Of a stretch of DNA of 64,000 nt, positions 1 through 64,000 are shown one piece after another. This DNA comes from an uncultured Gammaproteobacteria bacterium. GTDB lineage: Bacteria > Patescibacteriota > Microgenomatia > JALYQM01. Positions within the stretch are counted from its first letter, which is position 1. Each line of letters starts with the position of its first letter. Location: NCBI GenBank assembly GCA_964535655.1, contig CAZHTP010000003.1, forward strand, positions 1,186 through 65,185, given 5' to 3'. Under the pieces are notes generated by a model. It had not been told where the DNA came from. It did no database searches and saw nothing but the letters and a program-made list of their open reading frames with translations. The position numbers were made by a program, and so were the translations under genes.

Positions 1-64
1 TGTTTTATTTTTATTCACTTACATAGCACCCTTTTCGTTTTTGCCAACTCTTACGCTCCTCTAC

Positions 65-1504
65 TTATTTCGAAGGCTGTTTTATAATCGCATAAAGAAT
101 CACACTGCCGCTTTGTAATTTTTTCTTTATATACGAATTTTTTTCAAGATTTTTAAGCCCTTCATTAAATTCATTATGGTTAGCTAAAAGATGGCGAATA
201 TCCCATTCCGCTGAGGTATCTACAATCAAAAATTGAGGATTTCCTGACCATCTAAACCAGTTGCAGGTGTCGGTATTGCAGAGACTATGACCTTGAGAAT
301 TCCGCGTACTAGGCCACAAGGTAAAAATCTTATCTCGATGGTCGGTATGGGGGAGAATGTTATTCTGAGCGACTACAGAGGCATTGCGCGGTATTTTTCC
401 AAGAACAAATTGTAAACTAGCACTAGATTTAGGTTGCGTCCAAAACCATTTTTTTGTTAAATACGTTAACGGTACGTGCAGAGAATATTGTAGAACAGTA
501 ATCACCACTAATACATATATGGTCATATACCGAGAATTTAGCTTCTGATATTTTTTAATTGCTTCAATAAAAGGCCATCCCATTAAAAATGCCAAAGTAA
601 CGCGGTAATGCATAAATAGTCCCTGAGCAGAAACGATATTCTTCCCAATTACAAAAAAACGAAAGATATCTCCAATGGCTGGTAGAAGGTAGATCGGAGC
701 GAATATAGGTATAAAACCGTACCACCCTAAGCTATAAAAATATACCTCTAGCTTGTCTTTATTATCGTAGAGTTGATTAGGTTGAAGATCGTAGAACAAC
801 CCTTTAGGATTGGCATAACGGTAGCCATCGTGCGTGAAATATGGGAAGTAAATTGCAAAGATGCCAATTAAATACATTATGGATACGAACAGAAAATATA
901 AAGCTGCTTTTTTTTGTGTCACTAGATAGAAGACTAGGCTCATTATAGCTGTTAGAAGCGCAACATCTTCGCGCGATAGTATTCCCAGGATAAGGGAGAC
1001 TAACGCCAGATGATAATTTTCTATTTCTAGAAACCAGAGGAACCAGGGAAGGAAGGAAGCTCCTAATACTAAGCTATGGACATCAAACCACAAGGCATTT
1101 TGGATGCCATAAAAGCTTAAGTATGCTACCACTATTGCCAAAGCAAGATCAGTACGGATTCCTTTCTTTTTAGCGAGGAAGTATACCGGTAGACCTGAGA
1201 TGCAACTAAGAAATGCCTGGCTTACGAGTAAGGTAGTTGCGGCTGGAAAAAGCCAATACAGTGGAGAAATAATGGCATAAATTATCTCGACATGATCTGT
1301 TAGTAAAGAAGTAAATGGATAAAATTGAATTGTCGTTATTGGGGCTTTAAAACGACTATATTTCCATACAATCTGATCGGCGATTCCTAAATCAAAACCA
1401 TATGATCCAAAGTGAAAATGTCTTACTACTGACAAGGTGCTGTAGCAAACAAAAAAGAGCAAACAAATTAAATAAGGAATAGCGGAGCTTACTCTCGGGG
1501 ACAT
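65..1504 (-). CDS. Polytopic membrane protein, DUF2079-like (possible membrane glycosyltransferase); paralog of 60399..61808
   Basis: 479 aa, many TM segments. C-terminal 'AQNNILPH...' block is shared with the 469-aa ORF at 60399..61808. Confidence 0.5.
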   Translation of the reverse strand: MSPRVSSAIPYLICLLFFVCYSTLSVVRHFHFGSYGFDLGIADQIVWKYSRFKAPITTIQFYPFTSLLTDHVEIIYAIISPLYWLFPAATTLLVSQAFLSCISGLPVYFLAKKKGIRTDLALAIVVAYLSFYGIQNALWFDVHSLVLGASFLPWFLWFLEIENYHLALVSLILGILSREDVALLTAIMSLVFYLVTQKKAALYFLFVSIMYLIGIFAIYFPYFTHDGYRYANPKGLFYDLQPNQLYDNKDKLEVYFYSLGWYGFIPIFAPIYLLPAIGDIFRFFVIGKNIVSAQGLFMHYRVTLAFLMGWPFIEAIKKYQKLNSRYMTIYVLVVITVLQYSLHVPLTYLTKKWFWTQPKSSASLQFVLGKIPRNASVVAQNNILPHTDHRDKIFTLWPSTRNSQGHSLCNTDTCNWFRWSGNPQFLIVDTSAEWDIRHLLANHNEFNEGLKNLEKNSYIKKKLQSGSVILYAIIKQPSK

Positions 1505-1516
1505 AATTATTACAAT

Positions 1517-1939
1517 CTACTGTTTCCTAGATTGTAGCATATGCACCCAAGATAGCGAAAAAAGTATTGTCGAGACGATTGCTGACACAACACACCAATT
1601 ACATATCGCTTTAATTACAAATACTTCAAGTGAGGTGAAATATACGGAAAAAATGAATCCGATGGTGGCTATCGCAAAAAGCACGGTTTGGTACCGTTTC
1701 TCTTTTTTGACTAAGCAAAAGAGAGCGGTTCCAATAACGGATAGATAAAAAAGAACTCCGTAAAAAGGTACCGGAAGAGTGAAGAGGTGAGAATATTTAC
1801 TGTAACGAACCACTTCACAACCATTACTCCCACAAGGAAGCGGTATACCGAATGCGTAGGTATACCATAAATATCCAGAAACTCCCAATCCTACCAGACC
1901 AAAAAATAACGAAAGTTTAAAAGTTAATGATGCAGTCAT
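1517..1939 (-). CDS. Vitamin K epoxide reductase (VKOR) family protein
   Basis: 140 aa, 4-5 TM helices. Loop Cys pair 'CGSNGC' and TM CXXC 'CNWC' are typical of VKOR-like disulfide oxidoreductases. Confidence 0.6.
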   Translation of the reverse strand: MTASLTFKLSLFFGLVGLGVSGYLWYTYAFGIPLPCGSNGCEVVRYSKYSHLFTLPVPFYGVLFYLSVIGTALFCLVKKEKRYQTVLFAIATIGFIFSVYFTSLEVFVIKAICNWCVVSAIVSTILFSLSWVHMLQSRKQ

Positions 1940-1947
1940 TTGTGTCC

Positions 1948-3081
1948 TTATGCCTTGCCAATGGCCTGACTAATGTGATTAAACCCATCTTTTTTTAATA
2001 GTATAACTAAATCCTGATTAATTTCTGAAATTAGCTGGGGTCCTTTATAGATCATGCCTGTGATGAGCTGCACTATCGATGCTCCCAGCTTTATTTTAGT
2101 ATACGCATCTTCAGCGCTGAAAATTCCTCCGGTTCCAATAATGATAAATCTATCTTTATATAACCTATATGTCAAACTGATTAATTCATTTGATCTTTTT
2201 TGAGTTGGTTTCCCACTAAAATTTCCTTTGGGGAATCGTGCGAGCTCAAGCTGATTAAGTGATTCATCGTGTCGATTTTTTTGTAAGTTTCCAAAAATTA
2301 CACCTTGAACTTTGTGTTTTTGAATAGTGTCTAATAAAGACACTGTGACTTCATTTGTGCATTCAATTGGCATTTTTATATACAGCGGCCTTTTTAAACC
2401 AAGGTTATCAATTGCCTTTAAAAGATTTCCAAGTTCTACTGAATCATAAAATGATATAGAGGTAAGTAAATTAGGGCAACTAATATTTAATTCGTAATAA
2501 GAATGATGCATGTTTATATCTTCGCAGATGATAAATGAAGAAATGATATCTGCAACGCAGTCGCGATGCGTAGTTAAAGACTTTGAATTTGTTCTTCCAA
2601 TACTTATTCCAATAGGAATTTCAAACTTTTGACCTGTTAGTTTTTGTGTAATTTGCTCGACTCCCTTATTTTTGAATCCTTTATTTACCATTAGAGATTG
2701 TGACAAAGGGAGGCGACCGAGGATTGGACCTGGGTTGCCGTTATATTTCTCCCGTGTAATTGTCCCAACTGTGTGAAAGCCAAAGCCGATGCTTGGAGTT
2801 ATTCTTGTTAAGCGGGCATCGTAGTCGAATCCCGCGGAAAGGCCCACTGGCCCAGAAAAATTAATGTTATTAATGGTTTGGTCGAGTTCTTTGTAGTGCT
2901 TTGAATAGATTGCTGCTGTAGCTTTTCTGGCTAAGGGAATATTCCCTAAGAATTCTCCTGCCCCTGTCATTCGTTCATGAACAATTTCTGGATCGATGGT
3001 AAAGAGTACAGGTTTAAGAATATTTTGATATGTTATTCTCGTAATTTTGCGGGTGGCAGAATTAAACATAACTTTTTCCAA
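1948..3081 (-). CDS. pyrD: Dihydroorotate dehydrogenase (quinone), class 2
   Basis: Motifs 'GLSAGFDYDA', 'NKGFKNKG', 'NISCPN', 'IIGTGGIFSAEDA'. Length 377 aa. Confidence 0.8.
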   Translation of the reverse strand: MEKVMFNSATRKITRITYQNILKPVLFTIDPEIVHERMTGAGEFLGNIPLARKATAAIYSKHYKELDQTINNINFSGPVGLSAGFDYDARLTRITPSIGFGFHTVGTITREKYNGNPGPILGRLPLSQSLMVNKGFKNKGVEQITQKLTGQKFEIPIGISIGRTNSKSLTTHRDCVADIISSFIICEDINMHHSYYELNISCPNLLTSISFYDSVELGNLLKAIDNLGLKRPLYIKMPIECTNEVTVSLLDTIQKHKVQGVIFGNLQKNRHDESLNQLELARFPKGNFSGKPTQKRSNELISLTYRLYKDRFIIIGTGGIFSAEDAYTKIKLGASIVQLITGMIYKGPQLISEINQDLVILLKKDGFNHISQAIGKA

Positions 3082-4249
3082 TTTTTTTGATAACTGAGGT
3101 TGCGATGCTCATATCCTCAGTTGAATGTAGAGCGGAAGGCATTAGCCTTAGGCGAGCTTTTCCTTTTGCAACCATTGGGAATACTATTGCAGAAGTGAGT
3201 ATTCCTGCCGTGAATAATTCCTCAGAAAAAGCTTTTGCTTTGTCTTCGTTACCTACCATCAGAGGTGTAATTGGTGTAACTGAATTTCCTATATTGAATC
3301 CTGCCTTAATAAGGCCATCTTTAAGCAATTTAGTATTTTTCCATAATGCTTGAACCCTGTCGTCTGATTCTGAGATAATACGAAGGCTTTCAATTAATGC
3401 GGCTGTATCTGGAATAGATAGTGCATTGGTAAACATATATTGCCTTGCTGAAGAACGAAAATTATCAATAATAGCTGTATCTCCAGCAATGAATCCCCCC
3501 ATTACGCCAAAAGCTTTTGAAAGTGTCCCCACTTCGATATCTACCAATCCATGCATACCGTAGTAATCAACGATTCCTCTTCCATGATCTCCTATTACTC
3601 CTTCGCCGTGAGCATCATCTACGATAAGAATGGCACCAAGTTGCTTAGCTATTATAGCTAGATCGGGTACTCGGGCTAAGTCTCCATCCATGGAGAAAAC
3701 ACCGTCAGTAATGATGACAATAGTGCGATCTTTTCCATCTAATTTTTTATCTCTTTTTAATTCGAAAATTGCAGGAAGAATTGTACGCAAGTGATCAAGA
3801 TCATTATGGTTGTATATAAATCGATGTTGTACTTGTGAAAGTTTTATAGCATCAATGATCGAGGCGTGGTTAAAGGCGTCCGATATAATAATATCTTCTT
3901 TACCAAGTAAGGTTTGCATTACCGCCAAATTGGTAATATAGCCGCCAGTAAGCACTAAGGCGTCTTCTGTTTTTTTAAAATTAGCTAACTCTTTTTCAAG
4001 TGCGATGTGAAGCTGGTGAGTCCCAACGAGAGACCTAACCGATGTAGTGCCTACACCATACTCCTTAATTGCTGCGATAGTTGCTTCTTTTACCCGCGCA
4101 TCTGAGGCTAGGCCTAAATAGTTGTTTGAACATAAATTGAGATATTCTTTGCCATTAATAGTAACGTAGGCGCCTTGTTCAGACTCCAATATTTTTTTAC
4201 TTTGTTTTTCCATATAGTTATCCTTGCGGATAAAGAATAATCTTTCCAC
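3062..4249 (-). CDS. kbl: Glycine C-acetyltransferase / 2-amino-3-ketobutyrate CoA ligase (class II PLP aminotransferase)
   Basis: PLP-lysine region 'GTLSKAFGVMGGFIAG'. 395 aa. Overlaps and is co-oriented with a threonine dehydrogenase gene, matching the kbl-tdh operon logic. Confidence 0.7.
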   Translation of the reverse strand: MERLFFIRKDNYMEKQSKKILESEQGAYVTINGKEYLNLCSNNYLGLASDARVKEATIAAIKEYGVGTTSVRSLVGTHQLHIALEKELANFKKTEDALVLTGGYITNLAVMQTLLGKEDIIISDAFNHASIIDAIKLSQVQHRFIYNHNDLDHLRTILPAIFELKRDKKLDGKDRTIVIITDGVFSMDGDLARVPDLAIIAKQLGAILIVDDAHGEGVIGDHGRGIVDYYGMHGLVDIEVGTLSKAFGVMGGFIAGDTAIIDNFRSSARQYMFTNALSIPDTAALIESLRIISESDDRVQALWKNTKLLKDGLIKAGFNIGNSVTPITPLMVGNEDKAKAFSEELFTAGILTSAIVFPMVAKGKARLRLMPSALHSTEDMSIATSVIKKIGKSYV

Positions 4250-5237
4250 ATTGCCCTTTTTTCATTTGGGCTACTGCTTTTTCAATTTCGTCAAGCTGAT
4301 ATTTGTGGGTTATAAGAGGCTTGAGATTTACTTTTGGATTTTTTAAGATATTTTGTACTTCATACCAAGTATCCCATATTTTCCGCCCAAAAACTGACTT
4401 TATTGTTACTTCTTTGTTAATTAAAGCTTCACCCCAACTAAGGGTTACCGCTTGTTTAGGTATTCCAAAAGCTATATAAACTCCCGCCTGCCTAATATGA
4501 TTAAAACCTGCAACAATAAGTTCCGGATCCCCACTCATTTCTAAGACAACATCAAAATTGCGTGCAAGGGTTGATTCCATTTTTTCATAAACATAGTGGA
4601 TCCCCAGTTTATGTCCTAATTCCCGGCGATATGGCGATTTTTCAATTGCGACTATTTCCTGTGCGCCATATAGTTTAGCAAGAATTCCAGCGCATAAGCC
4701 AACTGGACCCAACCCCAAGAGGAGTACTCTTTTACCTTGTACTTTTGCTTGCTCTAGAACATGAACAGCATTACCAAGTGGCTCCTGAATGCTCATAATT
4801 TCAATAGGGAGAGTGGGGTCGTTTTTCCAGGCGGTTTTAAGTGGAATTGTTGTATATTCAGCGAAACCACCGTTGCGACTGATGCCGAATAGCTCTAGAT
4901 TCTCGCAAATGTGTTTATTACCGGCCATACACTGGCTACAATGATCGCAGTAAATATGTGTTTCAGAAGAAACCATGTCTCCTATTTTGAGCACTGTTTT
5001 TGCACTGCTATTGATAGCTACAATTTCTCCGACCACTTCATGTCCAATTACTTTAGGAGGAATTACGTGAGACTTAGCCCAATCCCCCCAATCGTAAATA
5101 CCGATATCTGTACCACAAATTGATGAACACTTAACTTTTACTAGCGCCTCTTCTTTCTGAGGCTCGGGAATCTCTATTTTCTTTACTTGAATTCCGGGTT
5201 TTGGTTCTGATTTGAGTACTGCCGTCATTAAAGCCAT
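4218..5237 (-). CDS. tdh: L-threonine 3-dehydrogenase (Zn-dependent MDR family)
   Basis: 'CGTDIGIYDWGDW', 'GHEVVGEIV', Rossmann 'LLLGLGPVGL'. 339 aa, adjacent to kbl. Confidence 0.75.
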   Translation of the reverse strand: MALMTAVLKSEPKPGIQVKKIEIPEPQKEEALVKVKCSSICGTDIGIYDWGDWAKSHVIPPKVIGHEVVGEIVAINSSAKTVLKIGDMVSSETHIYCDHCSQCMAGNKHICENLELFGISRNGGFAEYTTIPLKTAWKNDPTLPIEIMSIQEPLGNAVHVLEQAKVQGKRVLLLGLGPVGLCAGILAKLYGAQEIVAIEKSPYRRELGHKLGIHYVYEKMESTLARNFDVVLEMSGDPELIVAGFNHIRQAGVYIAFGIPKQAVTLSWGEALINKEVTIKSVFGRKIWDTWYEVQNILKNPKVNLKPLITHKYQLDEIEKAVAQMKKGQCGKIILYPQG

Positions 5238-5281
5238 AAAAGGATTTTATTCTTCACGCGAGATGCTTACAGTGATATAAG

Positions 5282-5944
5282 TCACTCTAATTTTTTATCA
5301 GAAAGGCTCTGTTTTAATGCTTCCATACTGGAAATTACGTAGTGCCGATCTCGCATATGTATAAGCCCCTCCTGGGTCATTTTTTCTAATTGTCTACTCG
5401 CGGTTTCGCGACGAACGCTCACCCAAGACGCAATATCCTGATGCGTCAGTTCGAGAGTGATAAAAATACCATCAGAAGAAGGGGTGCCAAACTTTTCACC
5501 AACATAGAGGAATAACGAGAGCACTTTAGAGAAGGCCTCCTGGAATGCTAACCCTTCAATTCTTGTTAATAATCCCGTAATGGCTTTTGAGAAGCGAATT
5601 GAAAGATCTATAAGAATTTCAGGATCGCTTCTAACGAAACTGGTCACTTTATCATACGGAGCAATAGCAACTACCGTATCTGAAACAGCCTCGTAATAAT
5701 AGGTGTTTTTTGTTTCACTCAAAAAAAGCATCAGTGGAAAAAATGAATTGTCTCGGAAAATATGCAGTATGATTTCTTCTCCATCCTCTGATACGGCATA
5801 CATCTTAACTGAACCTGATACTAAGTAATAAACGTTTCCCGGGTCTTTTTGAGGTGATATGAGTGTGCTTCCTTGAGAGAATGCTGCTTTCTTGTACGGT
5901 AGAAAGAAATCCTGAACTTTCTTTATTACAGAGCTATTTTCCAT
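5282..5944 (-). CDS. Crp/Fnr family transcriptional regulator
   Basis: N-terminal cNMP-binding-like beta-roll followed by a C-terminal HTH ('IASWVSVRRETASRQLEKMTQEGLI'). Confidence 0.65.
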   Translation of the reverse strand: MENSSVIKKVQDFFLPYKKAAFSQGSTLISPQKDPGNVYYLVSGSVKMYAVSEDGEEIILHIFRDNSFFPLMLFLSETKNTYYYEAVSDTVVAIAPYDKVTSFVRSDPEILIDLSIRFSKAITGLLTRIEGLAFQEAFSKVLSLFLYVGEKFGTPSSDGIFITLELTHQDIASWVSVRRETASRQLEKMTQEGLIHMRDRHYVISSMEALKQSLSDKKLE

Positions 5945-6033
5945 ATATTTAATGTGACCATAGTCACTGCTATTTATAGTTATATTAATTACAATATAAT
6001 TGATTATATCAGTGAATTGGATGAGGAGGGTAT

Positions 6034-7032
6034 ATGCAAAGCACCACGATCAGGCAAAGAGTTGATGTTGAGTCTTATGACAAATTAAAAACACTGGAGG
6101 AAAAGGTCTCTTTTTTATCGCAATTTGCTGAACTTTCGCCCTCTCGGCTAAACACACGGCCCTGGAAATTAGCCGTTACCCATGATCAGATCCAGATTTT
6201 TGCTGATTTTTCTAAACGACTAGATGCTGCCGACCCATATAATCGTGAATTGTATATAAGTTTGGGATGCGTGCTTGCCAACTTAGAAATAGCAGCGGAA
6301 CATTATAGGCTGCATTATGTTACCAGTCTTTTCACTGGAGAGCCCGCACATAACTTGTTTGGAGTTATAACCTTTGACCTAGAACAACCAGCACAATCAA
6401 TTTATCCAAGTTCACTATTCTCGAGTTTACTCAAGCGCCATGTGGATAGAACTAAATTTGTTCAGTTACCTATCGAAAAGAAAGATATTGATGCGCTTTA
6501 TACTTCTATCTGCTGGATTGAAGGGGTTTATCTATATCTAACTAATAATCGCATGATAATTGAGTACCTAGCGAAGTTAACTGAAGAATCTGAGAAAGAG
6601 CAATTTAATAGCAAATCATTCCGTACAGAATTTATTCGTTGGATAAATCGAAACGTTAGCCACGAGGGAATTGAATTAACTGAACTCCAGCTGTCGCCTA
6701 TAAGTTCTTTTATCTTTTCTGTCTACCGTGATTATAATATTGGTCTTGATAAGGCCACTCATGATAAAGATCTAATTCAAAGCTCACCTTATGTCGCGAT
6801 ATTGCTTTCGCGACACGATGAGCATGTCGACTGGGTTGCGACAGGGGTCGCCTTACAAGTACTCACTTTACAGGCAACCGACTTGGGGATTCATTTCCAC
6901 CCTATTACTTCAGGAATGGAAGTACCCTATTATCGGGACAAAATTAAAGACATAATTGAAGCTACTAAGTCTCCCCAAATGTTAGTCCGACTTGGTTATG
7001 AAAGAAGTACTCCACCATCGACAACCAACTGA
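6034..7032 (+). CDS. Putative nitroreductase-family protein (Acg-like)
   Basis: 332 aa. 'TRPWKL' style motif and two-lobed nitroreductase-like architecture. Strong RBS GAGGAGG upstream. Confidence 0.4.
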   Translation: MQSTTIRQRVDVESYDKLKTLEEKVSFLSQFAELSPSRLNTRPWKLAVTHDQIQIFADFSKRLDAADPYNRELYISLGCVLANLEIAAEHYRLHYVTSLFTGEPAHNLFGVITFDLEQPAQSIYPSSLFSSLLKRHVDRTKFVQLPIEKKDIDALYTSICWIEGVYLYLTNNRMIIEYLAKLTEESEKEQFNSKSFRTEFIRWINRNVSHEGIELTELQLSPISSFIFSVYRDYNIGLDKATHDKDLIQSSPYVAILLSRHDEHVDWVATGVALQVLTLQATDLGIHFHPITSGMEVPYYRDKIKDIIEATKSPQMLVRLGYERSTPPSTTN

Positions 7033-7799
7033 GTTCCGGTAATATAGGAAGCCATCTCTGAGGCTAAAAAGAGTGCAACTTTTCCGATATCATCCGGATC
7101 ACCGAGGCGGTGCATAGGGATCTTTTGTAGAAAGGCTTCCATTACTTTTGTCATGTCTATTGATCCTGCCAGATTGTTACTTTGCTGAGCCTGTACACCA
7201 GGAGTCAGAATACCGCCTGGAGCGATAGCGTTTACCCAAATCTTATGTTGAGCTAGTTCAAGTGCGCTATTTTTAGTAAACCCCCATACACCGTGCTTTG
7301 ATGCATCATAATGGGCAAGTCCAATTGCCGAAGGATGTAGTGCGTCAATGGAAGTAATATTTATTATTCTGCCGCCTTTTCCTTGGCGGATCATTTGATT
7401 TGAAATATATTTTGTTGTTAAGTATACACCTTTTAAGTTTACCGATATAACTTTATCAAAATCTTCTGGTTCCATTTGGGCAATGGGCTTAGAAGGATAG
7501 ATTCCGGCATTATTTACCAAGATATCTACTCCACCAAATAAGCTTGTAACTTTTTCTACTATTTTTTGAACATCACTTGCGAGAGAAACATCCGCAACAA
7601 TTCCTTCAACCGTGTATCCTTTAGATTTAAGTTGTGATACTGAGTTTTCAACTTCATCTAAGATATTGCTTGCTATTAAAACTTTTGCGCCCGCCTCAGC
7701 AAAACGTGACGCTATTGATAATCCGATGCCAACCGCTCCGGTAACTACTGCTGATTTGTCGTTTAGGGATAGTAATGAAGAAACTGGTTGATTAGTCAT
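6996..7799 (-). CDS. SDR family NAD(P)-dependent oxidoreductase
   Basis: 'VVTGAVGIGLSIA' Rossmann motif, 'NNAG', catalytic 'YDASK'. Confidence 0.75.
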   Translation of the reverse strand: MTNQPVSSLLSLNDKSAVVTGAVGIGLSIASRFAEAGAKVLIASNILDEVENSVSQLKSKGYTVEGIVADVSLASDVQKIVEKVTSLFGGVDILVNNAGIYPSKPIAQMEPEDFDKVISVNLKGVYLTTKYISNQMIRQGKGGRIINITSIDALHPSAIGLAHYDASKHGVWGFTKNSALELAQHKIWVNAIAPGGILTPGVQAQQSNNLAGSIDMTKVMEAFLQKIPMHRLGDPDDIGKVALFLASEMASYITGTQLVVDGGVLLS

Positions 7800-7917
7800 G
7801 GGGGTGCTCCGGCCTTATAATAAAATTAATGCTTCTGTAAGCGTAAATACAATAGTCAACACAGCTATTATTTGCTGTGATTTTAGTCACAATCTCCTTT
7901 TTTTGTGTGTTTTATTT

Positions 7918-8484
7918 TTATTTCTTATCAGGAACGCCATGAAGCATTGCATCGATTAAGTCGTGTGGAAGAGCTGCAGTATTAAGAAGTGCCTTGCGAA
8001 CAATTCCTCCTGCTTCAGATCCTATTTCGTCAGCAGCATGTAGGGATCCAAGAACCGCACTTTTGGCCATCTCACCAGCATCTCCTCCAATCTCTCCAGC
8101 CGAAGCAATAATACCTTGTACAGATGAAACAGCTGCATTTCCGATGTCTCCACCAACATTATGAATACCCTTTATCACACCTTTGGCTGCGCCCTCAGCG
8201 GTTTTACCCACATCTTTTCCAATATCTCGTGCTCCACCAACAGCCCCTTCAACCAATCCTGTAATTCCTTGTGTTATGGAAACACCGGTATCCGCAACTC
8301 CTTTGATTCCTGACTCAATTACATCGGCCACAGTATCTACTGTTGTTGCAGCAATATCTCCTGTTGCTTTTAATACGCCTTTTACATTGTCTTTGGTAAC
8401 ATCACGAGTTGTTTCTACAACATCGCCTGCTCCAGATACTGCCGAATTAAGCGCGTCACGCAATGATGATGCAATGTCTGTCAT
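7918..8484 (-). CDS. Gly/Ala/Val-rich protein with 11-residue periodicity (LEA/phasin/apolipoprotein-like amphipathic repeat protein)
   Basis: 188 aa. Repeating 11-mers such as GDIAATTVDTV / ADVIESGIKGV / RDIGKDVGKTA / HNVGGDIGNAA / GEIGGDAGEMA. No TM or signal peptide. Confidence 0.5.
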   Translation of the reverse strand: MTDIASSLRDALNSAVSGAGDVVETTRDVTKDNVKGVLKATGDIAATTVDTVADVIESGIKGVADTGVSITQGITGLVEGAVGGARDIGKDVGKTAEGAAKGVIKGIHNVGGDIGNAAVSSVQGIIASAGEIGGDAGEMAKSAVLGSLHAADEIGSEAGGIVRKALLNTAALPHDLIDAMLHGVPDKK

Positions 8485-8565
8485 ACATTCTCCTTCTTAA
8501 ATTAGAATCTTAATAGTATATTAATAATACCACAAAAAAGGGATCCACTTTTATATTGCAAAACA

Positions 8566-9105
8566 CTATTCTACGGTAATTTTACCAACTTGTCCCTTAG
8601 CACGATGTTGTCCAACTGAACAGTAATATTCAAAGGTTCCTGTTTTATCTGGAGTAAAATCAACTGAATTTGTTTCTCCGGACTTTGTGATGGGAAGTTT
8701 TACGCCCAGCTCGTCGATAATAAAGTCATGCATCATATCAGCAGACTTCATAACTATTTTTACCTTCTGGCCTTTTTTAACCGTCATTGCAGTAGGTTTA
8801 TAGTAGAATGCACCTGCTTCAACGTTTACAGTTATAGTATCAGAACTAACCATAGCCGAAGTGATTGGCGATTCAGTTTCTGCCATCATTTTATCGCTGC
8901 CTTTATCTCTATCGGCATCTGCTACCGCTGGAGTTGCATTACTTGCAGCTTTCGTTGTGTCCTTTTTACCTGATACTAATGCCAAGCCTAAACCTAAGAT
9001 AACAAGAATTGCAATAATAGCTACCATGGGTCCTGCCCCACTTCTTTTCTTTTGCTCAGGTACTGGTTGATTAGGCGATGCTTCTTCCATTGAAGTTCCT
9101 TTCAA
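8566..9105 (-). CDS. Membrane-anchored cupredoxin (plastocyanin/azurin-like blue copper protein)
   Basis: N-terminal TM anchor. C-terminal 'HDF...YYCSVGQHRAKGQVGKI' gives the type-1 copper ligand pattern H..C..H..M-like. Confidence 0.7.
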   Translation of the reverse strand: MKGTSMEEASPNQPVPEQKKRSGAGPMVAIIAILVILGLGLALVSGKKDTTKAASNATPAVADADRDKGSDKMMAETESPITSAMVSSDTITVNVEAGAFYYKPTAMTVKKGQKVKIVMKSADMMHDFIIDELGVKLPITKSGETNSVDFTPDKTGTFEYYCSVGQHRAKGQVGKITVE

Positions 9106-9292
9106 AAAATCGTATTTAATTTGTTAGTACTGTATAGGTAATTTTCCTGAGAATAACCTGATTATTTTTACTTTGGAATTCCAGCCGCGGCAATATTCTC
9201 TTCTTAAGTGTGGATACTACTGTCGCTTTATATTATATTCTATTGTTCTTTTTAAAGTAAATCATATAGAATAAGTTTAGGAGGAATCTCAT

Positions 9293-9652
9293 ATGTCGAA
9301 ACTGGTGGTGATTGTTATACTGTTAATAATTATTTTACTGGGTGGTTATATTCTAGCGAAACCAATGACAGCGTCTACGCGGCAAGCGATAGCAGATTGT
9401 TACACTAAAAGTAAGATGATTTCTACTGTCGGTGCAGAAACAAGCAATACCTCAATCGAACAGTGTTCTAAATCGCACGACGCAATTCAGGCATTTAACA
9501 CTTGTATGAACCAAGTTAAAAGCGATTATGGAGGTATTAAAACGACAATTTCAATGACAGTGAGCCCATTGAATAAGGAATTTTCTATTGATACAATTCG
9601 AGATAACCACAACAAAACATGTGCTTCGTATCCGGAAATGAAAGTTATTTAA
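9293..9652 (+). CDS. Small secreted/membrane-anchored hypothetical protein
   Basis: N-terminal hydrophobic segment and four Cys. Strong AGGAGG RBS at 9276-9281. Confidence 0.4.
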   Translation: MSKLVVIVILLIIILLGGYILAKPMTASTRQAIADCYTKSKMISTVGAETSNTSIEQCSKSHDAIQAFNTCMNQVKSDYGGIKTTISMTVSPLNKEFSIDTIRDNHNKTCASYPEMKVI

Positions 9653-9653
9653 T

Positions 9654-10271
9654 ATGCGCTATATCGATCTTTCCCGTACTTTAGATGGTATGCTCCCTGT
9701 TTATCCGGGAGATCCCACGCCCATTATTACCCAAACTAACACTGTGGAAAAAGATGGGTTTACTTTAAGTAAAGTTAATTCGGGAACACATGTTGGTACG
9801 CATATGGATGCTCCATTTCACTTTATCGAAAGCGGTGAGAAGATGGATGCAATCTCTATTGAGCGTTTTTTTGGCCGGGGAATTCTACTTGATGGACGAG
9901 GCAAAACTATTTTTGATGAAACATTACTTGATGGAATAGATCTGAAAAAAGACGATATTGTTCTTATTGTTACAGATTGGGGTAATAGAATTAAGGAAAA
10001 AGCATATTTTACTGATTATCCAGAGATCACTTTATCGCTTGCCGAGCGATTTGTTGCAGCAATGGTATCAATTGTTGGAACAGACAGTGCGAGTCCCGAT
10101 CACGAGCCTTTTGCAACACATAAAAAATTATTAGGGAATGGGATCCTTATACTTGAGAATTTAGTAAATCTCGATCAACTACTTGAATGCTCAGAGTTTT
10201 CGGTTGTCGCATTACCTATAAAATACTCAACGGAAGCCGCACCGGCACGTGTCGTTGCAATACTCCCTTAA
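9654..10271 (+). CDS. Cyclase family protein (kynurenine formamidase-like)
   Basis: Signature 'GTHVGTHMDAPFHF'. 205 aa. Confidence 0.65.
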   Translation: MRYIDLSRTLDGMLPVYPGDPTPIITQTNTVEKDGFTLSKVNSGTHVGTHMDAPFHFIESGEKMDAISIERFFGRGILLDGRGKTIFDETLLDGIDLKKDDIVLIVTDWGNRIKEKAYFTDYPEITLSLAERFVAAMVSIVGTDSASPDHEPFATHKKLLGNGILILENLVNLDQLLECSEFSVVALPIKYSTEAAPARVVAILP

Positions 10272-11213
10272 TGCGATAATGGAAGACCACCATTGCTCAT
10301 TCCCTTGAAGTTTAGACCAATACCAGTATTCACATCCCCATAGAAGGATTGTCTGGAAGTTAAGTTCGGCTAGTTTTTTAACGAGTGCTTCGGTTCGTTG
10401 TGGTGAGGCACTGGGATATTCTGCTTTTTGCGTATGTACCGCTGACTGGTACTCCCACGGTTCTGCTTGTGCTTCTGTTATCCATGGCTCAATCCCCTCG
10501 TGTTGCATCTTTTTTTGCCATTTCGAAAGTTTCCACCAATATAAAAAGGTCGGCTCAATATAATGGTCTGGTGAGACTGGAACTTTAGTATATACATTGA
10601 CTCCTATGGTATCGGCTAGTGCTGTATTTTTATTAAAGGCATTATTATACGAGAAATTCCAATCAAAAGGTGCTAGATTTATGGCATTAGAAAGCAGTAT
10701 TTTCTTTTCTGGAGAGATCACTCTTGTTTGCGCTACTGCCCGCTTAACGAAAGCCCGACTTACAAATTTGTTACCGGTAAAGGGGAAGTTGTTAAACGCT
10801 TCATTTTCAATTTGAATGTGCGAGATTTTTGCATTTTTCTTATACCTTTCCAAAACTTTCTGGATGAAATTAAACGCACATTGGGATAGATCCGCTTGCG
10901 TATCGATGGGAACATGCGCTAAATTGGTGTTATATTTTTTTTTAATCCACTCCGGAAAATGAAATTCTGGCCAGCGCGGAGATTTCATTCCTATTGCGAG
11001 AATAATTTGGGTATTGGTATTTGAGATGGTGTTAATAATGGTATCTAGCTTTGAAAAGTTGTAATGTCCCTCATGAGGCTCAATTTCGCTCCAATATGCA
11101 CAGACGCGAATATAGTTAAATTTTATAGTTAAAACTGACTGCAATGTCTCCCGATAATCGAGATTAAGATACTCGCATTGAATTTGACTAAAAGTAGTGC
11201 CGAGTTGCGCCAT
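10227..11213 (-). CDS. Putative glycoside hydrolase (TIM-barrel, clan GH-A-like)
   Basis: 'IQIENEAFN' resembles the catalytic acid/base NE motif of clan A hydrolases. Aromatic-rich, 328 aa. Confidence 0.4.
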   Translation of the reverse strand: MAQLGTTFSQIQCEYLNLDYRETLQSVLTIKFNYIRVCAYWSEIEPHEGHYNFSKLDTIINTISNTNTQIILAIGMKSPRWPEFHFPEWIKKKYNTNLAHVPIDTQADLSQCAFNFIQKVLERYKKNAKISHIQIENEAFNNFPFTGNKFVSRAFVKRAVAQTRVISPEKKILLSNAINLAPFDWNFSYNNAFNKNTALADTIGVNVYTKVPVSPDHYIEPTFLYWWKLSKWQKKMQHEGIEPWITEAQAEPWEYQSAVHTQKAEYPSASPQRTEALVKKLAELNFQTILLWGCEYWYWSKLQGNEQWWSSIIALREYCNDTCRCGFR

Positions 11214-11239
11214 GGTATCCTTTTTTATGAAAGTGCATT

Positions 11240-12775
11240 CTATTTATCATGGAGGAGTGCGATGTAAACTCCGTTAGTCCAGCCGAATCCTTTTTGAACA
11301 GGATACTCACTGTCTTCCGGTTTATTCCCAACTTTTACGACATTATATTTTTCGTACATAGTACCCGTTTGTTTGAAAGTATTTTCGCAGTTGCGCAGCC
11401 AGCGCGCCTTTATTTCGGCAGCTAAATCCAAGAAGCCATATTTCTTTAACCCTTGAATAGCAATCCACTCAAGTGGGGCCCATCCGTTTGGCGCGTCCCA
11501 CTGTTCTCCCGTATCGTAAAGAGAGGTTATAAGCCCGCCAGGGAAGAGAAACTTTTCTTTTAGAATCTTGGCCATTGATTGAGCTTGCTCCTGAGTCGCA
11601 ATTCCCGCGTACAGTGGGTATACCCCTGCCAACGAATAATAAATGCTTTGTTTTTCTGTTTTATAATTATAATCAAAGAAGAATTTTTCTTTTTTGTTAT
11701 AGAGGTATTGCTGAATGATCATAACCCGATCTGTTCCATTTTTGAGATACCTTTCTGCTTTTTTGTTTTCACCAATTACTTTATACCAATCGTGTAGCTG
11801 TTTTTCATATATATATAAAAGACAATTTAAATCGATAGGAATAATATCTGCCGCTATGCAGTGTGCTAAAGATTTATGGTCAGAAAACCAGCGTCCACTA
11901 AAATCCCAACCCGACTCCGCCGCAGCTCTATTATGGCGATAGTAATTGTGTTTACCTGAGTTTGTTACTTTATGTGCATTGAGTCGCTCCTCTAAATAAG
12001 CTTCCTCACGTGGTGTATTGTCTTGGTCGTAATAGCGGTTTAACGTGAATTTTCCCAATGCTACAGCCCGTTTTTCCATCCAAAATTTATATTCCTTTTC
12101 AATGTATGGTAAGTAGGTATGAAGTAAGGCTGTATCTGTGTTCTCAATTAATAGTTCGATCATCTGCACGAAAAATGGTGGCTGTGAACGCGTAGCTTCG
12201 TAAACTCTATTCCCATTCGGGATGTATCCTATTTTATCAATGAGATAGCAGAAGTTATCGCATATGTTTTTTACCATATCGAGCATTTTGCTGTTTGCTA
12301 GTCCAAGCATTGTAAAATAACTGTCCCAATAATATATTTCGCGGAATCTTCCGCCTGGAACAATATATGGGTTAGGTAAATGGATTAAGGTACTTCCTGG
12401 ATGAGTTGGTCCATCTGGATTGCGGTACAGCACTGACCACAATGAATTTATATGTTGTTCAACTGACCTATTTACAGGAACAGCATCTTCTATAATTGAA
12501 TCTTTGCTTACAGGAATTTGAAAATTGTCTAAAACAAACTGCTTTAAGTTAAAGCCTTTGCTTTTTTTTTCAAGTGCATACTTTTTCAAGATTGTTTTCT
12601 GGTCAAATACCGGGATGCTATCAGTAAATGTTTTAGAATCTGCGAAGATTTTGTTTATCTGGACTCGTTTAAATAATTCACCTGAAAGTTGAATGTACTT
12701 ATTTTTATTGATCTCGATTTTACTTTTCCCTGCTTTTTTATACAACTGTAGTGGGTTAATTCGTAATTCGAACAT
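11240..12775 (-). CDS. Alpha,alpha-trehalase (GH37)
   Basis: Trehalase signature 1 'PGGRFREIYYWDSYFTMLGL' and signature 2 'QWDAPNGWAPLEW'. Confidence 0.85.
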   Translation of the reverse strand: MFELRINPLQLYKKAGKSKIEINKNKYIQLSGELFKRVQINKIFADSKTFTDSIPVFDQKTILKKYALEKKSKGFNLKQFVLDNFQIPVSKDSIIEDAVPVNRSVEQHINSLWSVLYRNPDGPTHPGSTLIHLPNPYIVPGGRFREIYYWDSYFTMLGLANSKMLDMVKNICDNFCYLIDKIGYIPNGNRVYEATRSQPPFFVQMIELLIENTDTALLHTYLPYIEKEYKFWMEKRAVALGKFTLNRYYDQDNTPREEAYLEERLNAHKVTNSGKHNYYRHNRAAAESGWDFSGRWFSDHKSLAHCIAADIIPIDLNCLLYIYEKQLHDWYKVIGENKKAERYLKNGTDRVMIIQQYLYNKKEKFFFDYNYKTEKQSIYYSLAGVYPLYAGIATQEQAQSMAKILKEKFLFPGGLITSLYDTGEQWDAPNGWAPLEWIAIQGLKKYGFLDLAAEIKARWLRNCENTFKQTGTMYEKYNVVKVGNKPEDSEYPVQKGFGWTNGVYIALLHDK

Positions 12776-12800
12776 ATAGGTATTGTCTCTCTGTTAAGAC

Positions 12801-13046
12801 TTAGTAGTGCAAATTTGACGGTGTTGCTGTTTCTGTTTCGGCGCTTGATGATGCGTAAGATGAATCAATGTTCCTCATTGCGCTTGGAACGTCGATAGCG
12901 GTAGGTAGTGGTACTTGTCCGATAGTTTCACCAATTTTCCCCATTACAGGAATCATGCCAATAATGACGATTAGGGCAAGTGCTGCGTAAAGGAGTCCTT
13001 TGTTAGACATAATACATATTCTATAGTTTTTAACTTGAATTGCCAA
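12801..13046 (-). CDS. Small membrane protein (hypothetical)
   Basis: 81 aa with a single TM helix. Confidence 0.3.
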   Translation of the reverse strand: MAIQVKNYRICIMSNKGLLYAALALIVIIGMIPVMGKIGETIGQVPLPTAIDVPSAMRNIDSSYASSSAETETATPSNLHY

Positions 13047-13127
13047 TATGTTTCGAAATTAAAATATATGTGTAATTGACAGACTACTGTTGTTTTTATG
13101 TATCATGTATAAAGTATATCTGATACT

Positions 13128-13871
13128 TTGAAAAGGAAATTTATGGCTCGCAGCAAACAAAACATGTTACCTGTTCATCCACATTTATTGGTGGTTGGAC
13201 TTGGTGTAAGTGTGACGCTCGCCTTGGCAGTAGCACTCTATACTCCTATGCCACGAACGCAATCGCTTGCATCAATTAATAATGTCGACAATTCATACGC
13301 TGCAGCAACGGCTACGCCACCTCCCTCAACTCCACGAGCTTCAGCAACACCTTGTCCAACTTCGTGCCAAGTGATTTCGCTAGCTCCGATGGCAGATGCC
13401 CGCGTAAAACGAGTAGAGCCAAATGAAAACTTTGGGAGTGCGGTTGAACTTCGCGCCGAGAATGACGCGAGTGGAAGTTATTATGAATCGTATTTAAAGT
13501 TTGATTTATCTTTTATTCCTCCAACGGCAACTGTAAAGAAGGCAGAACTAACACTGCACACTATTGATGAATCAAAAAATGGTCCTCAACTTTACCAGGT
13601 AGCGAATACTTTTAAAAACACTACCACCCCTTGGACAGAGTCGGGTCTCACTTGGAACAATAAACCCGCTAAAGTTGGCTCTTCGCTCGGTAATAAGGCT
13701 GCGGTAGTACGTGATGTGTATGTCACTTATGATGTGACGGCATTAGTTAATAAATCTAAGGGTCAAATTTACAGCTTTGGTCTCTTTGCGGATTCAACAG
13801 ATGGGTTAGTGCTTTCATCAAAGGAAAATGGCGTCAACTGGAATATTCCGTATATGACGGTTAATTTCTAA
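13128..13871 (+). CDS. Secreted protein with DNRLRE-like carbohydrate-binding-type domain
   Basis: Signal/TM at N-terminus. 'NENFGSAVELRAEND...YLKFDLSFIPPTATVKKAELTLH' pattern. Followed by a strong terminator. Confidence 0.4.
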   Translation: MKRKFMARSKQNMLPVHPHLLVVGLGVSVTLALAVALYTPMPRTQSLASINNVDNSYAAATATPPPSTPRASATPCPTSCQVISLAPMADARVKRVEPNENFGSAVELRAENDASGSYYESYLKFDLSFIPPTATVKKAELTLHTIDESKNGPQLYQVANTFKNTTTPWTESGLTWNNKPAKVGSSLGNKAAVVRDVYVTYDVTALVNKSKGQIYSFGLFADSTDGLVLSSKENGVNWNIPYMTVNF

Positions 13872-13893
13872 ACCATTGTTTCAGTCTTTTTAA

Positions 13894-13927
13894 AAATACG
13901 GCCTCAAAAAAGGCCGTATTTTTTTGT
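13894..13927 (+). terminator. Rho-independent terminator
   Basis: Hairpin AAATACGGCC-tcaaaaaa-GGCCGTATTT followed by a T-run. Confidence 0.7.
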
Positions 13928-13982
13928 AGAAGCTCGTAATTCTATACTTTACTGGCTATTTTTGGTATACTCTCCCAAGATT

Positions 13983-13998
13983 TTATGGTGGTCGTAGC
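13983..13998 (+). repeat. Duplicate of the tRNA-His 5' end (ATGGTGGTCGTAGC), 107 bp upstream of the intact tRNA
   Basis: Exact 14-15-nt match to 14091-14105. Embedded in a hairpin-rich segment. Confidence 0.4.
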
Positions 13999-14092
13999 CT
14001 GAGGCAGTATCAACTGCCGAAGGTCCCGTGAGTACCACGAACGGGATCAATGGGTGAAAACCGTTGCTAAAGTGTGTTAGTTAGTCAAATAT

Positions 14093-14167
14093 GGTGGTCG
14101 TAGCTCAATGGTAGAGCAGCAGTTTGTGGTACTGCTGGTTGCGGGTTCGAGTCCCGTCGATCACCCA
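14093..14167 (+). tRNA. tRNA-His (anticodon GTG) with genomically encoded G-1
   Basis: Manual fold: 7-bp acceptor plus extra G-1:C73 pair, D-arm GCTC/GAGC, anticodon stem GCAGT/ACTGC with loop TTGTGGT, T-arm GCGGG-TTCGAGT-CCCGT. Confidence 0.8.
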
Positions 14168-14316
14168 TCCATTGTTATATTATTATGATATCCTTTTCTC
14201 GATACTCCTGACTGGACGTTCGAACCTTTTTAGGAAATATATTTTGCTATTACTCTAAATTCTGTATGAATTTGATCTTTTTCGGGAGCATAAAGGACCG
14301 CAGCAAGATCACTATC
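14163..14316 (+). repeat. 154-bp perfect direct repeat, copy 1 (starts in the last 5 nt of tRNA-His)
   Basis: Identical to 25893..26046 base for base. Confidence 0.9.
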
Positions 14317-14364
14317 AGATATTCTCCCGTTTTAATTCCGTATTTATTGTTAAAAATAATAGCA

Positions 14365-16953
14365 TTATATTTCTATTTCGATAGGTATTTGTTGTTGTAC
14401 CTGAACTTGATTTTCTACTTCTATTCTGATTTGATCGTATATTTCGACCTCAGCATCTAATATTTCAAAGCTCACTATAAGTGTATATTCTGCTGGATAT
14501 TTTCCTGCTTTATCCCAACCTTCACGACCTCGTACGGCAATGCAAAAACCATCCGTCAGTTCGTAAGCTTTAATAACCGCCCAATCTTTTTGATTCACTC
14601 CCATAGTTCTTTTTAGGTTTCTAGTCTGTCCAGTATTTTCTTTATCTCCTATTACCCATTTAATCGAATGTCCATTTCGATCTTCATGGCCATCTTCTGA
14701 ATATTTAACACATTTTAGAAATTCTTCTGTACTTTCTCCAATATTACTACTAACCCAATCCACCCTATTTGATAAATACTTTTTGGGATTCTTTCTTGTT
14801 CTTCTTGGTTTAGCTTTATATGCAACTGTCACTTCAACCAGTATGTTGTATTCGTTACCTGCTCTTCTTATCTCTTCTGGTATTGGAATTTTGTAAACGT
14901 GCAGGTCTTTATTTAGTATTCTTATATTGCCCCTGCTATAAAGTGTGACACGACTATCGCTACTATAAAGTGCTCTGTCTAAAGAAGGGACACCATATCC
15001 TATTTTTCGTAGTACTGCCTGATACTGCGACTTATCAATATTTTGCGCCCAGTGAGGCCAGCGAGCAGAGTGTATTAATAATGCACGATACATCAAAGCG
15101 GATTCTTCAGGGTATTGACCTTCAATCTTTCCTAATATATGAGAAACTCTAGGGGTACTAATTGATGTTCCGATGAAGTCTCTTGAAGTTAATGGACCTG
15201 GTGGTGAGGACCTAACGCTTTCTAAACTAAGCTCATTGAGTTGTTGTAATGTTATTGGCTGTGCGTAGTTTACAGCATAACTTCCACCTATTTCTACAAC
15301 ATCTGGTTTGATCACTCCCCAAATTCCTGGACCTGATCTAGAAAATGGAGATGGGTCCCATTTACCGCCAAGAGATTTTAAGTTTTCATTTTGGAAATCT
15401 GCTAGACATATTGCTCCTACTGTAACTCCCATAAAAGCTTGTCCGGGATTTGCAGCTCTCGCTGCATCTTCCAATAAATATTCTGGGTAATTTTTTCCAT
15501 TACGGAGGTAGTTTAATATGCCCGGATTTAATGCCTGCTCTGAGAAAGAACTAATATTGCCGATGCTTTGAACGAACACTATATCATTGTCGTATGATAA
15601 TGAATCCATGCAAGCTGCCCACACAGACATTCTGCTTATTTTACACGCTATAGAGCTAGATATTGAATGATTAAAGATGCGGGTTCTTTGCTCAGTGAAT
15701 TTGTAGTATTTATCAACAATGTTGATTAATAATAGCGCTGGCTGGATAGTTTTTGGTATTACTCCATCTTTATTTAATACTCTTGCATTTTCTAACCAAA
15801 AGGGACTTTGAAAAATTCCATTTTTCGGTATTTCGTTATAGAATTGGATTGCCCCAGCGATTCTAGTTCCATGTCCACCATTTTCAATTTCGTCGCCGAC
15901 ACCATTACCATCTGGCAAAAAATTATAAGAAGCTTCCCTGACAATGGATTCTTTTAAGAGGACGTGCTCTTCATTTATTCCACTATCGATTACGCAGATT
16001 CTTGGTGCGTTTGCTCGTGGAGGTAAAACTGTTAATCCATTTTCGTATAGATTATTGATCTCATTATGATCGTTAATAATCACAATCTCTTCCGCTTCAG
16101 ATATCTCAAAAATATACGGGTAGTTTGCAGCGATATCTTTTAGTCCTTTCCCTGATATTTCAACACGGATGGAGAAACTATCATAAAACTCTACAGCGTT
16201 ATAGGTTTGGTTATCAACGATTTGTAGTATGTTTCCTTTATAGAAGTTCACCAACTGTTGCAATTGGTCTTCACGTTCGCTTTTTAGCTTGTCGTACTCT
16301 TGATATGCAAACGTAAGTTTTTCTTCCCATTTTTCTTTTTTTGCCTGAAATTCTTCTTCCGTTTCACTTTTAGTCTTTTCAATTTTGTTTTGAGGAGGAA
16401 TTGTTGTACCTGTACACTCTATAGAAATATCAACTGTGCAAGCAGTGTCATCTTTGATATGTATCCATTTTTTGTACAACTCTTCGGAAAGTATATGTTG
16501 CAGTTTGTCATGCGGGTTTATATCATATACTTTTGCTACTGACCCACTTTTCTTTTCGTTGTTCTCAAATGCCTTTATGCTCTTAGTTAGCTTGTTTAAC
16601 TCTATATCCTCAGTTGCAACGATTGCAAAACCTTCATCATACTCTGCCACGATTTCAAATCCAAAGGCGGAACGTAAAAACTCTAAATCTACGTCTTCTT
16701 CTATTTGCACAAGAGCTGAGTTTCCCTTTGGAAGTATTCTGCCTACTTCAGTATCACTTCTGTTGAGATTTTCTTCTTTCCAAGTATTACTAAGCATTTG
16801 CAACTTGCCCGTAAGCTCGAACGCATGATCTTTACGATTTTCTAAATTTTGTATTGTCTTTTCGTTTGATTTTCCTTGTGCACGAGGGAAGTATGCTCTA
16901 TCTTTGAGCACCATCTGAATGGGAAGATGATTTAGTTGTCGTTGTGTTGCCAT
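14365..16953 (-). CDS. Subtilisin-like serine protease (peptidase S8) with long N- and C-terminal extensions; ietS-like
   Basis: Catalytic triad motifs 'CVIDSGI' (Asp), 'HGTRIAG' (His), 'GTSISTPRVSHILG' (Ser). 862 aa. Overlaps the upstream AAA gene by 56 nt. Confidence 0.85.
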   Translation of the reverse strand: MATQRQLNHLPIQMVLKDRAYFPRAQGKSNEKTIQNLENRKDHAFELTGKLQMLSNTWKEENLNRSDTEVGRILPKGNSALVQIEEDVDLEFLRSAFGFEIVAEYDEGFAIVATEDIELNKLTKSIKAFENNEKKSGSVAKVYDINPHDKLQHILSEELYKKWIHIKDDTACTVDISIECTGTTIPPQNKIEKTKSETEEEFQAKKEKWEEKLTFAYQEYDKLKSEREDQLQQLVNFYKGNILQIVDNQTYNAVEFYDSFSIRVEISGKGLKDIAANYPYIFEISEAEEIVIINDHNEINNLYENGLTVLPPRANAPRICVIDSGINEEHVLLKESIVREASYNFLPDGNGVGDEIENGGHGTRIAGAIQFYNEIPKNGIFQSPFWLENARVLNKDGVIPKTIQPALLLINIVDKYYKFTEQRTRIFNHSISSSIACKISRMSVWAACMDSLSYDNDIVFVQSIGNISSFSEQALNPGILNYLRNGKNYPEYLLEDAARAANPGQAFMGVTVGAICLADFQNENLKSLGGKWDPSPFSRSGPGIWGVIKPDVVEIGGSYAVNYAQPITLQQLNELSLESVRSSPPGPLTSRDFIGTSISTPRVSHILGKIEGQYPEESALMYRALLIHSARWPHWAQNIDKSQYQAVLRKIGYGVPSLDRALYSSDSRVTLYSRGNIRILNKDLHVYKIPIPEEIRRAGNEYNILVEVTVAYKAKPRRTRKNPKKYLSNRVDWVSSNIGESTEEFLKCVKYSEDGHEDRNGHSIKWVIGDKENTGQTRNLKRTMGVNQKDWAVIKAYELTDGFCIAVRGREGWDKAGKYPAEYTLIVSFEILDAEVEIYDQIRIEVENQVQVQQQIPIEIEI

Positions 16954-17968
16954 TTATTTTTTTTGTACTAGGAGGGGCAATTTCATCCAACGCAATTGTC
17001 AAATGCGTATCGTTCACAGTACTACTCCCATCTAATATAGCCGTCTTTGCTGCATTTTGAGCTACAGATACAACGTCTGCAGCAGATAGCCCTTTTACTT
17101 TTTTAAATAATACGCCCCAATTAATTTTTTTGTTTATATTCAAAGCGGCCAAAGTTGTTTTCAGCAATTGTTCTATTTGTTGTGAGTCGGGTCTTTTGAT
17201 TTCAATTATATCATCAAAACGTCTATATATGGCCTTGTCTAGAGATCCCTCTAAGTTTGTGGTCGCTACAAGTAATCCTGCAGACTCATATTCATCTAAA
17301 AGCATTAGTAGCATATTAACTATCCTTTGTGTTTCTCCAACATCTGAACTACTAGTTCTCGACTTCGCTATAATGTCACATTCATCTAACAATAATACAC
17401 ATGGCGATTTTTGGCTTGCATCGAAAATTGATCTTAAATTTGCTGAAGTTTCACCAAAGTATGAGGAGATTAAACTATCAAATCTAACTTTTAATAGAGG
17501 AAGTCCAACATTCCAAGCTAGTCTCTCAGCTCCCATTGTCTTACCACACCCGGGTGGTCCATAAAGTAATATTTTTTTTCTTGGTTTTAAGTTATGCCTT
17601 GCTAGTCGATCTCTGGCAGCAAATTCTTTTTCTATCCGTTCAAATCTATCTTCAACATCCGATTGCAAGACCATGTAATGTCTTAAAACATGGGCCGGAA
17701 TAAAAGTAGCAAGAGGTTGGTTATTTCTTTGACTTTTAGGAAGTTCGAATAATTTTTTTTCACTTACTTCTGGATTTACATAGTACTTGGTGGTCAACCG
17801 ATTTTGAGCATCAGCAATTATTTTCTCAAGTTGCAAGGATAATTTCTTATGCCCTTTTTTCTTCTCTTCTTCAACGACGGCAGAAGCTATTTTTAATAAA
17901 CTTTCTGAATCGTTTGTCTCAATTGCTCTAAATAGTCTAGTAAGTAATATTGAATTCATATAAGCCAA
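16898..17968 (-). CDS. Classic AAA+ ATPase (CDC48/FtsH-type ATPase domain); ietA-like
   Basis: Walker A 'LLYGPPGCGKTM', Walker B 'VLLLDECD', second region of homology. 356 aa. Translationally coupled to the subtilase. Confidence 0.85.
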   Translation of the reverse strand: MAYMNSILLTRLFRAIETNDSESLLKIASAVVEEEKKKGHKKLSLQLEKIIADAQNRLTTKYYVNPEVSEKKLFELPKSQRNNQPLATFIPAHVLRHYMVLQSDVEDRFERIEKEFAARDRLARHNLKPRKKILLYGPPGCGKTMGAERLAWNVGLPLLKVRFDSLISSYFGETSANLRSIFDASQKSPCVLLLDECDIIAKSRTSSSDVGETQRIVNMLLMLLDEYESAGLLVATTNLEGSLDKAIYRRFDDIIEIKRPDSQQIEQLLKTTLAALNINKKINWGVLFKKVKGLSAADVVSVAQNAAKTAILDGSSTVNDTHLTIALDEIAPPSTKKINGNTTTTKSSSHSDGAQR

Positions 17969-18072
17969 ATCAAAAAAGCTTATCTTTTGAAGAGTTAATT
18001 ATACTGTATCACTCTACTGTTAATTACTCAATAAACTAGTTTCTAAACTCATATACACGAAAGCGATCGTAC

Positions 18073-18671
18073 TTAATAACTACTAATACGCCACTTAAGG
18101 AAATCCTCATCTATTGTTAGCTTGTATATCTTTTTTTTCTCAAATTCTGCTTTTATGACTGAAACAAAAAATATATATCCTTGCTCTGGACTTCTGCCAA
18201 TTACCCAATAAGTAGAGAAATCACTTCTGTCGTGTACAATCTTTTGAAGCTCTTCATGCTCAAATAAACCAAATTTATCTATAAATATAATTAAATCAAG
18301 ATTTCTATAATATTCTGGTCCTTTTTTTGCTTTTTTATCAATAGCATCAATTACTAGAGAAGTAATGTTTCCCTTAGAAAAAGGTGGTATACCTGTTCAG
18401 TGTCCAAAACTATGTTCTTTTTCTCTCCTGCTGTGCAAGCTAATACACCATCTCCTCCAAATCGGTCTGATCCAATAGTCCACTCGTTATCAGGATCTAA
18501 ATGGCGTGCTACAGTGCAAAGTATAAATAATCCAAGTACTTCACGAGGTAATAAATTTATATTTGCTATTTTTTTACCTTTTACTAGTAGCGCTGAATTT
18601 TTCAAAATTGTTTGAATTATATTTTTAAGGAATAAATTAAGATCTTTGACAAGATAAATTGGTGTATGCAT
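18073..18671 (-). pseudogene. Frameshifted hypothetical gene (105-aa ORF plus about 92-aa Met-less continuation in another frame)
   Basis: ORF 18354..18671 is followed by an open frame 18073..18396 with no Met at all. The frames meet at a T5/A5 run near 18378-18382. Confidence 0.45.
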
Positions 18672-18720
18672 ACAGTTTTAAATCTCTAGCATAACTTGTT
18701 ATCTCATGCATATGCATATT

Positions 18721-18796
18721 GCGGAAAGTGGTTCTTCATTCGAAGTATATGGGTTATAATTGATTCCAGTCAAAACCCAACTATCACTTTGTTGCA
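18721..18796 (+). repeat. Degenerate tRNA-3'-half-like element (about 75% similar to 25828..25900)
   Basis: Shares 'GG..ATGGTTC..CATT.CGA..AT.TGGGTTATAATTG.TTCCAG...AACCCA' with the segment preceding repeat copy 2. Confidence 0.4.
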
Positions 18797-19309
18797 CTAT
18801 TCTTTAGAAAATTTCCCTGGACTAATGGAAACAACTTTTGCTTGAACTTTTGCATTTTTAACCTCGTACTCAATTCTATCTCCAGGCTTCTTTCCTAGTA
18901 ACTTCTCACCAAGAGGTGATTCATAAGAAATCCATGATTTATTAGTTCCTGAGTCGTATTTACCGAGGACTGTATATTCTTCAGGCTCGTCCTCGCCTTG
19001 AAAAAGCACACCTACAGTATTTCCGAGACCTACACGATCGACTTCTTGTCTAGGTTCAATAAAGACTGGATCAGTGACCGATTGTCTTAGATTTAAGACA
19101 AATGCGGCATTAATTTGTGTATCTCTTTTAGCTTGATCATAGGCTGCGTTATCATGCCATTCATGGCTTTCACCTGCAGCATCACCTATGTCTTTGCTAG
19201 ATTGAGCTAAGGCTTGCTCTGCAGACTCTAATTCCCTTAGTAATCTGTTATAAGTTTCTCGCGTCATTAAGTTTAATTTGCGAGGTTGCCTCTCTCGATT
19301 TTCTATCAT
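18797..19309 (-). CDS. GreA/GreB-family transcript cleavage factor-like protein
   Basis: N-terminal coiled-coil plus C-terminal FKBP-like domain ('VGLGNTVGVLFQGEDEPEEYTVLG', 'ISYESPLGEKLLGKKPGDRIEY'). Confidence 0.6.
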   Translation of the reverse strand: MIENRERQPRKLNLMTRETYNRLLRELESAEQALAQSSKDIGDAAGESHEWHDNAAYDQAKRDTQINAAFVLNLRQSVTDPVFIEPRQEVDRVGLGNTVGVLFQGEDEPEEYTVLGKYDSGTNKSWISYESPLGEKLLGKKPGDRIEYEVKNAKVQAKVVSISPGKFSKE

Positions 19310-19311
19310 AC

Positions 19312-19986
19312 TTAATTTGACTTAACAAAATTACATCTTAAAACTACTCTTACGCCTGTATTTTCCTGTTTTACATCTTCAGATAATTCTTCCTCCAAGG
19401 TAAAGTTATTTTGTGCCATAATTTTATAAAATAGTTCTTTAGGGAGCAATGTCATTGGTAACCCCTCTTTAGTGATGTATGAGTACTCTTCTCCTGCGAC
19501 CGCTTCATAGGTAGGATCTAACTCTTTGTTAGTAAAGATATTGAGACATACTATCGCCCCAGTTTTTGTAACCCGAGATAGTTCTTTTAAGGCACTTTCA
19601 TATTGATCCAATGTTGCTGCCTGATGGAGTACACCGGTCGTTACTACAACGTCGAAAAAATTGTCGTTGAAAGGAATATGAAGAATGGTTCCCTCTTTTA
19701 TTCTGTTTTCCATTTCATTAGTAGGAATATAATTTTGAACACGCTTTTTTGTTGCAGCGATCATCGCAGGGTTTATATCACAAGCATATGTCTCGAATCC
19801 CATACTGCATAACATTTCAGTATGTCTTCCACCACCACATCCTAAGTCTAATGCCTTCAGTTCACTGGTATCTTTTACTTGAGATAATCTATTTACTATC
19901 TTAGGATCTGCTGGTTTTGACTCGAAATATTCAACAATTTTATCGTCGTTCCAAAACTTTTTTTCTGACTGGGTAGTATCATTCAT
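19312..19986 (-). CDS. Class I SAM-dependent methyltransferase
   Basis: Motif I 'ALDLGCGGGRHT'. Confidence 0.7.
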   Translation of the reverse strand: MNDTTQSEKKFWNDDKIVEYFESKPADPKIVNRLSQVKDTSELKALDLGCGGGRHTEMLCSMGFETYACDINPAMIAATKKRVQNYIPTNEMENRIKEGTILHIPFNDNFFDVVVTTGVLHQAATLDQYESALKELSRVTKTGAIVCLNIFTNKELDPTYEAVAGEEYSYITKEGLPMTLLPKELFYKIMAQNNFTLEEELSEDVKQENTGVRVVLRCNFVKSN

Positions 19987-19989
19987 ATA

Positions 19990-21087
19990 TTATTGCTCCA
20001 CTATTTCATAACGGCTGTTATGGATTTCTGTTATTAATGTCTTCATATTATTCTCTTTGAATACCCTTTCGCACTCCTCCGGGTTCTTAGTGATGGCAAA
20101 CATTCCAGGACCAACTGAGGACACGGTTAATACGTCTGCAATTCCTTTTTCCTTAAGAATGGCGACTTTATTTGCCAAATCTACCATAGGTGGATAAACA
20201 AAAGAGCAATTCTCGATACTGCCCATATGGTAGCGGTAATCGAAAATTAGATCACCGATTACTTTTAAGTCGCCTTCTTCCATAGCAGGTAAGCACTCAT
20301 GGAATAATCTATATGCTATGGTAGGACCATATTTTTTGCCGCACTCCATAAATTTATGTAGGTTTTTTATCTCTTCGTCCATTAAATATTTTGAATCTGG
20401 ATATGTGAAGTCTTCAGGAATTCCGATAACAACCTTATACTCGTCGCTGATATTCATTGTTTTGACAACCGTATTTTCTCCTGCTATTATTACCAACCCG
20501 CCTTCATACATTCCACAAGCAGCTGATCCACCAATACATTGAACTGGATTTATCAAATTATCGTCTCCGTCAATTTCCTCGCCATGATTCTGCGCCATAT
20601 ATCTTACTAAATATTTATCACTTACGGGCTTACCGTAAAGCTCGTTTATTGCGCATGCTACACCTGCAATAGTTGCGCTACTCGATCCAAGTCCACAATG
20701 CCTCAAATTAACTTTATCCTCAACATTGATGTAAAGTCCGTCTGTGAAGCCTAACGCTTTTCTCATTATTTCAGCTGAATGCCTTATCAATGTGGACCGT
20801 TTTGATGTAGGTGAAATTTCAGTAGAACCTTTTTTGTCTGTTATGTTAACTTTTATTGTTTTAAAAATTTTTACACAGAAATCTATTTGACCTGGGGTAT
20901 ATCTCAAATTATTATTCTCTGCGATCTTACTAGGATCAATCGCCATGGCTTCTAACCGACTCGGATACTTAATTATAATTTTATCTTTCTCTCTTTTGAT
21001 CTTCAAATCTTTTTGTTCAAGGTTGTTAAATACAGTGCCTACGTCAAAAGGAGTAAAGTTTGTTTTTGATGAATTAGTGTCTGACAT
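19990..21087 (-). CDS. GHMP kinase family protein (beta-RFAP synthase/homoserine-kinase-like)
   Basis: GHMP ATP-binding motif 'LRHCGLGSSSATIAGVACA'. 365 aa. Confidence 0.55.
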   Translation of the reverse strand: MSDTNSSKTNFTPFDVGTVFNNLEQKDLKIKREKDKIIIKYPSRLEAMAIDPSKIAENNNLRYTPGQIDFCVKIFKTIKVNITDKKGSTEISPTSKRSTLIRHSAEIMRKALGFTDGLYINVEDKVNLRHCGLGSSSATIAGVACAINELYGKPVSDKYLVRYMAQNHGEEIDGDDNLINPVQCIGGSAACGMYEGGLVIIAGENTVVKTMNISDEYKVVIGIPEDFTYPDSKYLMDEEIKNLHKFMECGKKYGPTIAYRLFHECLPAMEEGDLKVIGDLIFDYRYHMGSIENCSFVYPPMVDLANKVAILKEKGIADVLTVSSVGPGMFAITKNPEECERVFKENNMKTLITEIHNSRYEIVEQ

Positions 21088-21147
21088 TTGTATATCTTAT
21101 GGTGATAATATATAATGCGTTTTATTGTACCATAATGGCGCCATCAT

Positions 21148-21768
21148 ATGATAGTATTAACAGGATATAGAGCTGCTGGAAAAACAACGGTAGGGAATAT
21201 ATTGGATAATAAAGGTTACTGGTTATTCGATGTTGGCCCCTATTGGCGTAGTTTGCGTGATAATGAAGCCCCGCATCTAGATGCTGGGCAGTTTTTTTCA
21301 CTTAAAAGAAGTGAAACTAGAAATATTCACTGGGAAGATGACATGGCTGTGGAACATCTGAAGGCAGAATATGCTGCTGGTCGACTTCTTAGTAAAGATC
21401 TTGTTATCTCCGGCTACCGTAACCCCACTAGTTTAGACTATTTGCTCTCCGCCATAAGACCCCATATTTTTCCGAATAAAAGAATATCTATATGGTATGT
21501 ACATTGCGATTTTCAGACCGCATTAACTAGATATAGAGATAGAGACGGCAATAATATAACTGCAGAACAACTCATTCAACATTATAGATATGAAGATGAA
21601 ATGGGTATAGAAAAGTTACGGAATCAAGCAGACGTATTCCTAGATAATTCATCAGACTTGGATAGGTTAAAAGTTCAAATTGATACTGAACTAAAGAGAT
21701 TACTTGAATTAAATGTGGAAGGCGCTATATTGAGTGAGGGATCTCAAGCATTTAAGGAGCGTGCATAA
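21148..21768 (+). CDS. P-loop NTPase / nucleotide kinase-like protein
   Basis: Walker A 'LTGYRAAGKTTVG' at the N-terminus. 206 aa. Confidence 0.5.
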   Translation: MIVLTGYRAAGKTTVGNILDNKGYWLFDVGPYWRSLRDNEAPHLDAGQFFSLKRSETRNIHWEDDMAVEHLKAEYAAGRLLSKDLVISGYRNPTSLDYLLSAIRPHIFPNKRISIWYVHCDFQTALTRYRDRDGNNITAEQLIQHYRYEDEMGIEKLRNQADVFLDNSSDLDRLKVQIDTELKRLLELNVEGAILSEGSQAFKERA

Positions 21769-22343
21769 GCAGAGTACCATTGAGCAAAATCTTCGTACGC
21801 AATACTGTGTGCCGCAACAGGTACACCTTCGTTATGCAGCTCTGCAATTGATTTGCCGTCAGGTGTTAGACTGATAACTGTATCTGAGTTTTTTCCCCGA
21901 CCTCTTTTCTCAAAAAGTATTTTACCTATAACTTCATCTCTAAAAATCCTATGTCCAGTGGAATCGATGAAACAGATTAAATTTTCAAGAATTATTCTTC
22001 GGTCGGAATGTCCAGACATTAGATTAATAAAGTCTTCAGGGCCTAACCAATCATTCATTTCCCTCATGTAAGGTCCAGGGAATCCTTTTAAAGCGGGAAT
22101 ATTCCAGCCCGAATTATTTACTATCAACCTTCGTTGGACTATGCCATAGGCCTTTTGTGCTTTATCTATTGCGGCTTCTTCTAAGGAGAGTCTTCTTAAT
22201 TCGGGGATATCAATTTGGACTGCTTCGAACTCAATTGCATGAGGTTGAAAATGCTCTTTTGCTTTTAAGATCTTATCTTGATTTCCTGTTATATATAGCA
22301 ATCTGTCACTCATACTACTTGTTCGCTTGTACCCACAAAGCAA
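21744..22343 (-). CDS. Ham1/RdgB (ITPase)-like NTP pyrophosphatase family protein, copy 1
   Basis: 'LYITGNQDKILKAKEH' and 'NIPALKGFPGPYM' resemble the ITPase 'ATGNxxKxxE' and 'ALxGxPGxYS' motifs. The acidic residue before the second motif is replaced (NNSG). Confidence 0.45.
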   Translation of the reverse strand: MLCGYKRTSSMSDRLLYITGNQDKILKAKEHFQPHAIEFEAVQIDIPELRRLSLEEAAIDKAQKAYGIVQRRLIVNNSGWNIPALKGFPGPYMREMNDWLGPEDFINLMSGHSDRRIILENLICFIDSTGHRIFRDEVIGKILFEKRGRGKNSDTVISLTPDGKSIAELHNEGVPVAAHSIAYEDFAQWYSAYARSLNA

Positions 22344-22878
22344 ATTCTTTCCAAAGATTATTTTTAGTATCCCTTTTAATATTCATTTCTCTCATTTGGG
22401 CAATTGTATATTTCTCCGTAACAAATGTAATAATTTTATCCGAAGGTTCACCATTCTCACCGTGTTCTTCCTTTAGTATTTCGCCTTCTTGATCGTCAAC
22501 AAATGTCTTTGTCTTTTTACCATCTATATAAACAAGTAGTTGTCTGAATATAATTCTTCTATCAGTTTTATCTTGCATAAGATTTAAAAAATCCTTAGGC
22601 GTGAACCACTTATTTATGAATTTCATATAAGGACCAGGAAATCCGTTTAACGCTGGTATGATCCATCCGGCGTCATTGATGAAAAGAGGCTTTTTAATTA
22701 TTTCAAAAGCTTTTTGTGCCTTGTCTAATGCGATATCCTCTATAGAATCGGATTGTATTTCATCAACTTTCTCTGACTGTTGCACAAGATCAATGTTATA
22801 TGCTTTGAGCACTTCTTTTGCATGCTCAAATTTTGATTTATTGCCGGTTATGTATAAAAGCGATTGAACATCATCCAT
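22315..22878 (-). CDS. Ham1/RdgB (ITPase)-like NTP pyrophosphatase family protein, copy 2 (tandem paralog)
   Basis: 'LYITGNKSKFEHAKEV', 'IIPALNGFPGPYM'. Overlaps copy 1 by 29 nt. Confidence 0.45.
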   Translation of the reverse strand: MDDVQSLLYITGNKSKFEHAKEVLKAYNIDLVQQSEKVDEIQSDSIEDIALDKAQKAFEIIKKPLFINDAGWIIPALNGFPGPYMKFINKWFTPKDFLNLMQDKTDRRIIFRQLLVYIDGKKTKTFVDDQEGEILKEEHGENGEPSDKIITFVTEKYTIAQMREMNIKRDTKNNLWKEFALWVQANK

Positions 22879-22891
22879 ATATTTTCCCGTT

Positions 22892-24040
22892 TTATTCTTT
22901 CCGTTCTAGAACTCTAAATGATTGATAAAAGGTTTTTGATCTTTCTCTAAGATCCAATAGCATTTTATCATAACTGAATGTGCCATCTGGACGAAGCCCT
23001 CTATTATTTGAACGTATGTGAGTAGAAACTGCACTGTTATGAAAGCTTCTCCATTGCCACATCCCTTTATATACCTTGAATAACTCATCTTTTACTGCTG
23101 CAGTCTGTTCATCATTTGGTTCCTTTAAAAACCGGTCGGCAAGCGAGTCAGGCTGAGTGTGTTCTATCTCCTGTAATAAGGCTCTCTTTGAATTTGGAAG
23201 GTGCGGATAAATCTTGTTATGTAGATGCAGAGCATAATCAGCATCAATTCCGTACAATAACGCATCCGTGAGCGATATATTTATATCAGCAGATTGAGAT
23301 TTGGGAATTAAAGTCGTAGGGTTACCATGTTTATCAATCCATATAGTATCTCCCACTTCAAAAGGACTTGCAAAAATAGCTGTATCTATAAAATAACTAG
23401 GAGCAACCTTACCTCTTACTTCGAGCATTAATCTGGCAATGATTTCCATACTTTGTGCAGCTGTTTGCGCTCTTTCTCTCTGGACTGATTCTCCCCATCT
23501 TTCTTCTCCCAAAAGCCCTTGTATCGCACTTATAGCTTTTCTGAATTCGCGCACAAATTCTCCGTTATAGTAGATAAACCTTCTTTCGTCATCAGTACCT
23601 ACAAACGTTCTGGCGTCTTTCCCCGGTGGATTTAATTCTGTAAATGAATAGTACGTATCCCGTGGCGGGAGTCCAGTGCATTTTCCAAGCACAACAAGTT
23701 GTCTCACAAGTGCTGGCAATTGCTCATTTAAGTTTATACCTTTTACTGCTAATGAGCTTGCAAACATGCCAAGATCTCCAAGCGCTAGAGCAGCTCTATC
23801 TTCTGAATGGGCTGCTACCCCTCCTATAACGTCATCTGAAGGCAATAATTGCATACCCCGTCGTATTAGATCTGTTACGTCTACAGAAGCAGTATTGAAA
23901 ACGTGTAGTTCTTCAACCACGAAATGACTAAATGCTCCTAGAGGATATCGACTCTCATTATTTACAACTTCTGTAGCTCGTTGTTCTGGTAACATTTTAC
24001 CGCCTTTATGCGCTTTGTTGGACTCTGCGCCGTGATACAC
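22892..24040 (-). CDS. Hypothetical protein (tandem paralog A, function unknown)
   Basis: 382 aa. Shares 'PRDT..Y.....NP.G...R.F...D.ERRFI' and other blocks with 24006..25106. Confidence 0.5.
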   Translation of the reverse strand: MYHGAESNKAHKGGKMLPEQRATEVVNNESRYPLGAFSHFVVEELHVFNTASVDVTDLIRRGMQLLPSDDVIGGVAAHSEDRAALALGDLGMFASSLAVKGINLNEQLPALVRQLVVLGKCTGLPPRDTYYSFTELNPPGKDARTFVGTDDERRFIYYNGEFVREFRKAISAIQGLLGEERWGESVQRERAQTAAQSMEIIARLMLEVRGKVAPSYFIDTAIFASPFEVGDTIWIDKHGNPTTLIPKSQSADINISLTDALLYGIDADYALHLHNKIYPHLPNSKRALLQEIEHTQPDSLADRFLKEPNDEQTAAVKDELFKVYKGMWQWRSFHNSAVSTHIRSNNRGLRPDGTFSYDKMLLDLRERSKTFYQSFRVLERKE

Positions 24041-25106
24041 TTGTTAAATCTATAAGCCTTTGTAATATATCTGTTGTATATCCTCCACTGCCCAAGGAAC
24101 CTTCCTGTCTAATTGCCATATTATCATCCGCTACTTTCTTATGAGGAAATCGAAACTTTTGGATTGTATTGAGTAGATTTACTAATGCAGACACGCCAGG
24201 TATAGGTTCTCCTGATGCCGTTCGAGTTGCTCTCAGCTCTTCCTCTACTTTATTCAGAATTGACGCAGATCCTCTTTTACTCTCGGCAATCTGCCGTAAC
24301 TCCGGAGGTAAGTACTGAAGATTATCGTAAAAATAATGAGTATACTCAGGACTATCTATTATTGAGGATCCCCATAACAAATAATCAACGAGAATGACTG
24401 GCATTTGAGCACCCCCAGGACCTACATACTCTTTTCCTCCTATTACAAAAGTTGGAAAATAAGGACGTAATTCATAGGTAAAGACCTGCGGAGTAATTTT
24501 TCTTCGAACTTCAACTATTGAGCCGACCATGTTACTAAATCTTTCTTCCGCTTGCTTTACTTCATACGCGAATTGCTCATCATGGATCGATAAAGTAGAA
24601 GCTCTTACCAATGCTTCGATACTATGTGGCAACTCCTGCATTCCCAATCTAAAACTATCAATAAATATTCTTTCTTCTGGCTGGTCCGTGAAGAGCCTCA
24701 TTCTCGCGCCTTTAGGATTTCTGGGACCATACGTAAAGACTGTATCTCTTGGGACTTCATCTGTGCGCAATCCTAGTTCAATCAATTGATCTTCCAATCC
24801 TGGAACTGTCCTCGGATCTATACCGTGCGTTGCAATCGATCCTGCAAGGAACCCGAGATCGCGTAGGGATGCTCTTGCACTTAATATATCAATGCTTGTT
24901 AGTTGTTTGGACTTTAATACAAATTGAACGGTATTTGCGAATAAAGCTTCTATGTCGGCAGATCTGTTGACATTTGGTAATTTATTGCTCAAAAAATCAT
25001 CCGCTCTAAGTGGATCTAGCGCAGCTACTCTTTGGTCATCTTCTGTACATTTAACGTAGGTGTAAGCTTCTTGTGCTGTGGCCGTTTTAATATCTGGACT
25101 TAACAT
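24006..25106 (-). CDS. Hypothetical protein (tandem paralog B, function unknown)
   Basis: 366 aa. Paralogous to 22892..24040. Motifs 'VGPGGAQMP', 'EGSLGSGGYTTD'. Confidence 0.5.
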   Translation of the reverse strand: MLSPDIKTATAQEAYTYVKCTEDDQRVAALDPLRADDFLSNKLPNVNRSADIEALFANTVQFVLKSKQLTSIDILSARASLRDLGFLAGSIATHGIDPRTVPGLEDQLIELGLRTDEVPRDTVFTYGPRNPKGARMRLFTDQPEERIFIDSFRLGMQELPHSIEALVRASTLSIHDEQFAYEVKQAEERFSNMVGSIVEVRRKITPQVFTYELRPYFPTFVIGGKEYVGPGGAQMPVILVDYLLWGSSIIDSPEYTHYFYDNLQYLPPELRQIAESKRGSASILNKVEEELRATRTASGEPIPGVSALVNLLNTIQKFRFPHKKVADDNMAIRQEGSLGSGGYTTDILQRLIDLTSVSRRRVQQSA

Positions 25107-25182
25107 AATACGCCATTATGGCGCCATTCAAGTATATTACAAGGAGTCCAATTTAGTCAATTAAATATACGGTTGGAGAATA

Positions 25183-25755
25183 CTATGCTTTTTTCATTTC
25201 TATCCATTCCTTAATAATTTTTCTAAGGAATTGAGATTTTGATAGCTCTTGTTTTTTAGATTCAATTTCCAAAAAGTTATTGATTTGTGGAGTAGAAATA
25301 AAATTAAATTTTGCAAATTGTTTACTGCTTATCTTGGTTACTTCACGAGAGAGTATGTCTTCGAGATTCTGGGCGTTATACGAGATAATTTTTATATTAT
25401 CATCCTTATCCATATGAAACGTGAATTGCGATTGTTTTTGAGGATCGGAGATATTTTCATCATAAAGGCAAAGAATAGGTATATGCCAATTTGTGGCTAG
25501 TGTAATTTGTTGTCCTACCCCTATTGAAGGATATGTTATTTCTGCAATTACTAGGTCGCTTTTTTTAATTGATTCTATAGATTTATCGTAAATTTCTTTA
25601 TCGTGGATTTCGCTAGACTCGTACCAATTTAGTGTTTCTTTGTATCCTATCTTTTTTAAGATATTACTAATGTTCTGCAATATCCCACTTTTTTGCCTTG
25701 CTATTGTAGAAGAAGCTGAAATAAAAAAGTTTAAACTGGAAGTATTTGTTTTCAT
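25183..25755 (-). CDS. Hypothetical protein (possible Rossmann-like nucleoside-binding fold)
   Basis: 190 aa. 'VIAEITYPSIGVGQQITLA' is weakly reminiscent of nucleoside 2-deoxyribosyltransferase-like proteins. This is speculative. Confidence 0.35.
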   Translation of the reverse strand: MKTNTSSLNFFISASSTIARQKSGILQNISNILKKIGYKETLNWYESSEIHDKEIYDKSIESIKKSDLVIAEITYPSIGVGQQITLATNWHIPILCLYDENISDPQKQSQFTFHMDKDDNIKIISYNAQNLEDILSREVTKISSKQFAKFNFISTPQINNFLEIESKKQELSKSQFLRKIIKEWIEMKKA

Positions 25756-25827
25756 TGGTGCCTATATTATATCTTAATTCTCATTTTAATATAAAGATAA
25801 GCTTAATTTATGGAGCAAATGAATATT

Positions 25828-25892
25828 GAGGAAAATGGTTCCGCATTTCGAGCATGTGGGTTATAATTGGTTCCAGATACAAATCGTCAAGA
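25828..25892 (+). repeat. Degenerate tRNA-3'-half-like element immediately preceding repeat copy 2
   Basis: 'GGTTCCAG....CGTCAAGAACCCA' parallels the tRNA-His T-arm/acceptor 'GGTTCGAGTCCCGTCGATCACCCA'. Similar to 18721..18796. Confidence 0.4.
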
Positions 25893-26046
25893 ACCCATCC
25901 ATTGTTATATTATTATGATATCCTTTTCTCGATACTCCTGACTGGACGTTCGAACCTTTTTAGGAAATATATTTTGCTATTACTCTAAATTCTGTATGAA
26001 TTTGATCTTTTTCGGGAGCATAAAGGACCGCAGCAAGATCACTATC
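25893..26046 (+). repeat. 154-bp perfect direct repeat, copy 2
   Basis: Identical to 14163..14316. Also encodes the C-terminal 29 codons of the minus-strand ORF 25960..26478. Confidence 0.9.
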
Positions 26047-26478
26047 TTCCAAAATCCCTCTCGTGTCATTTGCGAATGCAGAATATCCTTGATTATCAGG
26101 TTGTACATCATTGTCGACTTCCACGCATAATACAAAAGATTTGAAATCTACTCCTGCATCATCAGGTTTATCAATAGCATCATCTACCCAATAGTCTTCT
26201 CCATATTTACTCGATAGTTCAGCAGCTTTTTCTTCTCCTATTCCTTCACGAACGGCCATTTCAATAGCTTTTCGTGGATCGAACCCTTCGGCAGTTACTC
26301 TGACGGTAACTGGCTTGATACCATTTTCTTGAAGTATCTCTTTTGCTTTATCAAAAACGTGTCTATCATTTGTTGTAACACTAGAACGAGGTTCAGAATA
26401 TATTAAAGCTGTTTCTATACGATTGAATTTTTTGTTAAGCTCAGGTGCTGGAACTGGTTGACCTTCATTATCATTCAT
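25960..26478 (-). CDS. Hypothetical acidic protein
   Basis: 172 aa. Its 3' end lies inside repeat copy 2. Confidence 0.45.
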   Translation of the reverse strand: MNDNEGQPVPAPELNKKFNRIETALIYSEPRSSVTTNDRHVFDKAKEILQENGIKPVTVRVTAEGFDPRKAIEMAVREGIGEEKAAELSSKYGEDYWVDDAIDKPDDAGVDFKSFVLCVEVDNDVQPDNQGYSAFANDTRGILEDSDLAAVLYAPEKDQIHTEFRVIAKYIS

Positions 26479-26561
26479 ATATTTAGAAGTTGCTTATAAT
26501 AATGTTGATTTTATTACTAAATAGGGTAATTGGGAATTAGATAAAGTGTACTATATTCTAT

Positions 26562-27041
26562 TTACTCCTCAATGATGAAATTCTCTTTAGGGATAATATA
26601 CTCAGGCAACGATGCTCGAGAGCCAAGTAAGTAGGCATCTAAGCTTGTTGAATTTCTTCTATGCTCTTCCTCTCGACCAAGCATAACCAAGCCATCCCCA
26701 GCAGATACACCAATATTTGATTCGAGGTTACAGTTTCTGAAAATCTTTACATCAACCAAAGGTCCTGATCCCCATGAATCTATTTTATCGAAAATCCAAA
26801 CATCGGTCATAATGTCTATTGATTGAGCTTCTTTATCATCCGATGCTTCGTCCCAGAGTATAACAATATGATAAGTTCCAACATTCAAAAATGAGATATT
26901 TAACTCATATAATTTATTCAAATGATTCTGAATACTATCCTTATCTGTTCTGGTAAGCACCTTCTCTAAGCCTACGCAAGGATAAACAATAAAGGGCTTC
27001 TCTTTAACATGCGTTGTAAACGGTTTGTAGAATCCAGCCAT
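26562..27041 (-). CDS. Hypothetical protein
   Basis: 159 aa. No recognisable motif. Confidence 0.4.
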   Translation of the reverse strand: MAGFYKPFTTHVKEKPFIVYPCVGLEKVLTRTDKDSIQNHLNKLYELNISFLNVGTYHIVILWDEASDDKEAQSIDIMTDVWIFDKIDSWGSGPLVDVKIFRNCNLESNIGVSAGDGLVMLGREEEHRRNSTSLDAYLLGSRASLPEYIIPKENFIIEE

Positions 27042-27043
27042 AT

Positions 27044-27682
27044 TTAATTCCTTTCCTGGTGCGATTTCCTTGCTATGGTATAAATTACTTTATCACTCCC
27101 CGAATCTGGGTCTAGAGAGGCTGTCTCTAATTGGTATACAACTTGAAAACCTGCAATTTGCAGGAAAGTACTCAACCTCTCTTTTGTAAAGAAATTGAAG
27201 AACATCTTTTCACTAGGCATAAATCCCTCGTCTATAACTCTGTCGGCCTCCCCACTTTGTGCAATTATTTCAAGATAGCCATTAGGTTTTAGTATTCTAT
27301 TGAACCCAATTAATGTTCTTGGAATATCTTCTGATGGAATATGAATTAACGAATATGCAATAAGTAATCCATCAAAATATTCATTCTCAAAACCGATATC
27401 TCTCATATCACGCTTATAAAACTTGGTCTCAGGAGTCATTTTCTCAGCAATTTTAAGCATCTCATCTGAGTAATCAGTACCGATTACATCAAAGTTCTTA
27501 TTCAACATATATTTTGTGAACTGACCAGGACCGCTTCCAACATCAAGTATTTTTGACTGAGGGGCAAGCTTTTCTAAAAACTTATCGATATATGGTGTAT
27601 CCGTAAGATCTGTGAAATACTGCTCTGTATATATCTTGGCAATTTTTTCATATGTATTAATTGCAATGTTATTTTTATCCAT
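27044..27682 (-). CDS. Class I SAM-dependent methyltransferase
   Basis: Motif I 'ILDVGSGPGQFT'. 212 aa. Confidence 0.7.
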   Translation of the reverse strand: MDKNNIAINTYEKIAKIYTEQYFTDLTDTPYIDKFLEKLAPQSKILDVGSGPGQFTKYMLNKNFDVIGTDYSDEMLKIAEKMTPETKFYKRDMRDIGFENEYFDGLLIAYSLIHIPSEDIPRTLIGFNRILKPNGYLEIIAQSGEADRVIDEGFMPSEKMFFNFFTKERLSTFLQIAGFQVVYQLETASLDPDSGSDKVIYTIARKSHQERN

Positions 27683-27896
27683 ATTAACTTATCTGCATTA
27701 TACTATTATGTGTAAGTTGGGAAAGGATGTTAGTTGAAATTCAACAAATGAGGTTCGAGTTGAGTCCAGCCACTGCCCCCAATCCTCCTAAACATATTCC
27801 TTTGTTTGATATAATATCGTCACGATTAAAATCGCATTATTTGATTTAGATGGTGTTATCATCGCTCCTTGCACGCGTTGGTAATACATTAATTTT

Positions 27897-28496
27897 ATGT
27901 CCGCAAATATAATTCCTACAGATTCTCGGTATACTCCCCTCACCCAACAGCGTTGGTGTTGTGTACCGACATGTATCCAAATAGTCATGTTGCGACATTC
28001 GATTCCTCTCGTTTCAGCAGAACTAATCGGTTATCATATGGGATTAGTTGTTCCCAAAGATGAGCTGGTTTATTTCTGGAAAGGTAGAACCGGTGAAATG
28101 CCCCCTGCAGGGTACGGAACTCAGGCAGGTAAAGCGAAATATGGACCCAATGCAGTTTTTAAAAAACTTACTATTCCGCTTAAAATGAATTGGTCTTTAA
28201 TTAATAAATTCCCTACTATAAATTCGTTCTATGAATACTTAAAGAAATGCTCGTCTACCGATGCTGATGTATTAGTTTGCTATGACTGGGGAACTTTGTT
28301 TGATTCTGATTATCATGGAGGTCATGTTTGTGTCCTAGATATAGTGGATATTTCTAAAGGCGAAGTGCGGATTATTGACCCTGAGTATAAAGCATCAAAA
28401 TGGAAAGTTGTCTCAATTAATAAATTATATGAAGCAATGCTTTTTCATGGCAAAGAAAAAAGTGGTGGATTTTGGGAAATTTCGCTAAAAAGTTAA
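27897..28496 (+). CDS. Putative papain-like cysteine peptidase (C39-like)
   Basis: Candidate catalytic Cys in 'CCVPTCIQIVM' and His in 'YHGGHVCVLD', spaced about 100 aa apart. Confidence 0.35.
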   Translation: MSANIIPTDSRYTPLTQQRWCCVPTCIQIVMLRHSIPLVSAELIGYHMGLVVPKDELVYFWKGRTGEMPPAGYGTQAGKAKYGPNAVFKKLTIPLKMNWSLINKFPTINSFYEYLKKCSSTDADVLVCYDWGTLFDSDYHGGHVCVLDIVDISKGEVRIIDPEYKASKWKVVSINKLYEAMLFHGKEKSGGFWEISLKS

Positions 28497-28948
28497 TATA
28501 GTCTAGACATTCTCACTCCTTCCAGTATGCCTGATTTGAAGTAGTCTGAATCGTTACTTGGTGTAATTCTCAACCAGTCATATCCACTATGTTCGTCGCT
28601 AATAGTAATCTCTCCACCTCGATATTCAGCCATAAAGAAAACGTAAAATATATGAATATCCTTGCCATAAGGATTTTGTTTAATTGTATTTGGGACGTTG
28701 TGGCGCCCAATAGCGATTGGTGCGGACTGCATGCTGAACTGGATATTACCTAGTTCTTCTTGTACTTCTCGTTTTAATAATTCCTCGTATGGAGTATTAA
28801 ATTCGTCTTCGTTAATACGCCCACCCGGCAGATCATAATATCCGGCATAAGTACCTTGCGGATGCCCTTTAAGAGCAAGTATCTCACCTGCAGTGTTTTT
28901 TAATAGTAGCTTGAGTGAAATTTGATAAAAATCTATAGGAGTTGCCAT
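28493..28948 (-). CDS. NUDIX hydrolase
   Basis: Nudix box 'GGRINEDEFNTPYEELLKREVQEELG'. Confidence 0.75.
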   Translation of the reverse strand: MATPIDFYQISLKLLLKNTAGEILALKGHPQGTYAGYYDLPGGRINEDEFNTPYEELLKREVQEELGNIQFSMQSAPIAIGRHNVPNTIKQNPYGKDIHIFYVFFMAEYRGGEITISDEHSGYDWLRITPSNDSDYFKSGILEGVRMSRLY

Positions 28949-28962
28949 AGTGGATTAACTTG

Positions 28963-29388
28963 TTAGAGTATGTAATGACTAATTTTTTCCATATTATTAT
29001 CTAGGATAATATCTTTAATTTTTTGTGGCCGGATATCAAGATTTCCTATTTCTTCTTTTGTCACTTCAATTAATCCAAACTCTTCAGCAATCTTATCAAT
29101 TTTAGGTGCTAAATAGACAAATGTTATTTCTTGTATGTTAGCTTGGCCGTTATTGTAGAAATTTTCTATTACTGAAATTAATTTAAAAGCTGAAATAGGT
29201 AATCCCGTTTCCTCAAGCATTTCTCTTTTTGCCGCTTCCGTTGAACTTTCATTTAGCTTCATTCTGCCACCAATAAAAAAGTAATAACCGTTCTTATGCT
29301 TCTGAATAAGGAATCCCTTATCTGTTTCCATAATTATAGTTACTCTAATATTTAGCGTGGTGCCGTCTAGCGGTATAGTTAAATCCAT
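28963..29388 (-). CDS. NUDIX hydrolase
   Basis: Nudix box 'GGRMKLNESSTEAAKREMLEETG'. Confidence 0.75.
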   Translation of the reverse strand: MDLTIPLDGTTLNIRVTIIMETDKGFLIQKHKNGYYFFIGGRMKLNESSTEAAKREMLEETGLPISAFKLISVIENFYNNGQANIQEITFVYLAPKIDKIAEEFGLIEVTKEEIGNLDIRPQKIKDIILDNNMEKISHYIL

Positions 29389-29406
29389 GGAGTGATTGTA
29401 TCAAAA

Positions 29407-29757
29407 TTACCTAATTAGAATGTGTTTAAAATATTGTTCCTGGAAATGAACTCCCTTTTCAATATCTTCATCTGAGATATTTGATTGTGAATCTGGCACA
29501 ACTATTAACTTATCATCATTGTCATCAAGCCGGTGAAGTATCGCAATACACGTTCCAGTAAATTCATCTACTGATTCATTAACTCCTAAAACATAGGCAT
29601 CCAGCTCTTCCCCATCCGCAGATTGAGTGTTTTCTATATACCCGTAATTCACCGGATAAATATATCCGTGCTTTGGATGTTTGCTGCCCTGCGGTCTATC
29701 AATTTTTACGGTTACTATTTGGGAGATATATTTTCGGTTGTTATCTAAATCAGACAT
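29407..29757 (-). CDS. Short inorganic-pyrophosphatase-like protein (family I PPase fold fragment/minimal form)
   Basis: 'YPVNYGYIENTQSADGEELDAYVL' matches the PPase 'YPxNYGxIxxTxxxDGDPxDVLV' core. Only 116 aa. Confidence 0.5.
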   Translation of the reverse strand: MSDLDNNRKYISQIVTVKIDRPQGSKHPKHGYIYPVNYGYIENTQSADGEELDAYVLGVNESVDEFTGTCIAILHRLDDNDDKLIVVPDSQSNISDEDIEKGVHFQEQYFKHILIR

Positions 29758-29943
29758 ACTTTGTCATTTCCTAACTCACGATCTTAAGTAACCTTAAGTA
29801 TTATTTTACCATCCTGTTTAGTCGGACAGAAACTCCGCACTGGCACTAGACCCAAAAACTATGAAAAATTAGGGATGGGGTAGAAAAAATCAGTTTGGAT
29901 AAAAGAAGTACGAACAAGATCCAGCCACTGACCCCAAGTGGAT

Positions 29944-29969
29944 ACCGTTCAAAAACGGTCACTTTTTTT
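29944..29969 (+). terminator. Rho-independent terminator-like hairpin on the plus strand
   Basis: ACCGTT-caaa-AACGGT followed by CACTTTTTTT. No plus-strand CDS precedes it. Confidence 0.45.
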
Positions 29970-30322
29970 CTTAAAATTGTCTAAAAATTCTCTTATGGGT
30001 AGAGGATTGTTCGAGTGATGTTGTTCCATTTAAGTGTTTAAATTTACCTCGACAATCTGTAAACGGCATGGTTCTTCTTTTAAGAAAATAGCCATTTAAC
30101 CAGAGGTCAGCGTGCTCAAATGTGACAGGTACCTGGTAACTCGCCCACTTCCTGTCATTGCTCCACTATATGGCTCAATAGCCGACGGACTATTGTGGGT
30201 CTCAACTTTTCCGCAGATTGTTTGTCCGTCATAAAATCTAATTACTCCTTAATTATCTACAAATTAGGTTTGAATTTTATTTGTGATTTACATCACCTTA
30301 TCTCGATTCAATATTAGATATA

Positions 30323-30394
30323 ATGAGCTATTATATGAACCGCATTTCGTATGTCACAACAAACGGAAGTACCTGCTTTTGTACTACGCACTGA
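30323..30394 (+). CDS. Candidate 23-aa small peptide ORF (MSYYMNRISYVTTNGSTCFCTTH), possible RiPP precursor
   Basis: Cys/Thr-rich C-terminus, immediately at the 5' edge of the SPASM radical SAM gene. Speculative: no clear RBS, and it overlaps the annotated rSAM start in another frame. Confidence 0.15.
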   Translation: MSYYMNRISYVTTNGSTCFCTTH

Positions 30395-31712
30395 AAATTC
30401 TGGTGACTTACTGTGGAGTCATAGTCGAGACACCTATTTTTTTGTTTCTCAAGCTGCTCACACAACCGCAATAAGACAGGTTGCTCAAGGCGACTTATCG
30501 ATCGAAAATATTGACGACCCTCAGCTTCAAGCTGAACTGATGCAAATAGGATTTGATGGCTCACAAAAAACCCGAATAGTGGATAGCCCGATACCTGGTA
30601 GATTAAGCGCTCCGCTTGAAACATATTTTGATTACACTTGGGCGTGTAACTTACGATGCAGTTATTGTTATAATTTCGATGTTCCGCGGGCGACAACCTT
30701 ACCTTCACAACAAATCCGCCACGTATTTGCAGAGCTTGCACAAAATGGCGTGATGCGAACACACTTGGCTGGTGGAGAACCAATGATTAACCCTCGAGGA
30801 CTTCGTACCTATTTGGAGAGTGCGGCTGAGAATGGACTTCGCGCTTCAGTTAATTCGAATGGTACCTTGTTTACTGACGAAATTGCTGATTTTGTATTCG
30901 GACAAAATTTAGTCTCACTTACTTTTAGTGTTGATGGCCCTTCTTCACAGCTGCATGATCATTGGAGAGGCCCTGGTAGTTTCGATATTACAACGGCTGC
31001 GGTGAGGCGTGCCGTGGCGAAAAAGCAGGCTACTGGTAGCGATACACGAATTCAGATAAAGGCGGTATGGTTCCCTACAACATCTCATGAAGAACTCGCA
31101 GGACTGGTTGCTTTAGGAATTAATCTTGGTGCTGATGTTGTACAGTTTCACAACCCTGAACGGTGTACAAATCATCCGAATGGATACTACTCGAAGCTAG
31201 TACCGGATTATTACGACAAGCTTAGCTATATAACTCAGTTACAAGAGAAGTACGCTGACCGAATCGCTGTCTGGAATGTATGTAATCCACTTGCGACACA
31301 AATGCCAATTGGTATTCCTGGAGGGCATGGGTGTATCGGAGGGCAGGAGTTGATTGCGATTAATCCCGATGGAAGCATGTCTCCCTGCTTAATGCACCAC
31401 GCTAATCTCGGGAATTTATTTACTGATTGGGGTGGTTCTTTTTCTGATTTTTGGAGAAACTCTGAAGTATTGGCAGAATTCCAAGCAAAAGTACAAAGAG
31501 TTGATGCAACATGTATGAATTGCGCAGTGTATAGCGCCTGTCGCGGAGGTAGCAAAACGAGAGTGATCGCTGATAGTGGTAATGCATGGAAAGATGGTGC
31601 TCGAGATCCATTTTGCCCGGCAGATTATGCCCAGAACGCACGGATACCACTAACTCCAGTACCATCTAGCTCCAAAATATTACAAAGAATCTCAGTGGCA
31701 CATTCACTCTAG
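30351..31712 (+). CDS. Radical SAM / SPASM-domain protein with about 90-aa N-terminal extension (possible RRE-fused peptide maturase)
   Basis: 'CNLRCSYCYN' (CX3CX2C) at residues ~98-105. C-terminal Cys-rich SPASM region 'CMNCAVYSACRGG...CPADY'. GC visibly higher than flanks. Confidence 0.75.
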   Translation: MSQQTEVPAFVLRTENSGDLLWSHSRDTYFFVSQAAHTTAIRQVAQGDLSIENIDDPQLQAELMQIGFDGSQKTRIVDSPIPGRLSAPLETYFDYTWACNLRCSYCYNFDVPRATTLPSQQIRHVFAELAQNGVMRTHLAGGEPMINPRGLRTYLESAAENGLRASVNSNGTLFTDEIADFVFGQNLVSLTFSVDGPSSQLHDHWRGPGSFDITTAAVRRAVAKKQATGSDTRIQIKAVWFPTTSHEELAGLVALGINLGADVVQFHNPERCTNHPNGYYSKLVPDYYDKLSYITQLQEKYADRIAVWNVCNPLATQMPIGIPGGHGCIGGQELIAINPDGSMSPCLMHHANLGNLFTDWGGSFSDFWRNSEVLAEFQAKVQRVDATCMNCAVYSACRGGSKTRVIADSGNAWKDGARDPFCPADYAQNARIPLTPVPSSSKILQRISVAHSL

Positions 31713-31724
31713 TTGTAGGTTAAG

Positions 31725-32975
31725 ATGGAACGTATTAACTTAATAAATTTTTATCCTCCCCAGCGTATTGATCGTTATCCGACCCCACTTACACTTGGAG
31801 TTGCTCGGTTAGGAGCATATCTCTCGCATAGACAGCAGGAAGTTCGGATCATTAGCTTACCACTCGGAGAGGCGGCTCCGAACGATGTGCTAATGCGCGG
31901 TGATCCAACAATTGTCGGGTTCACTGTAAATTTCTGGGATAGAACACATGTCTTGCGGACCTTAGAGGAGATAAGAGCAGGTGGCTTCAATGGAGATATC
32001 CTGCTTGGTGGACCCGAGGCAGGTATTTTACGTCTTCAACAGACACCACTCCCGACCCCTGATAAAACGTTTATCGTGCCCTACGACGGTGAGCCAGCCA
32101 TGGATAGTTACCTTGATCGTCGTCATCTACTGCAGCGCAATGAAATGCAAGCTCTTCTTGCTACTCCAGTACGAATGCACGGCCGAGTAGCGCTACCTGT
32201 GGGACTAACGCTTTTTTCTCCCGCATTTCAGGAATTACTCACCTCTGATTTTCAACGAGATTCTTCTTATACCTGGTATGATACCGTGCGAGGATGTCCC
32301 TATACCTGCGGATATTGTGATCACGGCAGGAATAGGCGAAATGTCTCAGCATATCCAGAAGAGCATGTCGAAGAAGAAATCACGAATATAGGACGTAAAT
32401 ACCAAGATGCATTCGTAATAGATCCAATTATAGGAGGTGGAAATCCTCATGCGGCAGTACATCGACTTCGTCAATTTAATTCTTTAGCTCCCAGCACAGC
32501 TCTTGAGTATTATCTTCGACCTGAGATGATAACAGAAGAGGTAGTTGCTGCTGCGAAAGTGACCAATACTCGGAATATTTTCGTTGGATTACAAACACTC
32601 AACCCCGCTGTCCCTCATTGGCTGAGAAAGAATAATCCATCATCATTACCGCGAATTACTGAACTTTGTCAGGGTGCGCCGGTCACGGTTGAGTTAATTG
32701 TTGGTCTACCAGGTGACACACTTGAAGGACTAAAAGTAACACTGCGTCGTGTGGCTGAGGAACTACATCCGCGCCATATCGCTGCATATTCATTAAGTGT
32801 CTTGGATGGAACCCAGCTACGAGAAAACCTTGACGCACATGATTCAGAAATTTGGGTTGAGCGTAATCCAGAAACGCATCGAGCAACAGCATCTTCATCA
32901 TATTCTTCAGCTGATCTTCAAACAATGACTAGGTATGCTGCAGAATTTGTTGCTGAATATAACTTATTTTCTTGA
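31725..32975 (+). CDS. B12-binding-domain radical SAM protein (class B rSAM, putative methyltransferase)
   Basis: N-terminal Rossmann-like B12-binding region. 'VRGCPYTCGYCDHG' CX3CX2C variant. 416 aa. Confidence 0.6.
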   Translation: MERINLINFYPPQRIDRYPTPLTLGVARLGAYLSHRQQEVRIISLPLGEAAPNDVLMRGDPTIVGFTVNFWDRTHVLRTLEEIRAGGFNGDILLGGPEAGILRLQQTPLPTPDKTFIVPYDGEPAMDSYLDRRHLLQRNEMQALLATPVRMHGRVALPVGLTLFSPAFQELLTSDFQRDSSYTWYDTVRGCPYTCGYCDHGRNRRNVSAYPEEHVEEEITNIGRKYQDAFVIDPIIGGGNPHAAVHRLRQFNSLAPSTALEYYLRPEMITEEVVAAAKVTNTRNIFVGLQTLNPAVPHWLRKNNPSSLPRITELCQGAPVTVELIVGLPGDTLEGLKVTLRRVAEELHPRHIAAYSLSVLDGTQLRENLDAHDSEIWVERNPETHRATASSSYSSADLQTMTRYAAEFVAEYNLFS

Positions 32976-33792
32976 GATACATTTCGTATAATTCCGAATC
33001 TTCTTGCGTAGCTTCTTGTTGTTTGATTCTTTTATAGAAAAAACTTGCCCCAATCCAAGCACGTGCAAGCATTCCGGTTAAAATGGAGGAGGTGTTTAGT
33101 GGCTCTTGCCAATATCTTTGCAATTGCTGCAGATCAAACTGCTCCTCGGGCAAGTACAAATAGAAACACGACATAAATAAACAAGCAGCTTGGAAATCCG
33201 GTGGTGCGTATATAACGGCTTCGGCATCTACGAAAAATGCCTGGTTATTGTCAATTAAGATATTCCCTCTGTGCAGGTCATAATGTGTCAGTACAAGGTC
33301 TGAGGCGGACAAATACTGGTTCGTGTAAAGATAGTCACCAATTTGCGATAAATACTCATCTTCGATCACTCGTTCCTGACAATTTTTTATCAAATCGTGT
33401 AGCGTTTTACCTGAATGTGGCCTACTATTTTTAGCACTTTTTTTAAACTCTTTTACGACTGTGAAAATGGCTTGTGTCTGCGGATCACTAAGGGTGCCGT
33501 AACAATGCTTTCCTTGAAAGTAGGTCAGTATCTGTATGTATCTATTTTCACTACAACGTATAGTGCCTAATAACCGAGGTAATATATCTGGAGCGATATT
33601 TTTCAAGACATTTTTCTGGTGTTCTATCTCCCCTGAGGTTCGTTGCTTTAAATCTTTTATAACTAGTGTTTTACCAAAAATTGTTACGAAATAAACATCA
33701 GATGCTTTTGCTACTTGAGACTTTTCTATAGCAAAGAACTTTCTCTGCTTGTTAGCGTGCGGTTCTTTTTTGTATCTCATGGTCCAGCCCAT
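32929..33792 (-). CDS. Aminoglycoside-phosphotransferase/choline-kinase-like protein kinase
   Basis: Brenner motif 'HYDLHRGNILID' and 'FVDAE'. 287 aa. Confidence 0.55.
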   Translation of the reverse strand: MGWTMRYKKEPHANKQRKFFAIEKSQVAKASDVYFVTIFGKTLVIKDLKQRTSGEIEHQKNVLKNIAPDILPRLLGTIRCSENRYIQILTYFQGKHCYGTLSDPQTQAIFTVVKEFKKSAKNSRPHSGKTLHDLIKNCQERVIEDEYLSQIGDYLYTNQYLSASDLVLTHYDLHRGNILIDNNQAFFVDAEAVIYAPPDFQAACLFMSCFYLYLPEEQFDLQQLQRYWQEPLNTSSILTGMLARAWIGASFFYKRIKQQEATQEDSELYEMYLKKISYIQQQILQHT

Positions 33793-35032
33793 CTATACTA
33801 TCTATTGGTTGAAGGAAGGTCTCAAACGTTCCTGTTCGACTTTTCACTTCAAATGAATTTGTTTCAAGTGTTTTGTTTGATACGATGAGTACTACTGGAC
33901 ATCCAATTAACTCCGCGTCCCTAAACTGTTCTCCTGCGCTGACGGTAGTTCTATCATCGTAGAGCAAGTCACTTTTTAACTGTGTGTATATTTTCTCTGC
34001 TGTTTCATGGGACTTGTCCCCTTTCAGTGCAACGAGGTGATATAGATATGGTGATACTTCTTTTGGCCAACAAAGACCTCTATCGTCCGAGAATTTCTCA
34101 GCAATAATGGCCATCAAGCGACTGGTGCCGATACCATAGCAGCCCATGTAGACGTCTGATAAACTATTTTTATCGTTCATATATTGATAGCCAAAAGATT
34201 TTGAGAATTTGGTATTAAGTGGAAAAATGTTACCTACTTCGCTTGCACTTACAATCTCGAGTTGAGAGAAATCGACACCTAGTTTTTTGGCGTCTTCCTC
34301 AGTAGTAACTTCTTTGTTGTAGGCTATTTTGTTTTTTCTATCCAGATAGATTGTGTCCTCTCCTGTTGAAAGTAACGTCTGGAACTCATGCGAATATTCT
34401 GTCGTGAAGTCTCCTCCAGAGGCATAGGTAATGAAAGTAGATTCACCAATTCCAACATTATTAAAAATATTCATGTAGTGGATTTTCACCTTCTCGTAAA
34501 AGTGGAGTAAATCTTCCTCAGAGACATGGAAACTGTACAGATCTTTCATTCGAAATTCACGACAGCGTAGAAGACCGGACTTAGCTCGAGCTTCGTTTCG
34601 AAATTTAGTTTGGATTTGATACACACATACCGGCAGATCTTTATATGACTGCGCATAGTGCTGTACGAGTGGAGTAACCAGTTCTTCGTGGGTAGAATTC
34701 AAGATATATTCAGTACTGTTTCTCAAGGCTGATTCTTTGTTCGCACCACTAACTTTGAAAAGAACATCAACTTTTTCTAACCGTTTTGTTTTTTCCCAGC
34801 TGCTGGTATTGGATAGTGATGGCATAAGCACTTCAACCCCGATTTTGTTCATTTCTTCGCGAACTACCTGTTCTATTTTATTCAGGACACGCAATCCAAG
34901 CGGAAGGAAGGTATACACTCCGGCAATCTCCTGATAGATGTAGCCTGCTTGCATGAGCAACCGTGCGTTTACTGATTCAATATTTTGGTCTATTGATCGC
35001 TTGGTTTTAACAAAGTTTTCACTGAATTTCAT
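33752..35032 (-). CDS. proS: Proline--tRNA ligase (compact form lacking insertion/editing domain)
   Basis: Class II motif 2 'RCREFRMKDLYSFH'. N-terminus 'ARLLMQAGYIYQEIAGVYTFLPLGLRVLNKIEQVVREEMN' is typical of ProRS. Only 426 aa. Confidence 0.75.
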   Translation of the reverse strand: MKFSENFVKTKRSIDQNIESVNARLLMQAGYIYQEIAGVYTFLPLGLRVLNKIEQVVREEMNKIGVEVLMPSLSNTSSWEKTKRLEKVDVLFKVSGANKESALRNSTEYILNSTHEELVTPLVQHYAQSYKDLPVCVYQIQTKFRNEARAKSGLLRCREFRMKDLYSFHVSEEDLLHFYEKVKIHYMNIFNNVGIGESTFITYASGGDFTTEYSHEFQTLLSTGEDTIYLDRKNKIAYNKEVTTEEDAKKLGVDFSQLEIVSASEVGNIFPLNTKFSKSFGYQYMNDKNSLSDVYMGCYGIGTSRLMAIIAEKFSDDRGLCWPKEVSPYLYHLVALKGDKSHETAEKIYTQLKSDLLYDDRTTVSAGEQFRDAELIGCPVVLIVSNKTLETNSFEVKSRTGTFETFLQPIDSIDGLDHEIQKRTAR

Positions 35033-35048
35033 AGTTTGTCTGATCTCC

Positions 35049-35534
35049 TTACAATAAAATTTTTATTATTTGATTCCATCGCATGGCAAAATCACTTTTC
35101 GTTAAAGGACCTTCAAACAGGATGGTCTGAATACTCGTGTTATTTTTTTGTTTAATCAATGTATATAGCTCGACGCTATCGTCAATCATTAATGATAATA
35201 AAGCCTCTTCTGTTATGTTACTTGTTTCGAGGGAACGTGCTGTAATGTATCCCTTAAGATACTCCTGTTCATGTAAAGGATGTAATGACTCTAAACAATT
35301 TTCCATTAGAGGCATATCGCGATAATAATCATCTCTTTTACGAATATGTTCGTAAAAATCTTCGTGAATGCCATAAGAATCATAGGTTTGTGAAATGCTC
35401 TTAGTTATAAGGACTTCTTCATAGGTTGGTACTTTTATAAATCCCTGATCTAGCGCTAGTCGGTTTATAATCGCTACTTTGTGAATAACGTCGTTAAAGA
35501 TGGTCTGATCAAGGTCAAGATATATTGATTTCAT
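35049..35534 (-). CDS. Hypothetical protein, possibly HAD-like
   Basis: N-terminal 'IYLDLDQTIF' resembles HAD motif I. 161 aa. Confidence 0.35.
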   Translation of the reverse strand: MKSIYLDLDQTIFNDVIHKVAIINRLALDQGFIKVPTYEEVLITKSISQTYDSYGIHEDFYEHIRKRDDYYRDMPLMENCLESLHPLHEQEYLKGYITARSLETSNITEEALLSLMIDDSVELYTLIKQKNNTSIQTILFEGPLTKSDFAMRWNQIIKILL

Positions 35535-36243
35535 TATAACTGCCTTATTTTACACCTTTTTATTCTTCCTGCACACCGTCCAGCGAACTGGATCTCTCTT
35601 ACCCCTTTTGTAGCCGAATTATAGCAAAACTGCTTGTAATACGGTACTCACTACAAGGTTCGAAATTACTAGGAACTAAATTCTACCCTGCGGTTGCTGT
35701 CACTATAAAAGTTCAGGAAATGCTGGTTAAGAAGTTTAAACTTGATAGCGGGTTAATTAAAGTTTTAGTTGATTGGTACCCCGTATAGTGAGAGAAGATT
35801 CTGAGAAAAATAATATAATCTCAGGACAAAGAAAGCGGGGTGACAAAACAAATGCAGAGAAAAATATTCTCAAAAGAGATCAAAGCGGAAATAGATTGTG
35901 AACCAATAATATAGTTAACTGTTTTTTTATCATTGGCTGCTATGTCTTTTATAAACCCTGAAGTTAGATTGAAAAAGGAATTTTTGGAAGAAGCTACACA
36001 ATTTGCACGAGGATTACTTTCACGAAAACATCGGGTAAATCTTGCTCAAAGGGAGCAGCATCTATAGAATGGGTGTCTAGTATCATTTAGAAGGCGCTGG
36101 GCTTGGTGCGGGCACTGGCTCATCATCATAGTTACCATCCTCTTTACCCGGTACATCATCTGGATCTTCAGGTTCGACTTCGGGTAATTCTTCTCCTAAA
36201 TAGATTGTGTATGGTGTTGAAAGCATAAGTACTCCTTTGTGCT

Positions 36244-37332
36244 CTATTTTATACGTATTATTTCTTCTTGCAACTGTTTTTTATTTGTAATTATTTTTTT
36301 AGATATATTTGCTTGAAGGCCAATTACTTCCAAACCGCTATTGGTTTTTTTGAATGCTAAGTTATATAAAATTGGCCGATTTACGGAAAAACCGCCGGAT
36401 ATCCATAAGATATCGTTGGTTCTAATTATATTATTGATTGTATTATAAATTAGCTTATTTTTTTCTCTAAAATGAACTAGAATATTATGTAGTCCGAAAA
36501 TATATTGTTCTCTATTTCTTTGAATTCTTAATTCTAATGGCTCGATTTGAATGTCGTGATTAAAGAGTTGTAGATCGATTTGACTTTCCACCTCTAAGTA
36601 TTTTTTATGATCAATTTCAATCTTACTATTTGTTTTAAAATTAATGTAGGATTTTATTTCTTTGATCTGCGCTTTACTTAAGATATCGGTTGTAATAAGG
36701 TATTTAGATTTTAAATGTTTTTTTATTTCAACTGCCTGAATACCTACAGATGCGCCGACTTCAAGATACGTGTTATTCTCTTTAATGTCTTTTTTGAGTA
36801 TGTTAAAGAATGCTATATCTATGCGATTTATACCTGTTGTAGTAAGAATTCGAGTGATTGGGTATAGGTTGAGTAATGAATCTCTGCTTACCTTGTTACA
36901 GATCTTAATTGCTTCTCTGGCTAATTGTCTGTCCCACTGGGGTGGGGCAATGTTAGTTCTTAGATAGACTGATTTTATAAAACTAATTATCGGAACTGGT
37001 GTGATAATCCCAGCGTGATCTCTTTGTTTTGAAATAAATTCAAGAAGGTTGCGGAACTGGGAATTTGAGTTAATATGATTTATAATTTCGTCAATAAATT
37101 CTTGTGTATAGTCTTTGTTTTGAATTAATTTAAAGGATACTAATTGCCGTGTTAGAATATCTGTAGACATTAAATAAAGCATGTCAGGATCTTGGCAATT
37201 TGAGCTACACAGATTTGAAAGTATATTACAAATTTCAGGAATGCTGGCTTCTTCCAATTGTATCAACAGTTTCCAGATGTGGTTAGTATGGGAATCAGCA
37301 TCATCCCAATAATTAGGCTCGTGTTTACTCAT
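36244..37332 (-). CDS. Hypothetical protein with C-terminal methyltransferase-like region
   Basis: 'YLEVGASVGIQAVE' resembles SAM-MTase motif I. 362 aa. Confidence 0.35.
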   Translation of the reverse strand: MSKHEPNYWDDADSHTNHIWKLLIQLEEASIPEICNILSNLCSSNCQDPDMLYLMSTDILTRQLVSFKLIQNKDYTQEFIDEIINHINSNSQFRNLLEFISKQRDHAGIITPVPIISFIKSVYLRTNIAPPQWDRQLAREAIKICNKVSRDSLLNLYPITRILTTTGINRIDIAFFNILKKDIKENNTYLEVGASVGIQAVEIKKHLKSKYLITTDILSKAQIKEIKSYINFKTNSKIEIDHKKYLEVESQIDLQLFNHDIQIEPLELRIQRNREQYIFGLHNILVHFREKNKLIYNTINNIIRTNDILWISGGFSVNRPILYNLAFKKTNSGLEVIGLQANISKKIITNKKQLQEEIIRIK

Positions 37333-37377
37333 AGATACTTTTGTTATAATTTATAAGGCATTGAAGGTTCAATAGTT

Positions 37378-37917
37378 ATGTCAGAGATTAGATTTCAATC
37401 CCAACTGTATACCATAGGATCCAAAATAATACTGCACTTACCATCAGAGGCTAGCGCTCACCTACCTACTCGGGGGATGGCCATGGTATCTGGGACTTTA
37501 AATGAAATTCCCTTTAAAACATTACTTGAGCCAGATGGCCGGTACGGAGTGGGTAAAAAGCCGAGCCATTGGTTTAGTCCCGATAAGAAGTTACTTAGCC
37601 AAGCGCATGCTACGAATGGAGATATTGTATCTGTTTCACTTGAACCAACAAAGGAATGGATTGAACCAGAAATTCCAGATGATTTTAAAAAAGCCTTGGC
37701 AACTTCAGCCAAGGCCACCGCAATTTGGGAAGAAATTACTCCTCTTGCTCATTGGGATTGGATTCGGTGGATTCGTGCAGTAAAAACTTCCGAGACTCGA
37801 AAAAAACACATTGAGGTTGCACTTGATAAAATGAATAAGGGAATGCGCCGCCCCTGCTGTTTTAATCGTAATCTTTGTAGCGATCCCGAAGTGTCTCATA
37901 ACTGGGTGCTTCTTTAA
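37378..37917 (+). CDS. DUF1905 / YdeI-OmpD-associated family protein
   Basis: C-terminal 'WEEITPLAHWDWIRWIRAVKTSETRKKHIE' block typical of the YdeI family. Confidence 0.5.
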   Translation: MSEIRFQSQLYTIGSKIILHLPSEASAHLPTRGMAMVSGTLNEIPFKTLLEPDGRYGVGKKPSHWFSPDKKLLSQAHATNGDIVSVSLEPTKEWIEPEIPDDFKKALATSAKATAIWEEITPLAHWDWIRWIRAVKTSETRKKHIEVALDKMNKGMRRPCCFNRNLCSDPEVSHNWVLL

Positions 37918-37925
37918 GAGTACTA

Positions 37926-38630
37926 TTAAAAGTTTCCAAATGGATATTTTACTTTATTCGCTAACTTAAATTGGTTAAAAAAGAATAGTAGAGATAATAC
38001 TGAATACAAAGAAATCATGTAGACTAGACCATATTTTTTAAAGCGACGATCGGAAACATACACTGTTACCGGAAGAATTCCGTATTTCCCTTTATGAGAC
38101 ACCCTGCGAATTAACTCGATATCATCATAGGTATATTCCCTGTTAAATTTGCCGTGAGAATCAAATACTTCTTTTTTAATAATTATTCCACAGCCAGCAC
38201 CAGAAGGGCTAATTTTTTGAAACAAATAAAAAAGTCTATTAAAGAATATAAAGAATCCATTGATTAGCGGTATTGAGTTTATTGGAGTGTAACGAGGTAT
38301 GGCGATATCCAATTTTTTTTTCTCAAATTCAGTTACTATTTTTTCAATAAAACTACTAGTAACGTGTGTATCAGCGTCTAGGAAAATAAGTACTTCGCCC
38401 GTGGCTTCCTCTGCTCCGCTATTTCGTTGCTCAGCAACTTGAGGTGTTTTTTCAAGTAACTTTACCTTTCTGAATTGCCGTATAGCTGCTGTTGTCTGAT
38501 CGCGAGAATTTCCGTCTACTACAATAACTTCGTGTGGAGCAAAGGTTTGCTGTGATAGATCTGATAAGATTGTCGAAATATACTTTTCTTCATTTAGCGT
38601 TGGGATAATTACGCTTACTCTGTTACTCAT
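37926..38630 (-). CDS. Family 2 glycosyltransferase (carotenoid glycosyltransferase candidate)
   Basis: 'VSVIIPTLNEE', 'FLDADT' DXD. Last gene of the crt operon. Confidence 0.7.
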   Translation of the reverse strand: MSNRVSVIIPTLNEEKYISTILSDLSQQTFAPHEVIVVDGNSRDQTTAAIRQFRKVKLLEKTPQVAEQRNSGAEEATGEVLIFLDADTHVTSSFIEKIVTEFEKKKLDIAIPRYTPINSIPLINGFFIFFNRLFYLFQKISPSGAGCGIIIKKEVFDSHGKFNREYTYDDIELIRRVSHKGKYGILPVTVYVSDRRFKKYGLVYMISLYSVLSLLFFFNQFKLANKVKYPFGNF

Positions 38631-39472
38631 TTTCCTCCCATAATTAATAGATATGTTACAAAGCCTGCTATGTTATTTATGTAGGGATATCCCCAATATA
38701 CTTTACTGATATTACTACTAGGTTTAACTAAAAGCACTAAAGGAATACTTGGATAAATTAAAGTGAGTAAATTAAAAGGGTTAAGAACTGATTTATATAT
38801 AAGTATCGCACTAAAAATTCCCCAGAAAATTGTACATACTATAAGACTTTTACTTTTTCCTAAAAAAACCGCTGAAGTGATGATCTTAGCTTTGCTGTCC
38901 GGCTCGATATCTGGAATCGCTGAGAATAAATGCATAGCAAAAGCCCAACTTGCGAAAGCTACTATAAGCATGATCTCTGGAAGATGTCTTGTCGCTTGTA
39001 CATAGCCAATGATGCCAGGAAGGATATATAGGATATTGGAAAGGAAGTCAAAAAAAGGACGTGATTTAAAGCGAACTGGTGGGGCGCTATAGCAATAGCT
39101 TAGTAGTACAAATAATAGAAACAACAATTTAAGTAGTAGGTTACTTTGAGTAACTGCTATCGTTGCGCTAAGAATTGTAGTTATCATGAGAATGTTGCGC
39201 AGATATAGCTTCTGGGAACTTTGAAGTAACAGTTCTTTATCTTTTTTTTTGGGGTTAAGCACATCTGTATCACTATCAAAATAATCGTTGATACCATATA
39301 AAAATATATTTGCGATAAAGAGAAAATATGTTACATTCATAATAAAATTTAGGCTTGTGTATGATTCGATACTACGAATCCCCGCTGAAAATCCAATCAT
39401 GTACGTACCACCTAAATATAACCAAAAACGCGGTCTTGAAAGCTTAACCAGATCGTTAAAACTAAATCTCAT
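38627..39472 (-). CDS. UbiA-family prenyltransferase (lycopene elongase-like)
   Basis: Asp-rich 'NDYFDSDTD' and second 'DIEPD' motif. 8-9 TM segments. Overlaps crtB and GT2. Confidence 0.6.
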   Translation of the reverse strand: MRFSFNDLVKLSRPRFWLYLGGTYMIGFSAGIRSIESYTSLNFIMNVTYFLFIANIFLYGINDYFDSDTDVLNPKKKDKELLLQSSQKLYLRNILMITTILSATIAVTQSNLLLKLLFLLFVLLSYCYSAPPVRFKSRPFFDFLSNILYILPGIIGYVQATRHLPEIMLIVAFASWAFAMHLFSAIPDIEPDSKAKIITSAVFLGKSKSLIVCTIFWGIFSAILIYKSVLNPFNLLTLIYPSIPLVLLVKPSSNISKVYWGYPYINNIAGFVTYLLIMGGK

Positions 39473-40301
39473 AGCGATTTCCTTTTAAAGTATTTACTAT
39501 AATTTGAATTAGAACTTTACTCTTTGATGGTTTTAGGCTCTTTTTGTATATGAGAAATGGGTTTTTTGAAATTTTCTCGATTGTCCATTTATACATATCT
39601 GAAGCGGTCTGAATTGGTATACTGTAGCGAACAGGAATGTATTTAAAACCTTTTTCAGCTTCATTTTGCCAGCACCAGTAGTGGTCAATTTGCAGGGCCA
39701 TGAATTTTTTAAAAAGATTTTCATTGTCTCTTGCTGTCTGTTCACTTAACTCTTTGAGTCCTATATTTTTCATTTCTTCTACGGGGAGATATTGTCTTCC
39801 TAGTTGAATATCTTCTGCAATATCACGAATAAAGTTAGCATACTGCATTGACTTTCCGAGAAGTTGAGCGTAACGATACGATTCTGGACTTAACGAAAGT
39901 ATTTTTGCCATAAACAAACCGATTACTTCTGCTGAACCGTACATGTATTTTTCGGAGTCTTGAAGCGTCATACAAGGAATGGCCTGCAAATCTGATTCCA
40001 TACTGTATAGAAATGATCTGACCCATTCGTCATTAAACCCGTATTTTTTAGAGAGTTGAAAAAAATTAGAAATAGTTGGATTATTCGTGTATTTGTTGCT
40101 CAGAGCATTTTCCGTTTCTTGTTTAAAATTTAAAAATTCTACTTTTTTTTGCGGGATTGTGTCGACTAAATTATCTGCCTCTCTGACATATCGATATAGT
40201 GTAAATACATCAGATTTAACTGGCTCGGGAAAAAAGAGACTCGAATAAAAGTAAGTCCTGCTTCCATTTTTGAATGTTTTATATGCGTCTTTGTCGATCA
40301 T
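39462..40301 (-). CDS. crtB: Phytoene/squalene synthase family (phytoene synthase)
   Basis: Isoprenoid synthase fold. 'YMYGSAEVIGLFM', 'IRDIAEDIQLGRQYLP'. Confidence 0.75.
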   Translation of the reverse strand: MIDKDAYKTFKNGSRTYFYSSLFFPEPVKSDVFTLYRYVREADNLVDTIPQKKVEFLNFKQETENALSNKYTNNPTISNFFQLSKKYGFNDEWVRSFLYSMESDLQAIPCMTLQDSEKYMYGSAEVIGLFMAKILSLSPESYRYAQLLGKSMQYANFIRDIAEDIQLGRQYLPVEEMKNIGLKELSEQTARDNENLFKKFMALQIDHYWCWQNEAEKGFKYIPVRYSIPIQTASDMYKWTIEKISKNPFLIYKKSLKPSKSKVLIQIIVNTLKGNRYEI

Positions 40302-41764
40302 ATCTTTTTTTCAATTTCCTTAGCGACAACTGTAGAAGAAATAATGGTCATTGGTAAGCCAATACCTGGATGAGTATATTGACCAGTGTAAAAAAGATTC
40401 CTTACTTTTTTACTCTGATGCTTAGGGCGAAAAATTGCGCTCTGCATTAATGTATGGGTAAGCCCTAATGCCGTTCCTTTATATGCGTTATACCGGCTAG
40501 TAAAATCGTTATGCGCAAATATTTTTTTAAACACGATGTGTGACTTTAGATCCTCTTCGAGTAAGTTTTCAAGGTGCGTCATTATTTTTGTGTAATATTT
40601 TTCGCGAATTTCTTCAGTATCTTCAAGTCCTGGAGCGACTGGAACTAAGATAAAAATATTTTCTGATCCAGCTGGCGCCACTGTTGAGTCAGTTTTTGAT
40701 GGACAGCATACATAGTAAGAAGGGCGATCAGGCCATTCCGGTTTTTCAAAAATTGAATCAAAATGTTTAATCCAATCATTCTCTAAGAATAAATTATGAT
40801 GATTAAGTTTTGGTAATTTCTTGTTAACACCTAAGTAGATAATAAATGCTGAAGGAGCAATAGTTTTTTTCTTCCAATATTTTTCCGGATATGTTTGATA
40901 TTTTTTCTCGAGTAATTTTGTTTCTGCAAAAGCATAATCTGCATTAACTACTACATAGTCGGCACTATATTCTTGGTCTTTAGTAATTACTTTTTTTGCA
41001 ACCCCGTTTTCCACCACTATTTTCTGTACTTCTTGATTGTAGTTAATCGCAACTCCTTGTTCTTTGGCAACCGAAACTAGCCCTTCTACAATCTTCCCGA
41101 ATCCTCCCATTGGATAAAAGACGCCTTGATTAAAATCAATATGTGCCATTAGTGCATATAAGGCAGGGGTATTTTTAGGTGTACCTCCAAGAAAAACAAT
41201 GTTATATTGCAAAATCTTCCTTACTTTGTCTGTCGAAAAATATCGTCGAGTGTATTTATCGATGCTATCAAAAATGTGTAAGGTTGATCCTTCTTTAGCA
41301 AGCTTTGCATCAAAAAAATCAAAAATTGAACCATACTCCCGATACAAGAAGCGTTCCATTGATACATTAAATTGATATTCTGCAATTTTTAAATAGTCTT
41401 TTAGTTTCTCTGCACTTCCCGATTCTAGTGATTCAAATAATTGTAGGTTTTTTTCTAAAGACGCACTTATATCTACGCTTTCAGTTTTATTAAAGAAAAT
41501 TCGGTAGGAAGGGTCGAGTCGAACTGGATCGTAGTAATCATTCTCAGTTTTGCCAAATTCAGCAAAATATCTTTGAAATACTTCACGAATAAGATACCAC
41601 GATGGGCCCATGTCAAAACGGAATCCATTTTCCTCAAAAACAGATGCCCGACCTCCGGCACTTTCATTCTTTTCTAAAATGGTTACTTGATGTCCTTGTT
41701 TTGCCAGTAAAGCAGCGGCAGAAAGCCCTCCGAAACCTGCACCGATTACAATACACTTTTTCAT
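40298..41764 (-). CDS. crtI: Phytoene desaturase (FAD-dependent)
   Basis: N-terminal 'KKCIVIGAGFGGLSAAALLAKQGHQVTILEKNESAGGRA'. 488 aa. Confidence 0.8.
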   Translation of the reverse strand: MKKCIVIGAGFGGLSAAALLAKQGHQVTILEKNESAGGRASVFEENGFRFDMGPSWYLIREVFQRYFAEFGKTENDYYDPVRLDPSYRIFFNKTESVDISASLEKNLQLFESLESGSAEKLKDYLKIAEYQFNVSMERFLYREYGSIFDFFDAKLAKEGSTLHIFDSIDKYTRRYFSTDKVRKILQYNIVFLGGTPKNTPALYALMAHIDFNQGVFYPMGGFGKIVEGLVSVAKEQGVAINYNQEVQKIVVENGVAKKVITKDQEYSADYVVVNADYAFAETKLLEKKYQTYPEKYWKKKTIAPSAFIIYLGVNKKLPKLNHHNLFLENDWIKHFDSIFEKPEWPDRPSYYVCCPSKTDSTVAPAGSENIFILVPVAPGLEDTEEIREKYYTKIMTHLENLLEEDLKSHIVFKKIFAHNDFTSRYNAYKGTALGLTHTLMQSAIFRPKHQSKKVRNLFYTGQYTHPGIGLPMTIISSTVVAKEIEKKI

Positions 41765-41772
41765 TTTTCTCC

Positions 41773-42351
41773 TTATGTATATTTAATTGCTCGCAAAATA
41801 AATGAATGAATTTCATCAACTAGCTTCACAGCATTTTCACCTTTAGGGACATGCGGATAATATTCGAGAACAAATCCATTTATGGCATGTGCAATAAATT
41901 TAGCGTCTTTTTTTACGTCGACACAATTAAATTCTCGATTCTTTTCGCCCTTCTTAAGCACCTCTTCAATATGTAAGTATGCTTTTTCCGGAATATAGCC
42001 ACTACCAATCGCTGGAAAAATATCACGGGTATATAAATAGTATTTTAAAATTGCTACGACTTGTGTAGCATGTTCGAACTGAAATTGTATTCGTTGCTTC
42101 AAATCCTCGCTTGCAGTATTGGTTGAGTGAAGTTTTTTTCTTTGGATTCCTAAATCTTTACTCACAATACGAAACATTTTTTTTAGGAGTTGATCTTTGT
42201 TTATAAAGTAATGATAGATAACCGATGGTACAATTCCAACTTTGTCGGCAAGATCTCGAATATTAAATCCTTCCTCACCTCGCAATGCGAACATCTTTGT
42301 TGTCTCTTGGATTATTCTTTCTTCAGTAGTACTATTTTTATCGTAGAACAT
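41773..42351 (-). CDS. TetR/AcrR family transcriptional regulator
   Basis: N-terminal HTH 'FNIRDLADKVGIVPSVIYHYFINKDQLL'. Confidence 0.7.
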   Translation of the reverse strand: MFYDKNSTTEERIIQETTKMFALRGEEGFNIRDLADKVGIVPSVIYHYFINKDQLLKKMFRIVSKDLGIQRKKLHSTNTASEDLKQRIQFQFEHATQVVAILKYYLYTRDIFPAIGSGYIPEKAYLHIEEVLKKGEKNREFNCVDVKKDAKFIAHAINGFVLEYYPHVPKGENAVKLVDEIHSFILRAIKYT

Positions 42352-42396
42352 TTGTTCTATTTTACTTAATTTATTTTAGTAAAGCAATAAAGTGTT

Positions 42397-42867
42397 CTAA
42401 TTGAGCCACCAAATGGCAGCATTTAGAATTGTAGCGAAAGATACCCACCCAGCGTACGGTAAGAGGAGATAGGCAGCTGTTTTTGATGTTTTTTTGAACG
42501 TATGGATTGTCATAACTATCGTGAATAAGAATAGAAGAATCTCTATCAGGGCAATTCCAGGACTTTTTAATCCAAAAAATAAAAATGACCATAAGACATT
42601 CAATACTAATTGGATCCAGAACCAGAATAAATTGCCATTTTTACGCCATACTATTCCTAAAGAAATTCCCATAAGAAGAAACAATATTGTCCATACTGGT
42701 CCAAATAACCAGTTGGGAGGATTAAAGAATGGTTTATTGAGGTATAGATACCAAGAATTGATTGAGTTTATGGTAGCGGGTGTGGGAATGTTTCCTACTA
42801 ACTCACAAAAGAGAATTGAGCATATATATGTTATAACCGGATATTTTTTAAATAGTTGAGTAGCCAT
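42397..42867 (-). CDS. tspO: TspO/MBR (tryptophan-rich sensory protein, CrtK-like)
   Basis: Five TM segments. 'NPPNWLFGPVWTILFLLMG' and the Trp-rich pattern. Confidence 0.75.
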   Translation of the reverse strand: MATQLFKKYPVITYICSILFCELVGNIPTPATINSINSWYLYLNKPFFNPPNWLFGPVWTILFLLMGISLGIVWRKNGNLFWFWIQLVLNVLWSFLFFGLKSPGIALIEILLFLFTIVMTIHTFKKTSKTAAYLLLPYAGWVSFATILNAAIWWLN

Positions 42868-42934
42868 GTATAGAGTATATTCGATTTCTTTGGATTATTG
42901 CTATTCCTAATTTGTTTACCTTATAATTACTATA

Positions 42935-43965
42935 ATGAAATCATTATTGGTAGGTATATTCGTGCTGGTAATTGGAGTACTTGCCGGGTGTGTTCCAAAA
43001 ACTAATTCTACATCTATTCCGTCAACTACCCCCTCACCTACGGCTCAAACGTCTTTATTACTTAAACTTCGAGTCCATCGCCAAGTGCAACGATCAAGGT
43101 CACTTCCAAAGCTTCATCAACTGCTTCCCCTACTAAAACTGCAGCTGCAACAGCTAAGCCTTCTAGTACCCAAAGCTCTGCAACATCGTCTCCATCCTCG
43201 AGTTCAACAACAGTGACTGCAACTTCAACGCCTACCAGGTATCCCACTCCGGTTACAACCGCTACTCCGCCCAATAATTCTGGAACTATAACAGTGTCCC
43301 CTACTTCAATAACGCAAACCGTAGATAGGTCTCAATCAGGTGGTGGTGTAATTGCGCTTAACTCTTATACAATCACCAGTCAAGGAGCTGACTACTATAA
43401 TATTATTCGGGTTGGTAGCGGATCAGCCTTTTCTAGTACTGGTGGAAGTGGCGGGATGACTACTGGTCTTTCTCGAACAATTCCAGTAAACCTCAATGAA
43501 TCGGGTATCTCAAATGGCACGTATACCCAGTCGTTTATTGTTCAATATGGCAAAAATGGTACTACTTACAGTGGTCCGACTGTTACATACACTGTGACAT
43601 TAACAGGATCTTCACCTTCTCATTTACTTACAACGAGCACCACGTCAATTAACGAAACATTGAGTAAATCGAGCCCAGGCGCTTCGACCGCTGTTCAAGG
43701 CAATGGTTTTACTTTGACCAGTTTAGGAGCTGACTCGTACTCGATTGATACTCATTATGCAGATACTGATACTTTTCATACTATTGCTTTTGATCCGCTC
43801 AGCGGAAATTTAACTTCCGGGCAAACGGTAACCATTCGCCCACGAGCTGGTATAGGAATGCCAAATGGAACCTATAGTAGTTATGTACTCGTTAGGTATT
43901 ATAAGAATAGTTTAACCGTCGAGAATCCAATTACTGTCAACTATACAATTACAGTAACCGATTAA
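42935..43965 (+). pseudogene. Lipoprotein with S/T/P-rich linker and two ~100-aa repeat domains, interrupted by a frameshift near 43055-43066
   Basis: Lipobox 'LAGC'. Frame 1 (42935..) makes sense up to 'PSTTPSPTAQTS' and then reads 'LLLKLRVHRQ'. Frame 2 is open from 43066 ('TSSPSPSATIKVTSKASSTASP...') and continues into the 250-aa ORF. Confidence 0.45.
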
Positions 43966-43992
43966 AACGAGGCTTAAAATATACTTATAAAG

Positions 43993-44826
43993 ATGAACCG
44001 TACATATAAAAAGATTTTTATTATCCTTTTTACCTTATTAATTTTAGCTGCTATATATATTTATGTCATTCTAAAACCAAGTAATTCCCGTAACTGGGAA
44101 TTTGGTATGGAAACCCTTCCTCATTTTAAGATAACTGATTCGACGGTAACCGTTTCTCATATTCGCGACAATGAATATACTGGGAAAGAATTTAAGCTTC
44201 ACTTTTTTGACCACGAGTATGAAACGAAAAATATTTCAAAGGTCTGGTTTGTAGTTTCTAAATTTTCTGGATTTAGTGGAATTGCCCATACTTATTTCAT
44301 TTTTGATATGAAAGATTCGGATCCAATAACGGTTTCAGTTGAGGCTCGTCGTGAGAAAGGTGAAGATTACAGTATTCCAGGTGGACTATTTAACAAATTT
44401 GAATTGATGTATGTTTGGGCAAGTGAACGTGATTCTGTCGTTCGGCGAACAGTTATTGGAAAGGATAAAGTATACATGTATCCATTGGCGATATCTGATT
44501 CAGCAGCACAGCAATTATTTTTACAGTTAGCACGAAGATCAGAATCGATTGAAACTGCTCCTCGCTTTTATAATACGCTATTAAGTAACTGTACGAACGA
44601 ACTAGCAAAAAGTGCAAATGATGTGAAGCCAGGAACAATTCCTCTTACTATCTCGCTTATTCTACCGGGATATTCGGCAAGAGATTTGTATAAACTCGGC
44701 TATATTACTGGAGAAGGTTCAATTGAGCAGATTGAATCAAAACATTATATTACTGATTTTGTATCGCACCATTATATGGATGGCGATTTAACGAATGAAA
44801 TTCGTTCATTTCTTCTTAACAATTAA
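43993..44826 (+). CDS. Membrane-anchored hypothetical protein (DUF4105-like)
   Basis: N-terminal TM anchor, 277 aa. Family assignment is tentative. Confidence 0.35.
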   Translation: MNRTYKKIFIILFTLLILAAIYIYVILKPSNSRNWEFGMETLPHFKITDSTVTVSHIRDNEYTGKEFKLHFFDHEYETKNISKVWFVVSKFSGFSGIAHTYFIFDMKDSDPITVSVEARREKGEDYSIPGGLFNKFELMYVWASERDSVVRRTVIGKDKVYMYPLAISDSAAQQLFLQLARRSESIETAPRFYNTLLSNCTNELAKSANDVKPGTIPLTISLILPGYSARDLYKLGYITGEGSIEQIESKHYITDFVSHHYMDGDLTNEIRSFLLNN

Positions 44827-44882
44827 TTTTTACGCTTACGAAGTAGCACTAGTTCATAAAATCGCTCTATATCTCTCTTGCA

Positions 44883-45581
44883 TTGAGTACCAAACTCTTT
44901 CTATACTATAGGTACATATTTTTTATGAATCGTATTTTACTTCAGATTACTTTTTACTCTCTTGCTGGATTTCTCATTGTCTTTGGCTATTTATACATGG
45001 ACAAATCGAGCGTTGCGTATTCTCTACGCAAGCAGTCAGAATCTTACGCCGATTCTGAACCTTCAGCAGCACCAAAATCTTTAATTTTATACGCAGATCA
45101 GGTAGTAAACTTTGATGGGTTGACTCTTGTTGATGGTGGACGAGCTAATGCTTGGATCGGAACTAGGGCAAAAGACACCTCAATTTTAGGATTACATTTT
45201 AGTAATCTAAAAATTCCACCTCAAACAAATGTCTCTCAAGCGACGTTAACCCTAACTGCTGCGACCGGGAAAGCATCTCCTTTTTCGGCAATTCTTTTTG
45301 CAGAAAAATCCGATTCTCCCCTTCTTTTTAGTAAAGAGAACGCGCCTTCAACGAGGCTTTTAACTCAAAACTTTCTACCAATTGAAAGACTTGCTGCCGT
45401 GCAAAACGGAGAAGCTATCGTATCAGGAAACATCAATGCAGTAGTAAATGAAGCGCTGCATATGTCTCCGGCTCCTACTACTCTCAATTTAATTATTTCA
45501 GGCGTTGGATTAAAAAATGCATACCGAGTTATTGAATCTATTGACCCTGATATTCGCCCTTCTTTGAGTGTTACTTATTAG
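44883..45581 (+). CDS. Secreted hypothetical protein (DNRLRE-like domain, distant paralog of 13128..13871)
   Basis: N-terminal TM/signal. 'SQATLTLTAATGK' block parallels 'KAELTLHTIDESKNG' of the earlier protein. Confidence 0.3.
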   Translation: MSTKLFLYYRYIFFMNRILLQITFYSLAGFLIVFGYLYMDKSSVAYSLRKQSESYADSEPSAAPKSLILYADQVVNFDGLTLVDGGRANAWIGTRAKDTSILGLHFSNLKIPPQTNVSQATLTLTAATGKASPFSAILFAEKSDSPLLFSKENAPSTRLLTQNFLPIERLAAVQNGEAIVSGNINAVVNEALHMSPAPTTLNLIISGVGLKNAYRVIESIDPDIRPSLSVTY

Positions 45582-46945
45582 TGGAGATATCTGAGCCAAA
45601 GCACGAAAAAAGTGACAATTGAGTTAATAACGACAAGAGGAAGCCCAATCATTAAATATTTCATAAATGGAATATGTATGCCTTCTTTTTCTCCTTGCCC
45701 GAGAGCCACCACATTGCACGCAGCCCCAATTGGAGACCCAGCTCCTCCTAACGATGTTCCAAGGTTCAGTGCCCACCAAAGTGGGTATACTGCTAGGCCT
45801 TGGGCGGCCATTTGTTGCACTGCGCCGACCATCGTTATGTTATAGGGAACGTTATCAATAAAGGTTGAGATAATTCCTGACCCAATAGATAAGAAACCTA
45901 GTAAGTATGAAATATTTCCTCCCGTAACCGAGACTAAGGTTTGAGCTAGCAAGTCAATGACTTTTGTAAATTCGAGCGCACCAACTATTATGAATAACCC
46001 CGAGAAAAAGAAAATTATTTCCCAATCAATTAATCTTGAAAAAACTTCTTTAGGCTCGTTTCGAAACAGGAACATAACTAGGAAGGCGGCGCACAAGGAG
46101 ATGCTCGCATTATCAAGTGTTATGTTAAAAATATTTTTGATTGTCTCTTTTAAGACCATTAACAAAATAGTGAGGAATAAAATTGGTATACCAAATTTTA
46201 GTACTTTTTTGTTTTTTATTGCCGATTTTGGATCAAACAATGCTACATCGGACTCTGATATTTTAACTGCAGATAGTTGCTTCCGAAAAACAAGTATTAA
46301 GTACGTGATTGAAACTACCGAGAGAATTAGTACCGTTAAGCCTGAATTCTCTACTACTTCAAAAAACTTCAGCCCTACTACTTTTGCTTGATAATATGTG
46401 GTTGGATCCGAAATAGGTGACATTGCACCACCAATGTTTGCCATAGTAATTATTGCTATAAAATACGGCATGGCAGGGAGCTTTAGCTCTTTTATGAGGA
46501 CTAACAGAATTGGGGTTACGATCAAAACAGTTGGGATATTTGAAAGAGTGGCGGTCATGAATAAAGTTAAATAGCTCATGGCGATTAAGAGTGGAATTGG
46601 CTTTCCTTTAACTTTTTTTACTATCCAGATTGCTATTGCCTCGAATAGACCCGATTCTCTTACTATCCCCACCAGAATCATCATACCTACTACAAATCCT
46701 AATACATCCAAATTACGACTTATAAATTCGAAAGCCTGTTCTTGCGAGGTATGCGTTGCCGTTCTAAAAACCTGCATAAAAATTAGGAAACAAGCGCCAA
46801 ATACCGCAACAATTACCTTATTGATTTTTTCAGTAATAAGAAGTGAATAAACAACCACAAGCACTAGGATTGAAAGGAAAGAAAAAGAAGTTAAGGCGAT
46901 ATGCTCCATACTCTTATTATTGCTGTAAATCCATTCCGAGAGCAA
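45578..46945 (-). CDS. ArsB/NhaD-superfamily anion permease
   Basis: 12+ TM. 'LNLGTSLGGAGSPIGAACNVVALG' hairpin-type motif. 455 aa. Confidence 0.55.
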   Translation of the reverse strand: MLSEWIYSNNKSMEHIALTSFSFLSILVLVVVYSLLITEKINKVIVAVFGACFLIFMQVFRTATHTSQEQAFEFISRNLDVLGFVVGMMILVGIVRESGLFEAIAIWIVKKVKGKPIPLLIAMSYLTLFMTATLSNIPTVLIVTPILLVLIKELKLPAMPYFIAIITMANIGGAMSPISDPTTYYQAKVVGLKFFEVVENSGLTVLILSVVSITYLILVFRKQLSAVKISESDVALFDPKSAIKNKKVLKFGIPILFLTILLMVLKETIKNIFNITLDNASISLCAAFLVMFLFRNEPKEVFSRLIDWEIIFFFSGLFIIVGALEFTKVIDLLAQTLVSVTGGNISYLLGFLSIGSGIISTFIDNVPYNITMVGAVQQMAAQGLAVYPLWWALNLGTSLGGAGSPIGAACNVVALGQGEKEGIHIPFMKYLMIGLPLVVINSIVTFFVLWLRYLH

Positions 46946-47372
46946 GGGCTTTTTTAATTTCGGTTCGAGTTATAATGCCAACTAACTTTCCGTTTTCAAC
47001 TACAGGCACTATATACAAATCATTTTTTAAAAAATCAGCGGTAACTGCAAGAATATTTGTTGACATTGTAACTTGAGTGTACGAAGTTCTCATAAGTTCT
47101 TTAACTTTTTTACCTTTTATAGACCGGCATTGCTCATGGAAAAATCCTTTTTTGTACATGGCTAAGGATAAATTAAGATTATCTTGAAATTCTATCGGTA
47201 CCGTGGCTGCTGCTACATCCTGAAGTGATAATATGCCAACAATTTTATTATTTTTATCGACGACAACATATCCATTATGATCGTTATTTAGTATACCTTT
47301 AACGGCCATTTCAATAGTTTGATCTTCGTTAATTGTAGTTACCTCGGGATGGTAAATATCTGATATAAGCAT
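46917..47372 (-). CDS. CBS-pair domain protein
   Basis: Two CBS motifs ('VVVDKNNKIVGILSLQDV', 'VPVVENGKLVGIITRTEI'). Confidence 0.7.
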   Translation of the reverse strand: MLISDIYHPEVTTINEDQTIEMAVKGILNNDHNGYVVVDKNNKIVGILSLQDVAAATVPIEFQDNLNLSLAMYKKGFFHEQCRSIKGKKVKELMRTSYTQVTMSTNILAVTADFLKNDLYIVPVVENGKLVGIITRTEIKKALALGMDLQQ

Positions 47373-47448
47373 TTAAAAGTATTATATACTCTTTTTATGG
47401 AGAAGGAATATGTCTGTGTGTTTGTGCCAAAGCATTAAACTTATTTGT

Positions 47449-47482
47449 ACAAAAAACTCCCGGGTTATCGGGAGTCTTTTTA
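47449..47482. terminator. Bidirectional rho-independent terminator
   Basis: A6-CTCCCG-ggttat-CGGGAG-TCTTTTT. Serves the minus-strand gene ending at 47494. Confidence 0.6.
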
Positions 47483-47493
47483 TATGTTTTTAA

Positions 47494-47880
47494 TCATTGA
47501 ATATCTATATTATTCTGCTTCGCCCAGACTTCAAGCTCGGTTCGCTTCTTAAGCGTAGCTGCTTTTCGCTCTTCGTGCGTCATATTTTTCATATTCTGCA
47601 TATCTGTTTTTTGTAAAGAAATTATTTCTTTATGTTTGGCTAAGATTAAGTCTTTTTGTGCCTTGGTAATTTTACCAATCGTAACATTCTGCGTTAGCTG
47701 TGCATCATATTTATTTTCTCGCTGTGCTTTCCTATCGGCATGGTCCTGGTCAAAAACTGCCTGAACGTCCGACTGATTTAAATTGAACTTTACTGAGATT
47801 TTTTGTACTAGTGAAGATACAGGATTTGCCGTATCAGTCGTTGCGGCACTTGTCGCTTTCGTGACTCCCAAAAAATCCAA
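47494..47880 (-). CDS. Hypothetical helical protein (possible frameshifted secreted protein extending to 47953)
   Basis: 128-aa ORF with TTG start. A 38-aa ORF starting at ATG 47951-47953 encodes a signal/TM peptide and runs into the same region in a different frame across an A6/T6 run (47870-47875). Confidence 0.4.
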   Translation of the reverse strand: MDFLGVTKATSAATTDTANPVSSLVQKISVKFNLNQSDVQAVFDQDHADRKAQRENKYDAQLTQNVTIGKITKAQKDLILAKHKEIISLQKTDMQNMKNMTHEERKAATLKKRTELEVWAKQNNIDIQ

Positions 47881-48066
47881 CCCCAGTAATTATTACAGCC
47901 AAAGTGGCAATTCCAATTTTTTTCTTAACATCTATGCTTTTATTCTTTTCCATATAGTTACTTCTGTTTTATTACCTATAATTTAGACTTCCAGCCGGTT
48001 GTCTGCCCCCTTTGTCAGGGTAGACACACTGTACCAGTTGGACCTTGGGATTAGCTGAAAGACTCG

Positions 48067-49749
48067 TTATTTTAAATAGTGGTTCTGTAAATATTGCAAG
48101 TGTTGTTGTTTTTCTTTTTTAAATTTCTCACTATTTATATCTAAATCTGCAATGAGTTGTGATGCATACTGTGCTCCAAGGTAGTGAGGCATAATCACAT
48201 AATTTGCGCCTAGCTCATATAACTCTTGTGCGTGATGGATGGTATGGCTAAGGACCATAATAATTCCTTTTTTATTAACTCTTCGAATTGTTTTGACTAG
48301 CAGTTTACTTACGCGATCTTCCGGGATTGTCGAAACAAATAATTTAACATTGGCTAAATCGAGCTCTTCCAAAAATTCTATATCTTCGGCATCACCAAAT
48401 TTAAAAGGTATTCCTTCTTCGGTTAGTGTTTTAATTGATTCAGGATTAAAATCGATTACTACAAAAGGCCGATTATTTTTTTGAAACGCTTTAACAAATT
48501 CTTTTCCTACACGGTGATAGCCAAATAAAATAGCTTCGTAGGGATGTTCTTGTTCTTTAGTATGTTTATGCGTTTTCTTGAATTCAAACAGAGATAGCAA
48601 AGGAGATAGCTTTGTATATAGATAGTCATCGTGCATGATAAAATATGTAGATCCACCAATAGTTATTAGCCCAACAATCGTAATAATTGATAAAACTTCT
48701 TGATTAATCTGCCCTAACTGGAACCCCATCGTTGCAAGAATTAAAGAAAATTCGCTAATTTGCGCGACTGTTAATCCAGCTTTAAATCCTACTTTTTTAC
48801 TAAAACCTAACAAATTCATGATTACGATCATGATAATTGGATTACCAATTAATACAAAAAGGGAAAGAATTACAATTGGTAAAATTGTATTCTCTACATT
48901 GGTAAAAGTGATTTGAGAGCCGATTAAAATAAAGAACAAGAGAACAAAAAAGTCTCGAAGAGGCTTTAAACGGGAACTAATTTCATAGGCGTATGGAGTA
49001 ACTGCCAACGTAACTCCTGCAACAAGAGCGCCTATCTCGACTGAGAATCCTGCTAAATAAAAGAGTGTTGCAATGGATAATCCCCAACCAAGAGAAAAAA
49101 GAAACAATAATTCTTGGGACTGGGCGATCGAACGAATTGTTTTGCCTATAACATAATTACTAATGAAAATGATTCCAAAAGTTAAGGCAAAGCCCTTAAT
49201 TAGCGTTAAGCTAATAACGAGCCCGAGCTCACTTTGCGAAGAATTCTCTAATGTTGTAATCAATACTAATACAACTGTTGCAATGATATCTTGTACAACC
49301 AAAAGTCCGATGATTATTTTCGCGTACAGTGCGTTTATATCACCTTTATCAGACAATAACTTCAAAATTATAATCGTACTTGAGAAAGTAAGCGCAATGC
49401 TAACATAAAGCGCCGCCGTGTGATCTAATCCTAAGCTAATCGAAATAATAAACCCGATAAGGGTGGTAACAATAACTTGCGCTACTCCTGAGGCTATCGA
49501 AACTTTTCCAACCTCTTTAATAACTTGTGGGTTCAGATTTAGTCCGACTATAAATAGTAGGATTACTACGCCTATCTTCGAAAATATTTCGATTGTTGTG
49601 CCTGCCTTAATTACATCGAAAAAATATGGTCCACAGATTAGCCCTGTTAGAATATAGCCAATTATTAATGGCTGTTTCAAAAATCTAATTATCATAGCAA
49701 CTATCGTTGCAATAATAATTACAATACTTATTTCGAGAAAGATTTCCAT
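48067..49749 (-). CDS. Monovalent cation:proton antiporter-2 (Kef-type) with C-terminal RCK/TrkA-N domain
   Basis: About 12 TM plus Rossmann 'ILFGYHRVGKEFVKAF...VVIDFNPE'. 560 aa. Confidence 0.75.
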   Translation of the reverse strand: MEIFLEISIVIIIATIVAMIIRFLKQPLIIGYILTGLICGPYFFDVIKAGTTIEIFSKIGVVILLFIVGLNLNPQVIKEVGKVSIASGVAQVIVTTLIGFIISISLGLDHTAALYVSIALTFSSTIIILKLLSDKGDINALYAKIIIGLLVVQDIIATVVLVLITTLENSSQSELGLVISLTLIKGFALTFGIIFISNYVIGKTIRSIAQSQELLFLFSLGWGLSIATLFYLAGFSVEIGALVAGVTLAVTPYAYEISSRLKPLRDFFVLLFFILIGSQITFTNVENTILPIVILSLFVLIGNPIIMIVIMNLLGFSKKVGFKAGLTVAQISEFSLILATMGFQLGQINQEVLSIITIVGLITIGGSTYFIMHDDYLYTKLSPLLSLFEFKKTHKHTKEQEHPYEAILFGYHRVGKEFVKAFQKNNRPFVVIDFNPESIKTLTEEGIPFKFGDAEDIEFLEELDLANVKLFVSTIPEDRVSKLLVKTIRRVNKKGIIMVLSHTIHHAQELYELGANYVIMPHYLGAQYASQLIADLDINSEKFKKEKQQHLQYLQNHYLK

Positions 49750-49788
49750 AGTATAATTGAGTTTATTATATAATGGTATGATTTTACA

Positions 49789-50613
49789 ATGAGACGACCC
49801 CGCGCTCGTTCAACTCTCTCCCGTATTCTCTATCGTTTACACCCTGACAGGCCCAAAGTTGGTGCAGAATTATTACAAGTGCAATCTAAGGCAAAACAAC
49901 AATTTTTTTTATCGGGACAGCGATTACGAATTGTTTCCTGGAATACACACAAAGGCACGCGTTCAGGATATCGGGAGCACTTAGAACGAGAAGTTTTGGG
50001 TGCAGACTTGATATTGCTTCAAGAGTTCAAGCAAGGGCAAGCATTTGACTCTATTCACCAAACTGTATTTCATGACAAAGATTCCTTAATGGCAGTAAGT
50101 TATTTCACTTTACAAAGTAACCTTTCTCCTACCGGAGTATATACGGCATCTACCGTTCCTCACTCTCAGGCAGTTGTTGTAACCTCTCGTTCACTTGAGC
50201 CACTTACTAAGACCCCTAAAATGGCCCTCTGTTCCTGGTATCCGCTACATAATTCATATGATTCAGTACACTCTTTACTTGTTTTGAACTGTCATGGCAT
50301 AAACTTCAGGCTGCGCAAGTCTTTTGAATCGCATATGTCACAACTGCGTGAACAACTTACGCAACATATGGGCCCTATAATTTTTATTGGCGACTTTAAC
50401 ACTTGGGAATCCGGTAGGGAAAGAATACTTGATAGTCTTGCTGGTGAATTATCTTTACAACAGGTTCAATTCCCTAGAGGTATAAAACGAGTCGGCTCAC
50501 ATGAATTGGATCGTGTATATGTAAGAGGTGGAGTCTGTGAAAATTGCCGAGTATCAATTAATAGACATGCTTCTGATCATTCTCTGCTTTCTTTCGATTT
50601 TATTCTTGCATAA
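49789..50613 (+). CDS. Endonuclease/exonuclease/phosphatase (EEP) family protein
   Basis: 'RIVSWNTHKG' N-terminal and 'HASDHSLLSFDF' C-terminal signatures. Confidence 0.55.
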   Translation: MRRPRARSTLSRILYRLHPDRPKVGAELLQVQSKAKQQFFLSGQRLRIVSWNTHKGTRSGYREHLEREVLGADLILLQEFKQGQAFDSIHQTVFHDKDSLMAVSYFTLQSNLSPTGVYTASTVPHSQAVVVTSRSLEPLTKTPKMALCSWYPLHNSYDSVHSLLVLNCHGINFRLRKSFESHMSQLREQLTQHMGPIIFIGDFNTWESGRERILDSLAGELSLQQVQFPRGIKRVGSHELDRVYVRGGVCENCRVSINRHASDHSLLSFDFILA

Positions 50614-51023
50614 GAGATGAGTACATCTTTACTCGGAACGTATTCTAAGGAAGCAGAATTGATACAATACCGCTCTCCGGTTGGTGGAGGACCATCATTA
50701 AAAACATGACCCAAATGGGCTCCGCAATTGCTACACTCTACTTCTGTTCTTTGCATACCAAAACTGTTATCGTCAATCCGTTCAATATTGGCGTTTTTAT
50801 CTTCCTGAGAGAATGCGGGCCATCCACAATGTGCTTCAAACTTGTCGGCAGAATGAAAGAGTACTTTTCTACAATTAGAACACGCAAAACTTCCCGGTTC
50901 CCAAAAATCATCGTATTTACCGGTAAATGGCGCTTCAGTACCTCTCTCACGGGTCACTTGGTATTGTTCGGGCGTTAATTTTTCTTTCCAATATGAATCA
51001 GGCACGTTCTTAAAATCTGTCAT
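50577..51023 (-). CDS. msrB: Peptide-methionine (R)-S-oxide reductase
   Basis: 'CGWPAF', 'RTEVECSNCGAHLGHVFNDGP'. Two CxxC zinc motifs. Confidence 0.85.
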   Translation of the reverse strand: MTDFKNVPDSYWKEKLTPEQYQVTRERGTEAPFTGKYDDFWEPGSFACSNCRKVLFHSADKFEAHCGWPAFSQEDKNANIERIDDNSFGMQRTEVECSNCGAHLGHVFNDGPPPTGERYCINSASLEYVPSKDVLISYARIKSKESRE

Positions 51024-52240
51024 GAGTCTCCTTTTGATGGGCGAGCTTTAAGGTACCATGCTGATAATAAAGTAGAAACAGGTACCCCGAGAATGAGAGC
51101 AATACTACCAACCACAGTACGAACAATTTCTTCTACAAATTGCTCACTATTTAGTATTGCCCACAATGGTTGCCCGTGCGGTTGAGAGAGCAAAATAAAG
51201 AGTGGTAATGATGCTCCTGCATAGGCCAAAAATAATGTATTAACTAAGGAGGCGATATGTTCATGACCAACATTGATCCCCCGATTGTATAGATCAGTAA
51301 AACTTAACGACGGATTCGCTTTACTGATTTCATCGACAGCTGCCGCTTGACTGGTAGTGATATCGTCTAACACTCCAAGAGTACCAATTAGGATTCCGCC
51401 CAACAACAATCCTTTTAAGTTAACACTTCCTAGTGCTCCCGCCTGGAGAAACATCGCTTCTTCGCTGCCTAATCCGTTGAGTTGAGTCATATTAACAGCA
51501 AGCCTTGCTAATAGAATTGAAATTCCTAAGGTACCCAAAGTACTAACCAGGGCAACTGTAGTTCGTTTATTAAAACCATGTGCCAGATAAAGAGAGATGA
51601 CAGCAATTAGTAAGATTCCCACTAAGGTTACAAAAAAAGGATTACTTCCTCCAAGAATTTGCGGAATAATATATTGCACGATAATGAGAACACTCACTCC
51701 CAAACCTACCGTTGCCATTACACCTTTTAATCGTCCGAATGCTACGATAAGAATAAAGAAAGCCACCAGAAGCACTATCACGGAGTGTAATCTATACCGA
51801 TCGCTAATTACGTACGTCGCTTCCGCGCCAGTTTGAGATTTCATCACAACAACAGTTTCACCTTGCTTAGGAACGGAAATAGTATCTTTAGCATCTGCTT
51901 GAGTATATTTTATAATAATCGTTTTATTTTTATCGGGTCCATCAAGAAGTTGTACCGAGATATCTTGTGAAATGGATTTAAATCCTTGAAACTGGCTAAT
52001 GGTTGCCTTGCCTACTTTAAGGATTTTAGCCGTATAGAATTCGTCTTTGGGGAACACCTCGGGAACCTGCGCCTCAGGCTCACCAGAGTTGGTAGCAGGT
52101 ACGCCTTCTATTGCACTATCTTGTTGAGCCCTTACCGGCACAGAAAATAGGGAGGAACAGAGCAATAGACTTAAAATTAAGACAATTACAATTCTTTTCA
52201 TTTGTCTATTATAACTTTTTATCATTGACAATGCAGGCAA
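51020..52240 (-). CDS. YibE/F-family membrane protein
   Basis: N-terminal secreted region plus multiple TM. 'GTLGVLDDITTSQAAAV' motif. Confidence 0.5.
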   Translation of the reverse strand: MPALSMIKSYNRQMKRIVIVLILSLLLCSSLFSVPVRAQQDSAIEGVPATNSGEPEAQVPEVFPKDEFYTAKILKVGKATISQFQGFKSISQDISVQLLDGPDKNKTIIIKYTQADAKDTISVPKQGETVVVMKSQTGAEATYVISDRYRLHSVIVLLVAFFILIVAFGRLKGVMATVGLGVSVLIIVQYIIPQILGGSNPFFVTLVGILLIAVISLYLAHGFNKRTTVALVSTLGTLGISILLARLAVNMTQLNGLGSEEAMFLQAGALGSVNLKGLLLGGILIGTLGVLDDITTSQAAAVDEISKANPSLSFTDLYNRGINVGHEHIASLVNTLFLAYAGASLPLFILLSQPHGQPLWAILNSEQFVEEIVRTVVGSIALILGVPVSTLLSAWYLKARPSKGDS

Positions 52241-52665
52241 AGACCGAAAAATTCTAACGTATGACTTTTAATTTTAAATTTACTTTTTATCTTTACTTTT
52301 TGCTCAATCTCCTGTAAATCATCTTTTATAATGATATCCTCAATATGATCGCATTTTTCACAAATTAAGTGATGGTGATGTTCGCGGGAAGATAATTCGT
52401 ACCGTTTACGCACATCGCCGAAATCCAAACTATCAAGATAACCCAGCTCTACTAGCGAATCTATTTCGCGATATATGGTAGTTTTATTGGGATTCATTCC
52501 ATCTTTGGAAAGGAAGTCCAGTATATCGTTTACTGACAAGGGGCGCGCATGATTAAAAAATAGATTAAGCAACGCTTTTCTATATCTTGTTACTTTTAAT
52601 CCACTCTCTCTTAATCGTGCAAGAATTTCATCGGTATCCATGAAATAATGATACCATTTATGCAA
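52222..52665 (-). CDS. Fur-family metalloregulator (Zur-like)
   Basis: 'HHHLICEKCDHI' and C-terminal 'CLHCQ' metal sites. Divergent from the metal ABC importer. Confidence 0.7.
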   Translation of the reverse strand: MHKWYHYFMDTDEILARLRESGLKVTRYRKALLNLFFNHARPLSVNDILDFLSKDGMNPNKTTIYREIDSLVELGYLDSLDFGDVRKRYELSSREHHHHLICEKCDHIEDIIIKDDLQEIEQKVKIKSKFKIKSHTLEFFGLCLHCQ

Positions 52666-52675
52666 CTAACTTGCA
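52661..52675. promoter_or_regulatory. Imperfect palindrome TGCAAcTAAcTTGCA (candidate Zur/Fur box) overlapping the regulator gene start
   Basis: 5-5-5 inverted repeat in the zur/znuA divergent intergenic region. Confidence 0.35.
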
Positions 52676-52704
52676 AATTATTTTTTTTTGTATACAATTG
52701 ATTA

Positions 52705-53613
52705 ATGAAGAAATTAAGTCTTTTGATCGTGATGCTTATTTTACTTACCTTTGGGGCATTTGTTATCGATCGAGTATATAGGACGACCAACACCACTTCT
52801 AACAAAATGCAAATTGTAGCAACCTTTTACCCTTTGGGTGAGTTTGCCCAAGTCGTGGGAGGAGAGTTAGTTAGCGTTACCGTCTTGGTACCTCCCGGAA
52901 GCGAACCACACGACTTTGAGCCGACACCTAAGCAAATTGCAAATCTCTTGCGTTCACAAATCTTTATTTATAATGGTGCAGGATTTGAACGATGGGTAGA
53001 TAAAATACTACCTCAATTACAGGCTAAGAATATACCTATTATAAACGCCAGCTCTACTGTTTCGCTTGAAGCCGCTGATCGGACTCAAGTTAATCCACAT
53101 TTTTGGCTTGATCCTGTTTTAGCACAACACGAAGTTGCCGAAATCCGAGATACTCTTATGCGTATTGATCCGATCCATGTAGAAACTTATAAGAAAAATG
53201 CTTCGCAGTATCTATCACAACTTTCAGCCCTCGACGCCGAGATTCGTACTGGACTGACAAATTGTAATAAGCGTATGGTTATCGCGTCTCATGATGCCTT
53301 CGGGTATTATGCAAAGCGCTATGATATCGAAGTTACGGCAATTTCTGGCCTTTCTCCGGATGATGAGCCGTCACCTGCAAAAATGGCGGCAATTGCAAAT
53401 TTAGCACGCACAAATAATATAAAGTACATCTTTTTTGAGTCTTTAGTTACCCCTCGATTATCCGATACAATAGCTATGGAAGTAGGCGCACAGACATTAG
53501 TATTTAACCCATTAGAAGGATTATCTTCAAGCGAAATCACAATGGGCAAGAATTACTTTAGTATTCAAAAGGATAATTTGCAGAACTTGAAGACTGCACT
53601 GGAGTGTAATTAA
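52705..53613 (+). CDS. Metal (Zn/Mn) ABC transporter substrate-binding protein (TroA/ZnuA-like)
   Basis: TM anchor. 'HDFEP', 'HFWLDP', 'SHDAFGYY' metal-binding helix motifs. Confidence 0.7.
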   Translation: MKKLSLLIVMLILLTFGAFVIDRVYRTTNTTSNKMQIVATFYPLGEFAQVVGGELVSVTVLVPPGSEPHDFEPTPKQIANLLRSQIFIYNGAGFERWVDKILPQLQAKNIPIINASSTVSLEAADRTQVNPHFWLDPVLAQHEVAEIRDTLMRIDPIHVETYKKNASQYLSQLSALDAEIRTGLTNCNKRMVIASHDAFGYYAKRYDIEVTAISGLSPDDEPSPAKMAAIANLARTNNIKYIFFESLVTPRLSDTIAMEVGAQTLVFNPLEGLSSSEITMGKNYFSIQKDNLQNLKTALECN

Positions 53614-54371
53614 TGGAGCATCTCGTACATTTTGAACATGTTCATTTTGCTTACAACGGGGAAGAAGTTCTTTCGGATATTTCTTTGGATATCGATAAGG
53701 GAGATTTCCTAGGGATTATCGGCCCAAACGGCAGTGGTAAAACAACGTTGCTGAGGTTGTTACTTGGACTTTTGCACCCCCAACAAGGAAGAATCTCTTT
53801 ATTTAACACTGCAGTGCAAAATTTTCATAATTGGACAAAGATTGGATATGTCCCGCAAAAAGCTACTCAGTTTGAATCGAAAATACCAGTCACCGTCCGT
53901 GAAGTAGTTGGCATGGGCAGGGTTGCGAAAGCAGGGCTTTTTAAACGTTTATCTTTGAACGACTATCATGCCATTGATTCAGCTTTAGAAGCTGTGGGAT
54001 TAAAAAACTTTGACGAGCGGTTGATTACCGAACTTTCAGGAGGGCAGCAGCAACGGGTTTTTATAGCTAAAGCGCTTGCTAACGAGCCAGAGCTACTCAT
54101 TCTTGACGAGCCTACTGTTGGTGTAGATATTGAAGTTCAGGATGAGTTTTATCAATTGCTGGCTGAACTAAATAAAAATTCGCTTAACAGGAATCCATTA
54201 ACTCTTATCATTGTCTCTCATGATATCGATGTAATTGTTAACGAAGTAAACAAAGTTGCCTGTCTAAATAAAACTCTGGTTTATGAGGGAACGCCGAAAG
54301 ACTTTATTAAAGAAGATTATATAGAAAAATTATACGGTAAAACACGCAAATTTATTTTGCATGCACACTAA
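53613..54371 (+). CDS. Metal ABC transporter ATP-binding protein
   Basis: Walker A 'GPNGSGKTT', signature 'LSGGQQQR', Walker B 'ILDEPT'. Confidence 0.8.
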   Translation: MEHLVHFEHVHFAYNGEEVLSDISLDIDKGDFLGIIGPNGSGKTTLLRLLLGLLHPQQGRISLFNTAVQNFHNWTKIGYVPQKATQFESKIPVTVREVVGMGRVAKAGLFKRLSLNDYHAIDSALEAVGLKNFDERLITELSGGQQQRVFIAKALANEPELLILDEPTVGVDIEVQDEFYQLLAELNKNSLNRNPLTLIIVSHDIDVIVNEVNKVACLNKTLVYEGTPKDFIKEDYIEKLYGKTRKFILHAH

Positions 54372-55176
54372 ATATATGTTGGAAATATTTGAGTATGATT
54401 TCATGATCAGGGCTTTTATTGTTGGAAGTACTATTGCCTTTATTGCGCCAATGATCGGAATTTTTCTTGTTAGCAAGCGTTATTCGCTGATGGCGGATAC
54501 TCTTTCGCATGTTAGCTTAGCAGGAGTAGCACTAGGATTGTTGCTCAATATTTATCCTGTGTATACTGCTTTACTTGTTTCAGTGATGGCGGCAATTTGT
54601 ATTCAGAGATTAAGCCGCTCCAGAAAAATTTCAGGTGAATCGACCCTGGCATTGTTCCTTTCTGGAGGGTTGGCTGTGGCAACGGTATTAATTAGTTTCG
54701 CACGAGGTTTTACTGTAGACCTTTTTTCTTACTTATTTGGAAGTATAACTACTGTTTCAACTGGGGATGTCCTTATCACTTTAATACTTGCCTTTATTGT
54801 TGTCTGTGTCATTATGATTTTATACAAACAACTATTTTACGTAGCATTTGATGAAGAGTCTGCACGAGTAAGTGGTTTACCAGTATCGCAAATAAATTAT
54901 ATTTTTATGATATTGGCCGCAGTTACTATTGCACTGGCAATTAGAATAGTTGGGGTATTACTTATTAGTGCGCTTATTGTTATACCAGTCTTAAGCGGAT
55001 CACTCGTAGCGCGAAGTTTTAAGCAAACCTTGCTTATATCAATTGTTTTTAGCTTATTTGTCGTTCTTACTGGTTTATTTTTATCTTACTATTTTAATTT
55101 AGCTGCAGGCGGAGCTATCGTTTTACTTTCGCTTATTGGATTTGGATTTTTTCACTTGCTCTCTCATGCTTCTTAA
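54361..55176 (+). CDS. Metal ABC transporter permease (ZnuB/TroC-like)
   Basis: 8 TM. Overlaps the ATPase gene. 271 aa. Confidence 0.75.
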   Translation: MHTKYMLEIFEYDFMIRAFIVGSTIAFIAPMIGIFLVSKRYSLMADTLSHVSLAGVALGLLLNIYPVYTALLVSVMAAICIQRLSRSRKISGESTLALFLSGGLAVATVLISFARGFTVDLFSYLFGSITTVSTGDVLITLILAFIVVCVIMILYKQLFYVAFDEESARVSGLPVSQINYIFMILAAVTIALAIRIVGVLLISALIVIPVLSGSLVARSFKQTLLISIVFSLFVVLTGLFLSYYFNLAAGGAIVLLSLIGFGFFHLLSHAS

Positions 55177-55825
55177 ATTTGGTATACTCGTACGTATGAA
55201 GAAAATAATTATTGCCCCTTTAGTATTATTAACTATTATATTGGCAGGTTGCACTGGTAATCAGGCAAAGCCGACAAGTAAGCCGGTTGTTACCATTGAA
55301 CCATTGCCAATAGCCACACCGGAGATACGGAATATGAACCGAGATACTGTTACTGTTGAAACAAACAAAGGTACTATTGTAATTGAAATGTATAACGAAG
55401 ACGCTCCCAAAACCGTAGCGAACTTTGAGAAGCTCGCTCAACAGGGTTTTTATAATAACTTAACATTCCACCGAGTGATAAAAGACTTTATGATTCAAGG
55501 TGGAGACCCCAGTGGTAATGGGACAGGTGGACCTGGATATAAATTTGAAGATGAACTTAACCCAAACGCAGAATCGTATAAGCGAGGTTATAAAAGGGGT
55601 GTTGTAGCAATGGCCAATGCCGGTCCGAATACCAACGGAAGCCAATTTTTTATAATGCATAAGGATTATCCGCTACCTAATGCTTATACCATATTTGGTC
55701 ATGTAATCTCTGGTCAGGAAGTTGTCGATGAAATTGCCCGAACAGAGACAGATATGAGCGACAAACCTAAGGAACCAGTTGTTATGAAGACCCTTAGCGT
55801 TGACCCGGCTACGGGTAAAAAGTAA
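55136..55825 (+). CDS. Peptidyl-prolyl cis-trans isomerase, cyclophilin type (lipoprotein)
   Basis: 'FHRVIKDFMIQGGDP', 'GPNTNGSQFFI'. Lipobox 'LAGC'. Confidence 0.85.
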   Translation: MDLDFFTCSLMLLKFGILVRMKKIIIAPLVLLTIILAGCTGNQAKPTSKPVVTIEPLPIATPEIRNMNRDTVTVETNKGTIVIEMYNEDAPKTVANFEKLAQQGFYNNLTFHRVIKDFMIQGGDPSGNGTGGPGYKFEDELNPNAESYKRGYKRGVVAMANAGPNTNGSQFFIMHKDYPLPNAYTIFGHVISGQEVVDEIARTETDMSDKPKEPVVMKTLSVDPATGKK

Positions 55826-55876
55826 CCAAATCACTTAGATTTGGATCCGTTCCTGCATTGCTTGTGTGATACCAAT

Positions 55877-56293
55877 TCATTTTGTATCCAATTTTTCAAG
55901 AATGGAGATTATTTTATCTAGTTTCTCAATTTCAATTCTTGAAAGAGCTTGCTGCAGCTGCTCTATCTCTTTTTTAGCCTTTATATTCGTATGAAAATCT
56001 TCTTCTGCTTGCACTCGATCACGGTCTGCCTGGCGATTTTGCGCCATCATAATAATTGGTGCTGCATACGCAGCTTGAGTTGAGAAAAGTAAGTTTAGGA
56101 GAATAAATGGATATGGGTCCCAATGCTGAAATAACGCAATCAAATTAATTATAATCCAAAATCCGACAAAGATAGATTGGGCAATAATAAATGTCCAACT
56201 CCCCATTCCATTTGCTACTCCATCGGCAATTCTTTGCCCTATAGAAAGCTGCTCTTTATGTTTGCTGTGCCAGTTTTTTTCTTGGTGATCCAT
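55877..56293 (-). CDS. DUF1003 family membrane protein
   Basis: Two TM plus 'FSTQAAYAAPIIMMAQNRQADRDR' and a C-terminal coiled-coil. Confidence 0.5.
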   Translation of the reverse strand: MDHQEKNWHSKHKEQLSIGQRIADGVANGMGSWTFIIAQSIFVGFWIIINLIALFQHWDPYPFILLNLLFSTQAAYAAPIIMMAQNRQADRDRVQAEEDFHTNIKAKKEIEQLQQALSRIEIEKLDKIISILEKLDTK

Positions 56294-56299
56294 ATATTA

Positions 56300-58036
56300 C
56301 TATAAAGATAATGATAAATTTGTTCCTGTTTCGAATAGATCAGGGTCTGTACCTCCGTCATTGGCTGCCCAATGTTTGTTTGAAGGGTCTTCGATATATG
56401 TGGCTAGTTTGTATGTTGTCCCGTTTGATCTAAAAATGTAACGCGCTGATACTTTTTTACCAGATAGCGTAATCATCTGCTCATCGTTAGAAGGATCAAT
56501 TGGTTGTGATGCAATATACTCATGTAGATCTGCGGGAATCCATGAAACATCGCCATTGTATTTTGTAGAATCATACCCCATTGATGAACACTTTTTCTGA
56601 TCTGATGTGGGAGTACAAACTGGAAGTTTAAAAGAAGTATTCATAACCTGGGATGCATCGATTGCATTTCGAAGTGCTGTCAAATCGGAGAGTCGTTTAG
56701 AATCTCTGGCCTTTGCGTATAGTGAGCTCGTTCCTGCAAGCCCGCTTTCAAGAACCTGACTACGTAGATCGTCAATACTTTTTGCATCGGTTGGTTCGGT
56801 TATATTTATAGGTTTATTGTAGTCTTTGAACTCCACTTCTGTATTTAACTGAACTGAAGTCTTTTGCTGATCACTACTCATCGTTAATGCCAGTTTCAAT
56901 TTATAAGGTAACGTATCTGCTTTACCGACCCAAATTTCTCCATTAATACTTTTTACATAATCAAAGTAATCGGTTTCGCTTTCGTTAATTTTCGAGTCAG
57001 TCAACATTGCAAAAAACTCGAGATAAAATTCTTTTAACTTTTTTTTATCTATAGAGAACGAATAATGTTTGGTCTCCACTGAGTTAACAGTTTCCGTTGA
57101 GACCGTTTTGTCAAACACAATGAATTTATGTTTTGCATAGGTTTGTTTTATTTTCTCTTTATTTTCTTTTATTTTTGTTATTTCTGCTGAATCAGTAGCC
57201 ATTGCAAACTCGCTCCCGAACGGATAAACCGATCTTGCGGCACTTGAGTCTAATTTAATCCACTGATTTTGGAGAACACCAAGACCATTCATTTCAGGTA
57301 AATCGGGAATTTTATTTACTTTCAGATACAGCGATTTGTTTATCGCCCGCATTTCTAGGCCAGCATTAACCTCGGCATCATTGGCTGGCTTATAGTGTAA
57401 CGAAATGGTAGCGGCGCTTTTTTGATTTTCTTTTAACGTTTTATCCCACTGGCCATCAATACCGATGCTCATGTCGTAGACTGAGTTTGCACCAAGTGCT
57501 GTTTCAACCTGTTGGAGTGGTTTTAAAAATGAAACGGTGTCTGTTGAAGGATCGTTCGCAGTAACAGTTGCTGACAAGGATCCTTTATATGAATATGATT
57601 TAACCATTTCTAGATTATTTTCCATTCGATTTAGCATGTTTTCAGGGGTATTGAAAATATAGATGTAGGCGAGGAAACTTCCTGCACCGATAATGCAGAA
57701 AATGCATATTGAAAGTAGGAGTAATGAATTCATTCCCGATTTTTTTGGCATGAGTGCAAGTTCTGTTTTTAATTCCTGGAGTGATTCATCAATTATCTGT
57801 TCTGGCCACCCTCCGCTGAGCATAGCTTGCTTTATTTCTTCCGAACTTTTCTTTTTATTGAGTTCCTGAAGAAGGTACTTGCGTAGATCTGGTGTCATGA
57901 ATTTTATTGTATAGAAGTAATTATTAAAAGTATACTTACTCTTTAACCGGAATACATTATCCCGTTGGTAAGGAGGAGTTGGATTTCTATTTGCAACGAA
58001 TTCAGTACTAATGGGCGCAGAGATAATTATGATCAA
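56300..58036 (-). CDS. Large membrane-anchored hypothetical protein
   Basis: 578 aa. Cytoplasmic N-terminus, one TM, large extracytoplasmic domain. Overlaps the next gene. Confidence 0.4.
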   Translation of the reverse strand: MIIIISAPISTEFVANRNPTPPYQRDNVFRLKSKYTFNNYFYTIKFMTPDLRKYLLQELNKKKSSEEIKQAMLSGGWPEQIIDESLQELKTELALMPKKSGMNSLLLLSICIFCIIGAGSFLAYIYIFNTPENMLNRMENNLEMVKSYSYKGSLSATVTANDPSTDTVSFLKPLQQVETALGANSVYDMSIGIDGQWDKTLKENQKSAATISLHYKPANDAEVNAGLEMRAINKSLYLKVNKIPDLPEMNGLGVLQNQWIKLDSSAARSVYPFGSEFAMATDSAEITKIKENKEKIKQTYAKHKFIVFDKTVSTETVNSVETKHYSFSIDKKKLKEFYLEFFAMLTDSKINESETDYFDYVKSINGEIWVGKADTLPYKLKLALTMSSDQQKTSVQLNTEVEFKDYNKPINITEPTDAKSIDDLRSQVLESGLAGTSSLYAKARDSKRLSDLTALRNAIDASQVMNTSFKLPVCTPTSDQKKCSSMGYDSTKYNGDVSWIPADLHEYIASQPIDPSNDEQMITLSGKKVSARYIFRSNGTTYKLATYIEDPSNKHWAANDGGTDPDLFETGTNLSLSL

Positions 58037-58760
58037 AATTATCTACTGTATATTGCACCATCACTACCTTTCCACCAGTAAACGCGTATGCATCCTGACA
58101 ACGTAGTGATGCGGTGTCTTTGTTTTTTGCTCCTGCTGCCCAAACAGGTACATTAGGCTTAAAATCTCCGGCAATTGTTTTCCACTGAAAATTGGTAGAG
58201 TATATCCCCACTTGTTGATTTTGCTTATGAAGGAAATCTAAGGCTCCCTCTATTACTAATTTATTTAATTCCTTATCTTCCGACCAGGTGTTCATGATTT
58301 CTATATCCAACCACCACATGCTTGGTTTAGTTTTTATCTCTTCTACATTGTCGTAGGCAAAAACTGCAGCCTGATATCCATGGTTGTATGCTAAACAGGA
58401 TTCATTCGATTCATCGCACGGCCATGGCCCATTAAAAGCATATTGACGATTTTTCTCACTGATATAGCTCAAATTCATATACACAGCTGGTTTTGCATAG
58501 TTTTTTACCCCCCACTGATATTGATGAGCGAAGCATGGGTTGTCTGTAAAAGGTTTTCCCCCATTTATTCCAATTACGGCAAAGGCCGGGTTTTCGGGAT
58601 ACTCTTTATTACACTGTGGATACGAGATATCAAAACCGGTGATATTATTATGATATGCACTAGATGCGTAAATAACGTGATTAAAAATCATTGGTATGAA
58701 GAGTAGTGAGATTATAAGTGAGTTGATTAGTTTTTCGGTAATACGGATAACTGTGAACAC
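58008..58760 (-). CDS. Secreted glycoside-hydrolase-like protein (Rv2525c/GH25-like, possible cell-wall hydrolase)
   Basis: Signal peptide. 'GFDISYPQC', 'WWLDIE' blocks. Confidence 0.4.
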   Translation of the reverse strand: MFTVIRITEKLINSLIISLLFIPMIFNHVIYASSAYHNNITGFDISYPQCNKEYPENPAFAVIGINGGKPFTDNPCFAHQYQWGVKNYAKPAVYMNLSYISEKNRQYAFNGPWPCDESNESCLAYNHGYQAAVFAYDNVEEIKTKPSMWWLDIEIMNTWSEDKELNKLVIEGALDFLHKQNQQVGIYSTNFQWKTIAGDFKPNVPVWAAGAKNKDTASLRCQDAYAFTGGKVVMVQYTVDNFDHNYLCAH

Positions 58761-58879
58761 GTGAGTGATTATTGAACATTATACGGCATAAGTCAATTGC
58801 AAATTGTCACCGCGCATAAATATGCTAAAATAATTTTTATGCAGACTACAGAATCCCTTTATATCGCCTCTTAGATGGC

Positions 58880-59234
58880 ATGTTCCTGCGCGGGGTGGGG
58901 AATGTCGGCGCTTCAGTGTATGGAGTAGATGTCAATGAAGCCATTATCTCATCTCAGCATGATCCTCGATTACAAGTAATGTCGGGAACGGCCCTACAAT
59001 TTCCGGATTCAAGCTTTGATACTGTTTATAGTTTTGAACTTATTGAACATATTCCTGAAATAAAAGCCTATTTTAGCGAAGTTTCGCGGGTGTTAAAAAA
59101 TCATGGAAAACTGATTGTTTCATTTCCTTAGCTTTCTCCAGAAAAAATAAAAGGATTTCTTGAAGGAACTGCTCTTCACATTGAGTCAAGTCGCGTGCTT
59201 TTTGCGCCTTTTCCTACGTATCTGATGATTCTCA
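58880..59234 (+). pseudogene. Decayed class I SAM-methyltransferase remnant (lacks motif I; in-frame amber stop)
   Basis: 'VYSFELIEHIPEIKAYFSEVSRVLKNHGKLIVSFP' then TAG, then the in-frame continuation 'LSPEKIKGFLEGTALHIESSRVLFAPFPTYLMILTKQ'. Confidence 0.45.
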
Positions 59235-60338
59235 CTAAGCAATAAATTCGACTGCGTGTTCGATTTGGCTAATTAAATCTGATATTCCCTCTCTATTCTG
59301 AACTGAAATAAAGACGGGATGATATTCATTATATATATGTTGAAGTTCGCTTTTGTCTTTAGTCATGACTCCGTCAATTTTATTAAAAACATAGATTTTC
59401 TTTTTATCGCTAACTCCCAGTTCATTTAAAATAGATTCAACCGCATGAATTTTTTCTTCTAGTTTCTCGTCGGTGCTATCGATTACATGCAACAGGACAT
59501 TAGCATTTACTGATTCCATTAGTGTCGATTTGAAAGCATCAATTAACTGTGGAGGTAAGTTCTGAATAAAACCAATGGTGTCGGATATGAGAATTTGTGA
59601 CTGAAGTCCTGGGAGATATACCTGCCCTACCGCACTGTCCAGAGTCGCAAAGAGTGCGTTTTCCACTAATTTCTGTTTTTTGGTGAGTAAATTAAATAAT
59701 GATGTTTTCCCTGCGTTGGTGTACCCGACAATTGAAGCTGTTTTTAAACCAATTTCCTTACGTCTCTCGAGTTGTTTCTCTCGTTCAGCATTTAATTTTT
59801 TGAGTTTATCCTCTGTTTGCTTTATTTCGCGTTGCCAATGACGTTTCATTAATTCCGTATTTGTTTCACCTATACCTCGCGTGCCGATTCCACCACCCTG
59901 CCTGGAAAGCACTGATCCTAAGCCGAACATGCGTGGACCCATATGCCGCATGTGAGCTAAGTCTATTTGTAATTTGGCTTCTGCCGTATTCGCATGTTTT
60001 GAAAAAATATTTAAGATCAAGTCGACACGATCCCATACTGCGACATCTTCGCGCGTTTCTGTAATGAGTCTTTGCAAATTATATTTTTGGGTAGGCTTAA
60101 CAACCGCATTTAGTACAATTGCGTTAATTTTCTCGGACTTTATGAGATCTTTAATTTCATCTGCTTTTCCTTTGCCTACAAATGTATCATGATCAGGCTC
60201 GTCTCTGCGCTGTAACACCTTCACTATTGTGGCCCCACCAAACGTTGTAACAAGAGACATTACTTCTTCTAAGCCTTTTTCCGTCTGCTCTTTATCCATT
60301 TTCGACGGAACTAAATTAACTAAAATAAATCTTTCCAT
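59235..60338 (-). CDS. hflX: GTPase HflX
   Basis: HflX N-terminal domain plus G1 'GYTNAGKTSLFN', G3 'DTIGF', G4 'NKID'. Confidence 0.8.
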   Translation of the reverse strand: MERFILVNLVPSKMDKEQTEKGLEEVMSLVTTFGGATIVKVLQRRDEPDHDTFVGKGKADEIKDLIKSEKINAIVLNAVVKPTQKYNLQRLITETREDVAVWDRVDLILNIFSKHANTAEAKLQIDLAHMRHMGPRMFGLGSVLSRQGGGIGTRGIGETNTELMKRHWQREIKQTEDKLKKLNAEREKQLERRKEIGLKTASIVGYTNAGKTSLFNLLTKKQKLVENALFATLDSAVGQVYLPGLQSQILISDTIGFIQNLPPQLIDAFKSTLMESVNANVLLHVIDSTDEKLEEKIHAVESILNELGVSDKKKIYVFNKIDGVMTKDKSELQHIYNEYHPVFISVQNREGISDLISQIEHAVEFIA

Positions 60339-60398
60339 TATCCTATTATACCGTAAAAGATATCACCTTTTTGCTTGTAGCCTAGGAATTGGAATATA

Positions 60399-61808
60399 TC
60401 ACTTTTTGACATACAGATAGATGTATTTATTTCCTGTAAAGACATTATTATACTTAGGATCTTTTTCTAGTTTACCCATAACATCAATTACAACTTGCTT
60501 ATCGGTTCCATAAAAATTATTAATATTTTGGCTTTCGGAGAGGTCGAGAACTACTACTTTGGGAGATTTCCCTTCATAATTCATAGTAGTTAAGAAAGCT
60601 TCATCAGTTCTATTTACCAAATACGGCAAAATATTATTTTGTGCCATCACACTCCCGGATTTAGGAACGACACGAAGCGCATTGAATAAGGAAGATCTTG
60701 GGTTCAATTCATGCCAGAAGGTTTTGTTTACTGCGAGATTTATTGGCGATCCGGTAATTTTCCTTGCTACATAGAATGAGATGAGCAGTACATACAAAGA
60801 AAAGGCATATTCTGGAAAAGCATTGTTTTTAGTCCATTTTTGGATATTTTTTATTCCATATGTTGTGGCAAGGGCTAAATATACTCCCAACAAAACATTA
60901 TAATGTTGCCCTAGGCTTATATTATTAAAAATTGTGGTGTTAGGTACTAAGCGTTGCGCCAGTTCAGTGATTATGGGGATTAGCCCAACCCCTGAAATTA
61001 GCGGAAGATAGCCAAAAGAAAGCAGAGAGTTGTTCATTAACCGTATCTTTGATTCTGAATTTACAAAATTTTGAGCAATTTTAAGTGGTGAATAGGGAAT
61101 ATTAGGCGAATAGATATAGGATTGATGGGCGAAATATGGAATGGCGATTTTCACCGCGAAGAGAAAATACAGGATAGAAAAAGCAAACATGACAGCAATT
61201 GATCTGCGTTTTTCCTGAAGTATTGTGAAAGCAAAAATAAACAACGCAAGGATACTCATTGCATTACTTTCTTTTAGAGAAAGAAATAGCACTAGAGCTA
61301 CAAATGTGGTTTTTTCCCTATTCGTAAAAGCAAGAAAGTAATAAAAAAGTAGCACAAGAAATGCCGCAGTTAGTTCGGGATGCCAATCGGTAACTAACGG
61401 GTTTTCTGTTCCAGCAAAAAGCATGTAGACTATCGCTCCGATAAGGCAGGTACTATAGCGAAGTCCTAATTTCTGAGCAATTTTATAGAGAAGAAATCCT
61501 GACGCCACTAATGCAGCCGCTTGCTCAATCAGTAGTATGCGTAAATCTGAAGTTATCCAGAAAAGAGGAGCAAGCAATGCTAATCCAGGGTTGAAATGAT
61601 CCCCTAGGAAAACGATTTTACCTAATACCAAGTGATTTATAACCGGTATTTGAAAGCGTGATAGTTGCCAAATGATATGAGCAAATATACCGAAGTCATA
61701 ATAAAACACTTGTCCAATGTTATATCTGTAAACTCCTATCGCGCTAAATGCGACTAAAAACGAGGCAAAAAAAAGTATCGTAATTGCATTTCGAAATTTA
61801 GTCTGCAT
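60399..61808 (-). CDS. Polytopic membrane protein, DUF2079-like (paralog of 65..1504)
   Basis: 469 aa. Shares the 'MAQNNILPY' C-terminal block and overall TM layout with the first gene of the window. Confidence 0.5.
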   Translation of the reverse strand: MQTKFRNAITILFFASFLVAFSAIGVYRYNIGQVFYYDFGIFAHIIWQLSRFQIPVINHLVLGKIVFLGDHFNPGLALLAPLFWITSDLRILLIEQAAALVASGFLLYKIAQKLGLRYSTCLIGAIVYMLFAGTENPLVTDWHPELTAAFLVLLFYYFLAFTNREKTTFVALVLFLSLKESNAMSILALFIFAFTILQEKRRSIAVMFAFSILYFLFAVKIAIPYFAHQSYIYSPNIPYSPLKIAQNFVNSESKIRLMNNSLLSFGYLPLISGVGLIPIITELAQRLVPNTTIFNNISLGQHYNVLLGVYLALATTYGIKNIQKWTKNNAFPEYAFSLYVLLISFYVARKITGSPINLAVNKTFWHELNPRSSLFNALRVVPKSGSVMAQNNILPYLVNRTDEAFLTTMNYEGKSPKVVVLDLSESQNINNFYGTDKQVVIDVMGKLEKDPKYNNVFTGNKYIYLYVKK

Positions 61809-61844
61809 TTTCTTAATTATACCTTTTTTGTATACTAAAGGCAG

Positions 61845-62864
61845 ATGAAGAACCCGATTATTATTATCTTACTTGTTTTATTGGGATTTACCTGCACTTT
61901 CTTTACCGGATTTTATGTGCATGCAATGCTACAGACCGAACGGCATACGCCAAACAGGATTCCTACTCCTTCAGCTCCTGAAGCAACCGGCAGCGCGGGT
62001 ATTTCAACTCAGTTTTTGCCCGATACTTTTTATTTTGACGATACCGCTATCTTCGTAACTAAGAACGAACCCCATTATTCTGTTGCAGCTACAGTTAACC
62101 GATCACAGGTTACTAGCGGATACTCCCAATCAACCCGAATAAGTTATTTTGATGGGAATAATTGGATACGAAAAACAGCAAATAACGCAACCCGGGATTC
62201 TAGGATGGTGAAGAATTCTCTTCTCAAAAAATGGGATATTGTTACTGACCCTTCGCGAGTACTCAAAGAATCTATTACCGGCTCTTTTATGCTTGATGGC
62301 ACAGCTATAGATTTTGAAACAGGCTCGATTACCAACGAGATCGGAATGAGAAGCTTACCTGGCTATACAAAATTTATGTCACGCGGTACTGGATTTCTTA
62401 GCCTTAATGGCAAAAAATATGCCGCACATGTGTTGTATACTCGAATATACTCTCTTAATGCTCATGACATTCAGTTTTATGATACTCCCCTTGGACTTAC
62501 AACTGATTGGGTAGCATTTTGGGGTACTGACGGTAATTTTTATCATATAGATAAAACTAGTGTTGGTAAACCTACTGAGAAATATCAAACACATGAAATT
62601 GCAGTCCTTGAGGATCCTCAAGGACGTGTCGCAAAGACGTTTACCATTGATTCCGCGTATGATGTTCCTACTTCACCTCAATTGTTTTCTTATAATTTGC
62701 ATGACCCATTGAATGTGCAACTTTCATTACAAATGAAAAATCAATTCAATAAGTACCCCAGTACGCCTTATACCTGGTTTATGGGTCAAATAACAGGAAG
62801 CGTGACAAAATCTGACGGGTCGAAGTCAACCGGGTTTGGCTTGGTTGAATATATACACGACTAA
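61845..62864 (+). CDS. Membrane-anchored/secreted hypothetical protein
   Basis: N-terminal TM, then 310-aa beta-rich domain. No motif recognised. Confidence 0.4.
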   Translation: MKNPIIIILLVLLGFTCTFFTGFYVHAMLQTERHTPNRIPTPSAPEATGSAGISTQFLPDTFYFDDTAIFVTKNEPHYSVAATVNRSQVTSGYSQSTRISYFDGNNWIRKTANNATRDSRMVKNSLLKKWDIVTDPSRVLKESITGSFMLDGTAIDFETGSITNEIGMRSLPGYTKFMSRGTGFLSLNGKKYAAHVLYTRIYSLNAHDIQFYDTPLGLTTDWVAFWGTDGNFYHIDKTSVGKPTEKYQTHEIAVLEDPQGRVAKTFTIDSAYDVPTSPQLFSYNLHDPLNVQLSLQMKNQFNKYPSTPYTWFMGQITGSVTKSDGSKSTGFGLVEYIHD

Positions 62865-62890
62865 TATGTAAGAGGCGTTGATTCTTTCAT

Positions 62891-63280
62891 TTAAAAAAGT
62901 GGACGGGCTGGATTTTCAATTTTTAATATAACTGTGACTAGTACTGCGATTATTATTAAGCTACCTAAAATAACCACTATTGTTCGCTTTAAAGATTTTT
63001 TAGTTAAGCTACTCCAAAGAGCACCAATTGATACTGCTGGTATTGAGAGCCCACCTATAAGTGCAGCAACAATCTTTGCAATGGGAATTAAAATTAAGGC
63101 TGGAAGAAAAATCACCGCGTGAGCATGCCTGGGGAATAGGAAGAATAAACTTATAATTGCAATTGATAATAGTAGTTTATTCTTCATATCGGTATTATAG
63201 TAGCATGAAACCACAAAATCCAGCTTCACCAACAGATCAATTTTATAGCGGTGGATTAGCGGAAACCGTTTCAAAACCAA
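62891..63280 (-). CDS. Small membrane protein
   Basis: 129 aa, 3-4 TM helices. Confidence 0.3.
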   Translation of the reverse strand: MVLKRFPLIHRYKIDLLVKLDFVVSCYYNTDMKNKLLLSIAIISLFFLFPRHAHAVIFLPALILIPIAKIVAALIGGLSIPAVSIGALWSSLTKKSLKRTIVVILGSLIIIAVLVTVILKIENPARPLF

Positions 63281-64000
63281 CTCGCCTTACCTATTCATTT
63301 CTTGCTCACTGGTTCTGTGGTAAACGTAGCCTTGGAATTGCAATGCGAAAACTCGGGTTACCTTGTGAAGAAACTGCCGAACCACTTGTTGTAATGCATG
63401 AAGGGGACCTTTTGGTGGATTTAAAAGCTGAAGAGAAAACGCTTTATTCACAAACTGTTTTTAGGTATAAAAAACAAGAACAATTTCATGCACTTCCTGT
63501 TCTTCAAATCGCTTATGAACGACTATTCTCGCCACGCTGTTTACTTAATACTATTAAAATAGTTTTGTACCAATCGCAATTAATCTCTGATCCTCAGAAA
63601 TATATCGCACTTTCTAAAGGGTATATTGCCCACATGCCAAGTAATTTGCATAGCACTTCTCTTCGCGATATTGATCGCGTGCTAACTGAGGAAATATGGC
63701 CGGCAGTTATTGGAATTGGTGCTCTTTGTGAATTTTATTCGCGGCTCCTTGAACAAGCCGTTCCTAATCAACGTGAATATGCCGCCATTCTTTCGTATAT
63801 AGGATCGCGTGTTTGTGTTAATGATTGGTTCTTTACTTCATTGTCTCATCAAGCTAAAGTACGCTTGGGTAAGATGTCTTTTGAAGAATATCTCGAACAT
63901 TACGGAATTCGAGCACGGAAAGATTATGAGATAAGTTGCCCTCGTTGGTATGAAGAACGGGAACACATTTATTCACAAATCAAAGATACTAACAGTAAAG
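63205..64000 (+). CDS. Partial CDS (runs off window end): possible PEP-utilising/pyruvate-phosphate-dikinase N-terminal-domain protein
   Basis: Open frame from ATG 63205 to the window edge with no stop, which probably explains its absence from the ORF track. 'GKMSFEEYLEHYGIRARKDYEISCPRWYEE' resembles the PPDK_N/PEP synthase nucleotide-binding domain. Confidence 0.35.
   Translation, partial: MKPQNPASPTDQFYSGGLAETVSKPTRLTYSFLAHWFCGKRSLGIAMRKLGLPCEETAEPLVVMHEGDLLVDLKAEEKTLYSQTVFRYKKQEQFHALPVLQIAYERLFSPRCLLNTIKIVLYQSQLISDPQKYIALSKGYIAHMPSNLHSTSLRDIDRVLTEEIWPAVIGIGALCEFYSRLLEQAVPNQREYAAILSYIGSRVCVNDWFFTSLSHQAKVRLGKMSFEEYLEHYGIRARKDYEISCPRWYEEREHIYSQIKDTNSK

Follow-up and report, generated by a model that had tools for sequence, protein, structure and literature searches.

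Antibiotic producers use kinase and phosphatase pairs for self-protection, for example AmiN/AmiO in the case of amicoumacin and StrA/StrK in the case of streptomycin. Albomycin biosynthesis relies on a cluster-encoded aminoacyl-tRNA synthetase (aaRS), AbmK, which both feeds and protects, together with the radical SAM enzyme AbmJ and the carbamoyltransferase AbmE (PMC9032320). In the abm cluster, which is associated with the SerRS inhibitor SB-217452, AbmK supplies the aminoacyl-adenylate and AbmJ tailors the nucleoside; a kinase homologue is also present, and related clusters contain a HAD hydrolase (PMC9032320, PMC8323819). The GNAT MccE2, the carboxypeptidase MccF, a HAD hydrolase and cluster copies of aaRSs have been described as conferring immunity to aminoacyl-nucleotides (PMC8323819).

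The locus described here, part of a 64,000-nucleotide stretch of DNA (the window), shares several of these elements. Like the albomycin clusters it has an aaRS in an operon, two radical SAM enzymes, a kinase and, across its relatives, a HAD or other phosphatase, and the Streptomyces version additionally carries a carbamoyltransferase, a TauD dioxygenase and exporters. Unlike albomycin, the aaRS is a prolyl-tRNA synthetase (ProRS) and not a SerRS, the kinase is APH-like and not dCK-like, and PLP enzymes, an AbmF-like ligase and a siderophore NRPS are missing; the radical SAM enzymes, one an RRE-fold SPASM protein and the other of the B12 type, show no relationship to AbmJ or AbmM in the comparisons made. 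An aaRS-directed logic like that of microcin C is plausible. The operon of one related locus, L029, starts with an MccF-like S66 peptidase (5f9m, E 5e-98; MccF, 3e-20) and a GNAT, a combination seen at this locus only, and one of the folds matched by the SPASM enzyme's N-terminal domain is the peptide clamp of MccB. Unlike microcin C, the cassette lacks both an MccB/ThiF-like nucleotidyl transferase and an MccA-like ORF. A literature search found no description of the cassette.

The first-pass annotation had described a compact three-gene cassette, and the two adjacent plus-strand radical SAM genes and the convergent kinase lie where it placed them (Table 1). These three genes stand side by side in about 30 of 32 loci from at least five phyla, with copies in Patescibacteria, archaea, gut Firmicutes, Alphaproteobacteria and Streptomyces, which supports the view that they act as a functional cassette, although not a compact one. 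The whole unit spans 28493-35534 and comprises two NUDIX hydrolases, the pyrophosphatase (PPase)-like protein, both radical SAM enzymes, the kinase, ProRS and the HAD-like phosphatase. The kinase gene, whose 3' end overlaps the second radical SAM gene by 47 nt, is overlapped at its start by the end of the ProRS gene (41 nt), and the two therefore belong to a common operon. The HAD-like gene is the first of this tight HAD-ProRS-kinase operon, separated from ProRS by 16 nt, and the order is repeated in L002, the nearest relative.

Table 1. Features of the cassette and its spacer in the window.
Feature	Position	Strand	Size	Evidence
NUDIX hydrolase a	28493-28948	-	151 aa	Pfam NUDIX E 7.9e-9
NUDIX hydrolase b	28963-29388	-	141 aa	Pfam NUDIX E 3.4e-11
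Truncated family-I pyrophosphatase-like protein	29407-29757	-	116 aa	Pfam Pyrophosphatase E 3e-9
Divergent intergenic spacer	29758-30350	.	593 bp	promoter-like sites, one terminator-like hairpin
23-aa ORF MSYYMNRISYVTTNGSTCFCTTH	30323-30394	+	23 aa	two Cys; overlaps SPASM start out of frame
Radical SAM/SPASM enzyme	30351-31712	+	453 aa	Pfam Radical_SAM E 4.8e-18; SPASM PF13186 31 bits (cut-off 21.5)
Second radical SAM enzyme, class-B-like	31725-32975	+	416 aa	motif CPYTCGYC; Pfam PF04055
APH-like kinase	32929-33792	-	287 aa	Pfam PF01636 28.5 bits (cut-off 23.2)
Prolyl-tRNA synthetase	33752-35032	-	426 aa	TIGR00409 361.9 bits (cut-off 306.7)
HAD-like phosphatase	35049-35534	-	161 aa	Pfam HAD_2, weak, E 0.0022

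The unit, including ProRS, is mobile. In L027 the cassette and ProRS sit on a relaxase-bearing insert of about 10.7 kb that splits a cwlD-like gene, and in L008 a four-gene module including ProRS is flanked by 3-kb direct repeats that are 99.6% identical. These arrangements indicate that ProRS travels as cargo at both loci, where it is consequently an extra copy. Horizontal acquisition had previously been read from base composition. The GC content of the two radical SAM genes is indeed raised, reaching 0.44-0.50 in 500-nt windows starting at 30500-32250 compared with about 0.32-0.39 in the flanks, but the excess is limited to codon positions 1 (0.54 and 0.61) and 2 (0.46 and 0.44). At position 3 they have 0.337 and 0.312, where the window averages 0.309 (sd 0.039; z = 0.7 and 0.1). 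The excess is one of amino-acid composition and carries no foreign-DNA signature, and because GC3 is ordinary the GC content does not indicate a recent transfer.

The SPASM enzyme has the CX3CX2C motif and SPASM C-terminus noted in the first-pass annotation, with C99, C103 and C106 following an N-terminal extension of about 90 residues and C328, C346, C388, C391, C397 and C422 in the SPASM domain; in many members of the family the fourth cysteine of CX2CX5CX3C is Ser or Arg. The extension had been called RRE-like, and residues 1 to about 80 do adopt an RRE fold, although no match to PqqD/RRE profiles was found at the sequence level. On its surface, R13, E15, W22, S23 and Y29 are fully or almost fully conserved. 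As a whole protein the enzyme finds its best structural matches in the RRE-bearing RiPP maturases SuiB (E 5e-19, some 470 aligned columns), SkfB, CteB and TigE, and anSME and PqqE are also among the closest folds. The domain order RRE, radical SAM, SPASM is that of SuiB, CteB, SkfB and TigE, but identity to these is 15-18%, no locus has a precursor gene, and the window has no leader peptidase or dedicated exporter. Among named families the enzyme comes closest to MftC, GeoRSP and other peptide maturases; MftC-like proteins (27% identity) form the next group after the family proper, and the enzyme scores 90 bits on the MftC model, which has a cut-off of 265. The mycofactocin system shares the SPASM architecture and the RRE-fold module, which is fused in the cassette and separate in Mft. 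Unlike mycofactocin, the cassette lacks MftA, MftD, MftE and MftF, and its family has an invariant -HSL terminus and is always paired with the B12-type enzyme and the kinase. Of 33 cassette SPASM proteins, 32 end in HSL and the one from L023 in HAL; this C-terminus follows a variable linker and is predicted to form a confident strand at 444-448. An anSME identity, the alternative that the first-pass annotation had set against its own model, was rejected, as there is no sulfatase near the cassette and the enzyme reaches none of the curated family cut-offs.

These similarities give rise to the main rival explanation, an MftC-like maturation in which the SPASM and B12-type enzymes would modify the C-terminus of a peptide or protein, either an unlinked one or the invariant ...x(I/V)x(V/L)xHSL tail of the enzyme itself, with the kinase and a phosphoserine-phosphatase-like domain acting on serine. 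This could yield a cofactor derived from a protein, or a small molecule assembled on a peptide scaffold and then released from it by cleavage. The nearest whole-protein folds and named families argue for it, as does an invariant C-terminus where no precursor gene is found; the invariant N-domain surface would fit an invariant ligand. The histidine phosphatase that is usually fused to the kinase in relatives, and is absent from the window copy, is closest to the metal-independent phosphoserine phosphatase 4ij5 (E 7e-26), and peptidases occur as an M16 pair in Streptomyces loci and as S66 and S51 enzymes in L029. However, the conserved core contains no protease and a tail-derived product would therefore not generally be released, the kinase profile favours small-molecule kinases, and the two phosphatases with their NUDIX, PPase, CYTH, MazG and NDK neighbours suit nucleotides better than phosphoserine. 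The HSL tail could also do no more than ligate or cover an auxiliary Fe-S cluster. We regard this explanation as rather unlikely.

The first-pass annotation had proposed a possible compact RiPP in which the 23-aa Cys-containing ORF would be a precursor that undergoes crosslinking by the SPASM enzyme as well as methylation and phosphorylation. The ORF is present, has two cysteines and sits at the 5' edge of an RRE-fold radical SAM/SPASM gene. However, 20 ORFs of 20 aa or more overlap 29758-30400, of which it is only one; it lacks a Shine-Dalgarno sequence and runs out of frame over the SPASM start codon region, and a promoter-like site at 30287-30315 would put the transcription start at about its ATG. 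Neither a relative of it, nor any conserved small ORF or linked precursor gene, was found in 31 related loci. In L002 the gap in front of the SPASM gene is just 93 nt, so the spacer is not conserved there; in many loci only 0-100 nt surround the core genes, which often overlap. We therefore rejected the 23-aa ORF as a precursor; it is a chance ORF outside the system, and the compact RiPP is barely credible. A second, minus-strand ORF reported at about 30153-30233 with 27 aa is also present, at 30155-30232 with 25 aa. The upstream region of about 590 bp has, as described, no long ORF; it holds a terminator-like hairpin and T-run at 29944-29959 (one site by scan, 0.5 expected), and gave no match in Rfam.

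The second radical SAM enzyme had been annotated as a B12-binding class B protein. The radical SAM assignment holds, but in the window copy Pfam detects only PF04055 and no B12-binding domain. Its orthologues match PF02310, and its N-terminal domain of about 170 residues, which has conserved GGPE and GEGE-like motifs, is homologous to their B12-binding domain; from these we infer that the enzyme is probably of the B12 type. It matches TokK, CysS and KedN5 weakly, and the PADLOC candidate PDC-M51A with an E value of 1.9e-29; for the B12-type enzyme, matches to this candidate lie at 97-143 bits. It is possible to read this as viperin-like anti-phage defence, in which the radical SAM enzymes would make a chain terminator or a toxic analogue from an NTP and the kinase, phosphatases and NUDIX enzymes would set its phosphorylation state. 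The NUDIX genes match PDC-S07, the SPASM enzyme has weak similarity to the pVip models, nucleotide-handling genes are nearby, and the neighbours in L002 are GmrSD, a Schlafen-like protein and DUF2726. This reading nevertheless seems highly improbable: the match to PDC-M51 involves one component alone and not the SPASM enzyme or the kinase, the viperin equivalog gives 56 bits against a cut-off of 180, and it does not account for the ProRS link or the RRE fold. Viral contigs yielded no relatives, an observation that counts neither way.

The kinase was correctly assigned as APH-like, and 18 of 22 family members have the same match. Alignments identify the ATP-binding Lys46 and catalytic D172, N177 and D189 as invariant in the family, and the catalytic motifs of the cassette are intact. 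Against the PDB its profile matches APH(2'') 3ham (E 2.5e-7), spectinomycin phosphotransferase and amicoumacin kinase, with protein kinases scoring at least 1000-fold worse. As in the AmiN/AmiO and StrA/StrK pairs, an APH-fold kinase is coupled to a phosphatase; unlike in those pairs, the kinase usually forms one polypeptide with a His_Phos_1 domain. Most loci have one kinase and two phosphatases, and acid-phosphatase or HAD genes occupy the position of the window's HAD-like gene in L002, L005, L009 and L026. NUDIX genes lie alongside the cassette in eight loci, with NUDIX hydrolase a giving a weak tblastn match to the L005 NUDIX. PPase-like genes are found in the window, L029 and L005; the window gene, divergent from the SPASM gene, encodes a protein that shares 65% identity with the N-terminal domain of a PPase-S51 fusion encoded immediately upstream of the L029 cassette. 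CYTH and NDK-like neighbours occur in Streptomyces loci, and MazG-like neighbours in L028 and beside one distant relative. Taken together, the accessory genes suggest nucleotide and aminoacyl chemistry more than a classical RiPP.

ProRS is found nearby in 12 of the 32 loci, representing at least five separate lineages that share less than 46% identity, and is absent from about 20. In an alignment to S. aureus ProRS (5znj) the window enzyme lacks the INS editing domain. It is about 60-68% identical to Saccharibacteria/CPR ProRSs, and 65-68% identical to stand-alone enzymes of other CPR genomes compared with 67% to the L002 cassette enzyme. By sequence it is an ordinary CPR-type enzyme, not visibly divergent from housekeeping CPR ProRSs, and it could be the sole, housekeeping copy. 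In a further rival explanation the cassette would sit beside a native proS because the two work together, with tRNA(Pro), prolyl-tRNA or ProRS itself being modified, for example by methylation and a radical transformation with a phosphorylation switch. In CPR the adjacent ProRS is of the type native to the host, in L005 it is archaeal and in L008 it contains INS, as predicted for a native partner. Directly upstream in L006, L022 and L031 there is a truncated Rel (HD, RelA_SpoT and TGS, about 480 aa), a lone SPASM gene adjoins IleRS and a FemAB-like gene in L011, and the winged-helix fold of the RRE could bind RNA. We consider this quite improbable, however, as neither a tRNA gene (31 loci) nor EF-P accompanies the cassette and no known tRNA-modifying radical SAM family is matched. 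The patchy, mobile spread, including a relaxase-borne copy with its own ProRS, is unlike a housekeeping modification, and the Streptomyces copies lie among tailoring and export genes.

We see the locus as one instance of a biosynthetic cassette that is rare, mobile and so far undescribed. In our best explanation of it, with a probability of about 0.35, the cassette makes a proline-related antimetabolite against translation that would block proline charging as a prolyl- or aminoacyl-nucleotide-like inhibitor. We counted against this pathway the peptide-maturase look of the SPASM enzyme, the ordinary window ProRS and its absence from so many loci, the sporadic NUDIX, PPase, S66 and GNAT neighbours, and a core without an adenylating or nucleotidyl-transfer enzyme. 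Counted for it were the recurrent core, the HAD-ProRS-kinase operon, the ProRS link and ProRS as cargo, the small-molecule-like kinase profile, two phosphatases and nucleotide-handling neighbours, the immunity-type neighbours in L029 (S66 and GNAT) and Streptomyces (carbamoyltransferase, TauD and exporters), and the published precedents of albomycin biosynthesis and aminoacyl-nucleotide immunity.

We infer the substrate class, step order, product and target of such an inhibitor pathway, and propose the following flow. The APH-like kinase would phosphorylate the substrate or an intermediate, providing a binding handle, self-protection, or both. Radical C-H abstraction by the SPASM enzyme would lead to oxidation, decarboxylation or C-C/C-X bond formation, and the B12-type enzyme would add a methyl group or rearrange the carbon skeleton. 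The phosphate would be removed by the kinase-fused histidine phosphatase in most relatives and by the separate HAD-like protein in the window, so that kinase and phosphatase may represent protecting and deprotecting steps, while the NUDIX, PPase-like, CYTH, MazG and NDK-type neighbours may process or detoxify nucleotide polyphosphate forms. The co-transcribed ProRS would then supply activated proline, serve as an insensitive or extra copy of the target, or both, as AbmK does for albomycin.

The genes of the unit are listed in the table. Open reading frame (ORF) coordinates and Pfam matches place the SPASM and second radical SAM genes and the kinase gene as the first-pass annotation had them, but its three-gene cassette was too small and missed a prolyl-tRNA synthetase (ProRS) and HAD operon as well as pyrophosphatase (PPase)-like and NUDIX genes. 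The HAD, ProRS and kinase genes form a single operon, as indicated by the 16-nt gap and 41-nt overlap between them. At the edge of the cassette, convergent with the NUDIX genes, is a gene (27897-28496, + strand) for a 199-aa protein with no Pfam match, whose QQRWCCVPTC...GGHVCVLD pattern recalls papain-like cysteine peptidases or acyltransferases. Elsewhere in the window (14365-17968, - strand) an 862-aa S8 peptidase gene lies beside one for a 356-aa AAA ATPase, and the two may be a defence-like pair; the peptidase matches the anti-phage peptidase IteS weakly (111 bits, cut-off 900).

Features of the cassette and its neighbouring genes in the window
Feature	Position	Strand	Remarks
Pyrophosphatase-like gene (116 aa) and two NUDIX genes	28493-29757	-	Across the 593-bp divergent spacer
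Radical SAM/SPASM protein, 453 aa	30351-31712	+	Pfam Radical_SAM and SPASM
SPASM tail ...ISVAHSL-COOH, residues 444-453	31680-31709	+	Family signature
Second radical SAM protein, 416 aa	31725-32975	+	Pfam Radical_SAM alone
APH-like kinase, 287 aa	32929-33792	-	Pfam APH; convergent; 3' end overlaps second radical SAM gene by 47 nt
Prolyl-tRNA synthetase, 426 aa	33752-35032	-	Overlaps kinase start by 41 nt
HAD-like protein, 161 aa	35049-35534	-	16 nt before ProRS gene

Clustering of all ORFs from 32 loci (numbered with the prefix L) recovered the SPASM enzyme in 32, the B12-type radical SAM enzyme in 30 and the kinase in 30. Accessory genes were ProRS (12 loci), a Y_phosphatase3 protein (nine, in Firmicute loci), NUDIX (eight) and HAD (several). 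Among 5.8 billion clusters the SPASM enzyme itself has about 34 full-length relatives (33-51% identity), beyond which identity drops to 27% with mycofactocin maturases; 1.84 billion representative proteins include about 23 clusters at 50% identity that match it over its whole length. Judged by these searches the family is small and sharply bounded, with members in Streptomyces, Kitasatospora and Patescibacteria and in metagenome-assembled genomes of Halodesulfurarchaeum, Aenigmarchaeota, gut Bacilli and Clostridia, and Alphaproteobacteria. No relatives were found in IMG/VR and a phage origin was rejected.

The SPASM enzyme contains the CX3CX2C motif and a C-terminal Cys-rich SPASM domain (PF04055, 66.3 bits; PF13186, 31 bits against a gathering score of 21.5), and Cys99, Cys103, Cys106, Cys328, Cys346, Cys391, Cys397 and Cys422 are invariant in the family. 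No NCBIfam model reached its cut-off, the best being GeoRSP (98 against 400) and MftC (90.2 bits against 265), and mftA, B, D, E and F were not seen nearby. The viperin equivalog NF038283 gave 56.5 bits where 180 are needed. An anaerobic sulfatase-maturating enzyme (anSME) had been named at first pass as the alternative to look for; the anSME model TIGR03942 is not among the best 25 of the 77 sub-threshold NCBIfam matches, and no sulfatase was found in the window neighbourhood or the related loci. As all scored far below cut-off, anSME, mycofactocin, viperin, GeoRSP, SCM and other curated families were rejected.

The AF2 model of the enzyme (pLDDT 92.4) is most like SuiB, SkfB, CteB, anSME and PqqE, and the N-terminal ~80 residues modelled alone gave a pLDDT of 92. 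The proposal that this extension resembles a RiPP recognition element (RRE) met with mixed results. One fold-level test was positive, the Foldseek matches were non-significant, and profile comparison matched neither PqqD nor any solved RRE, so that a sequence-level assignment was rejected. Cassette SPASM proteins also share a tail, ...(F/L)xx(I/V)x(V/L)xHSL-COOH, which ends in -HSL in 32 of 33 proteins, archaeal to actinobacterial, and in HAL in the L023 protein. A variable linker precedes it, and the model places a strand at residues 444-448 with confidence but gives the last three residues low confidence. The tail is absent from two SPASM paralogues at the same loci and from distant relatives sharing the N-domain. 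One such relative, MftC-like and without the tail (L059, 1-2470), follows another SPASM radical SAM gene and precedes genes for a MazG-like NTP pyrophosphohydrolase and a PIG-L/LmbE-like protein. At L011 (39-6078) the gene of a family member that has the HSL tail, but neither B12-type enzyme nor kinase for company, sits between IleRS and FemAB-like genes; a run of five tRNA genes is close by and a sixth adjoins the SPASM gene.

We looked for a precursor peptide in an all-against-all comparison of 2537 ORFs of 15-90 aa from 30 related loci. No small-ORF family was common to different lineages, the only clusters being near-identical Streptomyces antisense ORFs, and a co-located conserved precursor gene, the mark of a classical RiPP system, is thus absent among these ORFs. 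The 23-aa ORF (30323-30394) put forward as precursor at first pass has no relative in this set, has no Shine-Dalgarno sequence upstream and overlaps the start of the SPASM gene in another frame; 20 ORFs with a length of 20 aa or more, this one included, overlap 29758-30400. Transcription from a promoter-like site at 30287-30315 would begin at about the ATG of the 23-aa ORF. The minus-strand ORF noted at first pass exists, but with a different length and position: it encodes 25 aa (MTDKQSAEKLRPTIVRRLLSHIVEQ; 30155-30232, - strand), is preceded at 13 nt by AAGGAG, a distance also found at the ProRS gene, and has no relative in other loci. Both ORFs were rejected as precursors, given their lack of conservation and the background of 20 tiny ORFs, and a classical RiPP pathway built on the 23-aa ORF is now scarcely credible. 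The nearest relative, L002, has just 93 nt 5' of its SPASM gene, and the core genes abut or overlap in many loci. The 593-bp spacer had no Rfam match at E up to 1, and a riboswitch or non-coding RNA there was rejected. A free peptide ending like the HSL tail was likewise rejected, as 33 of 34 motif matches were SPASM C-termini and the other was a chance match.

The tail may bind the RRE domain in cis, coordinate an Fe-S cluster or serve as a substrate. A peptide- or protein-directed, MftC-like maturation, self-modification of the tail included, would make a peptide C-terminus the substrate, which is consistent with the apparent RRE fold, the MftC-like affinity, the missing precursor gene and the invariant tail; we regard this as possible, if doubtful. 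It is very improbable, in our estimate, that the SPASM enzyme doubles as the substrate scaffold, with the ...x(I/V)x(V/L)xHSL tail docking in cis on the RRE-fold domain and the chemistry taking place there. Such an enzyme might be a borosin-like, self-modifying radical SAM protein. It might also be a pearlin-like reusable scaffold, whose terminal carboxylate would be activated by the kinase; proline, supplied by the co-encoded ProRS in the form of Pro-tRNA or Pro-AMP, would be appended, and the two radical SAM enzymes would tailor it before product release. A self-scaffold would account together for the lack of a precursor gene, the apparent RRE fold and invariant tail of the enzyme, and the presence of the kinase and, recurrently, of ProRS.

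The second radical SAM protein of the window matches only PF04055 in Pfam at E up to 0.01. Its earlier assignment to the B12-binding class is suggested by orthologues in four loci (L004, L005, L009 and L010), which match PF02310, and by its N-terminal ~170 aa, which appear homologous to the predicted B12-binding domain of those orthologues, but the window copy has no PF02310 match of its own. The protein matches the PADLOC candidate PDC-M51A at 97-143 bits. Among the SPASM enzyme, kinase, phosphatases and ProRS there was no PDC-M51 match, and PDC-M51 identity was rejected because only this component matches. A nucleotide-based defence, the reading to which a PADLOC match might lead, is in our view quite improbable.

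The kinase has the APH fold, as first suggested. Its Pfam APH score is 28.5 bits against a gathering score of 23.2, 18 of 22 family members match APH, and Lys46, Asp172, Asn177 and Asp189 are invariant in the 22. In a profile comparison its nearest matches are APH(2''), spectinomycin phosphotransferase and amicoumacin kinase. In most loci it is part of a ~460-aa fusion with an N-terminal His_Phos_1 domain, which bears an RHGxS motif and is closest to metal-independent phosphoserine phosphatase, PhoE, fructose-2,6-bisphosphatase and CobC; the window, L002, L005 and L024 have an unfused kinase and each a separate phosphatase. The small-molecule type of the kinase and the presence of one kinase with two phosphatases in most loci argue for small-molecule, nucleotide or aminoacyl-nucleotide chemistry with immunity, in which kinase and phosphatase could act as a protect/deprotect pair.

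The neighbours NUDIX, PPase, CYTH, MazG and NDK-type recur and also point to small-molecule or nucleotide chemistry. PPase-like genes occur in the window, L005 and L029, where the copy is 65% identical to that of the window (29407-29757) and fused to an S51 peptidase; a MazG-like gene lies near the cassette in L028 (7526-7837). Streptomyces loci add a TauD dioxygenase, CYTH, an NDK-like protein, a carbamoyltransferase, an M16 peptidase pair and exporters. Directly 5' of the L029 cassette is an operon (7159-9760) for an MccF-like S66 peptidase (PDB 5f9m, E 5e-98; MccF, E 3e-20), the PPase-like/S51 fusion and a GNAT acetyltransferase, a set that resembles immunity against aminoacyl-nucleotides. 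In three Firmicute loci (L006 6507-7946, L022 1776-3218, L031 7047-8495) a truncated Rel-type gene lies directly upstream, its ~480-aa product having HD_4, RelA_SpoT and TGS domains without the usual C-terminal ones. Beside the L004 cassette (1080-6603) are a 54-aa ORF, a SPASM-type radical SAM gene (28% identical), a 447-aa class II synthetase-like protein (tRNA-synt_2) and a further radical SAM gene; this second set, which is another pairing of radical SAM and aminoacyl-tRNA synthetase (aaRS), is followed by NRPS genes. The B12-type gene is split into three ORFs in L030 (5694-7201) and L032 (11385-12892), and the Patescibacteria locus L034 (1893-5900) has an in-frame stop in the SPASM gene and two B12-type genes; these may be decaying copies or sequencing errors.

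The two radical SAM genes had been thought recently acquired because of their GC content. Sliding-window GC does rise to 0.44-0.50 across both, against 0.32-0.39 in the flanks, but this is due to proteins rich in Ala, Gly, Arg and Pro and not to unameliorated foreign DNA. Their GC1 is 0.54 and 0.61 and their GC2 0.46 and 0.44, whereas GC3 (0.337 and 0.312) is ordinary beside 0.309 ± 0.039 for 67 window ORFs, and recent horizontal transfer inferred from GC was rejected. The kinase and ProRS genes have GC3 slightly above the window mean (z about 2).

The window ProRS is a bacterial ProRS (TIGR00409, 361.9 against 306.7; PF00587 and PF03129) that, aligned to 5znj, retains the motifs and lacks only the INS editing domain. 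It is 60-68% identical to Saccharibacteria/CPR ProRSs, the closest of which (65-68%) lie in ordinary contexts without the cassette, which suggests a native type of enzyme that may be the only copy in the genome. The window PyrD is most like proteins of Patescibacteria (Levybacteria). With PyrD and ProRS both pointing to Patescibacteria, two other features of the genome are unusual: a carotenoid-type cluster (37926-41764, - strand), in which a UbiA prenyltransferase and a GT2 glycosyltransferase accompany a CrtI/CrtD desaturase that exceeds its equivalog cut-off, and two tandem PrnB-like genes elsewhere (22892-25106, - strand).

Cassette-adjacent ProRSs fall into at least five lineages of less than 46% mutual identity; the enzyme of L008 contains INS, and the Aenigmarchaeota locus L005 has split ProRS-like ORFs. 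The link to ProRS was therefore gained or retained many times. In L008, direct repeats of 2991 bp (4603-7593 and 14385-17374; 99.6% identical), each with an MvdD-type ATP-grasp gene and two small genes, bracket exactly four genes: SPASM, B12-type radical SAM, kinase and ProRS. The repeats may be a real duplication, a mobile unit or a metagenome assembly artefact. In L027 (6019-17608) a cwlD-like amidase gene is in two halves, ~10.7 kb apart, and the insert carries NUDIX, a MobA/VirD2 relaxase, the core, a Y-phosphatase and an INS-less ProRS. The break point, ...GTPDEG|VSLLH, is common to L027 and L032 (14941-15269). The insert looks like an integrative mobilisable element, although the picture is not clean: in L030 the cwlD-like gene is intact (9250-10053, 267 aa) and a cassette again lies just upstream. 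These two loci, L008 and L027, indicate that ProRS moves with the cassette. Its place on the relaxase-bearing insert and in the repeat-flanked module gives indirect support to a possible self-resistance aaRS; against this, the window enzyme does not diverge from CPR ProRSs that stand alone. Modification of the translation apparatus, a further reading of the recurrent synthetase, we consider unlikely. With no tRNA gene next to the cassette in 31 loci, a pyl-like genetic-code-expansion cassette was rejected, as was EF-P modification, with no efp nearby.

The gene content and its conservation, the operon structure, the catalytic motifs and the mobility are observed; as to substrate, step order, product and target, we infer, with a probability of roughly 0.35, that the cassette is a mobile pathway to a proline-related translation antimetabolite. 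Phosmidosine, a prolyl-AMP mimic, might be a lead to the kind of product. ProRS could be the supplier, the protected target or both. The MccF-like S66 peptidase and GNAT of L029, the Streptomyces carbamoyltransferase and ProRS on mobile DNA also favour small-molecule, nucleotide or aminoacyl-nucleotide chemistry with immunity. This would parallel the published logic of albomycin and microcin C. In albomycin, the SerRS AbmK both feeds and protects, and the radical SAM enzyme AbmJ and carbamoyltransferase AbmE belong to the same pathway (PMC9032320). Immunity genes that have been described include the GNAT MccE2, the carboxypeptidase MccF, a HAD hydrolase and cluster aaRS copies (PMC8323819).

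No curated family, PADLOC system or published description of the cassette was found, and the literature on ProRS/radical SAM clusters, phosmidosine biosynthesis, PDC-M51 and Saccharibacteria radical SAM enzymes held nothing relevant. The cassette is an undescribed set of known enzyme superfamilies, radical SAM tailoring that is possibly aaRS-guided, and not categorically new. It defines a new subfamily of SPASM enzymes with an apparent RRE fold, marked by a strictly conserved C-terminal tail, an obligate B12-type radical SAM partner and a phosphatase-kinase fusion. Whatever the product, this is a clearly delimited target for enzymology that can be expressed. aaRS-guided mining can extend beyond Actinobacteria. 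If the antimetabolite reading is true, the cassette would offer a compact, naturally occurring genetic route to an antimetabolite directed at ProRS, for which the literature searched held no bacterial biosynthetic pathway. Its presence in episymbiotic Patescibacteria, archaea, gut Firmicutes and Streptomyces means that it could then bear on how ultra-small symbionts and gut bacteria compete or manipulate their hosts.
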